DNA from: a virus
Taxonomy: Duplodnaviria > Caudoviricetes
Direction: 5' to 3' (one strand)
Length of the DNA stretch: 55,863 nt
Virus record (IMG/VR): IMGVR_UViG_3300017971_000058
Span: 1-55,863 of that record
Shown here: positions 1 through 55,863 of the stretch, one piece after another
Numbering within the stretch: position 1 is the stretch's first letter
Layout of the letters: each line of letters opens with the position of its first letter
The notes under the pieces: model-generated
Seen by the model: the letters and a program-made list of their open reading frames with translations, nothing else
Told to the model about the DNA's origin: nothing
The model's database searches: none
Position numbers and translations under genes: made by a program

Positions 1-123
1 CGTGCGGCCGTAGCGCCACACGCGGATGCCGTGGACGAACGTGCCCAGGAACAGGGCGCCGGACTCGGCGATCTGCTGGGTGAGGTCCACGGTGCCGGTC
101 GCCATGCGCCGGATGTCGAGCAG
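1..123 (+). repeat. Direct terminal repeat, left copy (circular assembly overlap)
   Basis: 1-123 is identical to 55741-55863, and the capsid ORF reads in frame across the junction. Confidence 0.97.
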
Positions 124-795
124 TCTCGACAGCTCGCCGCACGCATCGGCCAGGAAGGCATCCGCGGCGTCGGTGCCGAGGATCACGTCGGTGACGTTGA
201 GGCTCACGGCGTCGTTGACGAGCGTGGCCGCGTCGAGGAAGTCCTTGCGGAAGGAAGCGGTCGCCTCGTTCCAGCGGTCGCCAGCGCCCAGGGCGTAGCT
301 GTGAGCGGCATCACGCGGGAACGTGATGGTGAAGCTCGACTGGTCCGTGACGGAGTAGGTGATCGCACCGCGCAGCGCCATCGCGCACAGGTACTCCTCG
401 GAGTTGGTGATGTCGTCGCCCAGCATGGCCAGTTCGTTGGCCATGTACTCGCGCATCGCCATCTGGATGCCGTCGGCACCCGGGAAGATGACCGACCCGG
501 GGCGCCGCTTGTTGAGCAGCTCGCTCGGGGTCATCGGACGCTTCACGCGAATGTGGGGCGGGACGATCACGCGGAAGGTCTCGTCACGGCCTTCCGTCAT
601 GATGGCGGCACCGTTGCGTTCCACGAACGGCGCGATCTGACGCCCACGGTCCAGGAAGGACAGCTCGATGTTGCGCGTCGGCACGGGCACGTCGCGCGAG
701 AAGAGCATGTTCTTGATGAAGCTGTTGGGCGCCTTCATGTTGTTCACGGCGGGAGTCAGCGTGCTCCAGCTCAGAACGTCGGCAGAGTTCGGCAT
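1..795 (-). CDS. Major capsid protein (lambda gpE-like), N-terminal part; about 353 aa across the junction
   Basis: Manual translation from ATG 795 (AGGAG RBS upstream): MPNSADVLSWSTLTPAVNNMKAPNSFIKNMLF...IAPFVERNG...EEYLCAMALRG. Joins 55474-55740. Lies downstream of the protease and decoration genes. Confidence 0.88.
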   Translation of the reverse strand, partial: MPNSADVLSWSTLTPAVNNMKAPNSFIKNMLFSRDVPVPTRNIELSFLDRGRQIAPFVERNGAAIMTEGRDETFRVIVPPHIRVKRPMTPSELLNKRRPGSVIFPGADGIQMAMREYMANELAMLGDDITNSEEYLCAMALRGAITYSVTDQSSFTITFPRDAAHSYALGAGDRWNEATASFRKDFLDAATLVNDAVSLNVTDVILGTDAADAFLADACGELSRLLDIRRMATGTVDLTQQIAESGALFLGTFVHGIRVWRYGRT

Positions 796-834
796 TGGAA
801 TCTCCTGTCAGGATGTTGTGAGCAGAAGCTCGGA

Positions 835-1572
835 CTAGGCGACGCCTTGGAGGCCCTGGACGACGATACCCTTCTGGCGAAGGAGCATGGACTTGAGGGC
901 CGCGTCGAGTTCGGATTGGCTCTCGCCGGACGGAAGCGGAATGTCGTCCGCGTAGACCAGGCCGATCTTGAAGACCTGGATGTGCGTCTCGCCAGCGGCG
1001 AGACCTTCGTGCGCCTCGTCGGGCGCCCAAAGCAGGGCGTCGATCTCGACGCCGGAACCGGCACCCGCGGTGTCCTCGGCGAGGACGTGCGCGTTGCCGG
1101 TGAGGCCGCTCATGTCGGCACTCAGATCGACGGGCTTGCCAGCCCACGCACCACCCCAGGTCAGGGTGACGATGGCGTCGGCGACGCCCAGGTTCGCTTC
1201 CGCGGTCGCGACCGCGGCCACGTCACCGGAAGCGACGTTGGGCAGGGCCTCGAGTGCGGCCTGCACCTCGGCAGCCGTGGCGTCGTAGTCGATGGCGGCC
1301 GTGGTGGCACCATCGACGGTCAGGGTGAAGGAGCCAGCGGTGGCGGGCGTGGAGTCGGAGGTGATGGTGCTCACCTCGTCGGTGCCCGCGGACCACACGG
1401 AGTGGAATCCGGTGGACTCGCTGCGCTGGAGCGGGGTGAGGTGGGCCACGTCCGCGTCGGCGGCGAGGGCTGCGAGTTGACTGACGGCGATCCCGTTCTC
1501 GGCCGGGTAGGCGCGAAGGCTCGGAGTCTGCGAAACAGCGTCACCGAACAGCTCTTTGGGTTGGTCGGCCAT
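835..1572 (-). CDS. Head decoration protein with inserted beta-rich domain
   Basis: Sits between protease and capsid genes. Central segment GSFTLTVDGATTAAIDYDATAAEVQAALEAL resembles a module seen in virion proteins. Confidence 0.6.
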   Translation of the reverse strand: MADQPKELFGDAVSQTPSLRAYPAENGIAVSQLAALAADADVAHLTPLQRSESTGFHSVWSAGTDEVSTITSDSTPATAGSFTLTVDGATTAAIDYDATAAEVQAALEALPNVASGDVAAVATAEANLGVADAIVTLTWGGAWAGKPVDLSADMSGLTGNAHVLAEDTAGAGSGVEIDALLWAPDEAHEGLAAGETHIQVFKIGLVYADDIPLPSGESQSELDAALKSMLLRQKGIVVQGLQGVA

Positions 1573-1623
1573 TGGAGTGTACTCCTATTCGTTGGTCGGT
1601 TGGTGTTGAAGTTCGGCGGCTGT

Positions 1624-2748
1624 CTAGCCGTTGACGATGCGGAGGCCGCCCGTGTCGGGCGAGCACCCCATCCTCTCGTTCAGCAGCTTGGCGAGTTCGA
1701 GGCCCTCGGCCTCGCAGGACTTCGCCAGCTCCTCTTCCGCGCTCAGGCCGGACTCGGTGCGAGCCGGGACGTTGCTGCGGTTCTGCGCCTTGAAGAGCTG
1801 GACCTGGAGCTTGCGGACCTCCGGGGCATCCCCTTCCTTGGCGTCGATCCCGGCCTCCTTGAGGTCGGCGACGGTCGGGCCGACTTCACTCAGCGACTTG
1901 CGCATCTGAGCGATGTCGTCGGCACTCATCTTGCCCGAGGCGATGGCCTTGCGCAGCTCGAAGGCGCGCAGCGACGCTTCGTAGTCGGCGAGGGCCTGCG
2001 GGTCGTTCACGTCTCCGGTGAAGGTCGGGGCGGTCTCGACCTCGGGCTTGTTGCCATCGCCTTCGCCCTCGCCCTCTTTGGGCTTCTTCGCCTCCTTGGC
2101 ACCCAGGGCGTCGGCAATCGCGCTCTTGAGAAGGGCGGCGAACTTGACTTCCTGCGCGGCCAGGGCGGCTTGCAGTTCTTCGTTGGTCATGTCGTTCTCC
2201 TGCATGCTGCCGCCCATGCGAGCGGCCACACGTTGTGACGCGGCCTTGGTGTCGATCTCTTCGACGGCCGCTGGGCCGAAGAGACTTACTCCGTCCCAGT
2301 CACCGTTGCGGTACGCCGCACGGAGGCCCGGGTCGTTGATCTTGATGCGGGAGGCCGCGCCGCCGGTCACGTCCACCTCGTTGCCCTCGTAGTCCTTCCA
2401 GCCGTGGAAGCGCTCGTCGGACTTCTGGATGGTGAACACCTCGGTGATCTCGACCGCATCGCGCGGGAGCACTTCACCGTCGTGTTCGATGTCGAGCTGT
2501 CCACCGTTCGCGATCAGCGAACTCATCATGGAGTCGATCGCGCTTTCGGTGTCGGCGAAGTCACCATCGGCGTCGGCGAGACCCTTCGGCCAGATGACGT
2601 TGAGCAGCTCGCCCTTCTCCACGTCGGTCGCCTTCGTGAGCGAGGCGTACTCGGCGGTGCCGTCGGACTTGTAGAGAGTCTGGAGGCCGTTCTTCCCCCG
2701 CTTGCACAGTGCGAGGCGCTTCACCTCGGCCTTCTTGATTCGACGCAT
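1624..2748 (-). CDS. Prohead protease (XkdF-like) fused to scaffold region
   Basis: DADGDF...IEHDG...WDGVSLFG motifs, followed by a charged coiled-coil C-terminus. Upstream of capsid; AGGAG RBS. Confidence 0.75.
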   Translation of the reverse strand: MRRIKKAEVKRLALCKRGKNGLQTLYKSDGTAEYASLTKATDVEKGELLNVIWPKGLADADGDFADTESAIDSMMSSLIANGGQLDIEHDGEVLPRDAVEITEVFTIQKSDERFHGWKDYEGNEVDVTGGAASRIKINDPGLRAAYRNGDWDGVSLFGPAAVEEIDTKAASQRVAARMGGSMQENDMTNEELQAALAAQEVKFAALLKSAIADALGAKEAKKPKEGEGEGDGNKPEVETAPTFTGDVNDPQALADYEASLRAFELRKAIASGKMSADDIAQMRKSLSEVGPTVADLKEAGIDAKEGDAPEVRKLQVQLFKAQNRSNVPARTESGLSAEEELAKSCEAEGLELAKLLNERMGCSPDTGGLRIVNG

Positions 2749-2884
2749 GGTAGCTCCTTAGACGACGAGCAGGCCGCGACCCTGGAGGAGGTCACGGCCT
2801 TGTGCTCCGGCGGATGAGAGGAAGTGGACGAACAAATCCGAGATTTCTCTTGCGGCGGCACGGATCTTGTGATACCGTACACGC

Positions 2885-2913
2885 ACCGTAGCACGGCAAA
2901 ACGGCCGTGTCAA
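2885..2913 (-). promoter_or_regulatory. Sigma-70-type promoter of the head/tail operon
   Basis: TTGACA-N17-TACGGT with extended TG. Shares CCGTGYTACGGT with the promoter at 31673-31701. Confidence 0.65.
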
Positions 2914-2998
2914 GTTGAAAATCGGATTTTCTGCTTCAAGGGATAGACCTACCCCAAGACGTTGGGATGGTCTGCCCTGCACCCTGACGAGGGACCTG

Positions 2999-4528
2999 AT
3001 GACTGACCAAGATCCCGGCACCGAGATGAAGCTGATCTCGGTGGACCGCCCCGCACCGACGGACATCCACGGTGACGGCTCGATGCTGTTCACCATGCTC
3101 AAGAAGGCCGTCAAGGCGGCCACGGACGACGCCGCGAAAGGCGACACGAACGCCGGGGTCGCGGTGGGCAAGAAGCCGCACCTCATCGACAAGATGGTGT
3201 CGCGCGACCTGCGCGACTTCAACGCCACGCACGCCATCTGCATCGACGCCAAGGTCTCGTCCACCGTGGGCCTTGGACACCGCGAGCAGGTCATCCACGA
3301 AACGCTGGATCCGCTCACGCGCTTCTCCTGGCAAGACACGCTGAACGCGCTCGCCGAGGACTACTTCGAGACCGGCGAGTGCTTCCTCGAAGTGGTGTAC
3401 GGGGACGCGGAGGCCGCCGGGAAGATCACCGGCCTGCACCACATCGAGTCGGCGCAGATCCACGTCGAGGTCGAAGAGCAGGACAGCGCCAACCTCTTCC
3501 ACTACGTCGTCGAGGGCGAGCAGGGCGGCGCCGACACGTTGGTCATGGCGAAGTGGGGCGACCTGGCGGATCTCAAGACACGCTTCGGGCAGGGCGACAA
3601 GGAGGCCGACGGCGAACTCGAGGGCATCGACAACACGCCCGCCAACGATGTGATCCAACCCTCCGAGCGCACCGGCTCCGCGCTCGCTGGCACCATCGTG
3701 AACAGCGAGGTCATCCACATCCGGCAGGCCACCAACCGCGACCGTTGGTATGGCTACCCCGACTACATGAGCGCGGTGCCGAGCATCGAGCTGGTTCAGT
3801 GCATGACCCAGCACGAGTTCGATTTCTACTTCAACCGCGGCGTGCCGGAGTTCCTGTTCTTCCTGCTCGGGAAGAACATCGGCGGGTGCTGGTCGAAGAT
3901 CGAGACGATGCTCAAGGCCAACCAGGGTATCGGCAACTCGCAGAAGACTCAGGGTGTCCACATCCCTGGCGATCCGAACGAGACCCACGTCCAGATCGAA
4001 AAGCTCGCGATGGAGGACGCCGGGAACAGCGGCTTCTCCGAGAAGTCGGGCACGCTCGACATGCGCATCGCGACCGCGCACGGCATGCCGCCCAAGCTCG
4101 CCAACATCGCGCTGCCGGGTAAGATCGGCGCGTCGAATGAGGAGCCGAACGCGATGCTGACCTTCCAGCAGCGCAAGCTGGGCCAGGCCCAAAAGAACTT
4201 CTCCCGCGTGTTCGCCTGCACGCTGGGTGGTGAGGGGATCTCCTTCGCCCAGCCGACCGGCGGATCCAAGTCGCTGACCGCGGACCAGTTCCTTGCGAAG
4301 AGCGCCAAGCCGGTGGACGACAACGACGTGCCGCAGTTCATCCAGCCCGGCAACGGCTTCAACACCATCCTCGACGGCATGACCCTGGGCGCCCAGAACA
4401 CGATGGCGTCGATGAAGGACCCGATGGGCGCGACCGATCGGAACCCGGAGGACGGGAAGCTCGACGGCGCCCGTGACCGCAAGCCGGGCGACCGGCGACA
4501 GTCCCGCGGGCCTGGTACTGGCGAATGA
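2999..4528 (+). CDS. Portal protein (PBSX/P2-like)
   Basis: LAEDYFETGECFLE, EVIHIR, WYGYPDYMSA, FYFNRGVPEF and IATAHGMPPKL motifs. Start placed at ATG 2999. Confidence 0.85.
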   Translation: MTDQDPGTEMKLISVDRPAPTDIHGDGSMLFTMLKKAVKAATDDAAKGDTNAGVAVGKKPHLIDKMVSRDLRDFNATHAICIDAKVSSTVGLGHREQVIHETLDPLTRFSWQDTLNALAEDYFETGECFLEVVYGDAEAAGKITGLHHIESAQIHVEVEEQDSANLFHYVVEGEQGGADTLVMAKWGDLADLKTRFGQGDKEADGELEGIDNTPANDVIQPSERTGSALAGTIVNSEVIHIRQATNRDRWYGYPDYMSAVPSIELVQCMTQHEFDFYFNRGVPEFLFFLLGKNIGGCWSKIETMLKANQGIGNSQKTQGVHIPGDPNETHVQIEKLAMEDAGNSGFSEKSGTLDMRIATAHGMPPKLANIALPGKIGASNEEPNAMLTFQQRKLGQAQKNFSRVFACTLGGEGISFAQPTGGSKSLTADQFLAKSAKPVDDNDVPQFIQPGNGFNTILDGMTLGAQNTMASMKDPMGATDRNPEDGKLDGARDRKPGDRRQSRGPGTGE

Positions 4529-5079
4529 TAAAGAAGCGCAGGTTGATCCGGCTCATCCTGGAGGACTTGGGCCAGCGTGAGCTGGCTCGAGTCCGCAGCA
4601 CCATCGGCTCGAAGACGTTGCGGGCCGCCATCCGGCTCATCATCAACGAGTCGCGGATGCGCGGGCGCTTGTTCATCCCGCACTACTGGGCGATCTGGTA
4701 TCACGACGGCCGAGGGCCGGTGCAGCCGAAGCGCGCCCGCAAGCTGGTGTTCTTCGACAACCCGAAGGACGACCCTCGCCTCAAGCAAGGCTATCCGGTC
4801 AAGCGGTCTCAGGTGGTGCGCCTGACCAAAGAGCAGTACCAAGAAGGGCTCCGGCGCAACCGACTGCGCCCGCCCGGCACCAGGCCGTACATGTACGTCG
4901 TGGACGCGGTAGGGCCTGCGGCGCCTCGGCCCTTCTTCACGCAGCTAGCCGTCGGCGCGGAGGCGCGAGCCGAGCCTATCGTGCGTCAGCACTTCGAGCG
5001 TGAGCTGTTGAAGTGGCTCGACGAGGACAAGGCCGTCCAGGGCGAGATGCGCGTCGCGAAACTGAATCTCGGCCTCTAG
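4525..5079 (+). CDS. Putative neck/tail-completion protein (HK97 gp10-like)
   Basis: Basic protein with YWAIWYHDGRG and PRPFF motifs, coupled to the portal by an ATGA overlap. Confidence 0.5.
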   Translation: MIKKRRLIRLILEDLGQRELARVRSTIGSKTLRAAIRLIINESRMRGRLFIPHYWAIWYHDGRGPVQPKRARKLVFFDNPKDDPRLKQGYPVKRSQVVRLTKEQYQEGLRRNRLRPPGTRPYMYVVDAVGPAAPRPFFTQLAVGAEARAEPIVRQHFERELLKWLDEDKAVQGEMRVAKLNLGL

Positions 5080-5386
5080 CACGAGCTCGCGCAACGCGCA
5101 GGGCAGTCATCGTTAGGGCGTTCTGACCCGCCCTATGCTCACGGTGGGTAGCGTTACGTGGCCCTCGGAGCACGGCCACGGCGGTCCACACGAGGGCCCC
5201 AGCGCTCGAAGTGACGGCAGCCCAGTGGAGCCCCAACGTGCTGTACGTCACAGCGAAGAGCATCAGGAATGAAGCGGTGGGCACGCTGGTCAGGCGCGGG
5301 ACCGCCGTCGCCGAGCTGCAAAGCATCGGGAGGAGGGACAGGGCGAAGAACAGCCCGCCCGAGGCGAGTATGAAGTCCTGCCACAC
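4976..5386 (-). CDS. Small three-helix membrane protein (PQ-loop/SemiSWEET-like)
   Basis: Three hydrophobic segments in the first ~75 aa; GTG start after the preceding gene. Confidence 0.45.
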   Translation of the reverse strand: MWQDFILASGGLFFALSLLPMLCSSATAVPRLTSVPTASFLMLFAVTYSTLGLHWAAVTSSAGALVWTAVAVLRGPRNATHREHRAGQNALTMTALRVARARARGRDSVSRRASRPGRPCPRRATSTAHARSADAR

Positions 5387-5390
5387 GGCC

Positions 5391-5594
5391 TTAGCCTCCC
5401 GGCCTGATGTTCAGCTTGGCAAGCACCGGGATCTCGATGACCATGACCTCCTGGTCTCCCCGGCGCTGGATGTGCTGGAAGTATTGAGCGGCGTTCTCGT
5501 ACACGCGCTTGCCCAACACTCTGCCTGACGGCTGCTCCGTGAGCGTCAGCACGATGTCGTTCCCCTCTCGCGTGGCGTTCTGTTGTACTCGCAT
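5391..5594 (-). CDS. Hypothetical protein (67 aa)
   Basis: MRVQQNATREG...; TAATG coupling to the upstream gene. Confidence 0.6.
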   Translation of the reverse strand: MRVQQNATREGNDIVLTLTEQPSGRVLGKRVYENAAQYFQHIQRRGDQEVMVIEIPVLAKLNIRPGG

Positions 5595-6898
5595 TAGATT
5601 TCCAGCATGGCCGAGAGTTGGTCGCGCTCGTGTTGGCGGATCTTCCAGACACGGCCGCGGAAGGTTGCGATGTCGGCGCCCACCTCGGCGAATTCGCCGG
5701 AGACGTGGCCGGAGTCCGGGTAAAGAGTCACCACCAGGAAGCCGCAGGTCCACGCGTTGAACTCGACGGGGCCGAAGAGGTAGCCAGCGGCGATGGCCTC
5801 CGGGCTCGCCATGCACGAGGTCTGGAACCAGTCGTGGACGCCCGTGGCGTACGAGCCCATCGACACGCGCTGCCGGTCGTGCATGTGGCCGTTGGTGCCG
5901 TTGGTCATGAAGCGCAGCATGTGCTTGCGCGGCGAGTCCTTGCCGCAGAGCCAGCCGTGGACGGTCGTCCAGAGCATGCGGCCGTCGGGCGCGTGGATGG
6001 TCTCCCAGTTCTGCGCGATGTCCTTCTTGCGCTGCTGCGCCGACAGGTGCAGGAAGTTGCTCCGGCACACGAGTCCGATCTCCAACTCGTCGAGCTTGAA
6101 CTGCTCGGCGAATTTCAGGCTGCGCAGCGAGGCGAACATCGGCCCCTTGTCTGCCATCGCAGTCACCAGCCGCACGTCGTGGTTCCCGATGAGGAACTTG
6201 ATGTCGGCCTTCGGGCAGCGCTTGCGCGCGGGGCGCAGCACGTCGTTCACCGCCCAGTCGATCTCGTCCTGCACCGTCATCGGGAAGTGCCCCGGGAACT
6301 GGCGGTGCGTCGAGAGCGAGGGGAAGTCCACGAGGTCGCCGTTGATACGGATGGCGTCCGGCTGCAAGTCCTTGAGCACGTCGTTCCACACGCGCAGCGC
6401 GAACGGGTTGCAGAAGTGTGAATGGAAGTCGCTGCCGATCACCAGCGTGATCGGGCGCTTGCCGACCCGGAGCTTGTCGTACGCCCCGTGCCAGGGCGTG
6501 ACGTGTTCGTCCGCGTAGCGGGCCAAGTCCTGCGCGCGAGTCGTCTTCGAGATGTTGCGCTTGACCGTGCGGGTGTGCAGGGTCTCGTCGAGCCCGGCCT
6601 GGCGCCTGAACTCGGCCCAGAGTCCGAAGCAGAAGTCCACCAGGGACGTGCTGTAGTAGCCGAGCTGCCGGTAGCGGTCGCGACTCGAGGACGGGCCGAG
6701 GATCTCGCGCGGAATCTCGGACACCCGCACCAGGTCGTCGATGAGGAGCTGCTTGACCTCATCGGCCATGCCGGGGTCGTCGCGCAGCTCCCGGAGCACC
6801 TTGCTGTTGTCGGCGCGCTTGGCCTTCGCTGCGGCGACGAGCTCCTTGAGCTTCTCCCCGCGGGCCTCGTGCTTGGATACCTTCTTGCTCTTGTTCAT
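5594..6898 (-). CDS. Calcineurin-like metallophosphoesterase with N-terminal extension
   Basis: SDFH, NGDLVD, GNHD, VHG and GHMH motifs. Confidence 0.85.
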   Translation of the reverse strand: MNKSKKVSKHEARGEKLKELVAAAKAKRADNSKVLRELRDDPGMADEVKQLLIDDLVRVSEIPREILGPSSSRDRYRQLGYYSTSLVDFCFGLWAEFRRQAGLDETLHTRTVKRNISKTTRAQDLARYADEHVTPWHGAYDKLRVGKRPITLVIGSDFHSHFCNPFALRVWNDVLKDLQPDAIRINGDLVDFPSLSTHRQFPGHFPMTVQDEIDWAVNDVLRPARKRCPKADIKFLIGNHDVRLVTAMADKGPMFASLRSLKFAEQFKLDELEIGLVCRSNFLHLSAQQRKKDIAQNWETIHAPDGRMLWTTVHGWLCGKDSPRKHMLRFMTNGTNGHMHDRQRVSMGSYATGVHDWFQTSCMASPEAIAAGYLFGPVEFNAWTCGFLVVTLYPDSGHVSGEFAEVGADIATFRGRVWKIRQHERDQLSAMLEI

Positions 6899-7425
6899 GT
6901 GACTGGATTCAGGTATGCCCACCGGGCCAGCAGCAGCGCGTCACCGACGTGCTTCCACTGTCCACGGGAGATGTGCTGGAAAGCGGCCGGTACTCTGACA
7001 GGCCGCGCGTACCGTCTATCGCCGGAACCGACGATCTCGTAACCCCATCCGAGCTGCGCGTAGAGCCTGCCCTGGTGCGCGTGCTTGGCCACCCCTCCCT
7101 TCCACTCGGAAGGGGTCGGGAAGATCAAGTCGATGTTCGGGAACTGCTGACGGACCCAAAGGCCCGCGGCTCCGGCGACGTGCGCGAGCTTGATGATGTC
7201 GGCCTTGCGCTTCGTGCGCCGGTCGATCTGCTGGCTCTCGACCGCACAGATCGAGGGCCGCTCGTACCCTTGCATAGAGTAGCTGGTGTGTGCCAGCGTG
7301 TCGAGGATCTGGTAGTTGGAGGTCGCGCCGACGACGTGGAACACCGACGCGCCCAGCGGCCCGTCGTCGCCCCAGAGGCCGAGTGCGAGATCCTTGCTGT
7401 CCGGGTCGATGCCTAGTGCGATCAT
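6895..7425 (-). CDS. RuvC-like Holliday junction resolvase
   Basis: ALGIDPD N-terminus, AVESQ, PSEWK and DALLLA catalytic pattern. Confidence 0.8.
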   Translation of the reverse strand: MIALGIDPDSKDLALGLWGDDGPLGASVFHVVGATSNYQILDTLAHTSYSMQGYERPSICAVESQQIDRRTKRKADIIKLAHVAGAAGLWVRQQFPNIDLIFPTPSEWKGGVAKHAHQGRLYAQLGWGYEIVGSGDRRYARPVRVPAAFQHISRGQWKHVGDALLLARWAYLNPVT

Positions 7426-7506
7426 GGTGTTGGCGATGAGGGGTCGGTGTGGGCACGGGCGCAGGTTGGTAAGGATGTGCTGCGCATTCCCGTGGGCCAG
7501 CCTTCC

Positions 7507-7698
7507 TCAGTATCGCTCCTCTTCGGTGATTTCGTGCTCAACGATCTTCCGGTACATGGTGCTTGCTCCGATGCCCAGGATGTCCGCGGCCGTCTCTGCG
7601 TGGCCCCCAGCCTGCCTGAGTGCCCGAACGATAACACACCGCTCGGCCTCTGTCAAGCTGTTTTCGGAAAGATCGTTCAGGCGGATGATGATGGCCAT
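7507..7698 (-). CDS. Stand-alone Fis-family (HTH_8) DNA-binding protein
   Basis: LTEAERCVIVRALRQAGGHAETAADILGIGASTMYRKI matches the C-terminal HTH of Fis and NtrC-type enhancer-binding proteins. GGAG RBS. Confidence 0.85.
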   Translation of the reverse strand: MAIIIRLNDLSENSLTEAERCVIVRALRQAGGHAETAADILGIGASTMYRKIVEHEITEEERY

Positions 7699-7699
7699 T

Positions 7700-8944
7700 C
7701 TAGCTCTCCTCCGTGCCCTCCGGCAGCTCCTCGAGTCCGTCCTGCTCCTGGCAAGCCCGGCAGGGCCAGCCGTCGGCCGGGTCGGAAGTGGGTGAGAACA
7801 CTCCCGTGCCGTCGCATTCCAGGCACCCCTCCTCTTCCTTCTCGGCGGCCTCCGCGGCCTCCTCTTGCGCCTCCTCCTCGGTCATCTCCATGAGCGACGG
7901 GTCGCCCGGGAAGACCGTGGTCACGACCGTGCGCAGCTCTCCGGAGATCCACTCGGTGCAGTCCTCCATCTGCTCGACACGATCCTGCACGCGGGTGACA
8001 CGGATCACACGCTCCCCGTAGCCGTCGTCCCGCAGCGCTTGGACGCACGCCAGGGTGTGATCCAGGTCGGTGCGCCGCGGCCCCTGCTGGGCCCACACGA
8101 AGCCCTCCGGATGCTCCGGCGGCGCGGGCAGCATGACCTCCAGCTCGAAGCCCAGGATCTGCCCACCGTAGATGCTGACCGGCGTGTTGCGCTTGTGCGC
8201 CAGTTCGGCCTCGGTGTATGGAGCCTTCGGGTTCGGGAAGCGGTCGAGCACTTGCCCGTTCTCGGCGTGGGCTCGCTCCATCCAACCCTCGACCGCGCAA
8301 GGGGGCCGGTCGTCGAACTTGACCATGCCATTCATCTGAGCATCGCGCAGCACCACCAATGAGGCGATGGCCTTGGTGATGTGATGCAGCCCAGAACCAG
8401 GGTCGATGTCCTGACCTTCTACGTAGTCGTCGATATGACGCCGGGCAGCGCCGATGTACACCATAGGACGGACACCAGCCACTCGATAGTTGAACGCCGC
8501 ATACTTGCATGCGCCCTCGTTCATGGCTGCGCCGATCTCGTAGAGCACTGGGACGGGCACGTTGTTGTAGCTCGCCTTGCGTGACCCGATGGCGTCCTTC
8601 GGGTTGGTGTCCTTGGTGGGCGGCGATTCGCCACCTTCGGTGCGGTTGATCTTGTTCACTCCTGCCTGGTCGTCCTCGACCAAACCTTGTTCTCGTAGCT
8701 CACGCATTACTTCGTCTGCCTCTTCCTCACTGTACTCTGCCTCTTGAATGTTGTCGTACAAGCTGGCTCTCTCGAACTTCTGCTCGCACGTTTGCTGGCA
8801 CGGCTCGTCAGAAGGCTCGGCCGGGATGCAGGGCGGTTCGGAGAAGTCGATCTGACATCCTTGCTGATTCAGTCCTCTTCTCTTTTGCATGTCGCGTCGC
8901 AACCGGATCTCCTCCAGTTCCATGCTGTCGTAGGTCTCGTTCAT
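7700..8944 (-). CDS. DUF5664-like (dATP/dGTP diphosphohydrolase N-terminal) domain protein
   Basis: NPKDAIGSRK...GACKYAAFNYR...RHI...DIDPGSGLHH motif, acidic flanks and a C-terminal CxxC-CxxC. Confidence 0.7.
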   Translation of the reverse strand: MNETYDSMELEEIRLRRDMQKRRGLNQQGCQIDFSEPPCIPAEPSDEPCQQTCEQKFERASLYDNIQEAEYSEEEADEVMRELREQGLVEDDQAGVNKINRTEGGESPPTKDTNPKDAIGSRKASYNNVPVPVLYEIGAAMNEGACKYAAFNYRVAGVRPMVYIGAARRHIDDYVEGQDIDPGSGLHHITKAIASLVVLRDAQMNGMVKFDDRPPCAVEGWMERAHAENGQVLDRFPNPKAPYTEAELAHKRNTPVSIYGGQILGFELEVMLPAPPEHPEGFVWAQQGPRRTDLDHTLACVQALRDDGYGERVIRVTRVQDRVEQMEDCTEWISGELRTVVTTVFPGDPSLMEMTEEEAQEEAAEAAEKEEEGCLECDGTGVFSPTSDPADGWPCRACQEQDGLEELPEGTEES

Positions 8945-11232
8945 GCTTCGGGTCTCCAGACTTGAAGTTCCTTGGTTTCGGGATCTCTCACCGGCTCGGC
9001 CGCCTTCGACCACACGGCCGTGAGCAGCGCTTCGTCGGTGCGCATCTTGATCGAGGTGAGCACCATCTCCGCGCCCTCGCGCATGAGCCTGGCGACCTCC
9101 TCACACTGGGCGGCCCAGAGGGCCGGGTCCTTGGTCGTCTCGCCGATGAGTTGATCGTGGACGAAGGCGATCGGTCGGCATCCGTAGAGGACGCTCCCCT
9201 GCGTCGGGTCGTAGCACGCGCGGCTCACGAGGATGGCGCCCATCATCGCAGCCTCGGCGCCGGGCGACTGCATGCAGCAGCCGTTCGCTGCGGCACAGAA
9301 CGAGGCGCCCCGGCGGATGGTGCCCATCGGCGTGGTGTAGGTGTACGCGCTGCCGTCGCCCGAGCCGTTGTACTGGTCGGTCTGTCCGTTGATCCAGTCG
9401 AAGAACAGCGGCATCTCCGGGTAGGTCGCGCGCCAGAACTCGCGGAACATCGTGGCCTGCTCCTCGGTGAGGATCACGCCGTACGTCTTGCGCGCGAACT
9501 CCACCAGCGTGGCCGGGCCGAGCCCGCCGGGGAAGCCGAGCCCCACCGGCTTGGCGAACGTGCGGAAGTGCTTGAAGAAGGCGCGCACGTCCTCGTCGTC
9601 GTGGGTCTTGAGCAGCTTGAACGCCTCGTACGCGGCCATCGGATCGCCGAGCAGCCCCTCCTCCCGGATGGCGCTCTGGAAGTCGCCGAGCAGCGGGTGC
9701 GCGTCGGTCGGAGAGCCGAGCGCGAGTTGCGTGCCCAGGTAGCCGTGCAGGTCCACCCCGGCGTTGTACAGCTCGCGGTGGACCGACTCGCCGAACAGTT
9801 CGTAGGTGGTGTGGCCTGTGCAGGCCAGTTCCAGGCCGGAGTAGTCCACGTCGAAGAACACCGTGCCGGGGCGCGGCCGGAAGCAGCGCCGCGGATCGAG
9901 CCCTTGGATGAGGTTCGGGATCTGCTGGATGTTCACCGACGGGTAGTTGCGCTCCGTCTTGGAGTCCTTCACCTTGCCGCCATCGAACGAGCTCGTGCGC
10001 GTCGTCTCCTTGAAGGCGTCGTAGCTGGGGAACACTACCGGGCCGCTGCGCAGCACGGGGATCATCTGGTTCTTGATCTTCCCGAGCGCCATGCGGTCGT
10101 GGTACTGCTTCATGACCGGGCACTTCGTCGCGAGGTATTCCTGCACCTCGGCGTCGCACTGGATCTGAGGCTCCCGAGACTCGCCTCCCTCGGTCATCGG
10201 CGGGATCTCGCCGAGCTGCTTGTAGAGCGCCGCAAGGTGGGCCTGGAGCTTGGCCTGGTTCATCGACCCGACCTTGCCCTTGGCCTTCTTCATCTTGACG
10301 CCCTGCTCGACGAGCCACTCCCCGACCTCGGTCCAGTCGTCGCTCTCCGCGTCGAACTCCAGGTAGAAGTCCTCGCCGAACTCCTTGCGGATCAGGTCGA
10401 GTGCGCGGTCCAAGTCCTTGGCGAACGGCGGGCCGAAACGGCCCTCGCCGCGAAGGATGCCGCTGGACTCGAGGAGATCCTTGGTCACGTCCATGACCTC
10501 TTCGACCTTGGCGGCCATCTCCTCCGTGGCCTCCGGATCCACGGCCATGCCCCACGCGCTCATCATGTAGAGCACGAAGTCCTTGACGATCTGGAACTCC
10601 TCGGTCTCCGTGGAGGCGAAGGAGAACTGCTCCTTGCGCTCCTCCTGCGCGTAGAAGATCCGGCAAGTGTGCTCGCCGTCGCTCACGGCGTAGCGCATGG
10701 CCTCGTCCGGGTACTCGCTCGCGCGCCACCCGTCGAGCGTGCCGTAGTTCGCGCGCCACGACTCCTCCTCGTTGCCCTTGTCCTCGGACAGGTCGAGCCC
10801 CAGGTACTGAGCGGCGAGCGCCTCCATGCTGTAGGAGATGCGCTTGCTAGAGCCGTCCGGCAGCTCCAGGTTGTCAAGCCGCCCGGTGGTCGAGAGGTTC
10901 AGCAGCTTCTCCCGCCACATCGTGTCGGTGGCGAGCCCAGCGATCAGCTTGGCGTAGACGAGCGGGATGAGGCGCGGGAACGTGCGGCAGATGACGGCGT
11001 AGTCGAACCCGCCCCGCTGCGTGACGATCGTCATTTCGTCATCCCTGAGCATTTCCTCGATGGCGTCCTCGAGCCCGTCGTCTGGGTGATTGCCGAGGAC
11101 CAGCGTGCGCATCCCATCGGGGTGGTTATCGTCCCGGTGAGTGAAGATGCCGCACACCATCTCGGGGGCGATGTTGCCTGCGGCGATGCGATGAGTCTCG
11201 GAGTCGAAGAAGACGTAGAGCTGCTGTGTCAT
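8941..11232 (-). CDS. polA: DNA polymerase family A with 3'-5' exonuclease domain
   Basis: Exo I FDSET, motif A DVDYSGLE, motif B RTFAKPVGLGFPGG, motif C FVHDQ. Confidence 0.92.
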   Translation of the reverse strand: MTQQLYVFFDSETHRIAAGNIAPEMVCGIFTHRDDNHPDGMRTLVLGNHPDDGLEDAIEEMLRDDEMTIVTQRGGFDYAVICRTFPRLIPLVYAKLIAGLATDTMWREKLLNLSTTGRLDNLELPDGSSKRISYSMEALAAQYLGLDLSEDKGNEEESWRANYGTLDGWRASEYPDEAMRYAVSDGEHTCRIFYAQEERKEQFSFASTETEEFQIVKDFVLYMMSAWGMAVDPEATEEMAAKVEEVMDVTKDLLESSGILRGEGRFGPPFAKDLDRALDLIRKEFGEDFYLEFDAESDDWTEVGEWLVEQGVKMKKAKGKVGSMNQAKLQAHLAALYKQLGEIPPMTEGGESREPQIQCDAEVQEYLATKCPVMKQYHDRMALGKIKNQMIPVLRSGPVVFPSYDAFKETTRTSSFDGGKVKDSKTERNYPSVNIQQIPNLIQGLDPRRCFRPRPGTVFFDVDYSGLELACTGHTTYELFGESVHRELYNAGVDLHGYLGTQLALGSPTDAHPLLGDFQSAIREEGLLGDPMAAYEAFKLLKTHDDEDVRAFFKHFRTFAKPVGLGFPGGLGPATLVEFARKTYGVILTEEQATMFREFWRATYPEMPLFFDWINGQTDQYNGSGDGSAYTYTTPMGTIRRGASFCAAANGCCMQSPGAEAAMMGAILVSRACYDPTQGSVLYGCRPIAFVHDQLIGETTKDPALWAAQCEEVARLMREGAEMVLTSIKMRTDEALLTAVWSKAAEPVRDPETKELQVWRPEA

Positions 11233-11456
11233 GAGGTTGTCTCTTTGAACTTCAATGTAAGCTGACCAGTCTTGTCGTCTCGTATCATAGTGCCGACACC
11301 ACGTACGGTGCGAAGTTTAGACGCTGGAATGCCAAACTCCGGTTGCAAACTTTCGATGTAAGTACAGATGGCAGACTCTTCTGTATCGCCACTACACAAG
11401 GTCACGAATTCATCGCCATCATAGAAAGCGTAGCAGATGCTCTTAGACAAAATCAC
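11229..11456 (-). CDS. Hypothetical protein, AT-rich codon usage
   Basis: 75-aa ORF overlapping both neighbours by 4 nt. Confidence 0.6.
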   Translation of the reverse strand: MILSKSICYAFYDGDEFVTLCSGDTEESAICTYIESLQPEFGIPASKLRTVRGVGTMIRDDKTGQLTLKFKETTS

Positions 11457-11668
11457 GGCTCGCTCCTGTCCATGTGCTGCATGAAGTCCACGAAGGCGCG
11501 ATAGGCGTTGAGCGCCAGCTTGGTCGTGACGAGGCCGGAGCGCCGGGCCGTGAGGAGCCTTTGGCGACCTGCTGCCGTGCAGACTATCTCGATCTGAGAT
11601 CGCAGCGGTGTAAAGCCGAGCACTCTCTGGCAGAACTTGACGAACTCGTCGGCGTTGAACTCGCTCAT
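11453..11668 (-). CDS. Hypothetical protein resembling a terminase N-terminus
   Basis: FVKFCQRVLGFTPLRSQ...RRSGLVT; GC3-biased codons. Confidence 0.6.
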   Translation of the reverse strand: MSEFNADEFVKFCQRVLGFTPLRSQIEIVCTAAGRQRLLTARRSGLVTTKLALNAYRAFVDFMQHMDRSEP

Positions 11669-11669
11669 G

Positions 11670-11960
11670 ATTGAAGAGGGTGGGCAGTTGTTAGCCGCAT
11701 GCCCAGGCGGTCAGTTGTTACGCGATGCAGGGCACCACCTCGTCGAAGACGGGGCAGTAGTCCGGCACGAGCGTTTCCGTGTTGGCATTTTGCAGCACGG
11801 CCTTCACTCGGCACAACAACTACGCTCGGTTGGGAAAGGTGGCAGCGGGTGAGGTTCTCGAACCTTGCTCTCCCTGCCGAGGGTATCGTCCTCGGACTTC
11901 TAGGGCGCCCACCGGCCGGGCCAAACACTGTACCCGCTCCATCGCACCCCGCTGCCACGG
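11670..11960. ncRNA. Putative structured RNA element (tRNA-like domain plus second hairpin domain)
   Basis: Perfect 11-bp inverted repeat 11839-11849/11948-11958 enclosing three hairpins; second stem CGAGCGT/ACGCTCG at 11768-11828. Confidence 0.35.
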
Positions 11961-11963
11961 CGA

Positions 11964-12497
11964 TCACTCGCCCTCGTCTCCGTCCAGGCCGTTCGGGAAG
12001 AAGCGCTCGACGCCCTCCTCACCGATGGCTTCGAGGATCTCGTCGTCGTCGAGGGACGGCTGCCACGAGTACACGGTGTACTTGATCGGGTTTCCGTCGT
12101 CGTCCTTGCTCGACTTGCTGGCCTGGAGGCGCCCGGTCACGACGGTGACGAGACCGTCGAGCGGCCCGCCGTCCTCCAGCACGGCCTCGGCCTCTTCCTC
12201 ACCCACCTCGTCGTCGGCCACGTCGAGCACGCCAGCGATGAAGCCCTTGATGTTCTGGAGGAACACCTTGGGGTACTGGCCCTTCTTGAAGAAGACGTGG
12301 ACGGTCTCGCCCACCTTGTGCGGATCCTCCCCGCCGTCTTCGACGGCCAGGATGGTCAGCGTGTTCTTCCACATCAGGCCCTTCTGCTCGGCCTCGAAGG
12401 AGTCGCAGGAGTCGATGCGCGCCACGTAGCGGCCCGCGCGCAGCGGGTTGGAGTTGAAGCCTCTCTTGGCGTCCTTGAGTCCTTTGAATGCACCCAT
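11964..12497 (-). CDS. Putative single-stranded DNA-binding protein
   Basis: Beta-rich with GRYVARI and an acidic C-terminus. Sits between helicase and PolA with its own promoter. Confidence 0.55.
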   Translation of the reverse strand: MGAFKGLKDAKRGFNSNPLRAGRYVARIDSCDSFEAEQKGLMWKNTLTILAVEDGGEDPHKVGETVHVFFKKGQYPKVFLQNIKGFIAGVLDVADDEVGEEEAEAVLEDGGPLDGLVTVVTGRLQASKSSKDDDGNPIKYTVYSWQPSLDDDEILEAIGEEGVERFFPNGLDGDEGE

Positions 12498-12556
12498 GAG
12501 TCTGGTTCTAGTTCAGGTCTTAGTGTGTCGCGCGGATCACTGTGATCCGACGCCGC

Positions 12557-12585
12557 ATCTTACTCTCTCCATCGGGAGAAGGCAA
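12557..12585 (-). promoter_or_regulatory. Sigma-70-type promoter
   Basis: TTGCCT-N17-TAAGAT. Confidence 0.55.
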
Positions 12586-12599
12586 GGTGTTTCTGGGGT

Positions 12600-14714
12600 T
12601 TATTTCTTCCATTCCTTCCCGTATCCTCCGAACTTCTCCTCAAGCCGCTTGCGGGCCTCGCGGTCGAGCTGGGCCATGTCGGTAAAGCCGCGCTCGCGCA
12701 GGAAGTCCTCCGGGAAGCGCCGGGGCAGCGGGTTGTAGCTGGCGTAGATGGCCTTCTGCCTGCTGCCTGTTGTCTGGTGGATGTAGAGCGCGTCGATCAG
12801 GCACGCCCACAGGTTCTGGTGATCGAACTCCGTCGTGTGACAGGTGACGGGGTGTAACTCGTCGGCCATCTGCCCGTTGCGGTGCGTGCGGCCGAGTACC
12901 TGCTCCAGCGTGTCGGCCTGCCGCGGGAACTGGAGGAAGAACTGGTGCTCGAAGTGCTGGAGGTTCTTGCCCGTGCCGTGCCCGCCCATGCTGGCGACCA
13001 CGATCTTGTCGGCGTTCGCCGGATCGAGGATGAGAGCGTTCGACCCCTTGCGCGACGACTCGCTCGGGCAGAACACCACAGGCAAGCCAGCGGCCCGCAG
13101 GGCCTCGTGCATCCATTCTCCCACGTCCTTGTGGTGGAACCAGATCAGTCCACCCTTCTTCCCCTTGGTGCTCTTGAGCAGTCGCTGCGCCCACACGAGC
13201 GCGTGCTGGATCTTGTAGTCACAGATGCGCATGGGCTCGGAGATGCGCTCTGGCATCCCCTCGAACTCCATGTCCTTCATCGTGCGCCACAGGTCGTACA
13301 GCGCCCCGCCGACGTTAGCCTTCCCGTGCTGCGCCATGTTGCTCGTGACGAGCATCGGCGTGTCCAGGCCCGGGCGCCCGCGGTATTCGATCCACTGGCG
13401 CAGGGCGCGTGCGAACTCCTGACGCGCCTCGTGGTGCTCCTTTGCCAGCTCCAGGTATAGCTCGGCCTCTTCCTCGCTCAGGCCCTTGCGCGTCAACTCC
13501 TCGACCGTCGGCCAGCGCAGCTTGTAGTAGAACCCTGCGGTCAGCTCGTTCAGGTAGCGCCACTTGTGGAACCCGTGCTCGATCTCGTCGCCGGACGGGG
13601 TGAGCCACAAGTCCTCGACCTGATCCATCAGCTCCTTGAGCTTCGGCCAGTCGGGATGGTCCTTGAACTTCGGCACGGACGAGTTGCAGATGTTCAGCGA
13701 CACGCCTATCTCGGCGTCGCCGGTCGCCACGACACCGGGCGTGGTGGTGAGCCGCAGCTTGTACGCCTTGCGGAAGCCTGGCACCCCGTTCGGGATCTCC
13801 TCGTCCGGGAAGTGCTCGCGCGCCCAGGCCACCAACGGGGAGAGCGGCCCGGTCTTGCCCGCGCTGCCGGAGCGGCTCCCGTACTCGCTACCCGGCTTCT
13901 CCGGGTCGAGCACGTAGCTCCAGTTGGTCGCCAGCGCCTCGCTCATCGGCAGCGGGCACAGGTCGCGCAGGCCAGCGGAGATGAGGTGGTGGTAGTCGTT
14001 GATCGACTTGCTCGTGATCGTCCCGGACAGCGAGACGAGCGCAGGCTGGTGCGCCGCCATGTACCGGCGCAGGCGCCGGGTGCGCGCCGCCGTCATGTTC
14101 TTGACGTTGTGCGCCTCGTCGAGGATCAGCAGGTCCGGGCGGATGCCGTCGATCGCTGGCTTGTTCGGTGGCGGGTTCTCGTGGTCGCCGCCCAGCAGCG
14201 CTTCGGAGTCTGTCGTGGACAGGAGCGAGAACGGTAGGATGTAGCATCCGCTCTTCCCCGATGCCGCGAGCCGACGACGGTCGTTCAGGCTCCGGCCTCC
14301 GAGGAGGTGAAAGGGGACCGACAGGCCCACACGTTTGCGGGCCCACTGGATGTCGGTCAGGGTGAGCTGCTCGTAGACCTGCGACGGCACGAACAGGATG
14401 GAGCGCCGGGACTCGCCCCGGAGGTAGGCGCGGTTCGCGATCATCAGCGTGATGAGGGTCTTGCCCCAGCCGACGCCGATCGGGAAGAAGCCGCCACCAT
14501 ACAGGTCGTACGCGAGCACCGCGCCGACCTGGCAGGCGAACAGGCGGAAGCCTTCCTCGAAGTAGCGGCCCTGGACTTCATCGGAGCAGAACGCTTCGAT
14601 GGTAGGGCCGTCTACTTCGAGCACCACAGGCAGCGAGACGATGCGCTCGATCTCCAAGGAGTCCGCGGTGTCGCGACCTCGCTTGCCTTTGGTGTTGCGG
14701 AAGGCGTCGGACAT
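12600..14714 (-). CDS. Superfamily 2 (SNF2-like) helicase
   Basis: GWGKT, ILDEAH, LSGT, GTGKNLQ and QVLGRTHRNGQ motifs. Start ATG 14714. Confidence 0.9.
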   Translation of the reverse strand: MSDAFRNTKGKRGRDTADSLEIERIVSLPVVLEVDGPTIEAFCSDEVQGRYFEEGFRLFACQVGAVLAYDLYGGGFFPIGVGWGKTLITLMIANRAYLRGESRRSILFVPSQVYEQLTLTDIQWARKRVGLSVPFHLLGGRSLNDRRRLAASGKSGCYILPFSLLSTTDSEALLGGDHENPPPNKPAIDGIRPDLLILDEAHNVKNMTAARTRRLRRYMAAHQPALVSLSGTITSKSINDYHHLISAGLRDLCPLPMSEALATNWSYVLDPEKPGSEYGSRSGSAGKTGPLSPLVAWAREHFPDEEIPNGVPGFRKAYKLRLTTTPGVVATGDAEIGVSLNICNSSVPKFKDHPDWPKLKELMDQVEDLWLTPSGDEIEHGFHKWRYLNELTAGFYYKLRWPTVEELTRKGLSEEEAELYLELAKEHHEARQEFARALRQWIEYRGRPGLDTPMLVTSNMAQHGKANVGGALYDLWRTMKDMEFEGMPERISEPMRICDYKIQHALVWAQRLLKSTKGKKGGLIWFHHKDVGEWMHEALRAAGLPVVFCPSESSRKGSNALILDPANADKIVVASMGGHGTGKNLQHFEHQFFLQFPRQADTLEQVLGRTHRNGQMADELHPVTCHTTEFDHQNLWACLIDALYIHQTTGSRQKAIYASYNPLPRRFPEDFLRERGFTDMAQLDREARKRLEEKFGGYGKEWKK

Positions 14715-14887
14715 CAGGTGCTTTCCTTGGCCTTGTCTGCTTCGGCAGCGAAGAAGTCCCGGAGCTGTCCGGCTACTCGCACTCGCCACGATGGTGTCAA
14801 GCAGTCCACCACGAAGCTCCAGGTCTTCTTCACAGCGTCCCCGGCCAACCAGGGCTTCTCCTGGAGCCTTTCGAGGGGGCTCTCCAC
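14714..14887 (-). CDS. Hypothetical protein (57 aa), not in ORF track
   Basis: GTG start, MESPLERLQEKPWLAGDAVKKTWSF..., TGATG coupling into the helicase. Confidence 0.55.
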   Translation of the reverse strand: MESPLERLQEKPWLAGDAVKKTWSFVVDCLTPSWRVRVAGQLRDFFAAEADKAKEST

Positions 14888-16899
14888 TAGACCATCCTCG
14901 TGATGACCGCTTCGATCCCCTCGTTGAGACCCATCAGCGCCATGATGAGCGCACTGGCATCGTCGTGGGGGCTGAGGTTCATCGGGTGGATCAGGATGTG
15001 CTTGGCGAGCGAGCTCGCGATGTAGTCGGCCTTCTGGGCCAGCCGCTCCCGGCGCTTGAACGAGTCGAGCGCCCAGTACGACTCAGCGCCCATGTCCTCG
15101 GCCAACTCTGCCCCGAAGCGCGCGAGGGCCTCGGCCGAGGTGATGACCGTGCGCCCGCCGGGAGCGCCCTGGAGGTAGTCGCAGCCCACCAGGATCGTGA
15201 GGCCCACGGTGGGGCGCCCAGCCTTCCCCTTGGCGCGCTTCGTGCTCTTGGCGGCCTCCGGCGCCTCGGCGGCCGGGGTCTCGGCAGCGGGCTCCTCAGC
15301 GGCTTGGGCGGCCTCCTCTTCGGCGGCCTTCTTGGCGGCAGCAGCAGCCTTCTTGGCCTCGGCCTTCTCCTTGCGCTTCCGGGCGGCCTCGGCCTTCTTC
15401 TTGGCGGCAGCGGCCTTCTTGGCCTCCTGCGGGTCCTCCTCCGGCTCCTCCGGGGCTTCCGGCTCGGCCGGGGCTTCCGCCTCCTCGGCGGCCTGCGGCT
15501 CCTCAGCGGGCTCCTGGGGTGCCTCAGCGGCCTCCGTCTCGTCCCACTCCAGCGGGTATCCCGCGGCCTCGAGTTCCTCGACGCACTCCTGCCGGGCCAC
15601 GGCCAGGCCGGTGTTCTCGTCGGTGATCTCCAGGACGTACGCCATCGAGGTCGGGCGCCCGCCACGCTTGGCGGTGTTGTCGCAGATCGGGCACGCCTTG
15701 TGCTTGCTCGTGAGGCCCCTGCCCTTGCACGCCTTGCACTCCGGGTTGGCCCACGGGGCGCCGCCGGTCACGGTGGCTACGGGTTCGGGCGCCGCGCCGT
15801 TGATGGCGGGAGCTTCGGCCTCGGCCTCGACGGCCGCCTTGGCCTCCTTGGACCCGGCCGCTTCCTTGCGGGCGGCGCGAGCCGCCTTCTGCTTCTTGGC
15901 TCTGTCGAAGATGGTCACGTTGGACTCCTTGGTTCTTGTTCGCCTCTTGGGCTTTGCCAGAGGCAGGTTCAATCGTGCGGCCGGGCTTCCGGCCTTGAGG
16001 CGTTCGAGCCTCGCTCGGTAGGCGTCGGGCGTCTCGGCCCGACCACAGATGTCCGAGAAGGGGCACGGCTTACCATACCACCGCGCGCACTTCCCGGTGT
16101 CCTTCGGGCCGGGCACGTCGGCCCAGTCCTTGATCTTGCGCGTGCGCTGCATGCGCGTGGCCACGTCGCGCAGGTAGTCGCCGTGCTCGACGATCTCCTC
16201 AGCGGTGATGGTGGCCTTGGTTCTCATGACTGCCTTGTCGGGGAACTTCGGGAACTGGTTGTGCTGCACATCCACATCACCAGCCCATTCGTCCAGCTCC
16301 GACACGGCCCAGGAATAGGTCTTGAGCTGTTGGACCCCGCCCAGGTAGTTCGGGCTGTTCTCGTCCTCGCGCTTGAGGAAACGCACCGAGCTTTTGCCGT
16401 AGGTCTTGTGGTCCTCGATCAGTGGCAGCGGTCGTACGCCATCCTGCGGCCGGTACACGTCGATGTAGCCGATGAGCTGCACGCCGTCGATCACCGGGAG
16501 CAGGATCTTGCGCTCGACCTGGGCGCCTTCGCTGCGCTCCAGGATACCCTCTTCGATCGCCTCGGCCACGAGGCGTTGGATGAGACGCGCCTCCGGCCTG
16601 GTGACGGTCGCTTCGCTGCCGTCCCGCTCCGTGGCGGTCTCCCACCCCGGCGGGTACAGGTTCACCGGAAGCCCCGCCTGCTGCCCTTTGAGCGGGCCTT
16701 CGCTCAACACAGCACCTGGAGGGCCAGGCACTCGCCCGTTGTCGGTCGCTGATAGGTAGCGCTCGCAGACAGCGTGCAGTACCGTGCCGAAGGTGAAGTG
16801 CGACGCAGGCGGCTCCTCCAGCTTGAGGACCCGCATGAACCACCAGAAGCGGTTGCAGTCCTCGAAGGTGTCGATCTGCGATGCGGAGATGTAGTTCAT
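14887..16899 (-). CDS. PD-(D/E)XK (RecB/Cas4-like) nuclease with Zn-finger and Ala/Glu/Lys-rich linker
   Basis: ISASQIDTFEDC, FGTVLH, GYID...IEDHKT and C-terminal Cys cluster. Confidence 0.85.
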   Translation of the reverse strand: MNYISASQIDTFEDCNRFWWFMRVLKLEEPPASHFTFGTVLHAVCERYLSATDNGRVPGPPGAVLSEGPLKGQQAGLPVNLYPPGWETATERDGSEATVTRPEARLIQRLVAEAIEEGILERSEGAQVERKILLPVIDGVQLIGYIDVYRPQDGVRPLPLIEDHKTYGKSSVRFLKREDENSPNYLGGVQQLKTYSWAVSELDEWAGDVDVQHNQFPKFPDKAVMRTKATITAEEIVEHGDYLRDVATRMQRTRKIKDWADVPGPKDTGKCARWYGKPCPFSDICGRAETPDAYRARLERLKAGSPAARLNLPLAKPKRRTRTKESNVTIFDRAKKQKAARAARKEAAGSKEAKAAVEAEAEAPAINGAAPEPVATVTGGAPWANPECKACKGRGLTSKHKACPICDNTAKRGGRPTSMAYVLEITDENTGLAVARQECVEELEAAGYPLEWDETEAAEAPQEPAEEPQAAEEAEAPAEPEAPEEPEEDPQEAKKAAAAKKKAEAARKRKEKAEAKKAAAAAKKAAEEEAAQAAEEPAAETPAAEAPEAAKSTKRAKGKAGRPTVGLTILVGCDYLQGAPGGRTVITSAEALARFGAELAEDMGAESYWALDSFKRRERLAQKADYIASSLAKHILIHPMNLSPHDDASALIMALMGLNEGIEAVITRMV

Positions 16900-17162
16900 C
16901 TGGCCTTGAAGAAGGGGGCGCGAACGAACCTAGCCAACGCGCGGACCCACGGCCGCACGCGGTACGGCGACATCGGCTTGTGATACCACACCCGCCAGAG
17001 CGCAGCACGCAGCGCGTTGGCGTGCTGACCTGCCACCTTCATGAGCATCTGCTCCATCCGACGCCACTCGCGGTTCTCTTCCGCCAGTTCCGCCAGCCTG
17101 CGCCGGATGGCTTGACGAGGCTCCTCCCCGTCGAGTTGTATTTTCGGTTCTTCGTGCTTCAT
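16896..17162 (-). CDS. Hypothetical protein
   Basis: MKHEEPKIQ...; ATGA overlaps on both sides. Confidence 0.6.
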   Translation of the reverse strand: MKHEEPKIQLDGEEPRQAIRRRLAELAEENREWRRMEQMLMKVAGQHANALRAALWRVWYHKPMSPYRVRPWVRALARFVRAPFFKAR

Positions 17163-19792
17163 GAGTCTATCGCTGCCTCGATTGCTTCGGCGCGCTTGTG
17201 CCCGCCCATCTGATCGCAGAGTAGCCTGCGCACTTGGTCGGCAGGGATGCCGTGGACAAGCGCCTGCTCGTAGACGATGCCCAGGTCCAGCTCGAACCAC
17301 CGACCTCGGCAGCCTTCGAGCGTGACCTTCTTGACCTTGCCGTTGGCGTCAACGCGAGGCTCCTTCGAGAAGCGCCGGAGCTGATTGCCAGCGGCCTTGA
17401 GGGTGATGCCGCCTTGCACCATGAGGTTGCCTTCGGCGTAGCTCTGGATGCCTGCGGCCGTGATGAACACCGAGCCGTCCTTGACGTGGACGGTGCCTCT
17501 GTTCGCGCTGCCGTGCGAAGCGTCGATGAGCTTGACGATGCAGCGAAGCACGGTCTCGGCGCCGCGCGTGGTGAGGCGCATGTCCTTCACCAACCTAGTG
17601 CTCACCTCGCCCTCGACGAGTAGCCGCCCCGAACTGGTCTGCGACACCTCGCGGTGGTCGTACAACCACTTGAGGTGGTTGGCGAGCGTGAGCTGCGATG
17701 GCCGGTCGCCCGCAACCCACCCGGCGGTGTACGCGTAGTTGCCCTTGCTCGTGAGCAGGCGCTGCGCTGCCTGACCGACCTCGATCGACAGCAGGCGCAG
17801 CTCGATGGCCTCGGTGTCGGCGTCGGTCAGGTCCCGGTTGCCGACGATCGACCGGATGATGTCCCGGTCGTTCGAGGTGAACATGATGCGCGGGTATATG
17901 TTCGCACTGAACGGGTCCGTCCGCATCTTGCGGATGGTGATGTTCCCGCCGGTCACGAGCGATCGGAAGGCTTGGTCGAGCGACAGCACCTCGGCACTGT
18001 TGATCTGTGGTACACCCTCGTCGCAGTTCACCACGGGGGACTCGAGGAGCCCGCCGTTCCACGCACCCAGCGCCTTGTGGTCGTTCGGGACCATGCTCTC
18101 GAAGCACTCAGCGAGTCCGGTGGCGAGCATGCCCTTGCCGGTGCCCGGCGCTCCGTAGAGGTTGAGGGCGCAGATGGCGCGCTTCACATCAAGCGCGTGC
18201 GAGAGCCACTCCAGCAACAGGTCGGCCTTGTCGCCGCCCATTGCATCGAGCCAGTCAGCAACACGCTGATCGAAGCAGGCGACCAGGTTCGGGTTGAGGC
18301 GATGGACCGGGACGTGCAGCCGGTCGTAGCCGGGCTCGCCGTCGATGTACGCCACCTCAGTGCGCACGCTCGCGGCGATGTCCGTGATCGGCATGGCGTG
18401 GTCGTTGATGATGTCCCGGGCGCTGCGGTTCGCCACGGACTTGCCGCGGATCTCCGTGACGGGGATGAGATCCTCCATGTCGAGGCGCCGGATCATCGGG
18501 ATGAGCAGGGAGTCGGGGCACGGGTTCAGGTTGTAGTTCCCGTCGGGGCGCATCACGTAGTGCTGCTTCCCGTCGCTGGCGATCATGCGGCGCTTGAACC
18601 ACTCCTTCGCATCGTAGTCGTCCTCCGGTACGTCGTCGGGCCGCGCGCCGCGGAGCTGATCCAGCAGTTCCCCCCGTTGCTCCTCAGCTTCCTCCTGGCG
18701 CTGCCGGTGCTCGGCACGGCGCGCGGCCAACTTCGCATCCTCCTTCGCCCACAGTCTGCACACATGGTCCCATACCACCTCGTACCAGTCCGTTGCGTTC
18801 GCCCCTCGCATCTCCCTGTCTTGGAGCTGCGCGACAGCATCGAAGAGCAGAGCATAGATACCTTCCGGAGAGGTACATGCCTCCTCGCTCATCATCCCCA
18901 CGATGCTGCCGACCATGTTGAAGACCTGGGTGTTCCAGTTCTCCTCCCCCTTCACGAGATCCCCGTGCTCGAACACGACCTTGAAGGACTCGCGCCCTTG
19001 CAACATGATCCGGGCACGCTTCACCAGTTCGGTCTTGTACTTGCGGCCGTTGTCCTTGAGTTCCTCCAGCAAGTCCCGAACCTGGTCGGGGTCGGGCTTC
19101 TCGCCCTGATAGGCGTCGGCCTCACCTTGGAGTTCGTCGGGCTGCACCTCGCCCCGCGGGACGTGCGAAGCGCAAAGCAGCGGCCCGCCCATGATGACCT
19201 CGGACTCGTAGCGACCGTACTCCTCGCGCTCGACGTGCGGCAGCCGGAATAGCCGGGTCCAGTCCTTGCACGAGTCATCCAGTTCGATGCCGAGCTTGGC
19301 GAACTCCTCGATGATCCCGAGCATCATCGCCTCGGCGTCGAGGCGTCCCGTCGGGGAATCAAGTACGTAGACGAACCTGGACCCGTGGAGCGTGGTGTAC
19401 CACGCCGTCGGTTCCAGGTAGGAGTTGCCGATGGCTTCGGACAAGTCACCAAGGAAGGACTCTAGGCCATCGGCCGACCACTCCTGCTTCTCGCCCGTAT
19501 CCAAACGAGGCAGGTCGTGATCGAAGACCAGGGCGCGAACCACGATGCGACCCCCGGCCTGTTCGAGCTGCTGGACGAAGGCCCCCTTGTTGATACGGGC
19601 GTGCAGGACTTCGCCATCCTCGTCCTCCGCGACGTAGGTCACGAAGTGCGCATCCGAGTCCCAGCGGCGAGTCAGGGCGTCCTCGAGTTCGACGGGTTCC
19701 GCGAGCACACGGCTCAGGATCTCGTCGTCGTCCAGGTCGGCCATGCGCTTGAGGCCAGGGATGCGCTTGGTCCTGAATACGGATACGTTCAT
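17159..19792 (-). CDS. Primase-polymerase / SF3-like helicase fusion
   Basis: N-terminal FDHD, YTTLHG and RLFRLP prim-pol motifs; C-terminal GAPGTGKG Walker A and NCDE Walker B. Confidence 0.85.
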   Translation of the reverse strand: MNVSVFRTKRIPGLKRMADLDDDEILSRVLAEPVELEDALTRRWDSDAHFVTYVAEDEDGEVLHARINKGAFVQQLEQAGGRIVVRALVFDHDLPRLDTGEKQEWSADGLESFLGDLSEAIGNSYLEPTAWYTTLHGSRFVYVLDSPTGRLDAEAMMLGIIEEFAKLGIELDDSCKDWTRLFRLPHVEREEYGRYESEVIMGGPLLCASHVPRGEVQPDELQGEADAYQGEKPDPDQVRDLLEELKDNGRKYKTELVKRARIMLQGRESFKVVFEHGDLVKGEENWNTQVFNMVGSIVGMMSEEACTSPEGIYALLFDAVAQLQDREMRGANATDWYEVVWDHVCRLWAKEDAKLAARRAEHRQRQEEAEEQRGELLDQLRGARPDDVPEDDYDAKEWFKRRMIASDGKQHYVMRPDGNYNLNPCPDSLLIPMIRRLDMEDLIPVTEIRGKSVANRSARDIINDHAMPITDIAASVRTEVAYIDGEPGYDRLHVPVHRLNPNLVACFDQRVADWLDAMGGDKADLLLEWLSHALDVKRAICALNLYGAPGTGKGMLATGLAECFESMVPNDHKALGAWNGGLLESPVVNCDEGVPQINSAEVLSLDQAFRSLVTGGNITIRKMRTDPFSANIYPRIMFTSNDRDIIRSIVGNRDLTDADTEAIELRLLSIEVGQAAQRLLTSKGNYAYTAGWVAGDRPSQLTLANHLKWLYDHREVSQTSSGRLLVEGEVSTRLVKDMRLTTRGAETVLRCIVKLIDASHGSANRGTVHVKDGSVFITAAGIQSYAEGNLMVQGGITLKAAGNQLRRFSKEPRVDANGKVKKVTLEGCRGRWFELDLGIVYEQALVHGIPADQVRRLLCDQMGGHKRAEAIEAAIDS

Positions 19793-19846
19793 GCGACGAG
19801 CTCGTGGTCCTGGGAGAGACGGCCGCTCCTTGATGCGACCGTACCC

Positions 19847-19875
19847 ACCCTACCTCTGTGGGGCACCCCTGTCAA
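19847..19875 (-). promoter_or_regulatory. Sigma-70-type promoter of the replication operon
   Basis: TTGACA-N17-TAGGGT. Confidence 0.55.
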
Positions 19876-20465
19876 GCGCTTCCTCCAAGTCCTATGCCCA
19901 AGTCGTGTAACCGGGCACGGAAAAACGCCTGCGCCTCCTGCCACTCGAACCCCACGGGTTGTACCGAGGCCGGGACGAGCCGCTCCAGGGAGGGGTCGTA
20001 CCAGTCCGGCAACACCCTGCGCAGCGCCTTCAATTCCCGGTGCAAAATCAAGGTGTCGTACTGCCGGACACGCCACCACACGGGGTCCTGCGAGTCGGGC
20101 AGGCCAAGCGCTTCGCGCACGACCAGCTCATAGCTGTCCTCGAACGGGCGCAGCTCAGGCACCATGTCCTTCTGTGGACTGGGGTAGTCGCCACTGTAGG
20201 TCTCATGTGCATCGTGGAAGAGCGCAGGAATGATCGCATCCTCGTCGCCTTCTACCTCAGCTATGTGCGACACCCAAACCGAATGCTCGGCCACGGAGTA
20301 GAAGCGGTCAATCTGCCCGTTGAACCGGCAGATTTTCGCGAGCCCCACCATAATGTCAGAGAGCCGGACCTGCGAGACGAAGAAGGATCCTGGCGCATAG
20401 ACGTTCACGCCGGACACGGTGGTGGTGTAAGAGTGCTTCACTACAGGATGTTCGATCGGGTCCAT
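19872..20465 (-). CDS. HD-domain deoxynucleotidase (YfbR/YfdR-like)
   Basis: LAKICRFNGQ, YSVAEHSV and LFHDAHETYSGD motifs. Confidence 0.85.
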   Translation of the reverse strand: MDPIEHPVVKHSYTTTVSGVNVYAPGSFFVSQVRLSDIMVGLAKICRFNGQIDRFYSVAEHSVWVSHIAEVEGDEDAIIPALFHDAHETYSGDYPSPQKDMVPELRPFEDSYELVVREALGLPDSQDPVWWRVRQYDTLILHRELKALRRVLPDWYDPSLERLVPASVQPVGFEWQEAQAFFRARLHDLGIGLGGSA

Positions 20466-20469
20466 AGTC

Positions 20470-21174
20470 CTAGTGCCTGGCCAGTTCGGTGATGAGGTCT
20501 TGCGCCCACTTCGGGAGCTTCTTGACGCGCCGACGCTCGGCTTGGTTGAGCTTGCGCGCAGGCTTTCGCCCGACGAACGGAGCGGTCTTGCGCCTGTGGT
20601 CTCCGAAGGTCAGCGTGATGAAGTCGTCGCCCTTGACAGGCATCTTCTCGCCCGCGGCTTGACGAACTCGCCACTCTGCGTCGATGCTTCGACGTTCCAA
20701 TTCGGCGTGCAGGTACATGCGAGCGTCCGCGCTGCCGAAGTCGCCGTCGCGAATGGCCTTGAGGTGCGGCGTGGATAGCAGCGCCATCGGGCGCGTGAAA
20801 CCCTCGGCCGACTTCCAGTTCGGGCCGAGCGTATCGCGCAGGCTGCGGATCTGGATGCCCAGTTCCTGCACCTCGCGTCTCAACGTCGAGTCGCGGTCGA
20901 TGAGCCCGTTCCATCTGTGGCGTGCGCCCGCGTGTTGCCGGGTGAGTGTATCGACCTGGCGATCGGTGTTGTCGATGTTGCTTTGCACCGCGCGCAGCTC
21001 GTCCAACACCAACTCCTCGAAGTGCTGCGTGCCGATCACCCGGCGCGCGAGCCGTTGGCAGCCTCCGACGAGGCGCTTCACCCACCGAAAGTGAGGGACG
21101 CGACCCGCGCCTAGAAGCAAGACGCAGCCCGCGGCCATCAAGAGCGCCGCCCATGCGAATAGTTCGTGGTTCAT
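20470..21174 (-). CDS. Membrane-anchored coiled-coil hypothetical protein
   Basis: N-terminal hydrophobic helix followed by a heptad region. Confidence 0.65.
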   Translation of the reverse strand: MNHELFAWAALLMAAGCVLLLGAGRVPHFRWVKRLVGGCQRLARRVIGTQHFEELVLDELRAVQSNIDNTDRQVDTLTRQHAGARHRWNGLIDRDSTLRREVQELGIQIRSLRDTLGPNWKSAEGFTRPMALLSTPHLKAIRDGDFGSADARMYLHAELERRSIDAEWRVRQAAGEKMPVKGDDFITLTFGDHRRKTAPFVGRKPARKLNQAERRRVKKLPKWAQDLITELARH

Positions 21175-21176
21175 GT

Positions 21177-21575
21177 TCAGTCCCCTTCGGAGGTCGCCTT
21201 TTCGAGGGCCTCCTTCGTGCGGTTGAGTTCCTTGGTGATTCGATCGTGGTCGATCGCCAGCAACAGCATCGCCTCACAGAGGGTTTCGTTGCTGTGGGGA
21301 TCTCTGAGGTCCCCTCGTTGTCCTCCCAACGCTCGTCGTCGTTGAACGCGAACGTGCCGTCCCCGTTGTCCACGAGCAGTGTTCCTGTCGAAGTAGATGG
21401 TGTCCTGCTCGATCCAGGACAGGTCGCCGAGCGCGTCGGGCTTGGCCGATTCGAGATGGAGGATGGTGCTCCAGTTGGAAGACCCTTGAGCGACCACGCG
21501 AATGCCTGCGGTCTTGGTGGTCTCGCAGAACAAGACCTTCCGCGCGCCGATGGCGAGGTTGAGCGAGGTCTTCAT
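21177..21575 (-). CDS. Hypothetical protein
   Basis: ATG 21575 with GGAGGA RBS; internal segment with atypical codons (see findings). Confidence 0.55.
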   Translation of the reverse strand: MKTSLNLAIGARKVLFCETTKTAGIRVVAQGSSNWSTILHLESAKPDALGDLSWIEQDTIYFDRNTARGQRGRHVRVQRRRALGGQRGDLRDPHSNETLCEAMLLLAIDHDRITKELNRTKEALEKATSEGD

Positions 21576-21577
21576 GT

Positions 21578-21937
21578 TCAGTCCTCCAGCTCGAAGATGT
21601 GCGCCGAGCCCGTGACCTTTCCGGCCACGGTCTTGGTGGTCTTGCCCATGAGTTCCTTGAGCATCTGCTCGCGGAGGATCTTCTCCCGCGTCGCGTGGTT
21701 GATGCGAGAGAGCAGCGCCCCGCACATCTTCTGCCACGGGACGCTGGCGGCGACCTCGGCCTCGTGGTCCTCGCCGACCTTGATGTTGTACTCGAGCCAC
21801 AGCGGAACCTGGCCGCTGTACTCGCCAGGCGCGATCTCGCCACGTACGTCCTTGGCGGTGTTGCTGCTGGCCATGTTCAGGTGGCCGAGGCGGGAGAGGG
21901 CTAGGAGATCGACTGCTGATGTTTCCTTGGTAGCCAT
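21578..21937 (-). CDS. Hypothetical protein
   Basis: MATKETSAV...; AAGGA RBS, downstream of a promoter. Confidence 0.65.
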   Translation of the reverse strand: MATKETSAVDLLALSRLGHLNMASSNTAKDVRGEIAPGEYSGQVPLWLEYNIKVGEDHEAEVAASVPWQKMCGALLSRINHATREKILREQMLKELMGKTTKTVAGKVTGSAHIFELED

Positions 21938-21980
21938 GATTCGTGTCCTTGGTCTGGTGTTGGAGTCCGATTCTGCGAGC

Positions 21981-22008
21981 ACTATATCCTCTCAGGAGCG
22001 AGAGTCAA
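21981..22008 (-). promoter_or_regulatory. Sigma-70-type promoter
   Basis: TTGACT-N16-TATAGT with an upstream T-tract. Confidence 0.55.
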
Positions 22009-22041
22009 GTGCTATCCCGAAAAAATCCGCGGGGTCGAAAT

Positions 22042-22695
22042 TCAGGCCCTGCGCCTGTCGATCACCCACGCCCGCTGGCTCACCAGGGAGCGTGCCTGGA
22101 ACACGGCGTCCCCCAGGCCGTCGTGCTTCGTGATGTCCTCGGAGCGGCCCTCGGCGGCCTCCTTCGGGCGCCAGCCCATGCTGACGGCCAGGTCGAACAT
22201 GGTGCGGCAGCAGCGCGACTGGCGGAAGCTCACGACCTTGTGGAAGTCCAGGCCGTACCGCTCGTACGCTTGCCGGACGATCATCTCGTCGAAGGTCGGG
22301 CCGTTGCTCCAGAGCCGTACGCTGTTGCGGCCGTAGCTCACCTGAGCGATCCAGAGCGAGAGCGTCTCCAGCGCTTCGCCGAGAGGCATGCGCTCGCTCA
22401 TGGCGAGTCCTCGCTGCCCTTCGGGTTGGTGTCCAAGGACAGCCGACCGTGCCTCGTCGGACTGCTTGAGCCACCACTCGACGGTACTGGCGTTGAGCAC
22501 GCCCGGGTGTCGGGACCTGGACAGGTCCACGCAGATGCGCAGGCCCTGACCCGAAGCCTCCAGCGACTCGGGCGTGTGGTTGAGAGTCGGGTTGTCGCCG
22601 TCGGCGTTGAACGCGACCGCGCCGATCTGGACGATGGCAGCGTGCGTGCCGACGCCGAAGGTCTCGATGTCGAGCATGATGTCGGTGAATTTCAT
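22042..22695 (-). CDS. DEDDh 3'-5' exonuclease (exonuclease VIII/Rv2179c-like)
   Basis: MLDIET, WSNGPTFD and HDGLGDA motifs. Confidence 0.85.
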   Translation of the reverse strand: MKFTDIMLDIETFGVGTHAAIVQIGAVAFNADGDNPTLNHTPESLEASGQGLRICVDLSRSRHPGVLNASTVEWWLKQSDEARSAVLGHQPEGQRGLAMSERMPLGEALETLSLWIAQVSYGRNSVRLWSNGPTFDEMIVRQAYERYGLDFHKVVSFRQSRCCRTMFDLAVSMGWRPKEAAEGRSEDITKHDGLGDAVFQARSLVSQRAWVIDRRRA

Positions 22696-23105
22696 GATTC
22701 GGTTCCTTGGTTGTCGAGTTCCCCGCGCATCTGGTAGAGCGCACGGATCACGGAGATGAACGTCAGTGCCTCGGACTCGCTGCGAAGGACCACGCCGTCG
22801 TCATTCAGGATCATCAGGCCGGTCGCGGTCAGTTGCCCTTCGATGAGCGGCTCTTCGATCTCGTCGGGGTCGGTGGTGTTCGCCTCGTCGTCATTCTCGC
22901 GCTGGTCATAGACCAGCACCTTCTCCTCCTCGCGCTCTTCCGTGCCTGCCACGGGCAGGCCCCAGAAGTAGATCGTGCCTCGCACTACGGAGTAGAAGAT
23001 GGTCACGTACGGATGGTCAGCGCCTTGCTCGGACAGCGACACAGCCGCCGCACATTGGCTCGGGCTCTTGGGCGGGCCCGCGGGTTCGTCCTTGGTGCAG
23101 ATCAT
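22692..23105 (-). CDS. Hypothetical acidic protein
   Basis: MICTKDEP...; overlap coupling to neighbours. Confidence 0.6.
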   Translation of the reverse strand: MICTKDEPAGPPKSPSQCAAAVSLSEQGADHPYVTIFYSVVRGTIYFWGLPVAGTEEREEEKVLVYDQRENDDEANTTDPDEIEEPLIEGQLTATGLMILNDDGVVLRSESEALTFISVIRALYQMRGELDNQGTES

Positions 23106-23182
23106 AGTAGGTCTCCCTTCCTCCTCCGGCGTTCGATGAGGGCGCCCGCGATCACGAGCGCCATGATGATGAGGGTCTCCAT
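23102..23182 (-). CDS. Small membrane peptide (26 aa)
   Basis: METLIIMALVIAGALIERRRRKGDLL fills the gap and has an ATGA overlap. Confidence 0.4.
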   Translation of the reverse strand: METLIIMALVIAGALIERRRRKGDLL

Positions 23183-23188
23183 GTCGAG

Positions 23189-23338
23189 TCACTTCTTGGT
23201 GATGGTGAGCTTCAAGGTGCGGATCTCGACAAGGCGACCGACGGCGCTGATCGCCCAGCAGCAGCCGAGAGCTGCGGCCCAAGGTATCCACCCCACGGCG
23301 GCCGTGATGCACAGCCCTACCTGGACGAGCAACATCAC
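23189..23338 (-). CDS. Small membrane protein
   Basis: Hydrophobic 49-aa ORF with GTGA overlap. Confidence 0.45.
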   Translation of the reverse strand: MMLLVQVGLCITAAVGWIPWAAALGCCWAISAVGRLVEIRTLKLTITKK

Positions 23339-23625
23339 ACCCACCCCCGGTTGCGGGCGAGCTCGTACTCGGCCTCGTTCAGCGAGGCGATCCTCGCGAC
23401 TCGAGTGTTGGGGTTGAGGCGCCTGGTGAAGTAGCTCCGGCCGAGCTTGCGCTTGACGGCCCACTCGTCCGCGTCCAGGTGCATCTCGTTGCGCGTGGGC
23501 GTGCGGTCGCCGACGCTCTGGAACATCGGGCCGAAGACCTTGGCGGCCGAGCGGAAGGCGCTCTTGAGCGTGCTCAGGAAGCCCAGGCGTCGGCGGTTGG
23601 ATGAAGGGTTCGGTCGCTCGTTCAT
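23335..23625 (-). CDS. Hypothetical basic protein
   Basis: MNERPNPSS...; AAGGA RBS. Confidence 0.55.
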   Translation of the reverse strand: MNERPNPSSNRRRLGFLSTLKSAFRSAAKVFGPMFQSVGDRTPTRNEMHLDADEWAVKRKLGRSYFTRRLNPNTRVARIASLNEAEYELARNRGWV

Positions 23626-23629
23626 GTGG

Positions 23630-23845
23630 TCAGTCCTTGTCCTTGGTGTTGGCCTTGTGCTGCGCACGCATGGCGCTCGCAGCCTCCGGGATCACGCGAT
23701 CCACGGCGTAGTCGTAGGCGCTCTTGTAGGTGGAGCAGGCGGTCTCCCAGTGCTCGTCGCACAGTCCTGCCCCCATGAAGATCATGTCCGGTTCGTTCCC
23801 GCACCGCTTCCAGCAGCAGCGGTCCCTGATATCCTTCTTACTCAT
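23630..23845 (-). CDS. Small Cys/His (Zn-binding) protein
   Basis: CCWKRC...GLCDEH pattern. Confidence 0.6.
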   Translation of the reverse strand: MSKKDIRDRCCWKRCGNEPDMIFMGAGLCDEHWETACSTYKSAYDYAVDRVIPEAASAMRAQHKANTKDKD

Positions 23846-24152
23846 CGGACCACTCGTAGAAGTACCCGTAGCGGCGCTCGAAAATCCGGCCGCGTACTTC
23901 GCGGCTCCACTTCACGGCCTCGGCGGTGCGCTCGGGCGTGTGCTCCATCTCGGCGAGCCTGGCGAACCCTTCCGGATCCTCGGCTCGCAGATCGTCCTCG
24001 GTGATGCTCCAGTAGTTGAGCGAGTCCACATTGATCTCGTCGGTGCCTCCACGCTGCTCGATGTGCTGCACGCAGTCCTCGAACTGGTCGAGCATGCACA
24101 GACCAGCGACAGCAGCGGCCACGAAGAAGACCAGGAGTAGTAGGTATCTCAT
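23838..24152 (-). CDS. Hypothetical protein with signal peptide/TM anchor
   Basis: MRYLLLLVFFVAAAVAGLC N-terminus. Confidence 0.6.
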   Translation of the reverse strand: MRYLLLLVFFVAAAVAGLCMLDQFEDCVQHIEQRGGTDEINVDSLNYWSITEDDLRAEDPEGFARLAEMEHTPERTAEAVKWSREVRGRIFERRYGYFYEWSDE

Positions 24153-24673
24153 TGTGCCTTGTCCTTGTGCTCAGTCTTGTTCATGTAGCATGCCACGTCC
24201 GCGGCGTCGGCATCCTTGCCGATGCCCGCGCTGGCAGTCACCACTCCGTCCTTGGAGGTCCAAGCCCGGATGGCCTCCTTGATGCGTCGCGCTCCGGAGC
24301 GCGTCTCTGTCCAGATCGTGAACTCGTCGCCGCCAGTGCGCGCAGCGAGGATGTCCCGTGCGCGCATGTCGTGGTGACGAGTGTTCTCCATGAGGAAGTC
24401 GGCGAACTCGACGAGGATCTCATCGCCGTACGCATGGCCGCAACCAGGCCGGTCCTGTGCTGCCTTGAAGTCGTTGAGGTCAGCGACCACGTACCAGCCC
24501 CAGTCCCGTCCTCGAGTCCGACGTTCCAGTCCTCGCCGGTTCAGCAGTCCAGTCAGGTCGTTCGTGTCTGCCGCCATCATGTGCTGGTCGGCACGCTCCT
24601 CTGCCTCACGCAGCGCCTCCTTCATCGCCACGAACGTGGTCTTGGTTAGAGCGTCGAGTTCGTCGTCGTTCAC
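24149..24673 (-). CDS. GGDEF-domain diguanylate cyclase
   Basis: DLTGLLNRRG, ADLNDFKAAQD, GHAYGDEIL, ARTGGDEF, TASAGIG and ADVACY motifs, preceded by a short coiled coil. Confidence 0.9.
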   Translation of the reverse strand: MNDDELDALTKTTFVAMKEALREAEERADQHMMAADTNDLTGLLNRRGLERRTRGRDWGWYVVADLNDFKAAQDRPGCGHAYGDEILVEFADFLMENTRHHDMRARDILAARTGGDEFTIWTETRSGARRIKEAIRAWTSKDGVVTASAGIGKDADAADVACYMNKTEHKDKAQ

Positions 24674-24948
24674 GTCAGTTCCTCTGGCATGTAGTCAGGG
24701 ATGTGCAGCCCCGCAAAAGGGTCGTCGCCTTGCGCCCTGCTCGTGGCCTCGTCGCGCAGCCTGCGCATCCCCTCAAGTATGATCGTGAAGCTCTGGAGGA
24801 AGGACTTGTACATCGCCTCCGCTCCGGGAGGGTACTCGTCGTGCTTCTCCCTGTAGCGCATCATGCGCCTGGAGTAGAGTTGGTGCTCCTCCACCAGCTT
24901 GCGGTACTGCTCGATCAGGACTCGAGCCCGCTCTTCGATGCTGCTCAT
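24670..24948 (-). CDS. Hypothetical helical protein
   Basis: MSSIEERARV...; overlap coupling. Confidence 0.6.
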   Translation of the reverse strand: MSSIEERARVLIEQYRKLVEEHQLYSRRMMRYREKHDEYPPGAEAMYKSFLQSFTIILEGMRRLRDEATSRAQGDDPFAGLHIPDYMPEELT

Positions 24949-25328
24949 TGTAGTCCGTCCCAGATGGCGCGCACGCGGAAGGTGTCGATGCGGAACTCCT
25001 CGGCCACGGCCCACGCAGGCTTGTGGCCCTCGGCCAGCACGATCTCGTCACGCTCGTACCTGGAGAGCACGCGGTCGCGCTCTCCAGGTACGTGCCCAGG
25101 CTCCCACTCCTCATCCCCATACGTCCAGCGCATGGGTTCGTCGATGGTGTAGGTCTCGCCGTTGAGATCGTACACGATGTCCTCACCAGATCGACGGCCC
25201 TCGTGGACGTATGGGTGGGCCTTCCCATTGGTGGTTGTCCAGGACCGGACACGGCCAGCCGTGCTCACCTCGTAGCCCTCCAGCTCAGGGCTCGGGGCTG
25301 CCGTCCAGGCTTCTTCTTGGAGGTTCAT
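24945..25328 (-). CDS. NUMOD4-motif protein with C-terminal HTH-like region, no HNH motif
   Basis: W...LEGYEVSTAGRVRS NUMOD4 motif; C-terminal AWAVAEEFRIDTFRVRAIW. Confidence 0.6.
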   Translation of the reverse strand: MNLQEEAWTAAPSPELEGYEVSTAGRVRSWTTTNGKAHPYVHEGRRSGEDIVYDLNGETYTIDEPMRWTYGDEEWEPGHVPGERDRVLSRYERDEIVLAEGHKPAWAVAEEFRIDTFRVRAIWDGLQ

Positions 25329-25335
25329 GATACGT

Positions 25336-25363
25336 ACCATATCGCGTCCAGTCCTGGAGTCAA
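25336..25363 (-). promoter_or_regulatory. Sigma-70-type promoter, probably giving a leaderless mRNA
   Basis: TTGACT-N16-TATGGT, with ATG 25328 only 7 nt downstream of the -10 box. Confidence 0.5.
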
Positions 25364-25390
25364 GTATTTTCGGGTCTTTCTTCTGAGAGC

Positions 25391-25639
25391 CTACCAGTCC
25401 GGGCCATAAATGCCCACTAGGTCGGCGTAGCAGCGGGTCGAGCAGGCCCAGGGCCGCGGGTCGCCCTCCTTGGTCGGCTTCCCGCAGGACTGGCACGTCC
25501 CGATCGAGTCGGGCTCGTCGGCGATGGCCCGGTCCAGGGCCTCCGCGACCTTGGTGTTGATGGTCTGCTCCGGCTGGAGCTTGGAAGGGTCGAACGCTCC
25601 CAACCATCTCATGAAATTCGGTCTGTAGGAAGGACTCAT
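25391..25639 (-). CDS. Small Zn-finger protein
   Basis: CQSC...CSTRC motif. Confidence 0.55.
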   Translation of the reverse strand: MSPSYRPNFMRWLGAFDPSKLQPEQTINTKVAEALDRAIADEPDSIGTCQSCGKPTKEGDPRPWACSTRCYADLVGIYGPDW

Positions 25640-25749
25640 GATTGCTCCTGGTCGTGGTACTCCCGCACCGAGGCCCGCGCCAGAGCGACGCACTTGCCAA
25701 CGGCGAGGGTCAGGATCGCAAGGAATGTGATGCAGACTACTGCGTCCAT
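25636..25749 (-). CDS. Small membrane peptide
   Basis: MDAVVCITFLAILTLAVG...; GGAGG RBS. Confidence 0.5.
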   Translation of the reverse strand: MDAVVCITFLAILTLAVGKCVALARASVREYHDQEQS

Positions 25750-25931
25750 GATTCCTCCGGGGCTGCAATTCGTGCCCAGCAAGCAGGACTCATGTAAGGT
25801 TGGCCGTTCTTGTCTTTCCACTGTTGGTCTTGCGACGAGAAGCGGACCACTCCATAGCTCCACCCATCCATGCTCTTCCACGCTGCCAGCAGCAGCACGT
25901 TCACAGGAGGGTTTCCTTTCTGCCAGTACAT
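25737..25931 (-). CDS. Small Trp-rich protein (DUF551-like)
   Basis: MYWQKGNPP...VLL...CWARI; TGATG coupling. Confidence 0.5.
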   Translation of the reverse strand: MYWQKGNPPVNVLLLAAWKSMDGWSYGVVRFSSQDQQWKDKNGQPYMSPACWARIAAPEESWTQ

Positions 25932-26596
25932 CAGAAGCCCCAGGTCACGCCGACGAGTACGGAAAGGCCGTCGAGGTCGCCCTCGATCGTGTTGCCGTCG
26001 TCGTCGCTCACCTCGAAGTCCTCGGACGCGCGGTAACGGGCCTCGGCACCGAGCGCCCAGCGTTCGCTGATCTGGTAGCGTGCGCCAGTCTTGGCGTAGC
26101 CGCCGAGCTTGATGTCCTTGTCCGAGCCGCCGAGCGCCTCGACATCGACCAGCATGCAGTTGACGCCCGCGCCCAGGTAGGGGATGAGGCGTCCGTAGTT
26201 CCAGTCCTTGCGCAGGCCCAGGTACGCCTCGTAGGAGGTGAAGCTCACGTCGAACATGTGGCTCGGGCCGGTGGGCGTCATGGCGAAGGTCTGCGTGTCC
26301 TCCGTCCCGAAGAAGAAGCCCACCTCCGAGACGATCGGGAAGTTGGCGTTGCTGTCGAACTCGCCCGGCTCGTACACGTACTCGTACTGCACGCCGAAGG
26401 TGTCGGCGCGCACGTCGTCCTCGATCCTGTCGTCCTCGAACGCCTGCTGTCCGTAGTACACGGTCGCGGCTCGCCGCCCGGCGTTCTCCGGCGCCGGATC
26501 GACGGCGCGGATGGCTCGGTCCACGGACGCGCACGATGCGCAGATCCCGATGAGCACGGTCAAGATCACGGTCAGGGTCATGGTGTTGAGTCTCAT
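25931..26596 (-). CDS. Outer-membrane beta-barrel protein (OmpW/Ail-Lom-like), possibly lipidated
   Basis: Signal peptide with CASC, amphipathic strands (IPYLGAGV, LGAEARY) and terminal VGVTWGF. Confidence 0.8.
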   Translation of the reverse strand: MRLNTMTLTVILTVLIGICASCASVDRAIRAVDPAPENAGRRAATVYYGQQAFEDDRIEDDVRADTFGVQYEYVYEPGEFDSNANFPIVSEVGFFFGTEDTQTFAMTPTGPSHMFDVSFTSYEAYLGLRKDWNYGRLIPYLGAGVNCMLVDVEALGGSDKDIKLGGYAKTGARYQISERWALGAEARYRASEDFEVSDDDGNTIEGDLDGLSVLVGVTWGF

Positions 26597-26629
26597 GGTT
26601 CAGTCCTCGGTCAGAGTCTAGTGTTGCAG

Positions 26630-26974
26630 TCAGGTGATCCGCCCAAGCAGGACTCGAGTCCGCTTGCTAGGCTCCTTGGTCAGGAACCCGCGGCCTCGGC
26701 CGTCCTCGTACCTGGGCGGTGTGCGGAACTGGTCAGCGGTAGGGTCCACGACCTCGCCGCTGTCCGTGACCAGGAACCAGTGGACTCCCTCGTCCACGCG
26801 CACGGTCCTGGGGTGCAGCTCCTCCTCGGCCAGGAAGCGCACGGCCTCGCATGCCACGTAGCATAGGCCCCACGAGCTCGTCGCGCCCTGGGGGCGTCGC
26901 GCCGCCCAGTCGCGCCGGAGCAAGTCCGGGGTCAGGGCTGCGCGCACGCACCGTGTTGCTTCGCTGGTCTTCAT
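26630..26974 (-). CDS. Hypothetical protein (Cys/His/Asp, possibly papain/transglutaminase-like)
   Basis: GLCYVACEA...HWFL...VDPTADQF. Confidence 0.6.
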   Translation of the reverse strand: MKTSEATRCVRAALTPDLLRRDWAARRPQGATSSWGLCYVACEAVRFLAEEELHPRTVRVDEGVHWFLVTDSGEVVDPTADQFRTPPRYEDGRGRGFLTKEPSKRTRVLLGRIT

Positions 26975-26976
26975 GG

Positions 26977-27195
26977 TCAGTCCTTGCCGTAGTGGCTCTC
27001 GTGTTGCTCGCGCAGGAGCCTGCCGGGGACGCGCACCACCGTGGTCGCCTCGATGCGAATATCACTCTCCGTCCAAGCATCAGCCTCTTCGATCTCCTCT
27101 AGCGCCCATCGAACACAGTCCTGAGCGTCGTCGATGTCCCTGGCCCACAACTCCGTAGGTCCGTTGGGTGTGTGGATGATGAACTTCTGTTCCAT
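26977..27195 (-). CDS. Hypothetical protein
   Basis: MEQKFIIHT...; AAGGAG RBS. Confidence 0.6.
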   Translation of the reverse strand: MEQKFIIHTPNGPTELWARDIDDAQDCVRWALEEIEEADAWTESDIRIEATTVVRVPGRLLREQHESHYGKD

Positions 27196-27197
27196 GT

Positions 27198-27473
27198 TCA
27201 ATCTCCTTGGACATCGGAGCCCAGCTCGAACGCCTTGAGGTGGTCGGGCGCGGGCGCGCCGCCGGTCCCCTTCGGGAGCAGCAGGCCCCGGCGCTCTAGG
27301 TCGGCCATCAGTCTGTCGCCGCGCGTCCCTGTCATCAAGGTCCAGGCACCGCCGTCCTTGTCGGCTGCGCGGACGCGTGCCCGCATGGTCTGGTAGTGGC
27401 CGTGGCACAGGCCACGCGTGCGGCGGGTGTTCGGGCACCCGGGGTAGACACAGGTCGGAGGGGTGGTACTCAT
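27198..27473 (-). CDS. Zn-finger protein
   Basis: CVYPGC...RGLCHGHY motif. Confidence 0.6.
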   Translation of the reverse strand: MSTTPPTCVYPGCPNTRRTRGLCHGHYQTMRARVRAADKDGGAWTLMTGTRGDRLMADLERRGLLLPKGTGGAPAPDHLKAFELGSDVQGD

Positions 27474-27507
27474 GGCTAGTCCTTGGTGGTAGTCCTTGGT
27501 CTCGGAT

Positions 27508-28845
27508 TCAGGAGTTGGCGGCAGCAATCAGTTCGGCCATCCGGGGGCACACACTGTTGCCGATCTTGGCGATGCTGTCCTTCTTCGTGGGGAGCAGCGC
27601 GTAGTCCTCCGGGAAGCCCTGGGCAGCGGCCAGTTCGTGAGGCTCCAGCATGCGCAGGGTGATGTCCACGATCTGATAGTCGCGGCCGTGGACCTCGACC
27701 AGGCCGAGGCGCGCCTTGGCCGTGATCGTGTGGCACGGGTCGTTCAGGCTCTGCGCGTTGGCGAAGGTCCCGTCCCCGTAGTACTTGGTCAGGAAGGCCC
27801 GCACCTCCTCGACGCGCGGGTCCGTGCGCTCGCCCACGATCCCGGAGACGAGTGCGTGGTGGTCCTTGTTGGTGATGGTGGGCAGCGGCACGCTGACGGG
27901 CTTGCCGACCTCGCCGCCGAAATACTGAGCGACCCAGGGAATGACCAGGGCCTTGTCGTTGACGCCCGCGCACACGGTGCCGAGCGGCGCGTCCAGTCGC
28001 TGCCCGCGCAGCGTCATGCCCGCACCCGTGCGGCTCGACGCGTGGCCGGTGCGGATGATGAAGGCATCGTCCCCAGCCTCGAACACGTACCGCTTCATGC
28101 CCTTGGCGATGCGGAGCTGCGACGCCTCGGCCAGCGGCTTCTTGCGGCCGAAGATCGAGCGACCAGGCACGCTCCAGTCGATGATGGTGTGCGCGCCCAC
28201 GTAGGGCTTGAGTCCCGTGGACGAGTCCGCGGAGTGAGTCTGCTCCGGCCACCCGATCGGCTGGCCGTCGCAGCGCGCGACCAAGTACCACCGCCTGCGC
28301 GTGGTCGGCACGCCGAAGTCGCAGGCCGCCAGGACTCGAGTCTCCACCCGGTAGCCGTGCCCGCGCATGCTGCGCAGGAACCGCTGGTAGGTCTCGCCCT
28401 TGCGGGACTTGACCGGCTTCCCGTCCGCGCCGATCGGGCCCCAGTCCTCGAACTCAGGCACGTTCTCCATGAAGATCACCCGCGGGCGAACCTCCTTGAT
28501 CCACTTGAGCACGGTCCACGCCAGGCCGCGCACACGGCCGGACACGGGCGCGCCGCCCTTGGCCCTGGAGAAGTGGCGGCAGTCGGGCGAGGCCCAGAGC
28601 ACGTCCACGGGCATCCCCTCGGTCAGCTCCTGGGCCTTGCCTGCGATCGTCCACACATCCTCCAGGAGGTGCAGCGTCTCGGGGTGGTTGAGCGCGTGCA
28701 TCTCCAGCGCGCTCTCGTTGTGGTTCACAGCGATGTCAGGCGCGCGGCCGAGCGCGGCCTCCAGGCCAGTCGATGCACCGCCACCTCCTGCGAAGCTGTC
28801 GATGATGAGGGCGTCCTGTCCGAGAGTTGGTTGCATGGTCTGCAT
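27508..28845 (-). CDS. DNA cytosine-5 methyltransferase (orphan)
   Basis: FAGGGG, SPDC, ENVPEF, TRRR and IGNSVCP motifs. Confidence 0.93.
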   Translation of the reverse strand: MQTMQPTLGQDALIIDSFAGGGGASTGLEAALGRAPDIAVNHNESALEMHALNHPETLHLLEDVWTIAGKAQELTEGMPVDVLWASPDCRHFSRAKGGAPVSGRVRGLAWTVLKWIKEVRPRVIFMENVPEFEDWGPIGADGKPVKSRKGETYQRFLRSMRGHGYRVETRVLAACDFGVPTTRRRWYLVARCDGQPIGWPEQTHSADSSTGLKPYVGAHTIIDWSVPGRSIFGRKKPLAEASQLRIAKGMKRYVFEAGDDAFIIRTGHASSRTGAGMTLRGQRLDAPLGTVCAGVNDKALVIPWVAQYFGGEVGKPVSVPLPTITNKDHHALVSGIVGERTDPRVEEVRAFLTKYYGDGTFANAQSLNDPCHTITAKARLGLVEVHGRDYQIVDITLRMLEPHELAAAQGFPEDYALLPTKKDSIAKIGNSVCPRMAELIAAANS

Positions 28846-28857
28846 GGTGTCGTGTCC

Positions 28858-29085
28858 TCAGTTGGAGTTGGCGTGGTTCTCGATCTCGTTGATTAGCTCG
28901 GCGATGTCGTCGCAGTTCATGGTCGTCCGCTCGTCCTGCATCAAGGCGACGGTTGCTGCCTTGGCACGGATGAGAGCTTGCCGCACGTCCTCCCCTACGT
29001 GCTCCCACAACCCGCGCCAGTCCCTGCGCAGCTCACGGGCGAAGGTCTTGTGCTGTTGCGTGCTCCAGCGGTTCTTGCGCTTCAT
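28858..29085 (-). CDS. Hypothetical early protein
   Basis: ORF with GAGGA RBS. Confidence 0.65.
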   Translation of the reverse strand: MKRKNRWSTQQHKTFARELRRDWRGLWEHVGEDVRQALIRAKAATVALMQDERTTMNCDDIAELINEIENHANSN

Positions 29086-29103
29086 GGGAGTCCTCGTGTG
29101 TAG

Positions 29104-29418
29104 TTAGGCGGGCCACACGGCCGCGACGGCCGCGTTGATGTACTCGATGAAGGTGTCCAGCTCGGTCTCGGCGTCGAGTCGTGCGCACTCTTCCATGCCG
29201 TTCTCGCTGTAGTAGCCAAGCACCTCGGGCAGGATGCCCAGGTCTTCGGCCTGGCGGCAGTCCGGCTCCAGGTAGATGATCGCGAGCGCGTCCGGTGCCC
29301 ATTGGCCTCGGTCCTCGGCCGGGTCCTTGATGTAGGTCTCGACCTCCACGTCCGAGACGTGGAACAGTTGTTTGGCGGCTTTGCGGTAAGCGGCGACGGT
29401 CAGCTTGGTCTTGCTCAT
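29104..29418 (-). CDS. Hypothetical early protein
   Basis: MSKTKLTVAAY...; GAGGA RBS. Confidence 0.65.
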   Translation of the reverse strand: MSKTKLTVAAYRKAAKQLFHVSDVEVETYIKDPAEDRGQWAPDALAIIYLEPDCRQAEDLGILPEVLGYYSENGMEECARLDAETELDTFIEYINAAVAAVWPA

Positions 29419-29483
29419 GGTGTGGGTCCTCGTGTGGTGATGGTGCGTCCGTGTGGTGAGTCCTTGTGTGCAGTCCTGCGGCG

Positions 29484-29822
29484 TTAGACCAGATCGCGGC
29501 TCATGGCCCAGTCGTCCAGCGCTTCCTCGATCGCATCGTACAGCGCATCCTCGGCCTCTCCGGCCTGGGTGTCGAAGCCGATCGACCCGGCGCCCCATGA
29601 GCCGTGGTGGTCCGTGTCGAAGGACGCGCAGCCGGTCAGTAGCTCCAGCGTGGAGCCGTCCAGGGTGCGCACCCGGAAGGGCAGGTAGCGCGCTTCCTCC
29701 GGGCCGTTCGGTGCCGGGTCCGCGCCGTACGGCGCACCCGGGAAGGCCAGCGATTGAGCGTCCAGGAGATCGGGCAGAAGTTCCTGTGCGGCGATCCGGT
29801 TGCGGGTGTTGCGGATGGTCAT
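29484..29822 (-). CDS. Hypothetical acidic early protein
   Basis: MTIRNTRNR...; GAGGA RBS. Confidence 0.65.
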   Translation of the reverse strand: MTIRNTRNRIAAQELLPDLLDAQSLAFPGAPYGADPAPNGPEEARYLPFRVRTLDGSTLELLTGCASFDTDHHGSWGAGSIGFDTQAGEAEDALYDAIEEALDDWAMSRDLV

Positions 29823-29869
29823 GGTGGGTGTCCTCGTGTGGTGGTGGTCGTGGTGTGTCCGTGTGGTGG

Positions 29870-30334
29870 TCAGTTGGACGCGGCCTGCTCGAACATGCCG
29901 CGCGCTTCGTGATCGTGCTCGTAGCAGTCGCACGCCTCGGAGTAGTACAGCGGATCGAACGCCGACCCGATCTGGCGATCCTGCCAGTTGCCGTCGTACG
30001 AGTCCGGCCCCGTGATGGGCTCCACACCACTGGCGCGGATCACGGCGTTGGGGGCGATGGAGAACAGAGCCTCGAAGAAGTGGCCGTGAGCGTGCCAGCA
30101 TGCGCAACCGCCGATCCGGCGACGCTCGCCATCCTTGTTCCGGGAGAAGCCCCGACGGCCCCCGCGCTTCCGACAGTCGCGCACGCTCAGTCCGAACGAG
30201 ACCGAGCTGCGCGAGGTGCGGCCGACGTGTGCGGGTTCGGCCTTGAACTCCAGGTTCCCGGCGTAGTGGTCGTCATGATTGCAGAGTGCGAGCGCTTCGT
30301 GGAGCTGCTCGGGGGTGACGTTCTTGGCTTGCAT
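29870..30334 (-). CDS. Hypothetical early protein (Cys/His-containing)
   Basis: ACWHAHGHFF and SEACDC motifs; AAGGA RBS. Confidence 0.7.
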   Translation of the reverse strand: MQAKNVTPEQLHEALALCNHDDHYAGNLEFKAEPAHVGRTSRSSVSFGLSVRDCRKRGGRRGFSRNKDGERRRIGGCACWHAHGHFFEALFSIAPNAVIRASGVEPITGPDSYDGNWQDRQIGSAFDPLYYSEACDCYEHDHEARGMFEQAASN

Positions 30335-30377
30335 GGTTCGTGTCCTTGTGTGGTAGGTTCGTGCCGTGGTGGGCAGC

Positions 30378-30470
30378 TCAGGCGGGCAGGTGCTGCGCGA
30401 CGCTGACCAGGATGAAGACGGCGACGGCGATGAAGGGCGAAAGGGCGATCAGTTTGCCGGTGGCGCTCAT
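30378..30470 (-). CDS. 30-aa membrane peptide, first gene of the early operon
   Basis: MSATGKLIALSPFIAVAVFILVSVAQHLPA; CAGGA RBS. Confidence 0.5.
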   Translation of the reverse strand: MSATGKLIALSPFIAVAVFILVSVAQHLPA

Positions 30471-30514
30471 GGTAGATGTCCTGTGTGTGGCGTTCATGGT
30501 CTCGAATCCGCGGA

Positions 30515-30543
30515 AGTCTACCCGCCCCTCCTATGGAAGGCAA
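30515..30543 (-). promoter_or_regulatory. Leftward early sigma-70-type promoter
   Basis: TTGCCT-N17-TAGACT. Confidence 0.6.
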
Positions 30544-30738
30544 ACCCAGCGCGCTCCTGAGTGGATTGTTTCGACCTAAACCCCTGTCCCTGCCCGGGTT
30601 ACGTGCAAAACAATATCCCAGATTGTCCTGGCCAGGCGCCAGGCGCCCCCATCGCCCCCACCCGGGACAGGGGCGCCCCCACGATAGGGGCGCCGAAATC
30701 GGCCCTGGCGGCCCTGTGCGGGCCGATTTTCGCCGATC

Positions 30739-30877
30739 GCCCCCATCGCCCCCATGTTTGCATCCCATACGGGGTCGGGTGTGGTGTGCTTGTGTCTGTG
30801 TGCGGGTGTGTGGGTGTGTATGTGGAGGACAGCACAGGACCCCCCGTATGGGATGCAAGGATGGGGGCGATGGGGGC
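30739..30877. repeat. Long inverted repeat (~38-40 bp arms) around a GT-rich spacer
   Basis: 30739-30776 versus 30838-30877: two mismatches and one 2-nt indel. Confidence 0.9.
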
Positions 30878-31205
30878 ACTTTCGTATAATCGGCCTTCCT
30901 GGTACTGTGCGGGCCGTTTTCAGGCGCCCCCACTTGGGGGCGGGTGGTGCTCAAGTGCCCCCATATGGGGGCGATTAGGGGGCTAGAACGGTCATAAGTC
31001 CTTATAGGGTATGGTGTTAGGATCACTAGGGGCCCTGGGATCGGGCCGCCAGATCCGGGTACGGATCTGGATTGTTTTTCACACAATCCCCAGATCGCTC
31101 TGTGTTGCCCTGTGCGGCACGATCGCCCCTGGCCGACCCCTGAGTCGGATTCTCGGAGATCGTCGATTTTGAACCTTTTTTCCGCCCATTATTTCCTACC
31201 CGTCC

Positions 31206-31495
31206 TGGCACGGGTTTTGCTACGGAAAACGCCTGGCACGGCCCTTGCTACGGCCTTCAGGTGAGCGGCCTGCCTGGCACGCCCTTTGCTAGGGCCGTCC
31301 CTGGCACGGCCCTTGCTAGGGGGTTCTGTGGCACGCCCTTTGCTAGGCCCTGCCTGGCACGGGCCTTGCTAGGGCCTACCTGGCACACCCCTTGCTAGGG
31401 GGCACTTGGCACGGGCCTTGCTACTCGAGTCTTGGCACGCTTCTTGCTAGTGCATGCCCTGGCCTGGGGCCAAGCACTTGGCACGGGCCTTGCTT
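31206..31495 (+). repeat. Array of ten sigma-54 (-24/-12) consensus elements
   Basis: TGGCAC-N5-TTGCT starting at 31206, 31234, 31275, 31302, 31329, 31355, 31381, 31407, 31433 and 31479; GG-N10-GC spacing exact in all ten. Confidence 0.92.
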
Positions 31496-31672
31496 GCGCG
31501 CGACCGCCTCCACGACCGGCCGCGGGTCGCGAGCTCCCTCCCCGTGCTCGTAACGCGCGGGCAGAAAAATTGCGGTCTGGAAAATCGGAGCGGTCGAAAA
31601 ATCGAGGTTTTGTGCTAAAGAACGCGCGGGCGCCTGAACTTGAGGGCCTCCAAGAAAAATACGGGATTTCAG

Positions 31673-31701
31673 TTGACTTCACCCCCGTTCCGTGTTACGG
31701 T
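31673..31701 (+). promoter_or_regulatory. Rightward sigma-70-type promoter
   Basis: TTGACT-N17-TACGGT with extended TG and upstream A-tracts. Confidence 0.65.
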
Positions 31702-31739
31702 TGCGCGTAGGGTGCTAGATCCAGCACCACAGCCCGTCC

Positions 31740-32801
31740 ATGCCCAGTCCGCACCAACAGGAGACCGAATCTCCCTTGCTCGACGCGTTCCTGCGCGGTG
31801 CGGAGCTACGCCGATTGCAGGGCGCGGAGCTGCGCGCGGCCCTGCACGAGGTGTGGACAGAAGGCGAACGGCCGCCCGCGGACCCCTTCGACCCGGAGAC
31901 CAAGCCGCTGCGCATCATGGTGATGTGGCGCCTCTGCCGGACGACCGCGATCGTGAAGGGCCTGTGCGCCGAGGACGAGACGCTGGACGCCGCGACCGAA
32001 CTCGAGCCGAACCCCTGGGTGGAACCCTTCCTTCCCATACTATCCGCAGCGGCTGGGTCGGCCCTCCGGCGCCAGCGCGCCGCGGCGCTGCTCCGCTACC
32101 ACGCCGAGGACCGGGGCCTGCCCCTCCTACCGCCCCGCGCCGAGCCGCGCGAGCTCGCCCGATGGTGCAACGCCGCAAGCATCGTGGCCGCGGACCTGGG
32201 GATCGAGAGGACCGCTGAGGGCCTCGCGGGACTCCAGGGGCTGCTCGACCCGCACCAGTGCGCCCGATGCGACGTGTCCGCGGCCGAGGTGCTGGCGTTC
32301 GAGGAGATGCTGCTCGCGGAGACGCTCGACCTGCTCCTGGACGCTGGCGAGCGCGCGACAGTCAAGCACTTCAAGGGTGAGTACGGCTTCGCGCACAAGG
32401 AGGCGAACGGCCTGCTGCGCGTCGTGAAGACGCAGGCGCTGGAGCGGTCGGCGGCGAGCATCGAGGAGAAGCGCGCCCTCCAGGAGATGCGACTCGAGGA
32501 CTTCATCGGTCGGTCCAAGGAGTCCCTGGACATGGACGGCGAGATGAAGGGCATCAAGGAGCTGGCGAAGATCCAGGGCCTGACACGCACCGAGCCGGAG
32601 AACCAGGCCGAGGAGTTCTTCGCAGTCGTGAAGCGCGTGGCCGAGCGACAGGATAAGGAGCAACTCGACGAGAAGACGCTCAAGCTCTTGGACGGGCGGC
32701 GAGCGGAAGAAGTCGAGGCAGTCGTGCTCGAACCGGAGCCCGACGACCCGGACGACGCCGAAGCGTTGGCCGAATTCGACAACGAGAACCAACACCGATA
32801 G
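31740..32801 (+). CDS. Hypothetical protein, possibly terminase small subunit-like
   Basis: First gene of the terminase-containing operon; helical C-terminus (IKELAKIQGL) and acidic tail. Function inferred from position only. Confidence 0.45.
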   Translation: MPSPHQQETESPLLDAFLRGAELRRLQGAELRAALHEVWTEGERPPADPFDPETKPLRIMVMWRLCRTTAIVKGLCAEDETLDAATELEPNPWVEPFLPILSAAAGSALRRQRAAALLRYHAEDRGLPLLPPRAEPRELARWCNAASIVAADLGIERTAEGLAGLQGLLDPHQCARCDVSAAEVLAFEEMLLAETLDLLLDAGERATVKHFKGEYGFAHKEANGLLRVVKTQALERSAASIEEKRALQEMRLEDFIGRSKESLDMDGEMKGIKELAKIQGLTRTEPENQAEEFFAVVKRVAERQDKEQLDEKTLKLLDGRRAEEVEAVVLEPEPDDPDDAEALAEFDNENQHR

Positions 32802-32809
32802 GTGCTACC

Positions 32810-33121
32810 ATGAGCAACCAATTCCAACCCCTCTTCGACGCCATGGAGTCCGGCGTCAGGAGCATTCTCGACCAACTCATCGACGGCACTGTCGAAGACC
32901 TCGACGGCCCGATCAGGGACATCGCCTCGCGCCTGACCCTCGCGGCCCGACGCAACCGCATGGACCTCGTGGAAGCGTGCCAGGATCAGCTCAAGGTCAT
33001 CGTGATCGAGAAGGAGCTGGTGCTCAAGAGCGGCACCTCCGGCTTCTTCGACACCGTGATCTCCGTCGGCATCAACGCCCTCATCAACGGCGCCATCGGG
33101 GCGCTCAACTCGCAACGCTAG
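32810..33121 (+). CDS. Hypothetical protein
   Basis: 103-aa ORF with phage-typical codon bias. Confidence 0.7.
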   Translation: MSNQFQPLFDAMESGVRSILDQLIDGTVEDLDGPIRDIASRLTLAARRNRMDLVEACQDQLKVIVIEKELVLKSGTSGFFDTVISVGINALINGAIGALNSQR

Positions 33122-33133
33122 AAAGGGACCAAC

Positions 33134-35350
33134 ATGACACGCCCGCAGAAGCCTGAATTCATCGGGAACCCGAACAACGACCTGGACCTCGCTGCATACG
33201 AAGAGGCTGTACGCCGATGGGAGGAGGCGTGCAAGGTGTATGATGCCAACCTGCGCAAGGCCGCGGGCGAGCCGACGATCGACGACGCGCTCAAGCAGAT
33301 GACCGACGAGAAGGCCGGGCCGCCCGGCCCTCCCGGTCTCGATGGTGTGAACGGTGCACCCGGCCCGGAAGGTCCCGAGGGACCGGAGGGACCGGCCGGT
33401 GCTGACGGCGCCGACGGCGAAGACGGAGCCGAGTGGTTCGTCGGATCCGGCGCGCCCAGCGCAGGGCTCGGCGTGGACGGGGACTTCTACCTGAACAGCG
33501 ACAACGGCGACGTGTACAAGAAGGCTGGCGGCTCCTGGGGCAGCCCCGTCGCCAACATCAAGGGAGCCGACGGTGCAGACGGTGCTGATGGCGCCGACGG
33601 TGCGGACGGCTCGGTCTGGTACGAGGGCACGGGCGCTCCCGGCGCGGGCCTCGGCGTGGACGGCGACTTCTACCTGGACGACGCGACCGGCGACGTGTAC
33701 CAGAAGTCGGGCGGTTCCTGGGGCGTCGTCGCGAACATCACCGGCCCGACAGGCGCAACGGGCGCGGCCGGTGCCGATGGCGCGGACTGGTACAGCGACC
33801 CGACCGATCCCAGTACGCTCTACAACGACGGCGACCACCACATGAACACGGCCTCGGGGGAAATCTTCGAGCAAGTCAGTGGTGCGTGGGTCTCGCAGGG
33901 CACCCTCGACATGGAGGACGCAAAGCAAGACCGCGAGAACGGTATCGTGGACATCACCGAGTGCGAACTGGTGTTCGTGGACGGCACGCGCCAGGTCCAG
34001 ATCCAACCCTTCACCACCTTCTTCGAGTATTACCACGACGGTACCTACTACAAGGAGACCGGCACCCTGACTGTGGTGATTCCGGATGTCGAGGGCCTGC
34101 ACTGGGTCTACATCGACGGTGCTACGCTTTCTAGCACCCAGGTGTTCGACGAGTCTCTCATCATCGACGAAGTGCTCGTTGCTATCGCCTACTGGGATGC
34201 GACGAACAAGACCTTCATCCGCGAGGGAGACAAGCGTCACGGAGCCATCATGGCTTCTGCCACGCACCGTGCCGCGCATTTCACCACAGGTCCGGCTTAC
34301 AGTCTCGGCTTTGGACTTGGCAACATGGACGTGGACGGCAGCGGGAACAACGCATCTGCTGCGAGGTTCTCGGTCGCGGACGGGGACTACTACGACGCCG
34401 ACCTGAAGCACGCCATCAAGGACAACGCGCCCCAGGAGCTTTCGACCATCGCCGAGATTCCGTTGTTCCACCGCAGCGGGGCGAGCGGCGACTGGCGCAA
34501 GGTCACGGCCACCACGTATCCGATCACGACCACGGGCACCGGGCGCGCGGCGTGGAACGAGTTTACGGGCGGGTCGTGGGGCCTCTCCGAGGTCGCCAGC
34601 GGTGACTTCGTGCTCGTCCACTACTTCGCCACCAACGACAAGGTGGAGCCCATCATCGGGCTCGTGGGCCTGGACACGTACAGCGATATCCGCATGGCGC
34701 GAGAAGGCGCCGCGGCCGAACTGGACGCGTTGCGCGACGGAGTGTATCAGGGCCTGATCCCGGACAGTATCCCGATCGCCACAGTGATCTGGGAGACCAA
34801 CTCTTCGTACACCAACGCAGTCAAGTCGCGCGTGCGCTCCACGCACCGGGACGAGGACTACGTGGACTGGCGAGACACGCTGGGTGACGAGAATGTCCCT
34901 GGGCCGGACCTCAACGCCAACAAGGCGATGCAGTACCGGAACACGGACAACTCGACCAACATGAACGTGACGGGCGGGGTGCCCGTGCCGCTGTTCGCTA
35001 CAGCGGAACTCACGCACCCGGACTTCACTCTCACGAGCGCGACGCAGATCACTTGCAACTTCGACGGCATAGTCGAGGTGAGTGGTTGTATCACCATCGT
35101 CACAGGAGTCACCACCATCCTCAACCTGGCTGCTGGTTACTTGCTGAACGGCACGCCTCTTGCGGGCTACGGCGGTTCTCAGCCGATGCAGGCTCCTGCC
35201 CTTGCCTTCGGCTCCATCACGGTGCCGACCCGTCGCATCGCCGTATCCAACGGCGACACGATCGGCATTTTCGCAATCCGTCTCGGCGGTGCCGGGTCGG
35301 TTCTTCAGATCAACAACCTCTCCTGGGGCCTCGTCAAGAGGATCTCCTGA
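33134..35350 (+). CDS. Collagen-like fibre protein
   Basis: Gly-X-Y runs (GPEGPE, GADGAD), duplicated GLGVDGDFYL...GDVY module and a beta-rich BclA/C1q-like C-terminus. Confidence 0.8.
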   Translation: MTRPQKPEFIGNPNNDLDLAAYEEAVRRWEEACKVYDANLRKAAGEPTIDDALKQMTDEKAGPPGPPGLDGVNGAPGPEGPEGPEGPAGADGADGEDGAEWFVGSGAPSAGLGVDGDFYLNSDNGDVYKKAGGSWGSPVANIKGADGADGADGADGADGSVWYEGTGAPGAGLGVDGDFYLDDATGDVYQKSGGSWGVVANITGPTGATGAAGADGADWYSDPTDPSTLYNDGDHHMNTASGEIFEQVSGAWVSQGTLDMEDAKQDRENGIVDITECELVFVDGTRQVQIQPFTTFFEYYHDGTYYKETGTLTVVIPDVEGLHWVYIDGATLSSTQVFDESLIIDEVLVAIAYWDATNKTFIREGDKRHGAIMASATHRAAHFTTGPAYSLGFGLGNMDVDGSGNNASAARFSVADGDYYDADLKHAIKDNAPQELSTIAEIPLFHRSGASGDWRKVTATTYPITTTGTGRAAWNEFTGGSWGLSEVASGDFVLVHYFATNDKVEPIIGLVGLDTYSDIRMAREGAAAELDALRDGVYQGLIPDSIPIATVIWETNSSYTNAVKSRVRSTHRDEDYVDWRDTLGDENVPGPDLNANKAMQYRNTDNSTNMNVTGGVPVPLFATAELTHPDFTLTSATQITCNFDGIVEVSGCITIVTGVTTILNLAAGYLLNGTPLAGYGGSQPMQAPALAFGSITVPTRRIAVSNGDTIGIFAIRLGGAGSVLQINNLSWGLVKRIS

Positions 35351-35351
35351 C

Positions 35352-35498
35352 ATGAAGCGCTACAAGAAGCTGCTCATCGCGCTCGCGGCCATCGCGAGCA
35401 TCTACATCGTGAAGGCCACCGGCCTTGACCAGGGCCTCATTGACGACGTGCTCGATGCGGCGATCGAGGCAGTCACCGAAGCCCCGGCCGAGGAGTAG
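35352..35498 (+). CDS. Small membrane protein (possible holin-like)
   Basis: MKRYKKLLIALAAIASIYIV...; single TM helix. Confidence 0.5.
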   Translation: MKRYKKLLIALAAIASIYIVKATGLDQGLIDDVLDAAIEAVTEAPAEE

Positions 35499-35501
35499 AT
35501 C

Positions 35502-35789
35502 ATGGACTTCAACTGGATTCGCCATGACCTTCTCAGAGGCGCGGGCCATAGTACGTCGGCAGCAGGGAAGCGTTCTGTGCATACCGTAGTGGTCACTTCT
35601 ACGATGCGGCAGGGCGAACTGCTCAATCGGCTACACGGTGTGAAGACAGCATCTCTACAGCAAGGAGCTAACGGCTTCTTCCGAGGCCGCCCGGTTCCTG
35701 TAGTGTTCGATACCGAAGCCGTGCAGACGATCGTTGCGTCGTACGAGGCCGAGCTGGACAAGCTACGCAAGCAACTTGGAGTGACCTAG
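35502..35789 (+). CDS. Hypothetical protein with atypical codon usage
   Basis: 95-aa ORF filling the gap; GAGGAG upstream. Confidence 0.55.
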   Translation: MDFNWIRHDLLRGAGHSTSAAGKRSVHTVVVTSTMRQGELLNRLHGVKTASLQQGANGFFRGRPVPVVFDTEAVQTIVASYEAELDKLRKQLGVT

Positions 35790-35790
35790 C

Positions 35791-36369
35791 ATGGGAGTCG
35801 GACTCGAGACCCTGTTCCACCTCATCTACGAGCTCGTTCACTGGATCGTCTCGTGGATCGTCCCTCAGTATGGCGTCGTCGAGGCGCAGGAGATGGGCGT
35901 GAAGGTGACAGGGCCTCGGGTCAAGGAACTCAAGCCGGGCGGCTACTGGCAGCACCGCCAGCGCACGACGGTCTACAAGGCCAACGTGAAGCGAGTGGTG
36001 CGCGAGCCCGCTGACGTGATCGCGACCACGAAGGACGGCCACTCTGTCCGTGTCGGGATCTCGTTGGCGTTCATCATCACCAACATCAAGACGTGGCTCA
36101 TCGACAACGAGGACGCGGAACAGGGCCTCCTCGTGGACGTGCAACGAGTCGTGCTCAAGTTCGTCAGGACGCACACGTTTGACGAGATCCAGGAGCACGA
36201 CGAGGACGACCTCACCAAACTCGCGCAGAAGGAACTCGGTCGCTACTTCGGCGTGCAAGTGAAACAGCTCGGCATCACGACGTTCGTCGAGACCGAGTGC
36301 CGCGACCTCAACCACTCCGGCAGCCTCGACGCGAGCGCCGGTATTTCCGAGGAAGAAGAAGACGAATGA
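35791..36369 (+). CDS. SPFH/Band 7 domain protein
   Basis: N-terminal hydrophobic stretch, ELKPGGYW, TTKDGHSV and FGVQVKQLGI motifs. Confidence 0.75.
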   Translation: MGVGLETLFHLIYELVHWIVSWIVPQYGVVEAQEMGVKVTGPRVKELKPGGYWQHRQRTTVYKANVKRVVREPADVIATTKDGHSVRVGISLAFIITNIKTWLIDNEDAEQGLLVDVQRVVLKFVRTHTFDEIQEHDEDDLTKLAQKELGRYFGVQVKQLGITTFVETECRDLNHSGSLDASAGISEEEEDE

Positions 36370-36767
36370 AGCATCTGCTGATTGCTCTGAGCCTCGCGCT
36401 CGCTTCGTGCGCGGGAGTGCAGCCCGGCAACGTGCCGATCGCGGAGGGCTCGGTTGCCCGAACCATCGAGCGCGTGCTGGACCGCACCGAAGCCTACGCC
36501 GCGGAGGACAGCCTCGAGTTCGACAGGGAAGTCGCGGTCTCGATCGAGCACGCCCGCTCGGTGCTGCTGGTGCCGGAGGCGAGCGGGGCCTCGTTGCGGA
36601 GCTACCTGGCCCCGCTGATGAGCCTGCACGACCTGCTGGTCTCGGAGCGCGGCGCCGACGGCCGCCTCGAACAGCTCGAAGTGGACGTATATCTGGAGGA
36701 CACCGCGCGCCTCCGCTCTCTGTTCGACGCCGTGAACATCTACGCAGCGCCAGCCTTGGCGCCCTAG
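36366..36767 (+). CDS. Lipoprotein
   Basis: MKHLLIALSLALAS-C lipobox. Confidence 0.7.
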   Translation: MKHLLIALSLALASCAGVQPGNVPIAEGSVARTIERVLDRTEAYAAEDSLEFDREVAVSIEHARSVLLVPEASGASLRSYLAPLMSLHDLLVSERGADGRLEQLEVDVYLEDTARLRSLFDAVNIYAAPALAP

Positions 36768-36771
36768 TCCT

Positions 36772-37092
36772 ATGATGCAGCTCCCGGAAGACTACGTGCC
36801 CGAATGGGCGAAGTACATCATCGCGACCGTTCTCGGCGCAGGCGGCCTGCACTGGTTCCGCGTCTGGTTGGAGTCTCGACGGCTCGCGAAAAAGGACTTC
36901 CGGGAGCTGCTGCTGGACCGAATCCGTGAATTGGAGACGGTGGTGGCGAACATGCAGAAGCGGATGGGCAACCTGCGGGTGGAGATGGCCCATCTGGAGA
37001 CGGAGAACATCCAGCTCAGGCGCCAGCTTGGGCTCGAAGAGGAGAATCACCGTGTTGACGAACAGGAGGAAGGAGGAAGCGTCGATGGATAG
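36772..37092 (+). CDS. TM plus coiled-coil protein (holin/spanin-like)
   Basis: YIIATVLGAGGLHWF followed by heptads. Confidence 0.55.
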   Translation: MMQLPEDYVPEWAKYIIATVLGAGGLHWFRVWLESRRLAKKDFRELLLDRIRELETVVANMQKRMGNLRVEMAHLETENIQLRRQLGLEEENHRVDEQEEGGSVDG

Positions 37093-37597
37093 CCTGCGCA
37101 GCCCGATGGACTTGTGCGAACGCCTCGGTTTGAGGCCGATGGCGGCGCAACTCTCCATCATGCGCCGCTTCTACGAGGGTGAGAACCCCCTCCAAGCCCC
37201 CGAAGTTCCCAACGAGAAGACAGTCAACGCCGTCGCGGTGTGCGCACTGTGGCGGCTGCTGTCCATCCCAGGCTCCCGATGTGTGGTCATCGGGTCGAGT
37301 CGCGACCTGGAGGGCCGCTTCATGGGTATCCTCCACGAGATCACGACCAAGGTGGACCCGATTCTCGCCTCTGTGTGCCGTTGGACGAACAAGCGAACGC
37401 TCAAGGTCGGCGACGCGGCTGGGCACGAGCTGCGATTCGTGTCGAATGTGCCTGAATGGCTCCGGTGCATGGAAGAAGGGCCGACCACGTACGTGGTTTT
37501 GGGTGCTCGAAGCTCTGATACTAATTTTGTAGACGCTTCGAGGATCATCGAGAGCTACGACGGACTCAGAGGAGCCCGCCACATCATCGTTTGGTAG
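37085..37597 (+). CDS. Degenerate paralogue of the terminase ATPase domain
   Basis: Collinear similarity to the adjacent TerL N-domain, with Walker A and B lost. Confidence 0.6.
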   Translation: MDSLRSPMDLCERLGLRPMAAQLSIMRRFYEGENPLQAPEVPNEKTVNAVAVCALWRLLSIPGSRCVVIGSSRDLEGRFMGILHEITTKVDPILASVCRWTNKRTLKVGDAAGHELRFVSNVPEWLRCMEEGPTTYVVLGARSSDTNFVDASRIIESYDGLRGARHIIVW

Positions 37598-37600
37598 CAG

Positions 37601-39058
37601 ATGGGGCGCTTCTCGCGACAATTCGAGCCTCTCTACGAGCGTTGGCGCTCCGATATCCGCGTCTTTGCTCGGGAGGCGATGAATTTCGACTACACCTGGC
37701 AGCAGGAGGAGCTGTTCGACATCGTACAGCTCGAATCCTGGCTCCCAGTCGAGAAGCGGCTCAAGCGAATCGCTGTCCGCTCCGGAAAAGGGCCTGGAAA
37801 GACGGCCGCGTCGGCGATTGTGGCGCTGTGGCGCTGCCTGCGCTACCCCGACGCGCTCTGCATCGTCACTTCGCCGTCGATGCGCCAGTGCAAACAGTGG
37901 ATCGACGAGTGCTCCCGCCTTTTGAAGGACGCGCACCCCGTCTTGCAGAAGATGGTGAAGTGCTACGGCACCAAAGTCGAGATCAACGGCTCGAAGCTGT
38001 GGGGAATCCGCACCGCCACGGCCACTAGGCCGGAGAACCTCCAGGGGATCCACGAGAAGCGCCTCACGTTCATCGCTGACGAAGCCTCCGGCGTCGCGGC
38101 GAAGATCATGCAGACGATCAAGGACACGCTCTCCAACCCGGACGCGCTGTTCCTGGCGATCGGCAACCCGAACACGAGCTCGTGCGACTTCTACTCCTAC
38201 TTCACGGCGAACGCTGAACAGTGGCACCGCCTGTGCTGGAACGCTGAGGACACGGCTCGGGACTACCCCCACCTCCTCTCTCCCACCCGGAACAAGCAGA
38301 TCGAGTGGGAATTCGGCCGCGACAGCGATCAGTACCGCATCGCAGTCCTCGGCGAGTTCCCTCACGAGGACCCGAACAACGTCATGGGCCTGCGGGACCT
38401 GACGATCTGCACCAAGACCAGTCTGCTGGGCTGCGCGGGCATCTTCGACATGCTGCGCGTGAACAAGGCCATCGGAATCGACTACGCGCGCTTCGGTGGG
38501 GACGAGTCGGTCATCGCGCGCCGGGCAGGGCTCGCCATCGTGGACTTCGAGACGTTCGTGAAGACCGAGCCGATCCAAGTCACCGATCGGGCCTTCGCGA
38601 TGCAGCGGGATGCCAACTGGCGCGATGCGGACTGCTGGTACATCCCGGATGCGGGCGGGATGGGCCAAGGCGTCGTCTACTCGTTCCACGAGGGCGGCAA
38701 GAACGTGCTGGAGTTCCACACGCAGGCTCGCGCGTACGACAGCGCGATGTTCGCCGACCTCTACTCTGAGGCGTGGTGGATGTTCCGCAACCTGGTGCGC
38801 GAGCACATCGTGCGCATCCCCAACGACGCGCGGCTGCTCAAGCAGCTCTCGACGCGTCAGTACTACACCGACCGCAAGGGGAAGCTCAAGGTCGAATCGA
38901 AGGACGAGTGGCGGAAGCGCATGGAGATCAGCGAGTCTCCCGACCGCGCCGACGCGATCGTCATGGCCTTCTACCCGCACCTCGGTGAGGAAGGCGCCCT
39001 GATCCAAGCCTCTCGCCACCACCACATCGTCGGGACTCGAGCCCAAAGGAGCCGCTAG
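37601..39058 (+). CDS. terL: Terminase large subunit
   Basis: SGKGPGKT, FIADEASG, IGNP, GIDYARFGGDES and SPDRADA motifs. Confidence 0.95.
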   Translation: MGRFSRQFEPLYERWRSDIRVFAREAMNFDYTWQQEELFDIVQLESWLPVEKRLKRIAVRSGKGPGKTAASAIVALWRCLRYPDALCIVTSPSMRQCKQWIDECSRLLKDAHPVLQKMVKCYGTKVEINGSKLWGIRTATATRPENLQGIHEKRLTFIADEASGVAAKIMQTIKDTLSNPDALFLAIGNPNTSSCDFYSYFTANAEQWHRLCWNAEDTARDYPHLLSPTRNKQIEWEFGRDSDQYRIAVLGEFPHEDPNNVMGLRDLTICTKTSLLGCAGIFDMLRVNKAIGIDYARFGGDESVIARRAGLAIVDFETFVKTEPIQVTDRAFAMQRDANWRDADCWYIPDAGGMGQGVVYSFHEGGKNVLEFHTQARAYDSAMFADLYSEAWWMFRNLVREHIVRIPNDARLLKQLSTRQYYTDRKGKLKVESKDEWRKRMEISESPDRADAIVMAFYPHLGEEGALIQASRHHHIVGTRAQRSR

Positions 39059-39282
39059 TGAACTGCGCTCAAGTCAACTGCCGCGGCACGCTCCGCGTCA
39101 CCCACACCTACACCGAGGCGTCCGGGAAGTGGCAGCGTGCGGTCTGCTCGGATTGCGGCACGGTCCACCGGCTCGACATCGAGGCGACCGTCGTCACGGG
39201 GCGGGGCGACGGGGCGAAGGCCCATGCCGCGAGGGCCAGGGGGCTCTCGGAAACGTCTTCCGGGGACGGATCGGGCTCGTAG
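39058..39282 (+). CDS. Zn-ribbon protein (Ogr/Delta-like)
   Basis: CAQVNC...LRVTHT...CSDCG pattern. Confidence 0.55.
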   Translation: MNCAQVNCRGTLRVTHTYTEASGKWQRAVCSDCGTVHRLDIEATVVTGRGDGAKAHAARARGLSETSSGDGSGS

Positions 39283-39459
39283 ACGCTCTGTACTGCCCTG
39301 TACGGCCACGGCCCGGCGCGCGTCCGATCACGCGCGCCGGGCCGCTTGCGTCCCAGGGTAGCCGGGAGGGGCCGAACCCAGGGCTGGAAATGGGCCCGAC
39401 GCCGAGGGAGGCAATCTCGACGCCGGGCCACGGGGCAGATGACCGCCGGAGCGGCCCTA

Positions 39460-39999
39460 TCAGAGCGCGACGGAGGCGTACAGGGTCGTGCCGTCGCTGT
39501 AGACTCGAGCCGTGGACCCGATGGCGAGCACCAGGGGCGTGCCCGCGCCCCCGCCGTTGATCTGCTCGGTGCCGTTGGGGTCCAGGTTCAGCGTGCCGGA
39601 GGTCATGTCGTTCCGGATCTCGACCGTGCGCCCGGCCCAGCTCGCCGCGGCGAGGAAGTCGTAGTCGAGCGTGCCGGTGCCTGTGAACCTGACGAAGGCG
39701 TCGCCGATGGCCTGCGTGGTGGTCGCTGAGAGGCCATTGAGGTCGCGCTTGTAGTCGGAGTACGGGATCCAGTTCGTGCCGTCGCTCCAGTAGAGCGTCC
39801 AGCCGAGAGTCGTGTGATCCACCCACACGAAGCAGCGGTCGTAGGCCGCGGCAGCGAAGGTGCTCTGGAGATCCGTCTCGTCGCCCGTGTGCTCGTGGAT
39901 CGGGAAGGGCGCGTTGAGGATGGCCTCGTCGTTGTCGTCGATCTTCTGGTGCCAGTTCTGGATGCCAGAGTCAACGTCGTTCTTGGTCGGTCGTCCCAT
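39460..39999 (-). CDS. Putative tail fibre/virion protein
   Basis: Last gene of the tail operon; WSDGTNW and VYSDGT motifs. Confidence 0.65.
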   Translation of the reverse strand: MGRPTKNDVDSGIQNWHQKIDDNDEAILNAPFPIHEHTGDETDLQSTFAAAAYDRCFVWVDHTTLGWTLYWSDGTNWIPYSDYKRDLNGLSATTTQAIGDAFVRFTGTGTLDYDFLAAASWAGRTVEIRNDMTSGTLNLDPNGTEQINGGGAGTPLVLAIGSTARVYSDGTTLYASVAL

Positions 40000-40011
40000 G
40001 ATTGCCTCCTG

Positions 40012-42906
40012 CTAGACGCGGGTGATCGTGAGCGACGGGCTCACGGGAGATGAGTAGCTGTTCGCGATGTGAGTCACGCGGACCTTGAAGGCCGAGGGCT
40101 CGACACCGAACGCCGCCACCAGAGCAGCGTTCGTGATCTCGTACTCGGACACGACGTTCGCATCCACGCTGATTGTGCTCTGCACGACATCACCTGTCGT
40201 GAGCAGCTCGATCTGCACCGTGCCAGGGATCGTGGGCGAGCCGACGGCCACGCCCGCGGACTGGCCGCCCGCCCCTGTCTGCTTGGTGCCGGTCGAGATC
40301 GCCCAACTTACCGTGATGTCGTCACCAGTCTGGAAGGCCGGGACGTTCTTGTACGGGGCACGGACGTGAACGTAGTCGGGCGCGATCGGGACCTGGCCCT
40401 TGCCGATGATCTCACCCCCCGCCGGACCGACCGCGGACAGGTTGACCTGGCCGCCGGACGTGCCGGGCTGCGACTTGACCCAGAGATCCTCCGTGGGCTC
40501 CAGGAGAGCGTCGGTGATTTCTGTGACGGCCGAGGCGTCGATGATGTAGACGGTCGATCCGATCGGGTGGGCGAGCTTGCGCGTGTCGTAGCAGGCGCGT
40601 GCAAGGCCATCGAGGCGGCGGGTGGTGCCGCTGACGATGGTGGTCTTCTGCACGATGCAGATTTCCACCCCCGCGCTGGATACGATGACCGCGAGTTGCT
40701 TGCCCAGGCCCCAGCTCGTGAGGTCCGCGGAGTAGTCCGAGACGGTGGAGTTGTCCGGCCCCAGCTCGGAGAACTCGATCGACTGATCCTCGTAGCTCGG
40801 GCCGTCGGCCGCGAGGGCCTCCGTAGTGGTGCCCCCAGTCTGCACGTTCAGGTCGTTGACCGCCAACGTGTACGTCACATCGTCGCGAGAGATGTGGATG
40901 GACGAGAAGCTGGTCTCGCTGTTGGCACGAATGCGCGGCACCATGATGTACTGCGTGGCCGGGAAGGTCGTGCCGAGAAGCTGCTCCGGGATTTCCAACC
41001 AGGTGAAGGCTTCGTCCTGTTCGGGATCCTGCGGCGTACCCGGGGTTCCCCCCTGTCCGGTCTGGAAGTCCGACAGCGGGACGCCGTAGAAGTCCGGGAT
41101 GACCTTGAGCTGTACGCGCTCGGAGAGAGGGTCCACTTCAACGGACAGGACGCGAAGAATCTCGTCGAAACCCTCTGCCGTGATCGCATCGCCGGGTAGA
41201 AGGTCGCGGGCTTCGCGCGAGGCGTCGAGTCGGAACTGCGCGCCCGGAGCCAGCTCTTCGGGAGACCGCAACTCGGAGAGCGACGCTGCCGTGGCGAAGA
41301 GCGTGGTGGACACGATCGGGACCTTGCGCGACCTCTGGTGCTCCATGTAGGCGGCTTGTCCGTCCTCGTCCACCGCGATCGTCATGTCCCCATAGGAGTT
41401 CTCCCGGTCGCTGAACGAGAAGATGAGCCTGTCCACGGGGTGCTCGCCGTGGACGGTCTCGATTTCAGGCAGCCGATCTGCGTAGATGTCCTCCACGAAC
41501 GCAGGCAGAGAGCCCGACGGAAAGCGCACTCGCTGGAAGAGAAGGTTGCCGGTGGCGGTGTCGATCGGCAGCATCGTGCCGTGGTCCTGGAGCATGGAGC
41601 CCAGCAGGGCTTCGGCGGTCTCACCCTGCGAACCGAGCACGGCTGCTCGCCACTCGTTCGTCTCGGCTTCCACGCCCAGGTCTTCGAGGGAGTCGGTGTC
41701 CCACTTCTCGACAAGGTGGTCCGGGTCGAGTTGAAGTCCCAGAGGGAAGTCAGCGAACAGCAGCTCGCCAATGACGTGCGCGATGTTCGCGCCGTCGGTC
41801 TCGTCCTCTTCGTAGAGCTGTATCGTGCCTGTGGCAGTCGCTCCCAGCGTACCCCCTTGCAGGAACACGCGGGTTTTCGTGCCGTAGATGTCGAAGCCTT
41901 GGTAGTTGGTGCCGATAACCACCAGGGCGGTCTCTGCTCGCAGCACTTCGTAGGTGCCGTTCGGCATCCCCACGCCCACCAGTTCAACGTCGAAGAGCGG
42001 CTTGAACTTGTTGGTCCGGTCGCCTGCGACCTGGATGTACCCGGTGTCTTCGTTCGCGTTGGCGAGCACGGCCTCGACAGCGTAGGTCGGGCCGGTCAGC
42101 GTGCGGTTGGGCTCGTACCAGCCGTCGGACTGTGTGAGTCCTGTCCACGACGGGCGCCGCTCCACCACGTAGTCGATGATGCCCCACGTCTGCCCCGTCA
42201 TGCGCTTCTTGTTCCAGACGACGTAGCAGGCGTGCGGCCATCGCGAGCTGACGGTCACGCGGTTGGCGTTGCCGAGGAAGCTGTTGACGGGCTGGTCAGG
42301 CTCGCCCCAGTAGATCGTGAAGGAACCCTCCTTGCCCAGGTTGATGGTGGAGCCGCTCGGGTGGGACTCAGAGGAGATGGGGCCTGTGAAGATGGCCTTA
42401 CCTCCTTGGATGATCTGATGCAGGGCGTACATCGGGCCGATGCCGAGGACGTGCCACCCTGCTTCGTAGTAGACATCGACCTCGGGAGCGTCACCGCCCT
42501 TGCCGCCTTCGGTCTTCTCCTTGCGGATCTCTCGGTCGCCCGCCCAGCAGAACACCGGGCCCACGCGCCGGATGCCGACGTGCCAGTTCGTGAACGATCC
42601 TCGAGTCGTGAGCGTGGTGGGTTTGTCGGACTGGATCGGCGAGTCGTTCTTCTTCGCGAGCATCTGCCCGGCAAGCAGCGACAAGCCGATCGAAACGACG
42701 AGCCACGCGAGCTGGACCCAAGCCTGCTGCACTCCCGGTTCGACGGCGGGAGCTTGGCCGAAGGGCTCTCCGAAGCAGAGAATGCAGCCCGCGATCAGCA
42801 CGTTCACACCGAGCAGCCCCTTGAGCCAGAATCGGCCGCGGTCGCAGTTCCAGTTGTAGGTCACGTCGTCCACGCGACGCCAGAGCCATTGAGCTACTCG
42901 CTGCAT
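40012..42906 (-). CDS. Tail tip / host-specificity protein (GTA-like)
   Basis: Follows NlpC/P60 and DUF2163 genes; LLPGDAI and LARACYDT...HPIG motifs. Start ATG 42906. Confidence 0.75.
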   Translation of the reverse strand: MQRVAQWLWRRVDDVTYNWNCDRGRFWLKGLLGVNVLIAGCILCFGEPFGQAPAVEPGVQQAWVQLAWLVVSIGLSLLAGQMLAKKNDSPIQSDKPTTLTTRGSFTNWHVGIRRVGPVFCWAGDREIRKEKTEGGKGGDAPEVDVYYEAGWHVLGIGPMYALHQIIQGGKAIFTGPISSESHPSGSTINLGKEGSFTIYWGEPDQPVNSFLGNANRVTVSSRWPHACYVVWNKKRMTGQTWGIIDYVVERRPSWTGLTQSDGWYEPNRTLTGPTYAVEAVLANANEDTGYIQVAGDRTNKFKPLFDVELVGVGMPNGTYEVLRAETALVVIGTNYQGFDIYGTKTRVFLQGGTLGATATGTIQLYEEDETDGANIAHVIGELLFADFPLGLQLDPDHLVEKWDTDSLEDLGVEAETNEWRAAVLGSQGETAEALLGSMLQDHGTMLPIDTATGNLLFQRVRFPSGSLPAFVEDIYADRLPEIETVHGEHPVDRLIFSFSDRENSYGDMTIAVDEDGQAAYMEHQRSRKVPIVSTTLFATAASLSELRSPEELAPGAQFRLDASREARDLLPGDAITAEGFDEILRVLSVEVDPLSERVQLKVIPDFYGVPLSDFQTGQGGTPGTPQDPEQDEAFTWLEIPEQLLGTTFPATQYIMVPRIRANSETSFSSIHISRDDVTYTLAVNDLNVQTGGTTTEALAADGPSYEDQSIEFSELGPDNSTVSDYSADLTSWGLGKQLAVIVSSAGVEICIVQKTTIVSGTTRRLDGLARACYDTRKLAHPIGSTVYIIDASAVTEITDALLEPTEDLWVKSQPGTSGGQVNLSAVGPAGGEIIGKGQVPIAPDYVHVRAPYKNVPAFQTGDDITVSWAISTGTKQTGAGGQSAGVAVGSPTIPGTVQIELLTTGDVVQSTISVDANVVSEYEITNAALVAAFGVEPSAFKVRVTHIANSYSSPVSPSLTITRV

Positions 42907-43430
42907 CTGCCCCACCTTTCCTTGTCGTCGATTCTGTAGATGGCGTAGAGCACTTGGCTGTCCAAGAGCGACCACCCCCCTTGGTGGAAACCAGCGCCAG
43001 GCAGCGCGTGCCATAGCTCGTTGGGTCGCGTGCCGACGATCTCGACGTGCCCGGGGCCTCCTCCGGGCTCGCCGGTCGTTACGATGTCGCCCGGTTCGAC
43101 CTCGAACATGCGCTCGTCGTTGGCCTCGACCTTGTGGCACGGCGAATAACGCCGGACGAGCTCGCGCACGGCCGCTATGGCCCCGGCGCGATCGTGCATG
43201 CTGGCGTCGTAGGGCATTCCGGGGAAGGCAGCTCGTTCGCGGCCGTCGATCATGTCCACGACGCCGAAGATGCCGCCAATGCAGTCACACCCGCGCTGGA
43301 TGAAGCGCTGGCCTGACTCGTACGGGGTGCCCTCCCACTCACGCAGGGCCTCGCCCAGCGCCTTGCGAGCGTTGAGGGTCAGGTCGCCGAGAGTCCACAC
43401 GAGGCGAGGGCGGTAGACGCGAACGGTCAT
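42894..43430 (-). CDS. NlpC/P60-family tail peptidase
   Basis: WEGTPY...GCDCIG...GHV...WHA catalytic pattern. Confidence 0.85.
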   Translation of the reverse strand: MTVRVYRPRLVWTLGDLTLNARKALGEALREWEGTPYESGQRFIQRGCDCIGGIFGVVDMIDGRERAAFPGMPYDASMHDRAGAIAAVRELVRRYSPCHKVEANDERMFEVEPGDIVTTGEPGGGPGHVEIVGTRPNELWHALPGAGFHQGGWSLLDSQVLYAIYRIDDKERWGRCSE

Positions 43431-44269
43431 TCTTCCACCTCGTAGTTCGGCTGGTGGGCCGGGATGGAGTACCCAAGCCCCATAAACCATTCCTCGGCGT
43501 TGTATCGTGCCCGACACGTCTCCACGGTCTTGTCGCAGCCCGACACGAAGTGGATGTCGTTCGAGCCCCCGATCCAGTCAGTCGGAACCGGCCGAGCCAT
43601 GTAGAGCTTGGTGGGGTCGGCGTCGCCGTCGTAGTCGCGGATCGCGATGCGTAGTCCGTCCTTCTCGGCGTAGCCGCGCTTCCAGTAGCGGGCGTCGGCG
43701 GCGCCAGGCACCGTGACGCTCGTGGAGGTCACGGTGATCTCCGTGCCGTCCTTGGAGTCGATGTCGCCCGTGGCGTCGTAGGTCCCCTCCACCACCTGAC
43801 ACCCGCCGTGGAACAAGGTCCAGCAACAGTGATGGTTGCAGGGCAGACCCATCGGGATGTCAAGGCGCGACTTGGCGGGCAGAGAGAAGAAGGCCACCTT
43901 GTCGTTCGCGCCCTGGTAGTTCTTGATGGTGCGCACGACCCGTCCGCGGTACAACACCTTCTGCGTGGACTGGTCGCCAGTGAAGAGCCCTTGAGTCAGC
44001 TCTTCGATGATGACGAAGATCGGCGAGTGTGGTGTGCCGCTGGATGCGCGAGTCGTGAAGATGTCGGTTGGCAGGACAACACGCAGCTCGCGCTTGTCGA
44101 AGGTGCCCTCGTTCTCCGGAATCGACAGCGACATGCGCGGCTCGGAGGTGGCGCTCAGGTACTCCTGATCCCAGTCAGTGTACTTCTCTTGTGTGGCAAG
44201 GCTGGGGCCGTGGAAGAAGGTTACGAGAACGAACCCTTCCTTCTCCGGTCTTGCGTATGCCTTCACCAT
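43427..44269 (-). CDS. DUF2163/BR0599-like tail hub protein
   Basis: CNHHCCWTLFHGGC and GCDKTVETCRARYN motifs. Confidence 0.8.
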   Translation of the reverse strand: MVKAYARPEKEGFVLVTFFHGPSLATQEKYTDWDQEYLSATSEPRMSLSIPENEGTFDKRELRVVLPTDIFTTRASSGTPHSPIFVIIEELTQGLFTGDQSTQKVLYRGRVVRTIKNYQGANDKVAFFSLPAKSRLDIPMGLPCNHHCCWTLFHGGCQVVEGTYDATGDIDSKDGTEITVTSTSVTVPGAADARYWKRGYAEKDGLRIAIRDYDGDADPTKLYMARPVPTDWIGGSNDIHFVSGCDKTVETCRARYNAEEWFMGLGYSIPAHQPNYEVEE

Positions 44270-44278
44270 GATTGCCTC

Positions 44279-45916
44279 CTAGACGGTGAAGTCGGACTCG
44301 TTGAGCACCTCGATCACCGAGATGCTGGAAGTCATGAGGCCCGTGTGCGTCCACGTCTCCCGGAACTCGTCGGACGTGAAGCGCACCAGTCGGGCGCGGG
44401 CGACACGAACCACGTCGTTCACATCGAGCCCCGCCGGGAGGTTTGTGTTCAACGCGATCGTGAAGGTGGTCAGGATCTCCTGGATGATGGACACGTCACG
44501 GACGTACTGAGTCCCGTCTTCCATCACAAGCCCCAGAGCATCGAACTCTTCCTGCATGTCAGAGAGATCGCCGATGGCCCTGATGCTTACGTCTGTGCCC
44601 GCCGCGTCGATCGCCAGCGCCTCCAGGTACTGATCCTGGTCGATGTGCCAGAAGCTGCGCAGGCGCCCGCGGCGAGTCTCGAAGAACTCCAGGGCGTTCC
44701 ACATCTCAGTCCGATTGCCGGAGATCGTGAAGCGGTGGGTTTGCCGTGAGCGGTCGCCTTCGAGGTTCACGAAGTCCGCGCGGCCCTGGCGGTTCCGGCG
44801 GCCCTGGCGGTCGCGACCTTTGATGACGCCCGAGGTCCAGTCCGGCTCCTCGAACCAGATGGGGCGGCCGTCGTGTGCCAGTTCGGCGCCGGTCGGAGTG
44901 TCGGACTTGAGGGGCGGAAGTTGCGACGCGCCGGGCGCTTCGACGACCGTCACCTTGACGGTGGACACGCGGGCTGTCGAGTAGTTAGCATCGACATCCA
45001 GAGCAACCTCGCAGTCCATGATCGGGAAGACAAGAGAGCCAGCAGCAACGTCCACGCCCAACGTGGCGTCGAGATCGAGCTGCGAGTTCGTCATGTCCGA
45101 GATCGTGTGGAAGCTGAACGACACCGGCTGGTTGCAGAAGTCGAGCTGTACGATCCCGATACGGGCGCCTGTGAAGAACCGGGCTTCGCGGGTGGGCAGG
45201 TAGATGGTGCTGTCCGAGCTGGAGTAGCTGGCCGCCAGCTCGTGCTGATCCATGTAGATGGGGACTTGGAAGCGCTGATCCGTCATGCGCCGTAGGAAGA
45301 CCTCAACGCGCTCCAGGTCTTCGAGCGTCAGGTCGTCTCCTACTTGCCACTCCAGTTTCATGCTGCGGAGCGGCTTGACACTCAGCCCTCGACGAGACTC
45401 CGCGCCAGAGTCGGGCGACGGCTTCACGCTGTTGCGGAACGACGTGCGCATCTCGGCTTTCGTGGCCCAGTTGTGCAGGAAGATGTGCGCGTCGTCTACC
45501 AGTGCGAGAGGGGTGACTGGTCCTGCCGAGCCCTGGCGCGCGAGGCACTCGATGGACATGCGGGAGCATTGGACTTCCCCCGTGTCGTCGTCGGAAAGGG
45601 CGCCGACCTGCACGTCCACGCGCGTGGCCGCGGCTTCGGCCAAGGGAGCCCCCAGCACCTCGACGGCCATGCGAGAGCACTGGACTTCCCCCGTGTCGTC
45701 GTCGGAGAGCGCGCCGACCTGCACATCGACTCGAGTCGTGGATGCGACATCCGGCTCCTGCGCCAGCACCTCGACGGTCATGCGGGAGCACTGGACTTCC
45801 CCCGTGTCGTCGTCGGAGATCGCGCCGACCTGCACGTCCACGCGCGTGACGCCGCCAACATCCCCTTCGTCAGCGAGGACTTCCTGCGCAAGCCGAGATG
45901 CTCTGACTTCGACCAT
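44279..45916 (-). CDS. Distal tail-like protein with three N-terminal repeats
   Basis: FFETRRGRLRSFW (DUF2460-like); 3 x 37-aa repeats. Confidence 0.65.
   Translation of the reverse strand: MVEVRASRLAQEVLADEGDVGGVTRVDVQVGAISDDDTGEVQCSRMTVEVLAQEPDVASTTRVDVQVGALSDDDTGEVQCSRMAVEVLGAPLAEAAATRVDVQVGALSDDDTGEVQCSRMSIECLARQGSAGPVTPLALVDDAHIFLHNWATKAEMRTSFRNSVKPSPDSGAESRRGLSVKPLRSMKLEWQVGDDLTLEDLERVEVFLRRMTDQRFQVPIYMDQHELAASYSSSDSTIYLPTREARFFTGARIGIVQLDFCNQPVSFSFHTISDMTNSQLDLDATLGVDVAAGSLVFPIMDCEVALDVDANYSTARVSTVKVTVVEAPGASQLPPLKSDTPTGAELAHDGRPIWFEEPDWTSGVIKGRDRQGRRNRQGRADFVNLEGDRSRQTHRFTISGNRTEMWNALEFFETRRGRLRSFWHIDQDQYLEALAIDAAGTDVSIRAIGDLSDMQEEFDALGLVMEDGTQYVRDVSIIQEILTTFTIALNTNLPAGLDVNDVVRVARARLVRFTSDEFRETWTHTGLMTSSISVIEVLNESDFTV
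45555..45850 (-). repeat. Three tandem 111-bp repeats
   Basis: GGACTTCCCCCGTGTCGTCGTCGGA at 45571, 45682 and 45793. Confidence 0.9.
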
Positions 45917-45930
45917 ACCCTCGGGCCTCG

Positions 45931-47073
45931 CTAGCCGTTGTTTATCACGCCGTGTTCGTATGACGCCAGATCGTCGAAGTCCCATGCCACACCCGTATTA
46001 GGGTCTGCCTCCGTGACGTGAGCGCTTGCTTCCATTGTCGTGCTGTCCACGTTGAGATCGACGCCCGCAGTCGTCTCCGCGGGCGTGCCTGTGGTCTTGC
46101 GGTAGCGGTGTCCTATGTCCAAGTCAGCAGTCGTCTCCATGCGACAGTGGATGTCCTGTCGCACACCGACGATAGTCCCGCCCTGGATCTTGTCGGTGGC
46201 ACCAACCGTGCAAAGGTGGACCTGACTCGTAGTGTCGCTCGTGAGCCTCTTGTCGTCCTCGATGGAGGTTAGTGGCTCATTCCAAGCATCTTCGGTCGAA
46301 GTGGCCGCGGCCAAGGTCCAGTTGGTTGTGGTGCCATCGCCAGAAGGCTTCTGGCCCTCGATGATGACTTTCCCTAGCCAGTCGTTGTTGACCGTGCCCG
46401 CAGAGTCCATGATGATGAGGTCGTCGAAGGCCACCGCGTCGTTCAGGTTGCCGGTATTCCACGAGACTTGGACGCGATCCGCACCAGTCGAGGTTTGCTC
46501 TTGCGTGTCAAGGCCGGTGGTGGCGCCGTCCCATGACATTGTGGTCGGCGATCCGCTGGCGTTCAGCGACGGTTTGTTGATATGGCGGAATCTTCCGTCC
46601 AATGTTCCGGAGGCATTGGAGACCGTGATCTTGAACTCGAAGTAGATCCACTCCCCATCAACCGCGTAGTGGAACAAGTCGGTTCCGGTCACGAGCGTGG
46701 TCGATCCTCGTACGAGACGCCACTTGAAGTAGTAGCCGCCAGGCTTACCGTTCGTGTCGTTGGCCTGGAGAACTTCCAAGCGACACTGTTCGCCGTCCGT
46801 GTTGCGAAGGGAGATGAATGGCAGAGCACCGTTGTTGATCGTGTCGGCGTTAGCACCTCGGAAGGCAAACTGCAAGATCCACGAGTTTTGTGTGGGACTG
46901 ACGAGCACAGGCGTGGTCAACTGGGCGTCGTCAGAACTGACGGCGTTACCGCCCACAGGATCGGCGGCCCCGCCGACCTGCGTGAACACGCCTGTGTCGT
47001 CGGTATAGACGCGCCCGTGAACGTCCATGATGGTCGTGGCGTTCTCGAACCCTTCTAGCCATCGGAGTGTCAT
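45931..47073 (-). CDS. Tail protein (beta-sandwich), paralogue 2
   Basis: MTLRWLEGFE..., similar along its length to 47073-48119. Confidence 0.7.
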   Translation of the reverse strand: MTLRWLEGFENATTIMDVHGRVYTDDTGVFTQVGGAADPVGGNAVSSDDAQLTTPVLVSPTQNSWILQFAFRGANADTINNGALPFISLRNTDGEQCRLEVLQANDTNGKPGGYYFKWRLVRGSTTLVTGTDLFHYAVDGEWIYFEFKITVSNASGTLDGRFRHINKPSLNASGSPTTMSWDGATTGLDTQEQTSTGADRVQVSWNTGNLNDAVAFDDLIIMDSAGTVNNDWLGKVIIEGQKPSGDGTTTNWTLAAATSTEDAWNEPLTSIEDDKRLTSDTTSQVHLCTVGATDKIQGGTIVGVRQDIHCRMETTADLDIGHRYRKTTGTPAETTAGVDLNVDSTTMEASAHVTEADPNTGVAWDFDDLASYEHGVINNG

Positions 47074-48119
47074 TAGCTCACCACCTCTACGGCCCATTCG
47101 CCGTCGTCAATGTCAGTCACATCCCAGGCCCCGCCGCCGTTGGGGTTGCGGTCGAAGACCTCGGTGAACTCGTCGAACTCGGTCGCATCTACGACGTGCG
47201 AGGAGTTGTCCACCTCGGTCGTGTCCGGGTCCTTGTAGACGGTGCGCACCGTGCGTGTACCGGCAGCCGCCATACCGAGCTGCACACCGAGCTGCACGGC
47301 ATGGATGGTGCCGGTGATCTGCTGGAGATCCTCGAAGTCGAAGAAGTCTTGTTGGCCATTCGTGTCGGAGCCGATAGTACCTCCGACCCCGCTGTCATCC
47401 GGACCAGAAGTACCCGGGTCGTTCACCGAAGTGTAGTGATCGCCCGAGCCGTTCTGCGTCCATTGGAGAGGCGTACTGTCGGCGTTGGGCAGCAAGCCCT
47501 CGACGATGGATGGGCCGAGGAAGTCGTTGTTGTACGCGGTCGTACCATCCAGGAGGTACATATCATCCAGGCGTAGGACCGCGCCCAGGGTAGACGAGAA
47601 GCGGAAGGCGAACACGTCCCAGCCGTCTGTGGCGTTGTCGGCGAGGTTCACGCTGGAGCCGGAGATGTCGAGCACGCCGTTGTGTCGCAGCTCGTACGCT
47701 CCGTTCGTGCCAGTGCGCACGGTGAGCTTCACCTCGATGTAGTGCCACACCCCGAAGTCGAAGTAGCTCGACGTGGCGACAGTGGTGGAGCCCCGCTTGA
47801 TAAGGAACCGGGTGCCGAAGCCGCTCGTGGACTCCCACTCGATGTGGCACTGTTCGTTCGCGCCTGTCTCGAAGTAGAGTCCCTGCGCGCCGGAGTTCAC
47901 AACCGTGGTGTGGTTGTTGAACCGGAACCCGAACCCTATCACGGCCGTGTTGTCGGTGCCGAAGGACGGCGTGACCATGACCGCGGAGTTGGGGCCTGCG
48001 GAGGTGCCGAACACCCTCCCGGCTTGCGACGACCAAGATCCTGACACCGAGGCGTACTTCCGCGCGAGCTGGTCAATGGGGAGGTGGGTCTCAAAACCCT
48101 CGATCCATCTACAAGACAT
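47073..48119 (-). CDS. Tail protein (beta-sandwich), paralogue 1
   Basis: MSCRWIEGFE..., WHYIEVK and DDMYLLD...NNDFLG motifs. Confidence 0.7.
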   Translation of the reverse strand: MSCRWIEGFETHLPIDQLARKYASVSGSWSSQAGRVFGTSAGPNSAVMVTPSFGTDNTAVIGFGFRFNNHTTVVNSGAQGLYFETGANEQCHIEWESTSGFGTRFLIKRGSTTVATSSYFDFGVWHYIEVKLTVRTGTNGAYELRHNGVLDISGSSVNLADNATDGWDVFAFRFSSTLGAVLRLDDMYLLDGTTAYNNDFLGPSIVEGLLPNADSTPLQWTQNGSGDHYTSVNDPGTSGPDDSGVGGTIGSDTNGQQDFFDFEDLQQITGTIHAVQLGVQLGMAAAGTRTVRTVYKDPDTTEVDNSSHVVDATEFDEFTEVFDRNPNGGGAWDVTDIDDGEWAVEVVS

Positions 48120-48121
48120 GG

Positions 48122-51100
48122 TTAGCGTCCTCTGCCGGTTGCGCCGCGGTCGAGCAGCGCGTTGATGTTGCCCGCGTTCTCGCGCATGAACGCGAAGAGG
48201 GCGTTCCGCCCGCCTGCGGAGAAGGTGTCCATTTCCCGGTCGCTTGCGACGACAGCGGGCACGACCACGAGGTCGCCGTCACCGTTGCTGGACTCAGAGC
48301 CTTGATCCACGTTGGAGAGTCGGTCGGAGACGAGGCCCCCGGCCGCCATAGCGGTGCTGGGCCCGGCCGCCTCCGCGGACGAGCTCCCCACGACCTCCAT
48401 GTCACCGTCGTTCATGGCCCTGAGCGTGGCGAAGTGCTTTTTGGTCGCATCCCTGTTCACAACGAACTCGCCGGGCGTGAGCCACGCCGGGACAGTATCG
48501 CTGGCCGGGACGTGGCGCGGCCTTCCGAACCCGCCCTTGGCAAGGCCCTTGGCGCGCCTTGTCCAGTGCTCCGGAACCTCGCCGCCTTTCGCGAAGGAGA
48601 GCGGGATGCCGTTCACGTTCATCTCCGGCACCACGCCGCCGTCCTTGAAGCCGAGGATGGCTTTGGCGATAGCGAGCTGGATGAGCTGCTGGAGGACGGT
48701 CTGCGCGATCTGCTGCATCAGGCGCGCGAACCGCTCCTTGATGTCCACCTCCTTGGTGGGATCGAACGCATCGACAATGGCCTGCGAGGCGAACTGCGTG
48801 AACGCCTGGAGGCTCTGCTTGACGATGTTGATGCCAGCCTGGAACGTGGACCCGAACTGCTCGGCGAACTGCGTGAAGCCTTCCTTGAGGCCCTCGGTCA
48901 GGGAGCCGTTGGCGACCTTCTCGGCTTCCCGCTCCGCGGCTTGGAGCTGCTCCAGGCGCAGGCGCAGGATCTCCTCCTCGTACCCCTGCCGGATGGCCAG
49001 CGCCTCGATGATCTGGTTGAGGGAGTCCAGCTCCGCGCCGGGCGGGAGCTGCGCGGCCTTGGCCGCGAGTGCCTGCTGCTCGGTCTGGTTCCGGAGCTGC
49101 ATGGCGGCCAGCTCGGCTTCGGCGAGCTGCACAGCGCTCCGTGCGGCCACCAGAGCCATCTCGCGCGGGCCCGCCTGTGCGACTACGGCAGCGGTCTTGG
49201 CGCGCTCTGCGGCCACCTGAGCCTGGAGGGCAACGCTCTCCTCGCGCACGGCCGGGAGAAGCCGCTCCGCGACCGTGGCGGCCTTGAGGGCGGCGAGCTG
49301 GAGAGACGTGCCCTCCGCGACGGCGATGGCGTCCTTGAGATCCTTCTCGTCGCGCAACAGCGTGACCAAGGACCCTTCGGTGTCCGCGACACCTTCCTGG
49401 CGCAAGCGCGCGATCTCGCGCTCCGTCTCGGCCAGGGCCGTGCGGATCTTCCGGAGGCGCTCGGCGTTCGCGATCTCCTCCTTGTTGAAGGCAGAGACGA
49501 TGCCTCGGCCCCCAGCACCGGCCCCGGCAGCAGCGGCAGCCGTGGCCTGCTCGAACTCGAGCCTGGCCTTGCGGATCTGGTCGTTGACGGTGGTGAGCGA
49601 CTCGCCCAGCTCGTTGATCGGCTTGTCGGCCGTGGACACGAACGAGGCAGCGGCATCGGCAGCTTCTTGCGCGGCCTTCGCAGCATCGAAGCCCGGGTCG
49701 AAGCCTTCGCCCTGGGCCCCGCGCCCGGCAGCGCCCCCGACGACGGCAGCGATCTCCTCTTCGAGGGCCTTCTGCTTGGCCGCGGCTTGTGCGCGGATGT
49801 CCGCGATCTCCAGTTCGGCCTGCTTGCGGCGCTTGGCGACGCGCTGCGCCAGGTCCAGCTCGCGGTTGATCCGATCCGTCGCGGCGCGCTGCGAAGCCTC
49901 GTCGTCGCCGAAGAGGGCCGCGATGAACCCCTTGCCTTCGGACGCCTTGTTCTTGGCCGTGGTGATGACCGTATCCAAGGCGTTGGCCAGGGTGGTGGTG
50001 ATGGTGGTGCCCAGCACACTCACCACCTCGACGACCGAGAACCACGCGCCGAGCAAGCCGAGGGAGATCAGCTCGATCGTCTCGCGGATGTTCAGGTTGA
50101 CGCCGAATATCTTTTCGAGGATGAACTCGATCGCTTTGGCCACGGACGCAAACGCGGCCACGAGGATGGCCGGGCCTTTGACCGCGAGCAGGAGCTTCTT
50201 GTTGATCTTGCCGAGGAGTGCGTTGGCGATGAGCAGGCGCGCACCCCACTTGCCGATCTCCTGGGCGACGGCGCTGGACTCAGTGGAGGAGAACCCGAGC
50301 TGCTCCTTGACGAGAGTCACTACCGAGAGCACGTCGCGGAATAGCGACACCACGACTTCGAGCGCCCCAACGATGACCTGGAGCGCGAACCCCGCGGCGC
50401 CGAGCGCCGACTGGAAGCCGCTCACGCCGATCTCCGATGCGAGTTCGCGGGCCTTGACCACGCCGTCGCGCAGCGCGTTGAAGATGGCCTGGAACGCCTC
50501 TACGACATCGGGGTTCGGGCGGATGTTCCCGGCCTCATCCACGATCGTGAGCACGTTGTCGAAGAGCTTGTTGCCCAGGTCGAGCAGCTCCTCGAACAGC
50601 GGCTGCGCGGCGTTGCCGAGAATCTCCTGGACGATACCCTTGATGAGCACGCCGATGCCGGTGAAGGTCTCGCGCGCTTGTCGCTGCGCGGCCTCGGCGA
50701 ATCCGGAGAACTCCTCCTCCAGGAACGTGAACAGCTCGCCGGTCTCCTTGAGCCTGCGTACGTCCGCGTTGGTGATACCGAGCGCGGTGGCGATACGAGT
50801 CGTGCGCGCCTGGATGGTGCCACTCAGCAGCGAGCGAACTTCCTCTGCGAGCTGGTTTTGCGGGACGCCGAGCGCCGCAGCAGCCTGCGAGATGTCCACC
50901 GTGAGCTGGCGCACCTCGTCGAGGTTGAGCCCGGCAGCGAGGCCGGGGCCGACCGAGACCTGGAAGGTGTTGAGCAGCTCCTGGAACGTGGCGACCGTGC
51001 GCAAGCTGTCCTGCCGCAGCTTGGCCGTCTGCTCGCGAGCGATGCCAAGCGCGAGGTTCAACTCCTCAGTCTTCGACACCGATTGGCCCTGAGCATCGCG

Positions 51101-51916
51101 CACGTCACCCAGCGTAGTCACCAGGCCCGCGATCCCGAGCTGCGCGGTCGCGATGGTGTCGTTGAACTTGACCCCCTCACGTACCAGGTCGTTGAACGCC
51201 TGCACGCCCTTGCGCGCGAGGGTGAAGATTGCCAGCGTTCCCACCAGTCGGCGGAACGTGAAGAGCATGCTCGTCGCGGCCTTTTGCGAGCCGACGAGGG
51301 ATCGCTCCAGTTGCTGTGCCCGCTTGAGCGTGGCCTGCGATCCGATAAGGTCGCCGCCCAGGCGCTGCGCCGATGCTTGGGCCTTGAGTAGCGCGATCTC
51401 CTTGAGCGCCACTCGCTGACGGAATAGCTCGGCGTTGAGCCTGCGTTGTGCCTGGAAGTCCACGTTGGTGGACTGAGCCGACTTCTTATCGGCTGCGGCC
51501 TTGCGTTCTTGCGCTTTGAGCAGGGCTTGTTGCCGACGCAGATCGGCGTTTTGTGCGTTGCGCAGCGCAGTCGCGCGTCGTTCACGATCGCGCTGGGCCT
51601 TGGCCAGTAGCGCGAGGTTCCTCAACTCCCTCTTGTGCTGGGCGGCGAGGGCGGCAGCAGCCTTCTCTTCGTCCGTCAGCGGCTTCGTGGACTTGCGGCG
51701 CGCTTCGTTGAGGGCACGACGCGCAGCCGCAAGTTCTCTCGTGGCCTTTGCCAGTTCGCGAGCAGACGCACTCCCTTGGCGCCCGGTCCTGAGCGCTTTC
51801 TGGAACTCCCGAAACTCCTTCTTCGATTGCCGCAGTTCCTTGCGGAACAAGGCGGTCGTTTTCGAGAACTCGTCTCGGACCCTGATGGGATAGTCAAGTC
51901 CCCCGCGTTCAACCAT
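48122..51916 (-). CDS. Tape measure protein
   Basis: 1264 aa, Ala-rich helical with TM stretches; C-terminal DTVPAWLTPGEFVV motif. Confidence 0.9.
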   Translation of the reverse strand: MVERGGLDYPIRVRDEFSKTTALFRKELRQSKKEFREFQKALRTGRQGSASARELAKATRELAAARRALNEARRKSTKPLTDEEKAAAALAAQHKRELRNLALLAKAQRDRERRATALRNAQNADLRRQQALLKAQERKAAADKKSAQSTNVDFQAQRRLNAELFRQRVALKEIALLKAQASAQRLGGDLIGSQATLKRAQQLERSLVGSQKAATSMLFTFRRLVGTLAIFTLARKGVQAFNDLVREGVKFNDTIATAQLGIAGLVTTLGDVRDAQGQSVSKTEELNLALGIAREQTAKLRQDSLRTVATFQELLNTFQVSVGPGLAAGLNLDEVRQLTVDISQAAAALGVPQNQLAEEVRSLLSGTIQARTTRIATALGITNADVRRLKETGELFTFLEEEFSGFAEAAQRQARETFTGIGVLIKGIVQEILGNAAQPLFEELLDLGNKLFDNVLTIVDEAGNIRPNPDVVEAFQAIFNALRDGVVKARELASEIGVSGFQSALGAAGFALQVIVGALEVVVSLFRDVLSVVTLVKEQLGFSSTESSAVAQEIGKWGARLLIANALLGKINKKLLLAVKGPAILVAAFASVAKAIEFILEKIFGVNLNIRETIELISLGLLGAWFSVVEVVSVLGTTITTTLANALDTVITTAKNKASEGKGFIAALFGDDEASQRAATDRINRELDLAQRVAKRRKQAELEIADIRAQAAAKQKALEEEIAAVVGGAAGRGAQGEGFDPGFDAAKAAQEAADAAASFVSTADKPINELGESLTTVNDQIRKARLEFEQATAAAAAGAGAGGRGIVSAFNKEEIANAERLRKIRTALAETEREIARLRQEGVADTEGSLVTLLRDEKDLKDAIAVAEGTSLQLAALKAATVAERLLPAVREESVALQAQVAAERAKTAAVVAQAGPREMALVAARSAVQLAEAELAAMQLRNQTEQQALAAKAAQLPPGAELDSLNQIIEALAIRQGYEEEILRLRLEQLQAAEREAEKVANGSLTEGLKEGFTQFAEQFGSTFQAGINIVKQSLQAFTQFASQAIVDAFDPTKEVDIKERFARLMQQIAQTVLQQLIQLAIAKAILGFKDGGVVPEMNVNGIPLSFAKGGEVPEHWTRRAKGLAKGGFGRPRHVPASDTVPAWLTPGEFVVNRDATKKHFATLRAMNDGDMEVVGSSSAEAAGPSTAMAAGGLVSDRLSNVDQGSESSNGDGDLVVVPAVVASDREMDTFSAGGRNALFAFMRENAGNINALLDRGATGRGR

Positions 51917-52102
51917 TTAGATGCTCCCGATATCCCTCTTGAAGTCGTCGGCCGACCCCATCACTTCCTTGTGGATACCGACAGACCTCATCAACGTCTT
52001 CACGTACTCCTTGATCGACTTCGCTGTACCCTGCGAGCCGTGGGCCATGTCGTAGATGGCCGACACCCGCTGGCGTATGCGAAATTCGTTGATGGAGGTC
52101 AT
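51917..52102 (-). CDS. Tail assembly chaperone, downstream (T-like) ORF
   Basis: Lies between chaperone and tape measure; frame stays open upstream into the chaperone gene. Confidence 0.55.
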   Translation of the reverse strand: MTSINEFRIRQRVSAIYDMAHGSQGTAKSIKEYVKTLMRSVGIHKEVMGSADDFKRDIGSI

Positions 52103-52125
52103 GAGAGCGTTGAATTGAAGCAGGT

Positions 52126-52806
52126 CTAGTCGGTCGAGGAAGTCGGTGCTGAATCCGTGTCCGACTGCGGCGACGTAGGCGTCTTGGAGGGCTCGCCATT
52201 GGTCGGACTCGTCGGCTCCGAGCTGGAGTCGGCGCGGAGTCCCTCGATCTTCGCCCGGACCAGTCCGACCAGTTGCTCCCCCGCCTCGCCGAAGACGGTG
52301 GCGTTCGCCTTCATCCAGCCTTGGAACAGCTCGACCACCGTAGGCATGTCGAGTCCTTGGTATTCGTCATCCTCCCCTTCACCGAAGAGGAACTCCTCCA
52401 CGTCGGCGATGCTGCGGTCCTTGGCATAGGGGAAGTTGTCACGCAGGCTGTCCATGAACAGCTTGCCAAGCAGCCTGATCGAGCGTTCGTCGGCCAGTGT
52501 GTCGAGGATCGTCTCGATCGCTTCGTTGCGCTCGGCTAGCCGGTGCTGCGCCATCTCGATTGATAGCGGCTCCGTCTGGATGTCCTCCATGAAGAAGTCA
52601 CCCTCGTGGTGACGTTTCACGGCCGAGCCTGCGTCGCGGGACTGGTCGGCGAAGAGGGTGTTGATCGCCTTGGCGATAGGGCCGGACAGGTCGCGTGCCT
52701 CGTTGAGCAGAGCCATCCGGTTGGGGTAGAAGCGGAACTCTTGCCCGCTGACCTGGTGCTTGATGCTTCGCTTGTCGCGGAAGGTGAATTGTTTTTGCCA
52801 GCTCAT
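52126..52806 (-). CDS. Tail assembly chaperone (G-like)
   Basis: Position between tail tube and tape measure genes. Confidence 0.65.
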   Translation of the reverse strand: MSWQKQFTFRDKRSIKHQVSGQEFRFYPNRMALLNEARDLSGPIAKAINTLFADQSRDAGSAVKRHHEGDFFMEDIQTEPLSIEMAQHRLAERNEAIETILDTLADERSIRLLGKLFMDSLRDNFPYAKDRSIADVEEFLFGEGEDDEYQGLDMPTVVELFQGWMKANATVFGEAGEQLVGLVRAKIEGLRADSSSEPTSPTNGEPSKTPTSPQSDTDSAPTSSTD

Positions 52807-52841
52807 CGTGTCATCTGCCTTGATGTTGAGTGGAGGGATGA

Positions 52842-52861
52842 CCCGGGGCCGAAGCCCCGGG
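52842..52861 (-). terminator. GC hairpin with UUCG loop after the tail tube gene
   Basis: CCCGGGGC-TTCG-GCCCCGGG; no U-tract, so possibly a stabiliser or weak terminator. Confidence 0.5.
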
Positions 52862-52881
52862 CCTTGAAGCCTCGGTTGGAC

Positions 52882-53748
52882 CTACGCTTGCTGGTCGTAG
52901 GTGCGGACGGTCAGGACTTGCGACGTGTCGGTCACGCCGGAGTTCACCTCCGCGACTCCTGTGAAGGACGCGGTTTGGAACTCGTCGCCGATGAGTGACA
53001 GGTCGCCGTCGCTCGCCAGCGAGACCTTGTGGAACAGGAACTCGGTCTTCTGACCCAAGTCGCTCGCGTTCGACTGGATGAACAGCAGAGCGCCGGTCAC
53101 GTCGTTCTCGGAGAGAGCGTTGACCTGATCGAGGTCTTGACCCACGGTGGCGCCCGTGCTGATCTCGAAGCCGATCACGTCTCCGTCGGAGAGCGAAGTG
53201 GTGCCGGTGCCCAGGAAGCGAATCAGGCCCATCTGCTCGTCGATCTCGTAGTCGTCGGCCGCGAGCACGGCGGGCGTGCCTGCGGGATCTTGCTCGAACG
53301 AGTAGACGCAGCCGGTGGCGTCCAGGTTGTAGACACGTTCGCCGTTGTCGTCCTTGAGCTGATACCAGTTGCCGACCTTGAGGCTATCGGTGACGATAGC
53401 GGTGTCGTGGCCGGTCCACGCCGTGTCGTGCGGGTTGGTGTACGTCTCGGTGTCGCCCGAGAAGAAGTCGGCGAGGTTCTGGAAGTTCATCTCGTCGAGG
53501 ATGTAGGAGAGCCCCACTTCCTGCGAGATGGTGACGCGCTTGTCCGTGATCTTGAGCTGGTCTCGACTGTTCTGGTGGCGGATGTCCTCCACCGCCACTG
53601 AGATGTTGAACTCCGTCGCGTTGCCGAGGTCGCGGAAGCCATCCGAGTCGGGAAGGCCCGCTGCCGTCAGCGAAGCAAGGCGCACGATGCCACGCCCGAG
53701 GGTGTAGTCCCGGGTCTGCGGGGCGCCGGTCGTGTTGATTCCGGGCAT
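52882..53748 (-). CDS. Major tail (tube) protein
   Basis: YTLGRG, FRDLGNATEF and SDGDLSLIGDEF motifs. Confidence 0.8.
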   Translation of the reverse strand: MPGINTTGAPQTRDYTLGRGIVRLASLTAAGLPDSDGFRDLGNATEFNISVAVEDIRHQNSRDQLKITDKRVTISQEVGLSYILDEMNFQNLADFFSGDTETYTNPHDTAWTGHDTAIVTDSLKVGNWYQLKDDNGERVYNLDATGCVYSFEQDPAGTPAVLAADDYEIDEQMGLIRFLGTGTTSLSDGDVIGFEISTGATVGQDLDQVNALSENDVTGALLFIQSNASDLGQKTEFLFHKVSLASDGDLSLIGDEFQTASFTGVAEVNSGVTDTSQVLTVRTYDQQA

Positions 53749-53778
53749 GTTGGTGTCTCCGTAGAAGGGTTGCAGTAG

Positions 53779-54213
53779 CTACTGTTGGTACAACTGGGCC
53801 ACGAATCGGTACGTGACTTGTGTACCGTTCGACGCCCCGCCACGAGGCGGGTGTTCGTATGACGCATCCTCCAACAGGATGTGAACCGCATGGTCACGAT
53901 CGTCGGAGGGGTCTTGTGCGAGGAAGAGCGGGTTCTCCAGGAGCGACTTCTCGAAGCGTTCGAGAGTGACCTCGGTGTCGAAGCGGATGATGAGGAGCCA
54001 CGCCCAGCCTTGACGCTCCTGGCGGAACTCCCGACCATACTCGGTGTCGATGCCGAAGGCGCCACGGACCTCGTTGGTCTCCGCGGACTTCACGGCCTGT
54101 GCCGTGCCCTCGGATAGCAGACTTGGCCGCTCCTTGGAGTAGATGGCCTCCGGGAACGTGCCCGCGTAAGCGGTTTGCACCAGGACGTTGTGGATGGCCT
54201 CCTTGTACCCCAT
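53779..54213 (-). CDS. Putative tail terminator
   Basis: Size and position directly upstream of the tube gene. Confidence 0.5.
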   Translation of the reverse strand: MGYKEAIHNVLVQTAYAGTFPEAIYSKERPSLLSEGTAQAVKSAETNEVRGAFGIDTEYGREFRQERQGWAWLLIIRFDTEVTLERFEKSLLENPLFLAQDPSDDRDHAVHILLEDASYEHPPRGGASNGTQVTYRFVAQLYQQ

Positions 54214-54215
54214 GA

Positions 54216-54776
54216 CTAGTCCTCGCGCGGCGGATTGACTCCGCGGCTGCCCTTGAGGCTCATGCCGACGCGCGGCGTGTTCTCGGGGAAGGAGGTCTGC
54301 TCGTCAGGCGTGCCGTCGAACGTCTGCACCTGGTCGCCCTGAGTGTCGTTCGGCGCTGCCAGCTTCATCATCGCATCGGCGATCTCGTTCTCGATGCGCT
54401 TGATCTCCTCGTCCAGCTCGAAGGCCCCCCGCTCGCGCACGGGCGCCTCCTCTTGCCAGCGGTGGTTCACGTCGCCGGAGGCGTCCATGAACGCGTTGGG
54501 CAGGAGGCGCAGCAGCTCGCGGTAGACCAGCTTCACCTCGGTGGTGAAGGCCAAGGCCCGGAGGATCCCTTCGTCGGTCGTGGGGGTCTCCGAGAAGGAA
54601 ATCGCAGCGAGCTCGTTCGCCCTGTCCGCACCCAAGTCCGTGTAGAAGCGGACTCGAGCCCGTAGGATCGCCTCGTCGATGATCGCCTCCGTGTCCAGGG
54701 CGGTAGCCGGGACGGCGCTCAATCGCAGGCGCTCCTTGAGGGTCGGCTCGTCAGTCACGAACAAGGGTGCGGCCAT
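54216..54776 (-). CDS. Putative head-tail adaptor
   Basis: LKERLRL...AIIDEAI helical N-terminus; downstream of capsid. Confidence 0.5.
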   Translation of the reverse strand: MAAPLFVTDEPTLKERLRLSAVPATALDTEAIIDEAILRARVRFYTDLGADRANELAAISFSETPTTDEGILRALAFTTEVKLVYRELLRLLPNAFMDASGDVNHRWQEEAPVRERGAFELDEEIKRIENEIADAMMKLAAPNDTQGDQVQTFDGTPDEQTSFPENTPRVGMSLKGSRGVNPPRED

Positions 54777-54782
54777 GTCGGG

Positions 54783-55355
54783 TTACTCCTCTTCCTTGGG
54801 CGCTTGCGCGCGTTCCTTGGCGCTGGCGAGGTTCGCCTGGGCTTCGGCCGACAGGGCGGTGGTGTCGGTCTTCACGGCCCTGTTGCCGTCCTCGTCCTGC
54901 TCCAGCTTGTGCAGCGCGAGGTTCTCGGGACGCGAACGGTCGTTGACCGGCGCGACGGTCTGCATGTACTTCGGATCCCAGCCCGAAGTCAGCAGGCGCA
55001 CGGCGTCTTGCTCGGTCTCGATGGCGCTGAGGTCGTACTCATCGTCGATCTCGTAGATCATCATGAGCAGCTCGTCGATCGTCTTGCCCAACAGCGTGGA
55101 GGGGTCGCATCGGAAGGGGTTGGCGTTGCGGATTCGCTCCTGCTCCTCGGCTTCGGCGACGGGTGCTCCGGCCTCTTCGATGCGGCCTTCGGCGAGCCAG
55201 CTCAAGATGTCGGCCTGAGTGAAGACGCCGGGCGGCAGCAGTTCTCCCTGCACCACCATGTCGGCGCGTCGCAGGACGAACGTCCCTTCCTTCTTGGCAT
55301 TCCTCGGCATGCGCACGGCGCCTTGGATCACTCGGTAGGTTTTCTCTTCGCTCAC
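54783..55355 (-). CDS. Hypothetical protein following capsid
   Basis: GTG start with AGGAGG RBS. Confidence 0.7.
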   Translation of the reverse strand: MSEEKTYRVIQGAVRMPRNAKKEGTFVLRRADMVVQGELLPPGVFTQADILSWLAEGRIEEAGAPVAEAEEQERIRNANPFRCDPSTLLGKTIDELLMMIYEIDDEYDLSAIETEQDAVRLLTSGWDPKYMQTVAPVNDRSRPENLALHKLEQDEDGNRAVKTDTTALSAEAQANLASAKERAQAPKEEE

Positions 55356-55419
55356 GGTTTGCCTCCTGTCGTATTCGGCTCTGGTGCCGAATTGTGTTCA
55401 TGTTCGGCTGTCAGGGCGA

Positions 55420-55456
55420 ATCAGGGGCCGGGCCAGCCTTGCACCCGGCCCCTGAT
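55420..55456 (-). terminator. Hairpin after the capsid gene
   Basis: 13-bp arms ATCAGGGGCCGGG / CCCGGCCCCTGAT. Confidence 0.6.
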
Positions 55457-55473
55457 GTGTCAGTCCGCTCGGA

Positions 55474-55863
55474 CTAGGCGAGCACCTGGACCGAGACCGT
55501 CGCGTTGGGGCGACGGGGAACCGGCATCGGGTTCGACTCGATCAGCAGCATGCGGCAGCTCGGGTCCTCGACCTCCCAGCTCTTCGAGAAGCGCTTGGAC
55601 TGGAGCACCTTGCCCGCGCCGATCGCCTTCATGTCCTCGATCGCGCCGTAGTACGTGACGAACTGCGCGGCCGGAGTGCGGGCCACGAACTCGGCGTACT
55701 TCGGACGGATGAGGTCGGTGCTGGTGCCGTTCACGTCCACCGTGCGGCCGTAGCGCCACACGCGGATGCCGTGGACGAACGTGCCCAGGAACAGGGCGCC
55801 GGACTCGGCGATCTGCTGGGTGAGGTCCACGGTGCCGGTCGCCATGCGCCGGATGTCGAGCAG
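55474..55863 (-). CDS. Major capsid protein, C-terminal part
   Basis: ...YYGAIED...SKSWEVEDPSCRMLLIESNPMPVP, a typical gpE-family C-terminus. In frame with 1-795. Confidence 0.88.
   Translation of the reverse strand: MLDIRRMATGTVDLTQQIAESGALFLGTFVHGIRVWRYGRTVDVNGTSTDLIRPKYAEFVARTPAAQFVTYYGAIEDMKAIGAGKVLQSKRFSKSWEVEDPSCRMLLIESNPMPVPRRPNATVSVQVLA
55741..55863 (+). repeat. Direct terminal repeat, right copy
   Basis: Identical to 1-123. Confidence 0.97.

Follow-up and report, generated by a model that had tools for sequence, protein, structure and literature searches.

A tandem array of ten sigma-54 consensus sites in a phage genome and its possible role as a sink for host sigma-54 RNA polymerase

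The array and its surroundings

The stretch of DNA analysed here, referred to as the window, is a complete phage genome of 56 kb (55,863 nt). Its record is that of a metagenomic virus from sediment/seawater runs. An array of sigma-54-type sites was found in a 1.2-kb regulatory region that separates the divergent early (leftward) and rightward operons, and the features of this region and of the genes on either side are listed in Table 1.

Table 1. Features of the array region and flanking operons (positions in the window)
Positions	Strand	Feature	Basis or remark
29870-30497	-	Start of the leftward early operon: 39-aa ORF (30378-30497) and 154-aa gene (29870-30334)	
30630-30980	.	Distinct repeat system to the left, with about nine CGCCCCCAT motifs, palindrome GCCCCCATATGGGGGC and long inverted repeat (30738-30878)	Parts conserved in relatives
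31049-31080	+	Terminator-like hairpin and T-run, upstream of the array	
31206-31495	+	Array of ten co-oriented TGGCACG-N4-TTGCTA sites (sigma-54 -24/-12 consensus)	Non-coding; motif search and TRF
31206-31222	+	Site 1, TGGCACGGGTTTTGCTA	Exact motif match
31234-31250	+	Site 2, TGGCACGGCCCTTGCTA	Similar to the single inverted site of relative L124/L120
31275-31291	+	Site 3	Exact motif match
31302-31318	+	Site 4	Exact motif match
31329-31345	+	Site 5	Exact motif match
31355-31371	+	Site 6	Exact motif match
31381-31397	+	Site 7, the sole TGGCACA copy	Exact motif match
31407-31423	+	Site 8	Exact motif match
31433-31449	+	Site 9	Exact motif match
31479-31495	+	Site 10 (TTGCTT)	261 nt 5' of the ATG at 31740; putative ancestral position
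31500-31562	+	Conserved segment directly 3' of site 10: hairpin-forming CGCCTCC...CGCAC-type element, CCCTCCCC tract and AACGCGCGGGC	Alignment
31564-31670	+	Four GAAAAATCGG-like repeats, the final one (GAAAAATACGGGATTTC) touching the -35 hexamer	Read from sequences; kept in relatives
31673-31701	+	Sigma-70 extended -10 promoter of the rightward operon: TTGACT, 17 nt, TGtTACGGT	Conservation
31711-31728	+	Palindrome GGTGCT-N6-AGCACC between promoter and ATG	Largely conserved in aligned relatives
31740-32801	+	P0001, 353 aa, acidic; first gene of the rightward operon	
		103-aa gene	After P0001
33134-35350		Collagen-repeat tail fibre gene	After P0001
37601-39058		Large terminase gene	After P0001

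The original prediction had described ten co-oriented copies of TGGCAC-N5-TTGCT, and this holds: ten exact matches to TGGCAC-N5-TTGC were found, all on the + strand, with TGGCACG in nine of them as had been claimed and with the GG-N10-GC spacing exact in 10/10 copies. TTGCT is present in all ten and TTGCTA in nine, and the base following TTGCT is A or T throughout. The start-to-start spacings of the ten sites are 28, 41, 27, 27, 26, 26, 26, 26 and 46, and TRF reported periods of 26 and 52 with about 76% identity. The array has a G + C content of about 64%, and its 26-bp spacing corresponds to 2.5 helical turns. Including five one-mismatch matches outside the array, the window contains 15 motif matches, compared with 3.34 expected from shuffles; 0/100 shuffles of the window gave 15 or more.

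The column variation in the ten aligned copies bore out the further proposal that conservation attaches to the motif and not to the repeat unit. Only 2/13 motif columns are variable, versus 13/13 of the other columns (Fisher p = 2e-5), and pairwise mismatches amount to 18/585 (0.03) in the motif columns versus 314/585 (0.54) in the remaining ones. Because the variation sits almost wholly outside the motif columns, the motif appears to be under selection. No codon-position GC signal was found across the array region; as this signal is absent and a period of 26-28 nt is no multiple of 3, a coding tandem repeat was rejected. As evidence for an RNA element, the folding of the array (z = -2.63, with a diffuse ensemble) was unpersuasive. 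BLAST of the array, and of positions 30000-34000, against 50,697 GenBank phage records gave zero matches. A Logan contig of 24,036 nt (depth about 18), found identically in two DNA runs, covers the array without variants; these runs are probably the source of the window DNA and so lend no independent support. A search for RNA runs with the window DNA gave none.

The conserved segment next to site 10 is, by alignment, also kept in relatives that have no sigma-54 site. The downstream operon had been assigned a sigma-70-type promoter of its own. Despite a consensus sigma-70 scanner calling no promoter over 30300-31800, this one included, we accept it because it is conserved in the aligned relatives, in the form TTGACT-N17-TA(C/G/T)GGT with TG at -15/-14. 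The GAAAAATCGG-like repeats in front of it are candidate sites for a regulator of this promoter. An Atlas search with P0001 pointed only weakly to small-terminase-like clusters, none of them reaching 0.9, and these leads were set aside.

The repeat system to the left is distinct from the sigma-54 array and is a candidate operator or origin region. Rfam over 30300-31800 gave sub-threshold microRNA-type matches on the inverted repeat and a sub-threshold Guanidine-II match, all of which were rejected. The start of the leftward operon forms the right-hand end of a block at 24670-30334, and counterparts of the six genes tested from it (25931-30334) are missing from three relatives of 92-100% completeness; a small protein encoded within the block, at 27198-27527, has a CxxC...CHGH motif. 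The cumulative GC skew of the window turns near 24-30 kb.

In agreement with the original prediction, which had recognised no sigma-54 activator ATPase, PF00158 matches are absent from the genome. The sigma-54 DNA-binding domain PF04552 was not found in it either, and no enhancer-like site was recognised upstream of the array. A host activator for the array sites is possible. The genome has an OMP beta-barrel gene, and the relatives of its major tail protein are mostly in phages of Proteobacteria; therefore, a Gram-negative host is indicated by these gene contents. A DNA polymerase search for host clues gave one distant match, and no tRNA genes were found in the window.

Close relatives and origin of the array

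The close relatives, with TerL proteins 82-87% identical to that of the window, do not share the array. The exact site is absent from 7/10 of their records and single in 3/10, and no more than two sites were found upstream of the P0001 homologue in each of 17 loci. Single sites lie 270-295 nt upstream of this homologue in L135 and in L126/L127/L139, and the homologous single site of L120/L124 is inverted. Genome G051 shares DNA polymerase, helicase, primase and TerL with the window at 72-85% identity, and it has one exact site and a proximal one matching at 10/11 positions; G053 and G054 have none. The search for similar arrays among relatives that the original prediction proposed thus came out in two ways, with 0-2 sites in close relatives and arrays present in unrelated viral contigs (see below). 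Its refuting condition, that homologous arrays do not keep GG-N10-GC, does not apply as worded, since the relatives are array-less; the homologous single sites do keep the motif.

With 0-2 sites in the close relatives and a separate sigma-70 promoter serving the downstream operon, the array is, on this comparison, apparently a recent lineage-specific expansion of one ancestral site. It also seems dispensable for the operon, as most relatives are site-less and the sigma-70 promoter is conserved. Orientation of the sites appears not to be essential, because the site of L120/L124 is inverted and other viral arrays (L014/L019, L041 and L007) mix strands. Further, since the 72-85% identical proteins of G051 go with one exact site, the array is probably not the recognition site of the replication or packaging proteins.

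Similar arrays in other viruses and in bacteria

A two-site N5 pattern matched 51 viral contigs with G + C contents of 32-66%. The control patterns gave 0 matches for the reversed motif and 1 each for an N6 and an N4 gap. Among 49 records of non-coding type, 29 viral loci have 3-14 sites, mostly 25-28 bp apart, and some phages use a spacing of 18 bp. The 144 unique sites of the viral arrays were tallied at the positions left unfixed by the search pattern and compared with the extended sigma-54 consensus, YTGGCACGrNNNTTGCW. Before TGGCAC, Y has a frequency of 0.77; after it, G has 0.84 and A 0.15; and after TTGCT, W has 0.82. The gap controls and the agreement of the unfixed positions with the consensus argue that the sites are sigma-54 -24/-12 elements, as had been predicted. 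Arrays of this type are thus found across many viral contigs that are unrelated, and a literature search gave no description of them, in keeping with the earlier statement that no phage element of this kind was known.

The window ORFs have no match in L001-L051, save TerL in L041. Across six complete array-bearing genomes no protein family is common to more than three, and the window has only a MazZ-like domain and TerL in common with others; PurZ was not found alongside the MazZ-like domain. Five complete array-bearing genomes have one cluster of sites each, with few or no sites elsewhere. A link between the array and GGDEF was rejected, as GGDEF is present in the window and in 5/10 records of relatives yet in 0/49 of the unrelated array-bearing records.

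All viral arrays are intergenic. After deduplication to 24 lineages, the gene that follows most closely downstream has the orientation of the array in 13 lineages, the opposite one in 6, both in 1, and is beyond the contig edge in 4; these counts follow self-training of the gene caller and our own grouping of near-duplicate contigs into lineages, and they depend on the caller, crude tiling giving 19 same, 10 opposite and 6 edge. The lean towards co-orientation, 13/19 decidable lineages, has a one-sided binomial probability of about 0.08. In six lineages the array is antisense to both neighbouring genes, and in L014/L019, L041 and L007 the sites are interleaved on both strands. At least seven other lineages have the array 0.2-2.2 kb upstream of a terminase module, in either orientation. 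At ten other loci, most of the genes that follow the array are small and uncharacterised, with one integrase beside a doublet.

The bacterial control, covering 596 Gb, yielded 45 loci, of which 16 are coding repeats (period 15/16/24) and 29 are doublets, one of them with a weak third site. Tandem doublets occur in Bradyrhizobium, Ensifer, Desulfobacterota and others. Arrays of three or more full sites are virus-specific, being absent from the 596 Gb of bacterial genomes. The recurrence in unrelated viruses, the absence from bacteria and the recent expansion of a single site are added here to the original prediction.

Possible roles of the array

The sigma-54 regulons of many bacteria cover motility, pili and the use of nitrogen, as well as several genes for stress and defence. 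We interpret the array as selected sites for host sigma-54 (RpoN) polymerase that were expanded from an ancestral one and that serve, most likely among the readings considered, as an accessory sink; we hold this tentatively, at somewhat less than an even chance. It is preferred because the operon owns a conserved sigma-70 promoter and close relatives manage without the array. The ten sites would have high affinity for sigma-54 polymerase and be kept by selection, having probably arisen by tandem expansion (26/52-bp unit) of the single site that some relatives have about 260-295 bp upstream of the gene that opens the rightward operon. Sigma-54 holoenzyme, or sigma-54 alone, would dock on the -24/-12 elements as closed complexes, which would stay silent without an enhancer-binding ATPase, and the phage is not predicted to encode one. 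The array would act through occupancy, drawing sigma-54 polymerase off host promoters, and its capacity would grow with replication of the phage genome. A spacing of 25-28 bp (2.5 turns) would let closed complexes pack on alternate faces of the helix. The capacity would be smaller than the site count, because sites 26 bp apart (elsewhere 18 bp) cannot all hold holoenzyme together, a steric limit that we presume from the footprint sizes of sigma-54 holoenzyme. We infer the binding of sigma-54, the silence of the bound polymerase and the effect on host gene expression from the motif and its context.

Sigma-54 is described in one study as binding DNA as a transcriptionally inactive holoenzyme, and alone in vitro more weakly (PMC4591121). 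Many natural Salmonella sites in the site table of another study depart from TTGC (PMC3844500), and all ten array sites are perfect. For orphan or intragenic sigma-54 sites of E. coli and Salmonella, these studies propose non-promoter roles such as repression or interference (PMC4591121, PMC3844500). As described there, such sites are single, scattered, chromosomal and often sub-consensus, whereas the phage array is dense, perfect and placed on a replicating genome. No anti-sigma factor is known for sigma-54 according to a review (PMC3861889).

That relatives thrive with 0-1 sites would fit a weak or neutral role of the array just as well. We know of no demonstrated benefit to a phage from sigma-54 depletion. 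Known titration or decoy elements include the datA cluster of DnaA boxes, plasmid iterons and 6S RNA, a sponge for sigma-70 holoenzyme, while T4 AsiA and T7 Gp2 are phage protein anti-sigma factors. The common logic is that a host regulator is removed by many sites or by a mimic, which redirects host transcription; the proposed role of the array differs in that the target would be sigma-54 and the agent phage DNA, not protein or RNA. When compared with a datA-type element, the array has a cluster of perfect sites, an adjacent operon with its own promoter and a site orientation that is not conserved.

Elements consisting only of perfect sigma-54 sites, in dozens of unrelated phages, point to an undescribed strategy of host takeover or gene control. 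If they are sinks, they would be a DNA-made anti-host weapon of a new kind and a ready tool for titrating sigma-54. The wider claim, that unrelated phage lineages carry DNA-encoded 'anti-sigma-54' arrays that soak up host sigma-54 polymerase during replication, is possible, and we hold it more loosely than the sink in the window itself. Were it true, a natural DNA sponge for a sigma factor would be on record for the first time, taking the place of the anti-sigma factors that sigma-54 apparently lacks; the regulons shut off would be such as those for flagella and pili, for stress responses of the envelope and of RNA repair, for nitrogen control and for some defence genes.

A serious rival, although rather unlikely in our estimate, is a multi-start auxiliary sigma-54 promoter that fires into the rightward late operon upon activation by a host or phage protein. 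Tandem copies would improve the capture of scarce sigma-54 holoenzyme and add to the output of the sigma-70 promoter a boost that depends on the state of the host. All ten sites face the same way as the operon that follows, and this together with the lean of 13/19 elsewhere fits promoters better than a pure sink. The intergenic placement of every array and the tandem doublets of sigma-54-bearing bacterial taxa also favour promoters. In four lineages the putative ancestral site keeps a fixed distance of 261-295 nt to the ATG, and the predicted start of the last copy falls where the conserved segment begins, as would be expected of a real promoter.

Several observations argue against firing, however. 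No convincing activator was found in the window, and AAA+-type matches, all weak, occur in 3/49 array-bearing records. The rightward operon already has a conserved sigma-70 promoter, 7/10 records of relatives are without the exact site and one relative has the homologous site inverted. Elsewhere, face-to-face interleaved sites or an 18-bp spacing would make promoters occlude one another, and the arrays of six lineages are antisense to both neighbours. The bacteria do not go beyond doublets apart from the one weak third site, and the untranslated distance to the ATG would be at least 246 nt. If the arrays are promoters nonetheless, phages would be employing sigma-54 in tandem layouts that are foreign to bacteria, and there should be an activator that has escaped recognition.

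Compared with bacterial sigma-54 promoters, the array is alike in GG-N10-GC, in the extended TGGCACG-N4-TTGCW, in intergenic placement and in the existence of tandem doublets. It differs in its ten full-consensus copies at 26-28 bp, in having no activator gene or recognisable enhancer, in the sigma-70 promoter of its operon and in being dispensable in relatives. The T7 early promoters A1, A2 and A3 are strong, tandem and of the sigma-70 type; they are spaced by about 100 bp and need no activator. They resemble the array as clustered co-oriented host-polymerase sites heading a transcription unit, but the array has sigma-54 sites 26 bp apart that are predicted to be unable to fire alone.

Improbable, in our view, is a cis-acting architectural role, in which closed complexes serve as an insulator or roadblock between the divergent operons, or help replication or packaging in the way that IHF helps at lambda cos. 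To our knowledge, no such use of bound sigma-54 polymerase has a precedent. The array does lie in a divergent regulatory region, where its neighbours are a separate repeat system and a long inverted repeat; the GC skew turn, the lineages with arrays upstream of terminase modules and the unconserved site orientation are also in its favour. Against it, the exact site is absent or single in relatives whose replication and packaging proteins are 72-85% identical, and the terminase gene of the window is 6.1 kb from the array. The stretch upstream of the terminase is, moreover, among the few long intergenic regions of phages, so that the placement may carry no signal.

Slightly more improbable still are iterons for a phage-encoded DNA-binding protein (of an origin, partition, packaging or repressor system) that would be sigma-54-like by resemblance only. 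Such sites are typically direct repeats within intergenic control DNA, and a binder could have arrived with the array in the window-specific block of small proteins at 24670-30334. The same motif geometry, however, recurs in unrelated phages without a common candidate binder, matches fall from 51 to 1 and 1 on a one-base change of the half-site gap, and the unconstrained positions track the sigma-54 consensus. The CGCCCCCAT repeat system, conserved in relatives, is the better candidate for phage-protein sites. Iteron-type origins such as lambda ori and plasmid oriV resemble the array in that a control region beside replication genes carries direct repeats, each about 17-20 bp long. The array departs from them with a spacing of non-integral turns, no AT-rich unwinding element in its GC-rich sequence, the sigma-54 consensus as its motif, recurrence in unrelated phages and absence from relatives whose replication proteins are conserved. 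Counting against an iteron origin or packaging site, the repeats are not conserved with the initiator or terminase in relatives, and both helical phasing and the AT-rich element are absent.

A neutral minisatellite, in which slippage amplified a unit with a chance sigma-54-like site of no function, agrees with the tandem periods found by TRF and with the array being unique to the window genome among its relatives, but is very improbable, as divergence concentrated in the non-motif columns is contrary to neutral decay and the motif recurs in the independent arrays of about 24 other viral lineages, against 0-1 matches for the control motifs.

The array and its setting

The window is a complete virus record of 55,863 bp; it has terminal repeats, and its GC content is about 64%. 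A whole-window scan for TGGCAC-N5-TTGC revealed ten exact matches, all in the array, and only five one-mismatch matches elsewhere, 15 in all where shuffles predict 3.3; 0 of 100 shuffles gave as many. TGGCACG is present in nine of the ten copies, as is TTGCTA, and the start-to-start steps are 28, 41, 27, 27, 26, 26, 26, 26 and 46; in TRF the repeat shows periods of 26 and 52, its copies being about 76% identical. The original observation of ten co-oriented copies was right in every checkable detail. No coding signal was found in this stretch, the period of which is not a multiple of three. One assembly contig crosses the array at a depth of about 18 without variants, from a run that may be the record's own source.

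The copies were aligned in a fixed register and the 13 sigma-54 consensus columns were compared with the 13 others. Variable columns numbered 2/13 in the motif versus 13/13 elsewhere (Fisher p = 2e-5), and pairwise mismatches 18/585 versus 314/585. Selection falls on the motif and not on the repeat unit, as had been claimed. A decaying minisatellite was rejected, its expected look being unlike this pattern of kept motif and divergent remainder.

Features of the window, by position
Feature	Position	Strand	Description
Leftward genes	5594 to 30334	-	replication/early: DNA polymerase, helicase, exonucleases, primase, C5 methyltransferase
MazZ-like domain	7700-9013	-	dATP/dGTP diphosphohydrolase (PF18909)
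GGDEF diguanylate cyclase	24149-24673	-	stand-alone, 174 aa, motif intact (Pfam 41.9 bits, cut-off 23.8)
Outer-membrane beta-barrel protein	25931-26596	-	PF13505, 37.8 bits, signal-like N-terminus; in 24670-30334 block
Small ORF	30378-30497		heads leftward operon
Left repeat system	30630-30980		separate from array; about nine CGCCCCCAT motifs, perfect palindrome GCCCCCATATGGGGGC
Inverted repeat in left system	30738-30878		arms about 36 nt, GT-rich loop between
Terminator-like hairpin	between left system and array	+	
Array	31206-31495	+	ten sites
Right of array			conserved hairpin-forming segment, then four GAAAAATCGG-like repeats, then sigma-70 promoter
GAAAAATC(C/G)GG repeats	31564-31670		upstream of sigma-70 promoter
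Predicted sigma-70 promoter	31673-31701	+	TTGACT-17-TGtTACGGT
Rightward genes	31740 to 39058	+	P0001 (353 aa, function not assigned), 103-aa gene, collagen-repeat tail fibre, large terminase
Lone CGGCACGCCTCTTGC site	35149-35163	+	GG-N10-GC retained; 3' end of tail fibre gene
Stretch adjoining CGGCACGCCTCTTGC site	35350-35490		76-83% identical in relatives
Other window genes			tail and head proteins

The flanking operons diverge, so that the array lies in a 1.2-kb region between the small ORF and the ATG of P0001, the first rightward gene. The left repeat system is partly conserved in relatives and may be an operator or origin. A consensus promoter scanner made no call at the predicted sigma-70 promoter, but aligned relatives keep its -35 hexamer, 17-nt spacer, TG and TAnGGT -10, which upholds the original prediction that the operon has its own promoter; judged from sequence, the rightward operon appears able to do without the array as promoter. 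The GAAAAATC(C/G)GG repeats, also found in homologous stretches of the relatives' loci L106, L108 and L120, where the last repeat forms a palindrome-like GAAATCCGGGATTTC, probably bind a regulator of this operon.

Distribution in viral and bacterial genomes

Two adjacent sites, with a spacing of 22-32 allowed, were found at 51 loci among 2.9 million viral contigs; L005 and L039 were rejected, since their repeats (period 15 or 24) are coding. At 29 of the remaining 49 loci the co-oriented sites number from three to fourteen, and about 23 lineages were counted after near-duplicate contigs were grouped. The array-bearing contigs span 32% to 66% GC, and bases within and between sites vary from contig to contig. 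In arrays of at least three sites, 62/103 gaps measure 25-28 bp, seven 18 bp and none 22-24 bp, a range open to the search. Three controls were almost empty (motif read backwards, no viral locus; half-site gap of six or four, one locus each), and thus the recurring feature is the sigma-54 geometry. At positions left free by the search, 144 unique array sites have G (0.84) or A (0.15) after TGGCAC, a pyrimidine before it (0.77) and A/T after TTGCT (0.82), in agreement with the sigma-54 consensus. In each of five complete array-bearing genomes the sites are gathered in one cluster, with 0-3 strays.

Applied to 596 Gb of bacterial and archaeal genomes, the same pattern gave 45 loci, 16 of which, chiefly from Actinomycetota, Variovorax and Paenibacillus, were rejected as coding repeats with periods of 15, 16 or 24. 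The other 29 are doublets, one with a weak third site, almost all in sigma-54-bearing taxa (six Bradyrhizobium, three Ensifer, Desulfobacterota, Acidobacteriota, Planctomycetota and others). As bacterial loci are only doublets or coding repeats, arrays of at least three sites are a viral feature in these collections. Exact tandem doublets with sites 23-26 bp apart occur in Bradyrhizobium (L070, L089, L092, L093, L095), and one such doublet is present in all three Ensifer genomes (L067, L074, L102).

A full-text literature search turned up no account of tandem sigma-54 promoters, sigma-54 decoys or arrays of sigma-54 sites in phages, in keeping with the earlier claim of novelty. The array is a real, unusual element; its motif is known, while its arrangement and restriction to viruses appear undescribed.

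Relatives and origin of the array

Twenty-one viral loci, syntenic with the window, encode a terminase 66-87% identical to its own. Across their whole records, seven of the ten relatives scanned lack an exact site and the other three have exactly one, and upstream of P0001 homologues all 17 loci (8 viral and 9 metagenomic, some of them sharing a contig) hold at most two sites. Similar arrays were thus found in unrelated phages (29 loci with at least three sites) but not in these relatives. The single perfect site of L135 is 270 nt from the ATG; in L126, L127 and L139 one site is at 295 nt and a second, 10/11 site falls within the sigma-70 promoter spacer; L125 has the promoter-overlapping site only; and in L124/L120 the distal site is on the opposite strand. 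The last window copy, 261 nt from the ATG, aligns with the relatives' distal single sites. Since relatives hold none to two sites and this copy is aligned with theirs, the array arose in this lineage by expansion of a single ancestral site.

The 10/11 site, TGGCACG-N5-TGCTAGGGT, lies in the 17-nt spacer of the conserved promoter (L127 2956 / L108 3763; L125 2946 / L106 5011), where sigma-54 would compete with sigma-70 polymerase; the window has lost it. Five telomere-like CCCTAAC repeats, which the window lacks, are intergenic in L108 (3270-3320).

Candidate binder and competing readings

No window ORF matched the viral loci L001-L051 except the L041 terminase, and no protein family is common to more than three of six complete array-bearing genomes; the window has in common with this set just terminase and a MazZ-like nucleotide hydrolase domain. 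Similar MazZ-like domains are present in the array-bearing genomes G006 and G039, and no accompanying PurZ homologue was found in the window. Host sigma-54, with its universally conserved specificity, would be the economical candidate binder. It is described as forming a transcriptionally inactive holoenzyme on promoters, and as able to bind alone in vitro (PMC4591121), and no anti-sigma factor is known for it according to PMC3861889.

We tentatively favour the reading that the array would act as a sink for sigma-54 polymerase, because the evidence for a promoter is outweighed by evidence of the occupancy type. A conditional multi-start promoter is a less likely but serious rival. In its favour, all ten sites point to the rightward operon, the predicted start of the last copy adjoins the conserved segment, and of 24 lineages, including the window, 13 have the nearest downstream gene co-oriented, 6 opposite, 1 both and 4 off contig (a cruder gene call gave 19/10/6). 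Against it, neither a sigma-54 activator domain nor a sigma-54 DNA-binding domain was found in the window, bearing out the predicted absence of an enhancer-binding ATPase, and matches to the activator family in the array-bearing records are confined to 3/49, weak and of AAA+ type. Relatives manage without the array, keep the sigma-70 promoter and in one case have the homologous site inverted. In L014 314-455, L019 7739-7880, L041 7700-7925 and G006 20656-20884, sites of the two strands interleave face to face at distances of a few bases (e.g. TTGCT-N6-GCAA), with interleaving also in L007. Some arrays have 18-bp spacing; in such runs of L031 (14 sites), L044 (13 sites) and L038 the 16-bp motifs are two bases apart. 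Bacteria do not exceed the doublet, and every window copy has the full consensus, unlike many natural Salmonella sites as described in PMC3844500.

Architectural use in cis of the bound polymerase is improbable; in its favour, at least seven lineages (L003, L035, L036, L041 and the L004, L014 and L031 groups) have the array 0.2-2.2 kb upstream of the terminase/portal module, some pointing toward it and others away. Iterons for a phage protein are quite improbable. In G051, a relative with one exact site and a 10/11 proximal site, the replication and packaging proteins share 72-85% identity with those of the window, so the array is not their recognition site; six tested genes (25931-30334) of the adjoining 24670-30334 block have no counterpart in G051, G053 and G054 (92-100% complete), and a factor may have been acquired along with the array via this block. 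Neutrality, set beside the mismatch pattern of the copies, is scarcely credible. The mechanism is amenable to direct test.

The beta-barrel gene and relatives of the major tail protein in 207 phage records, mostly phages of Proteobacteria including Chi-like siphoviruses, indicate a Gram-negative host, which is compatible with the presence of rpoN. The GGDEF family was found in 5/10 relatives' records versus 0/49 unrelated array-bearing records, and this gene suggests that the phage may manipulate host c-di-GMP.
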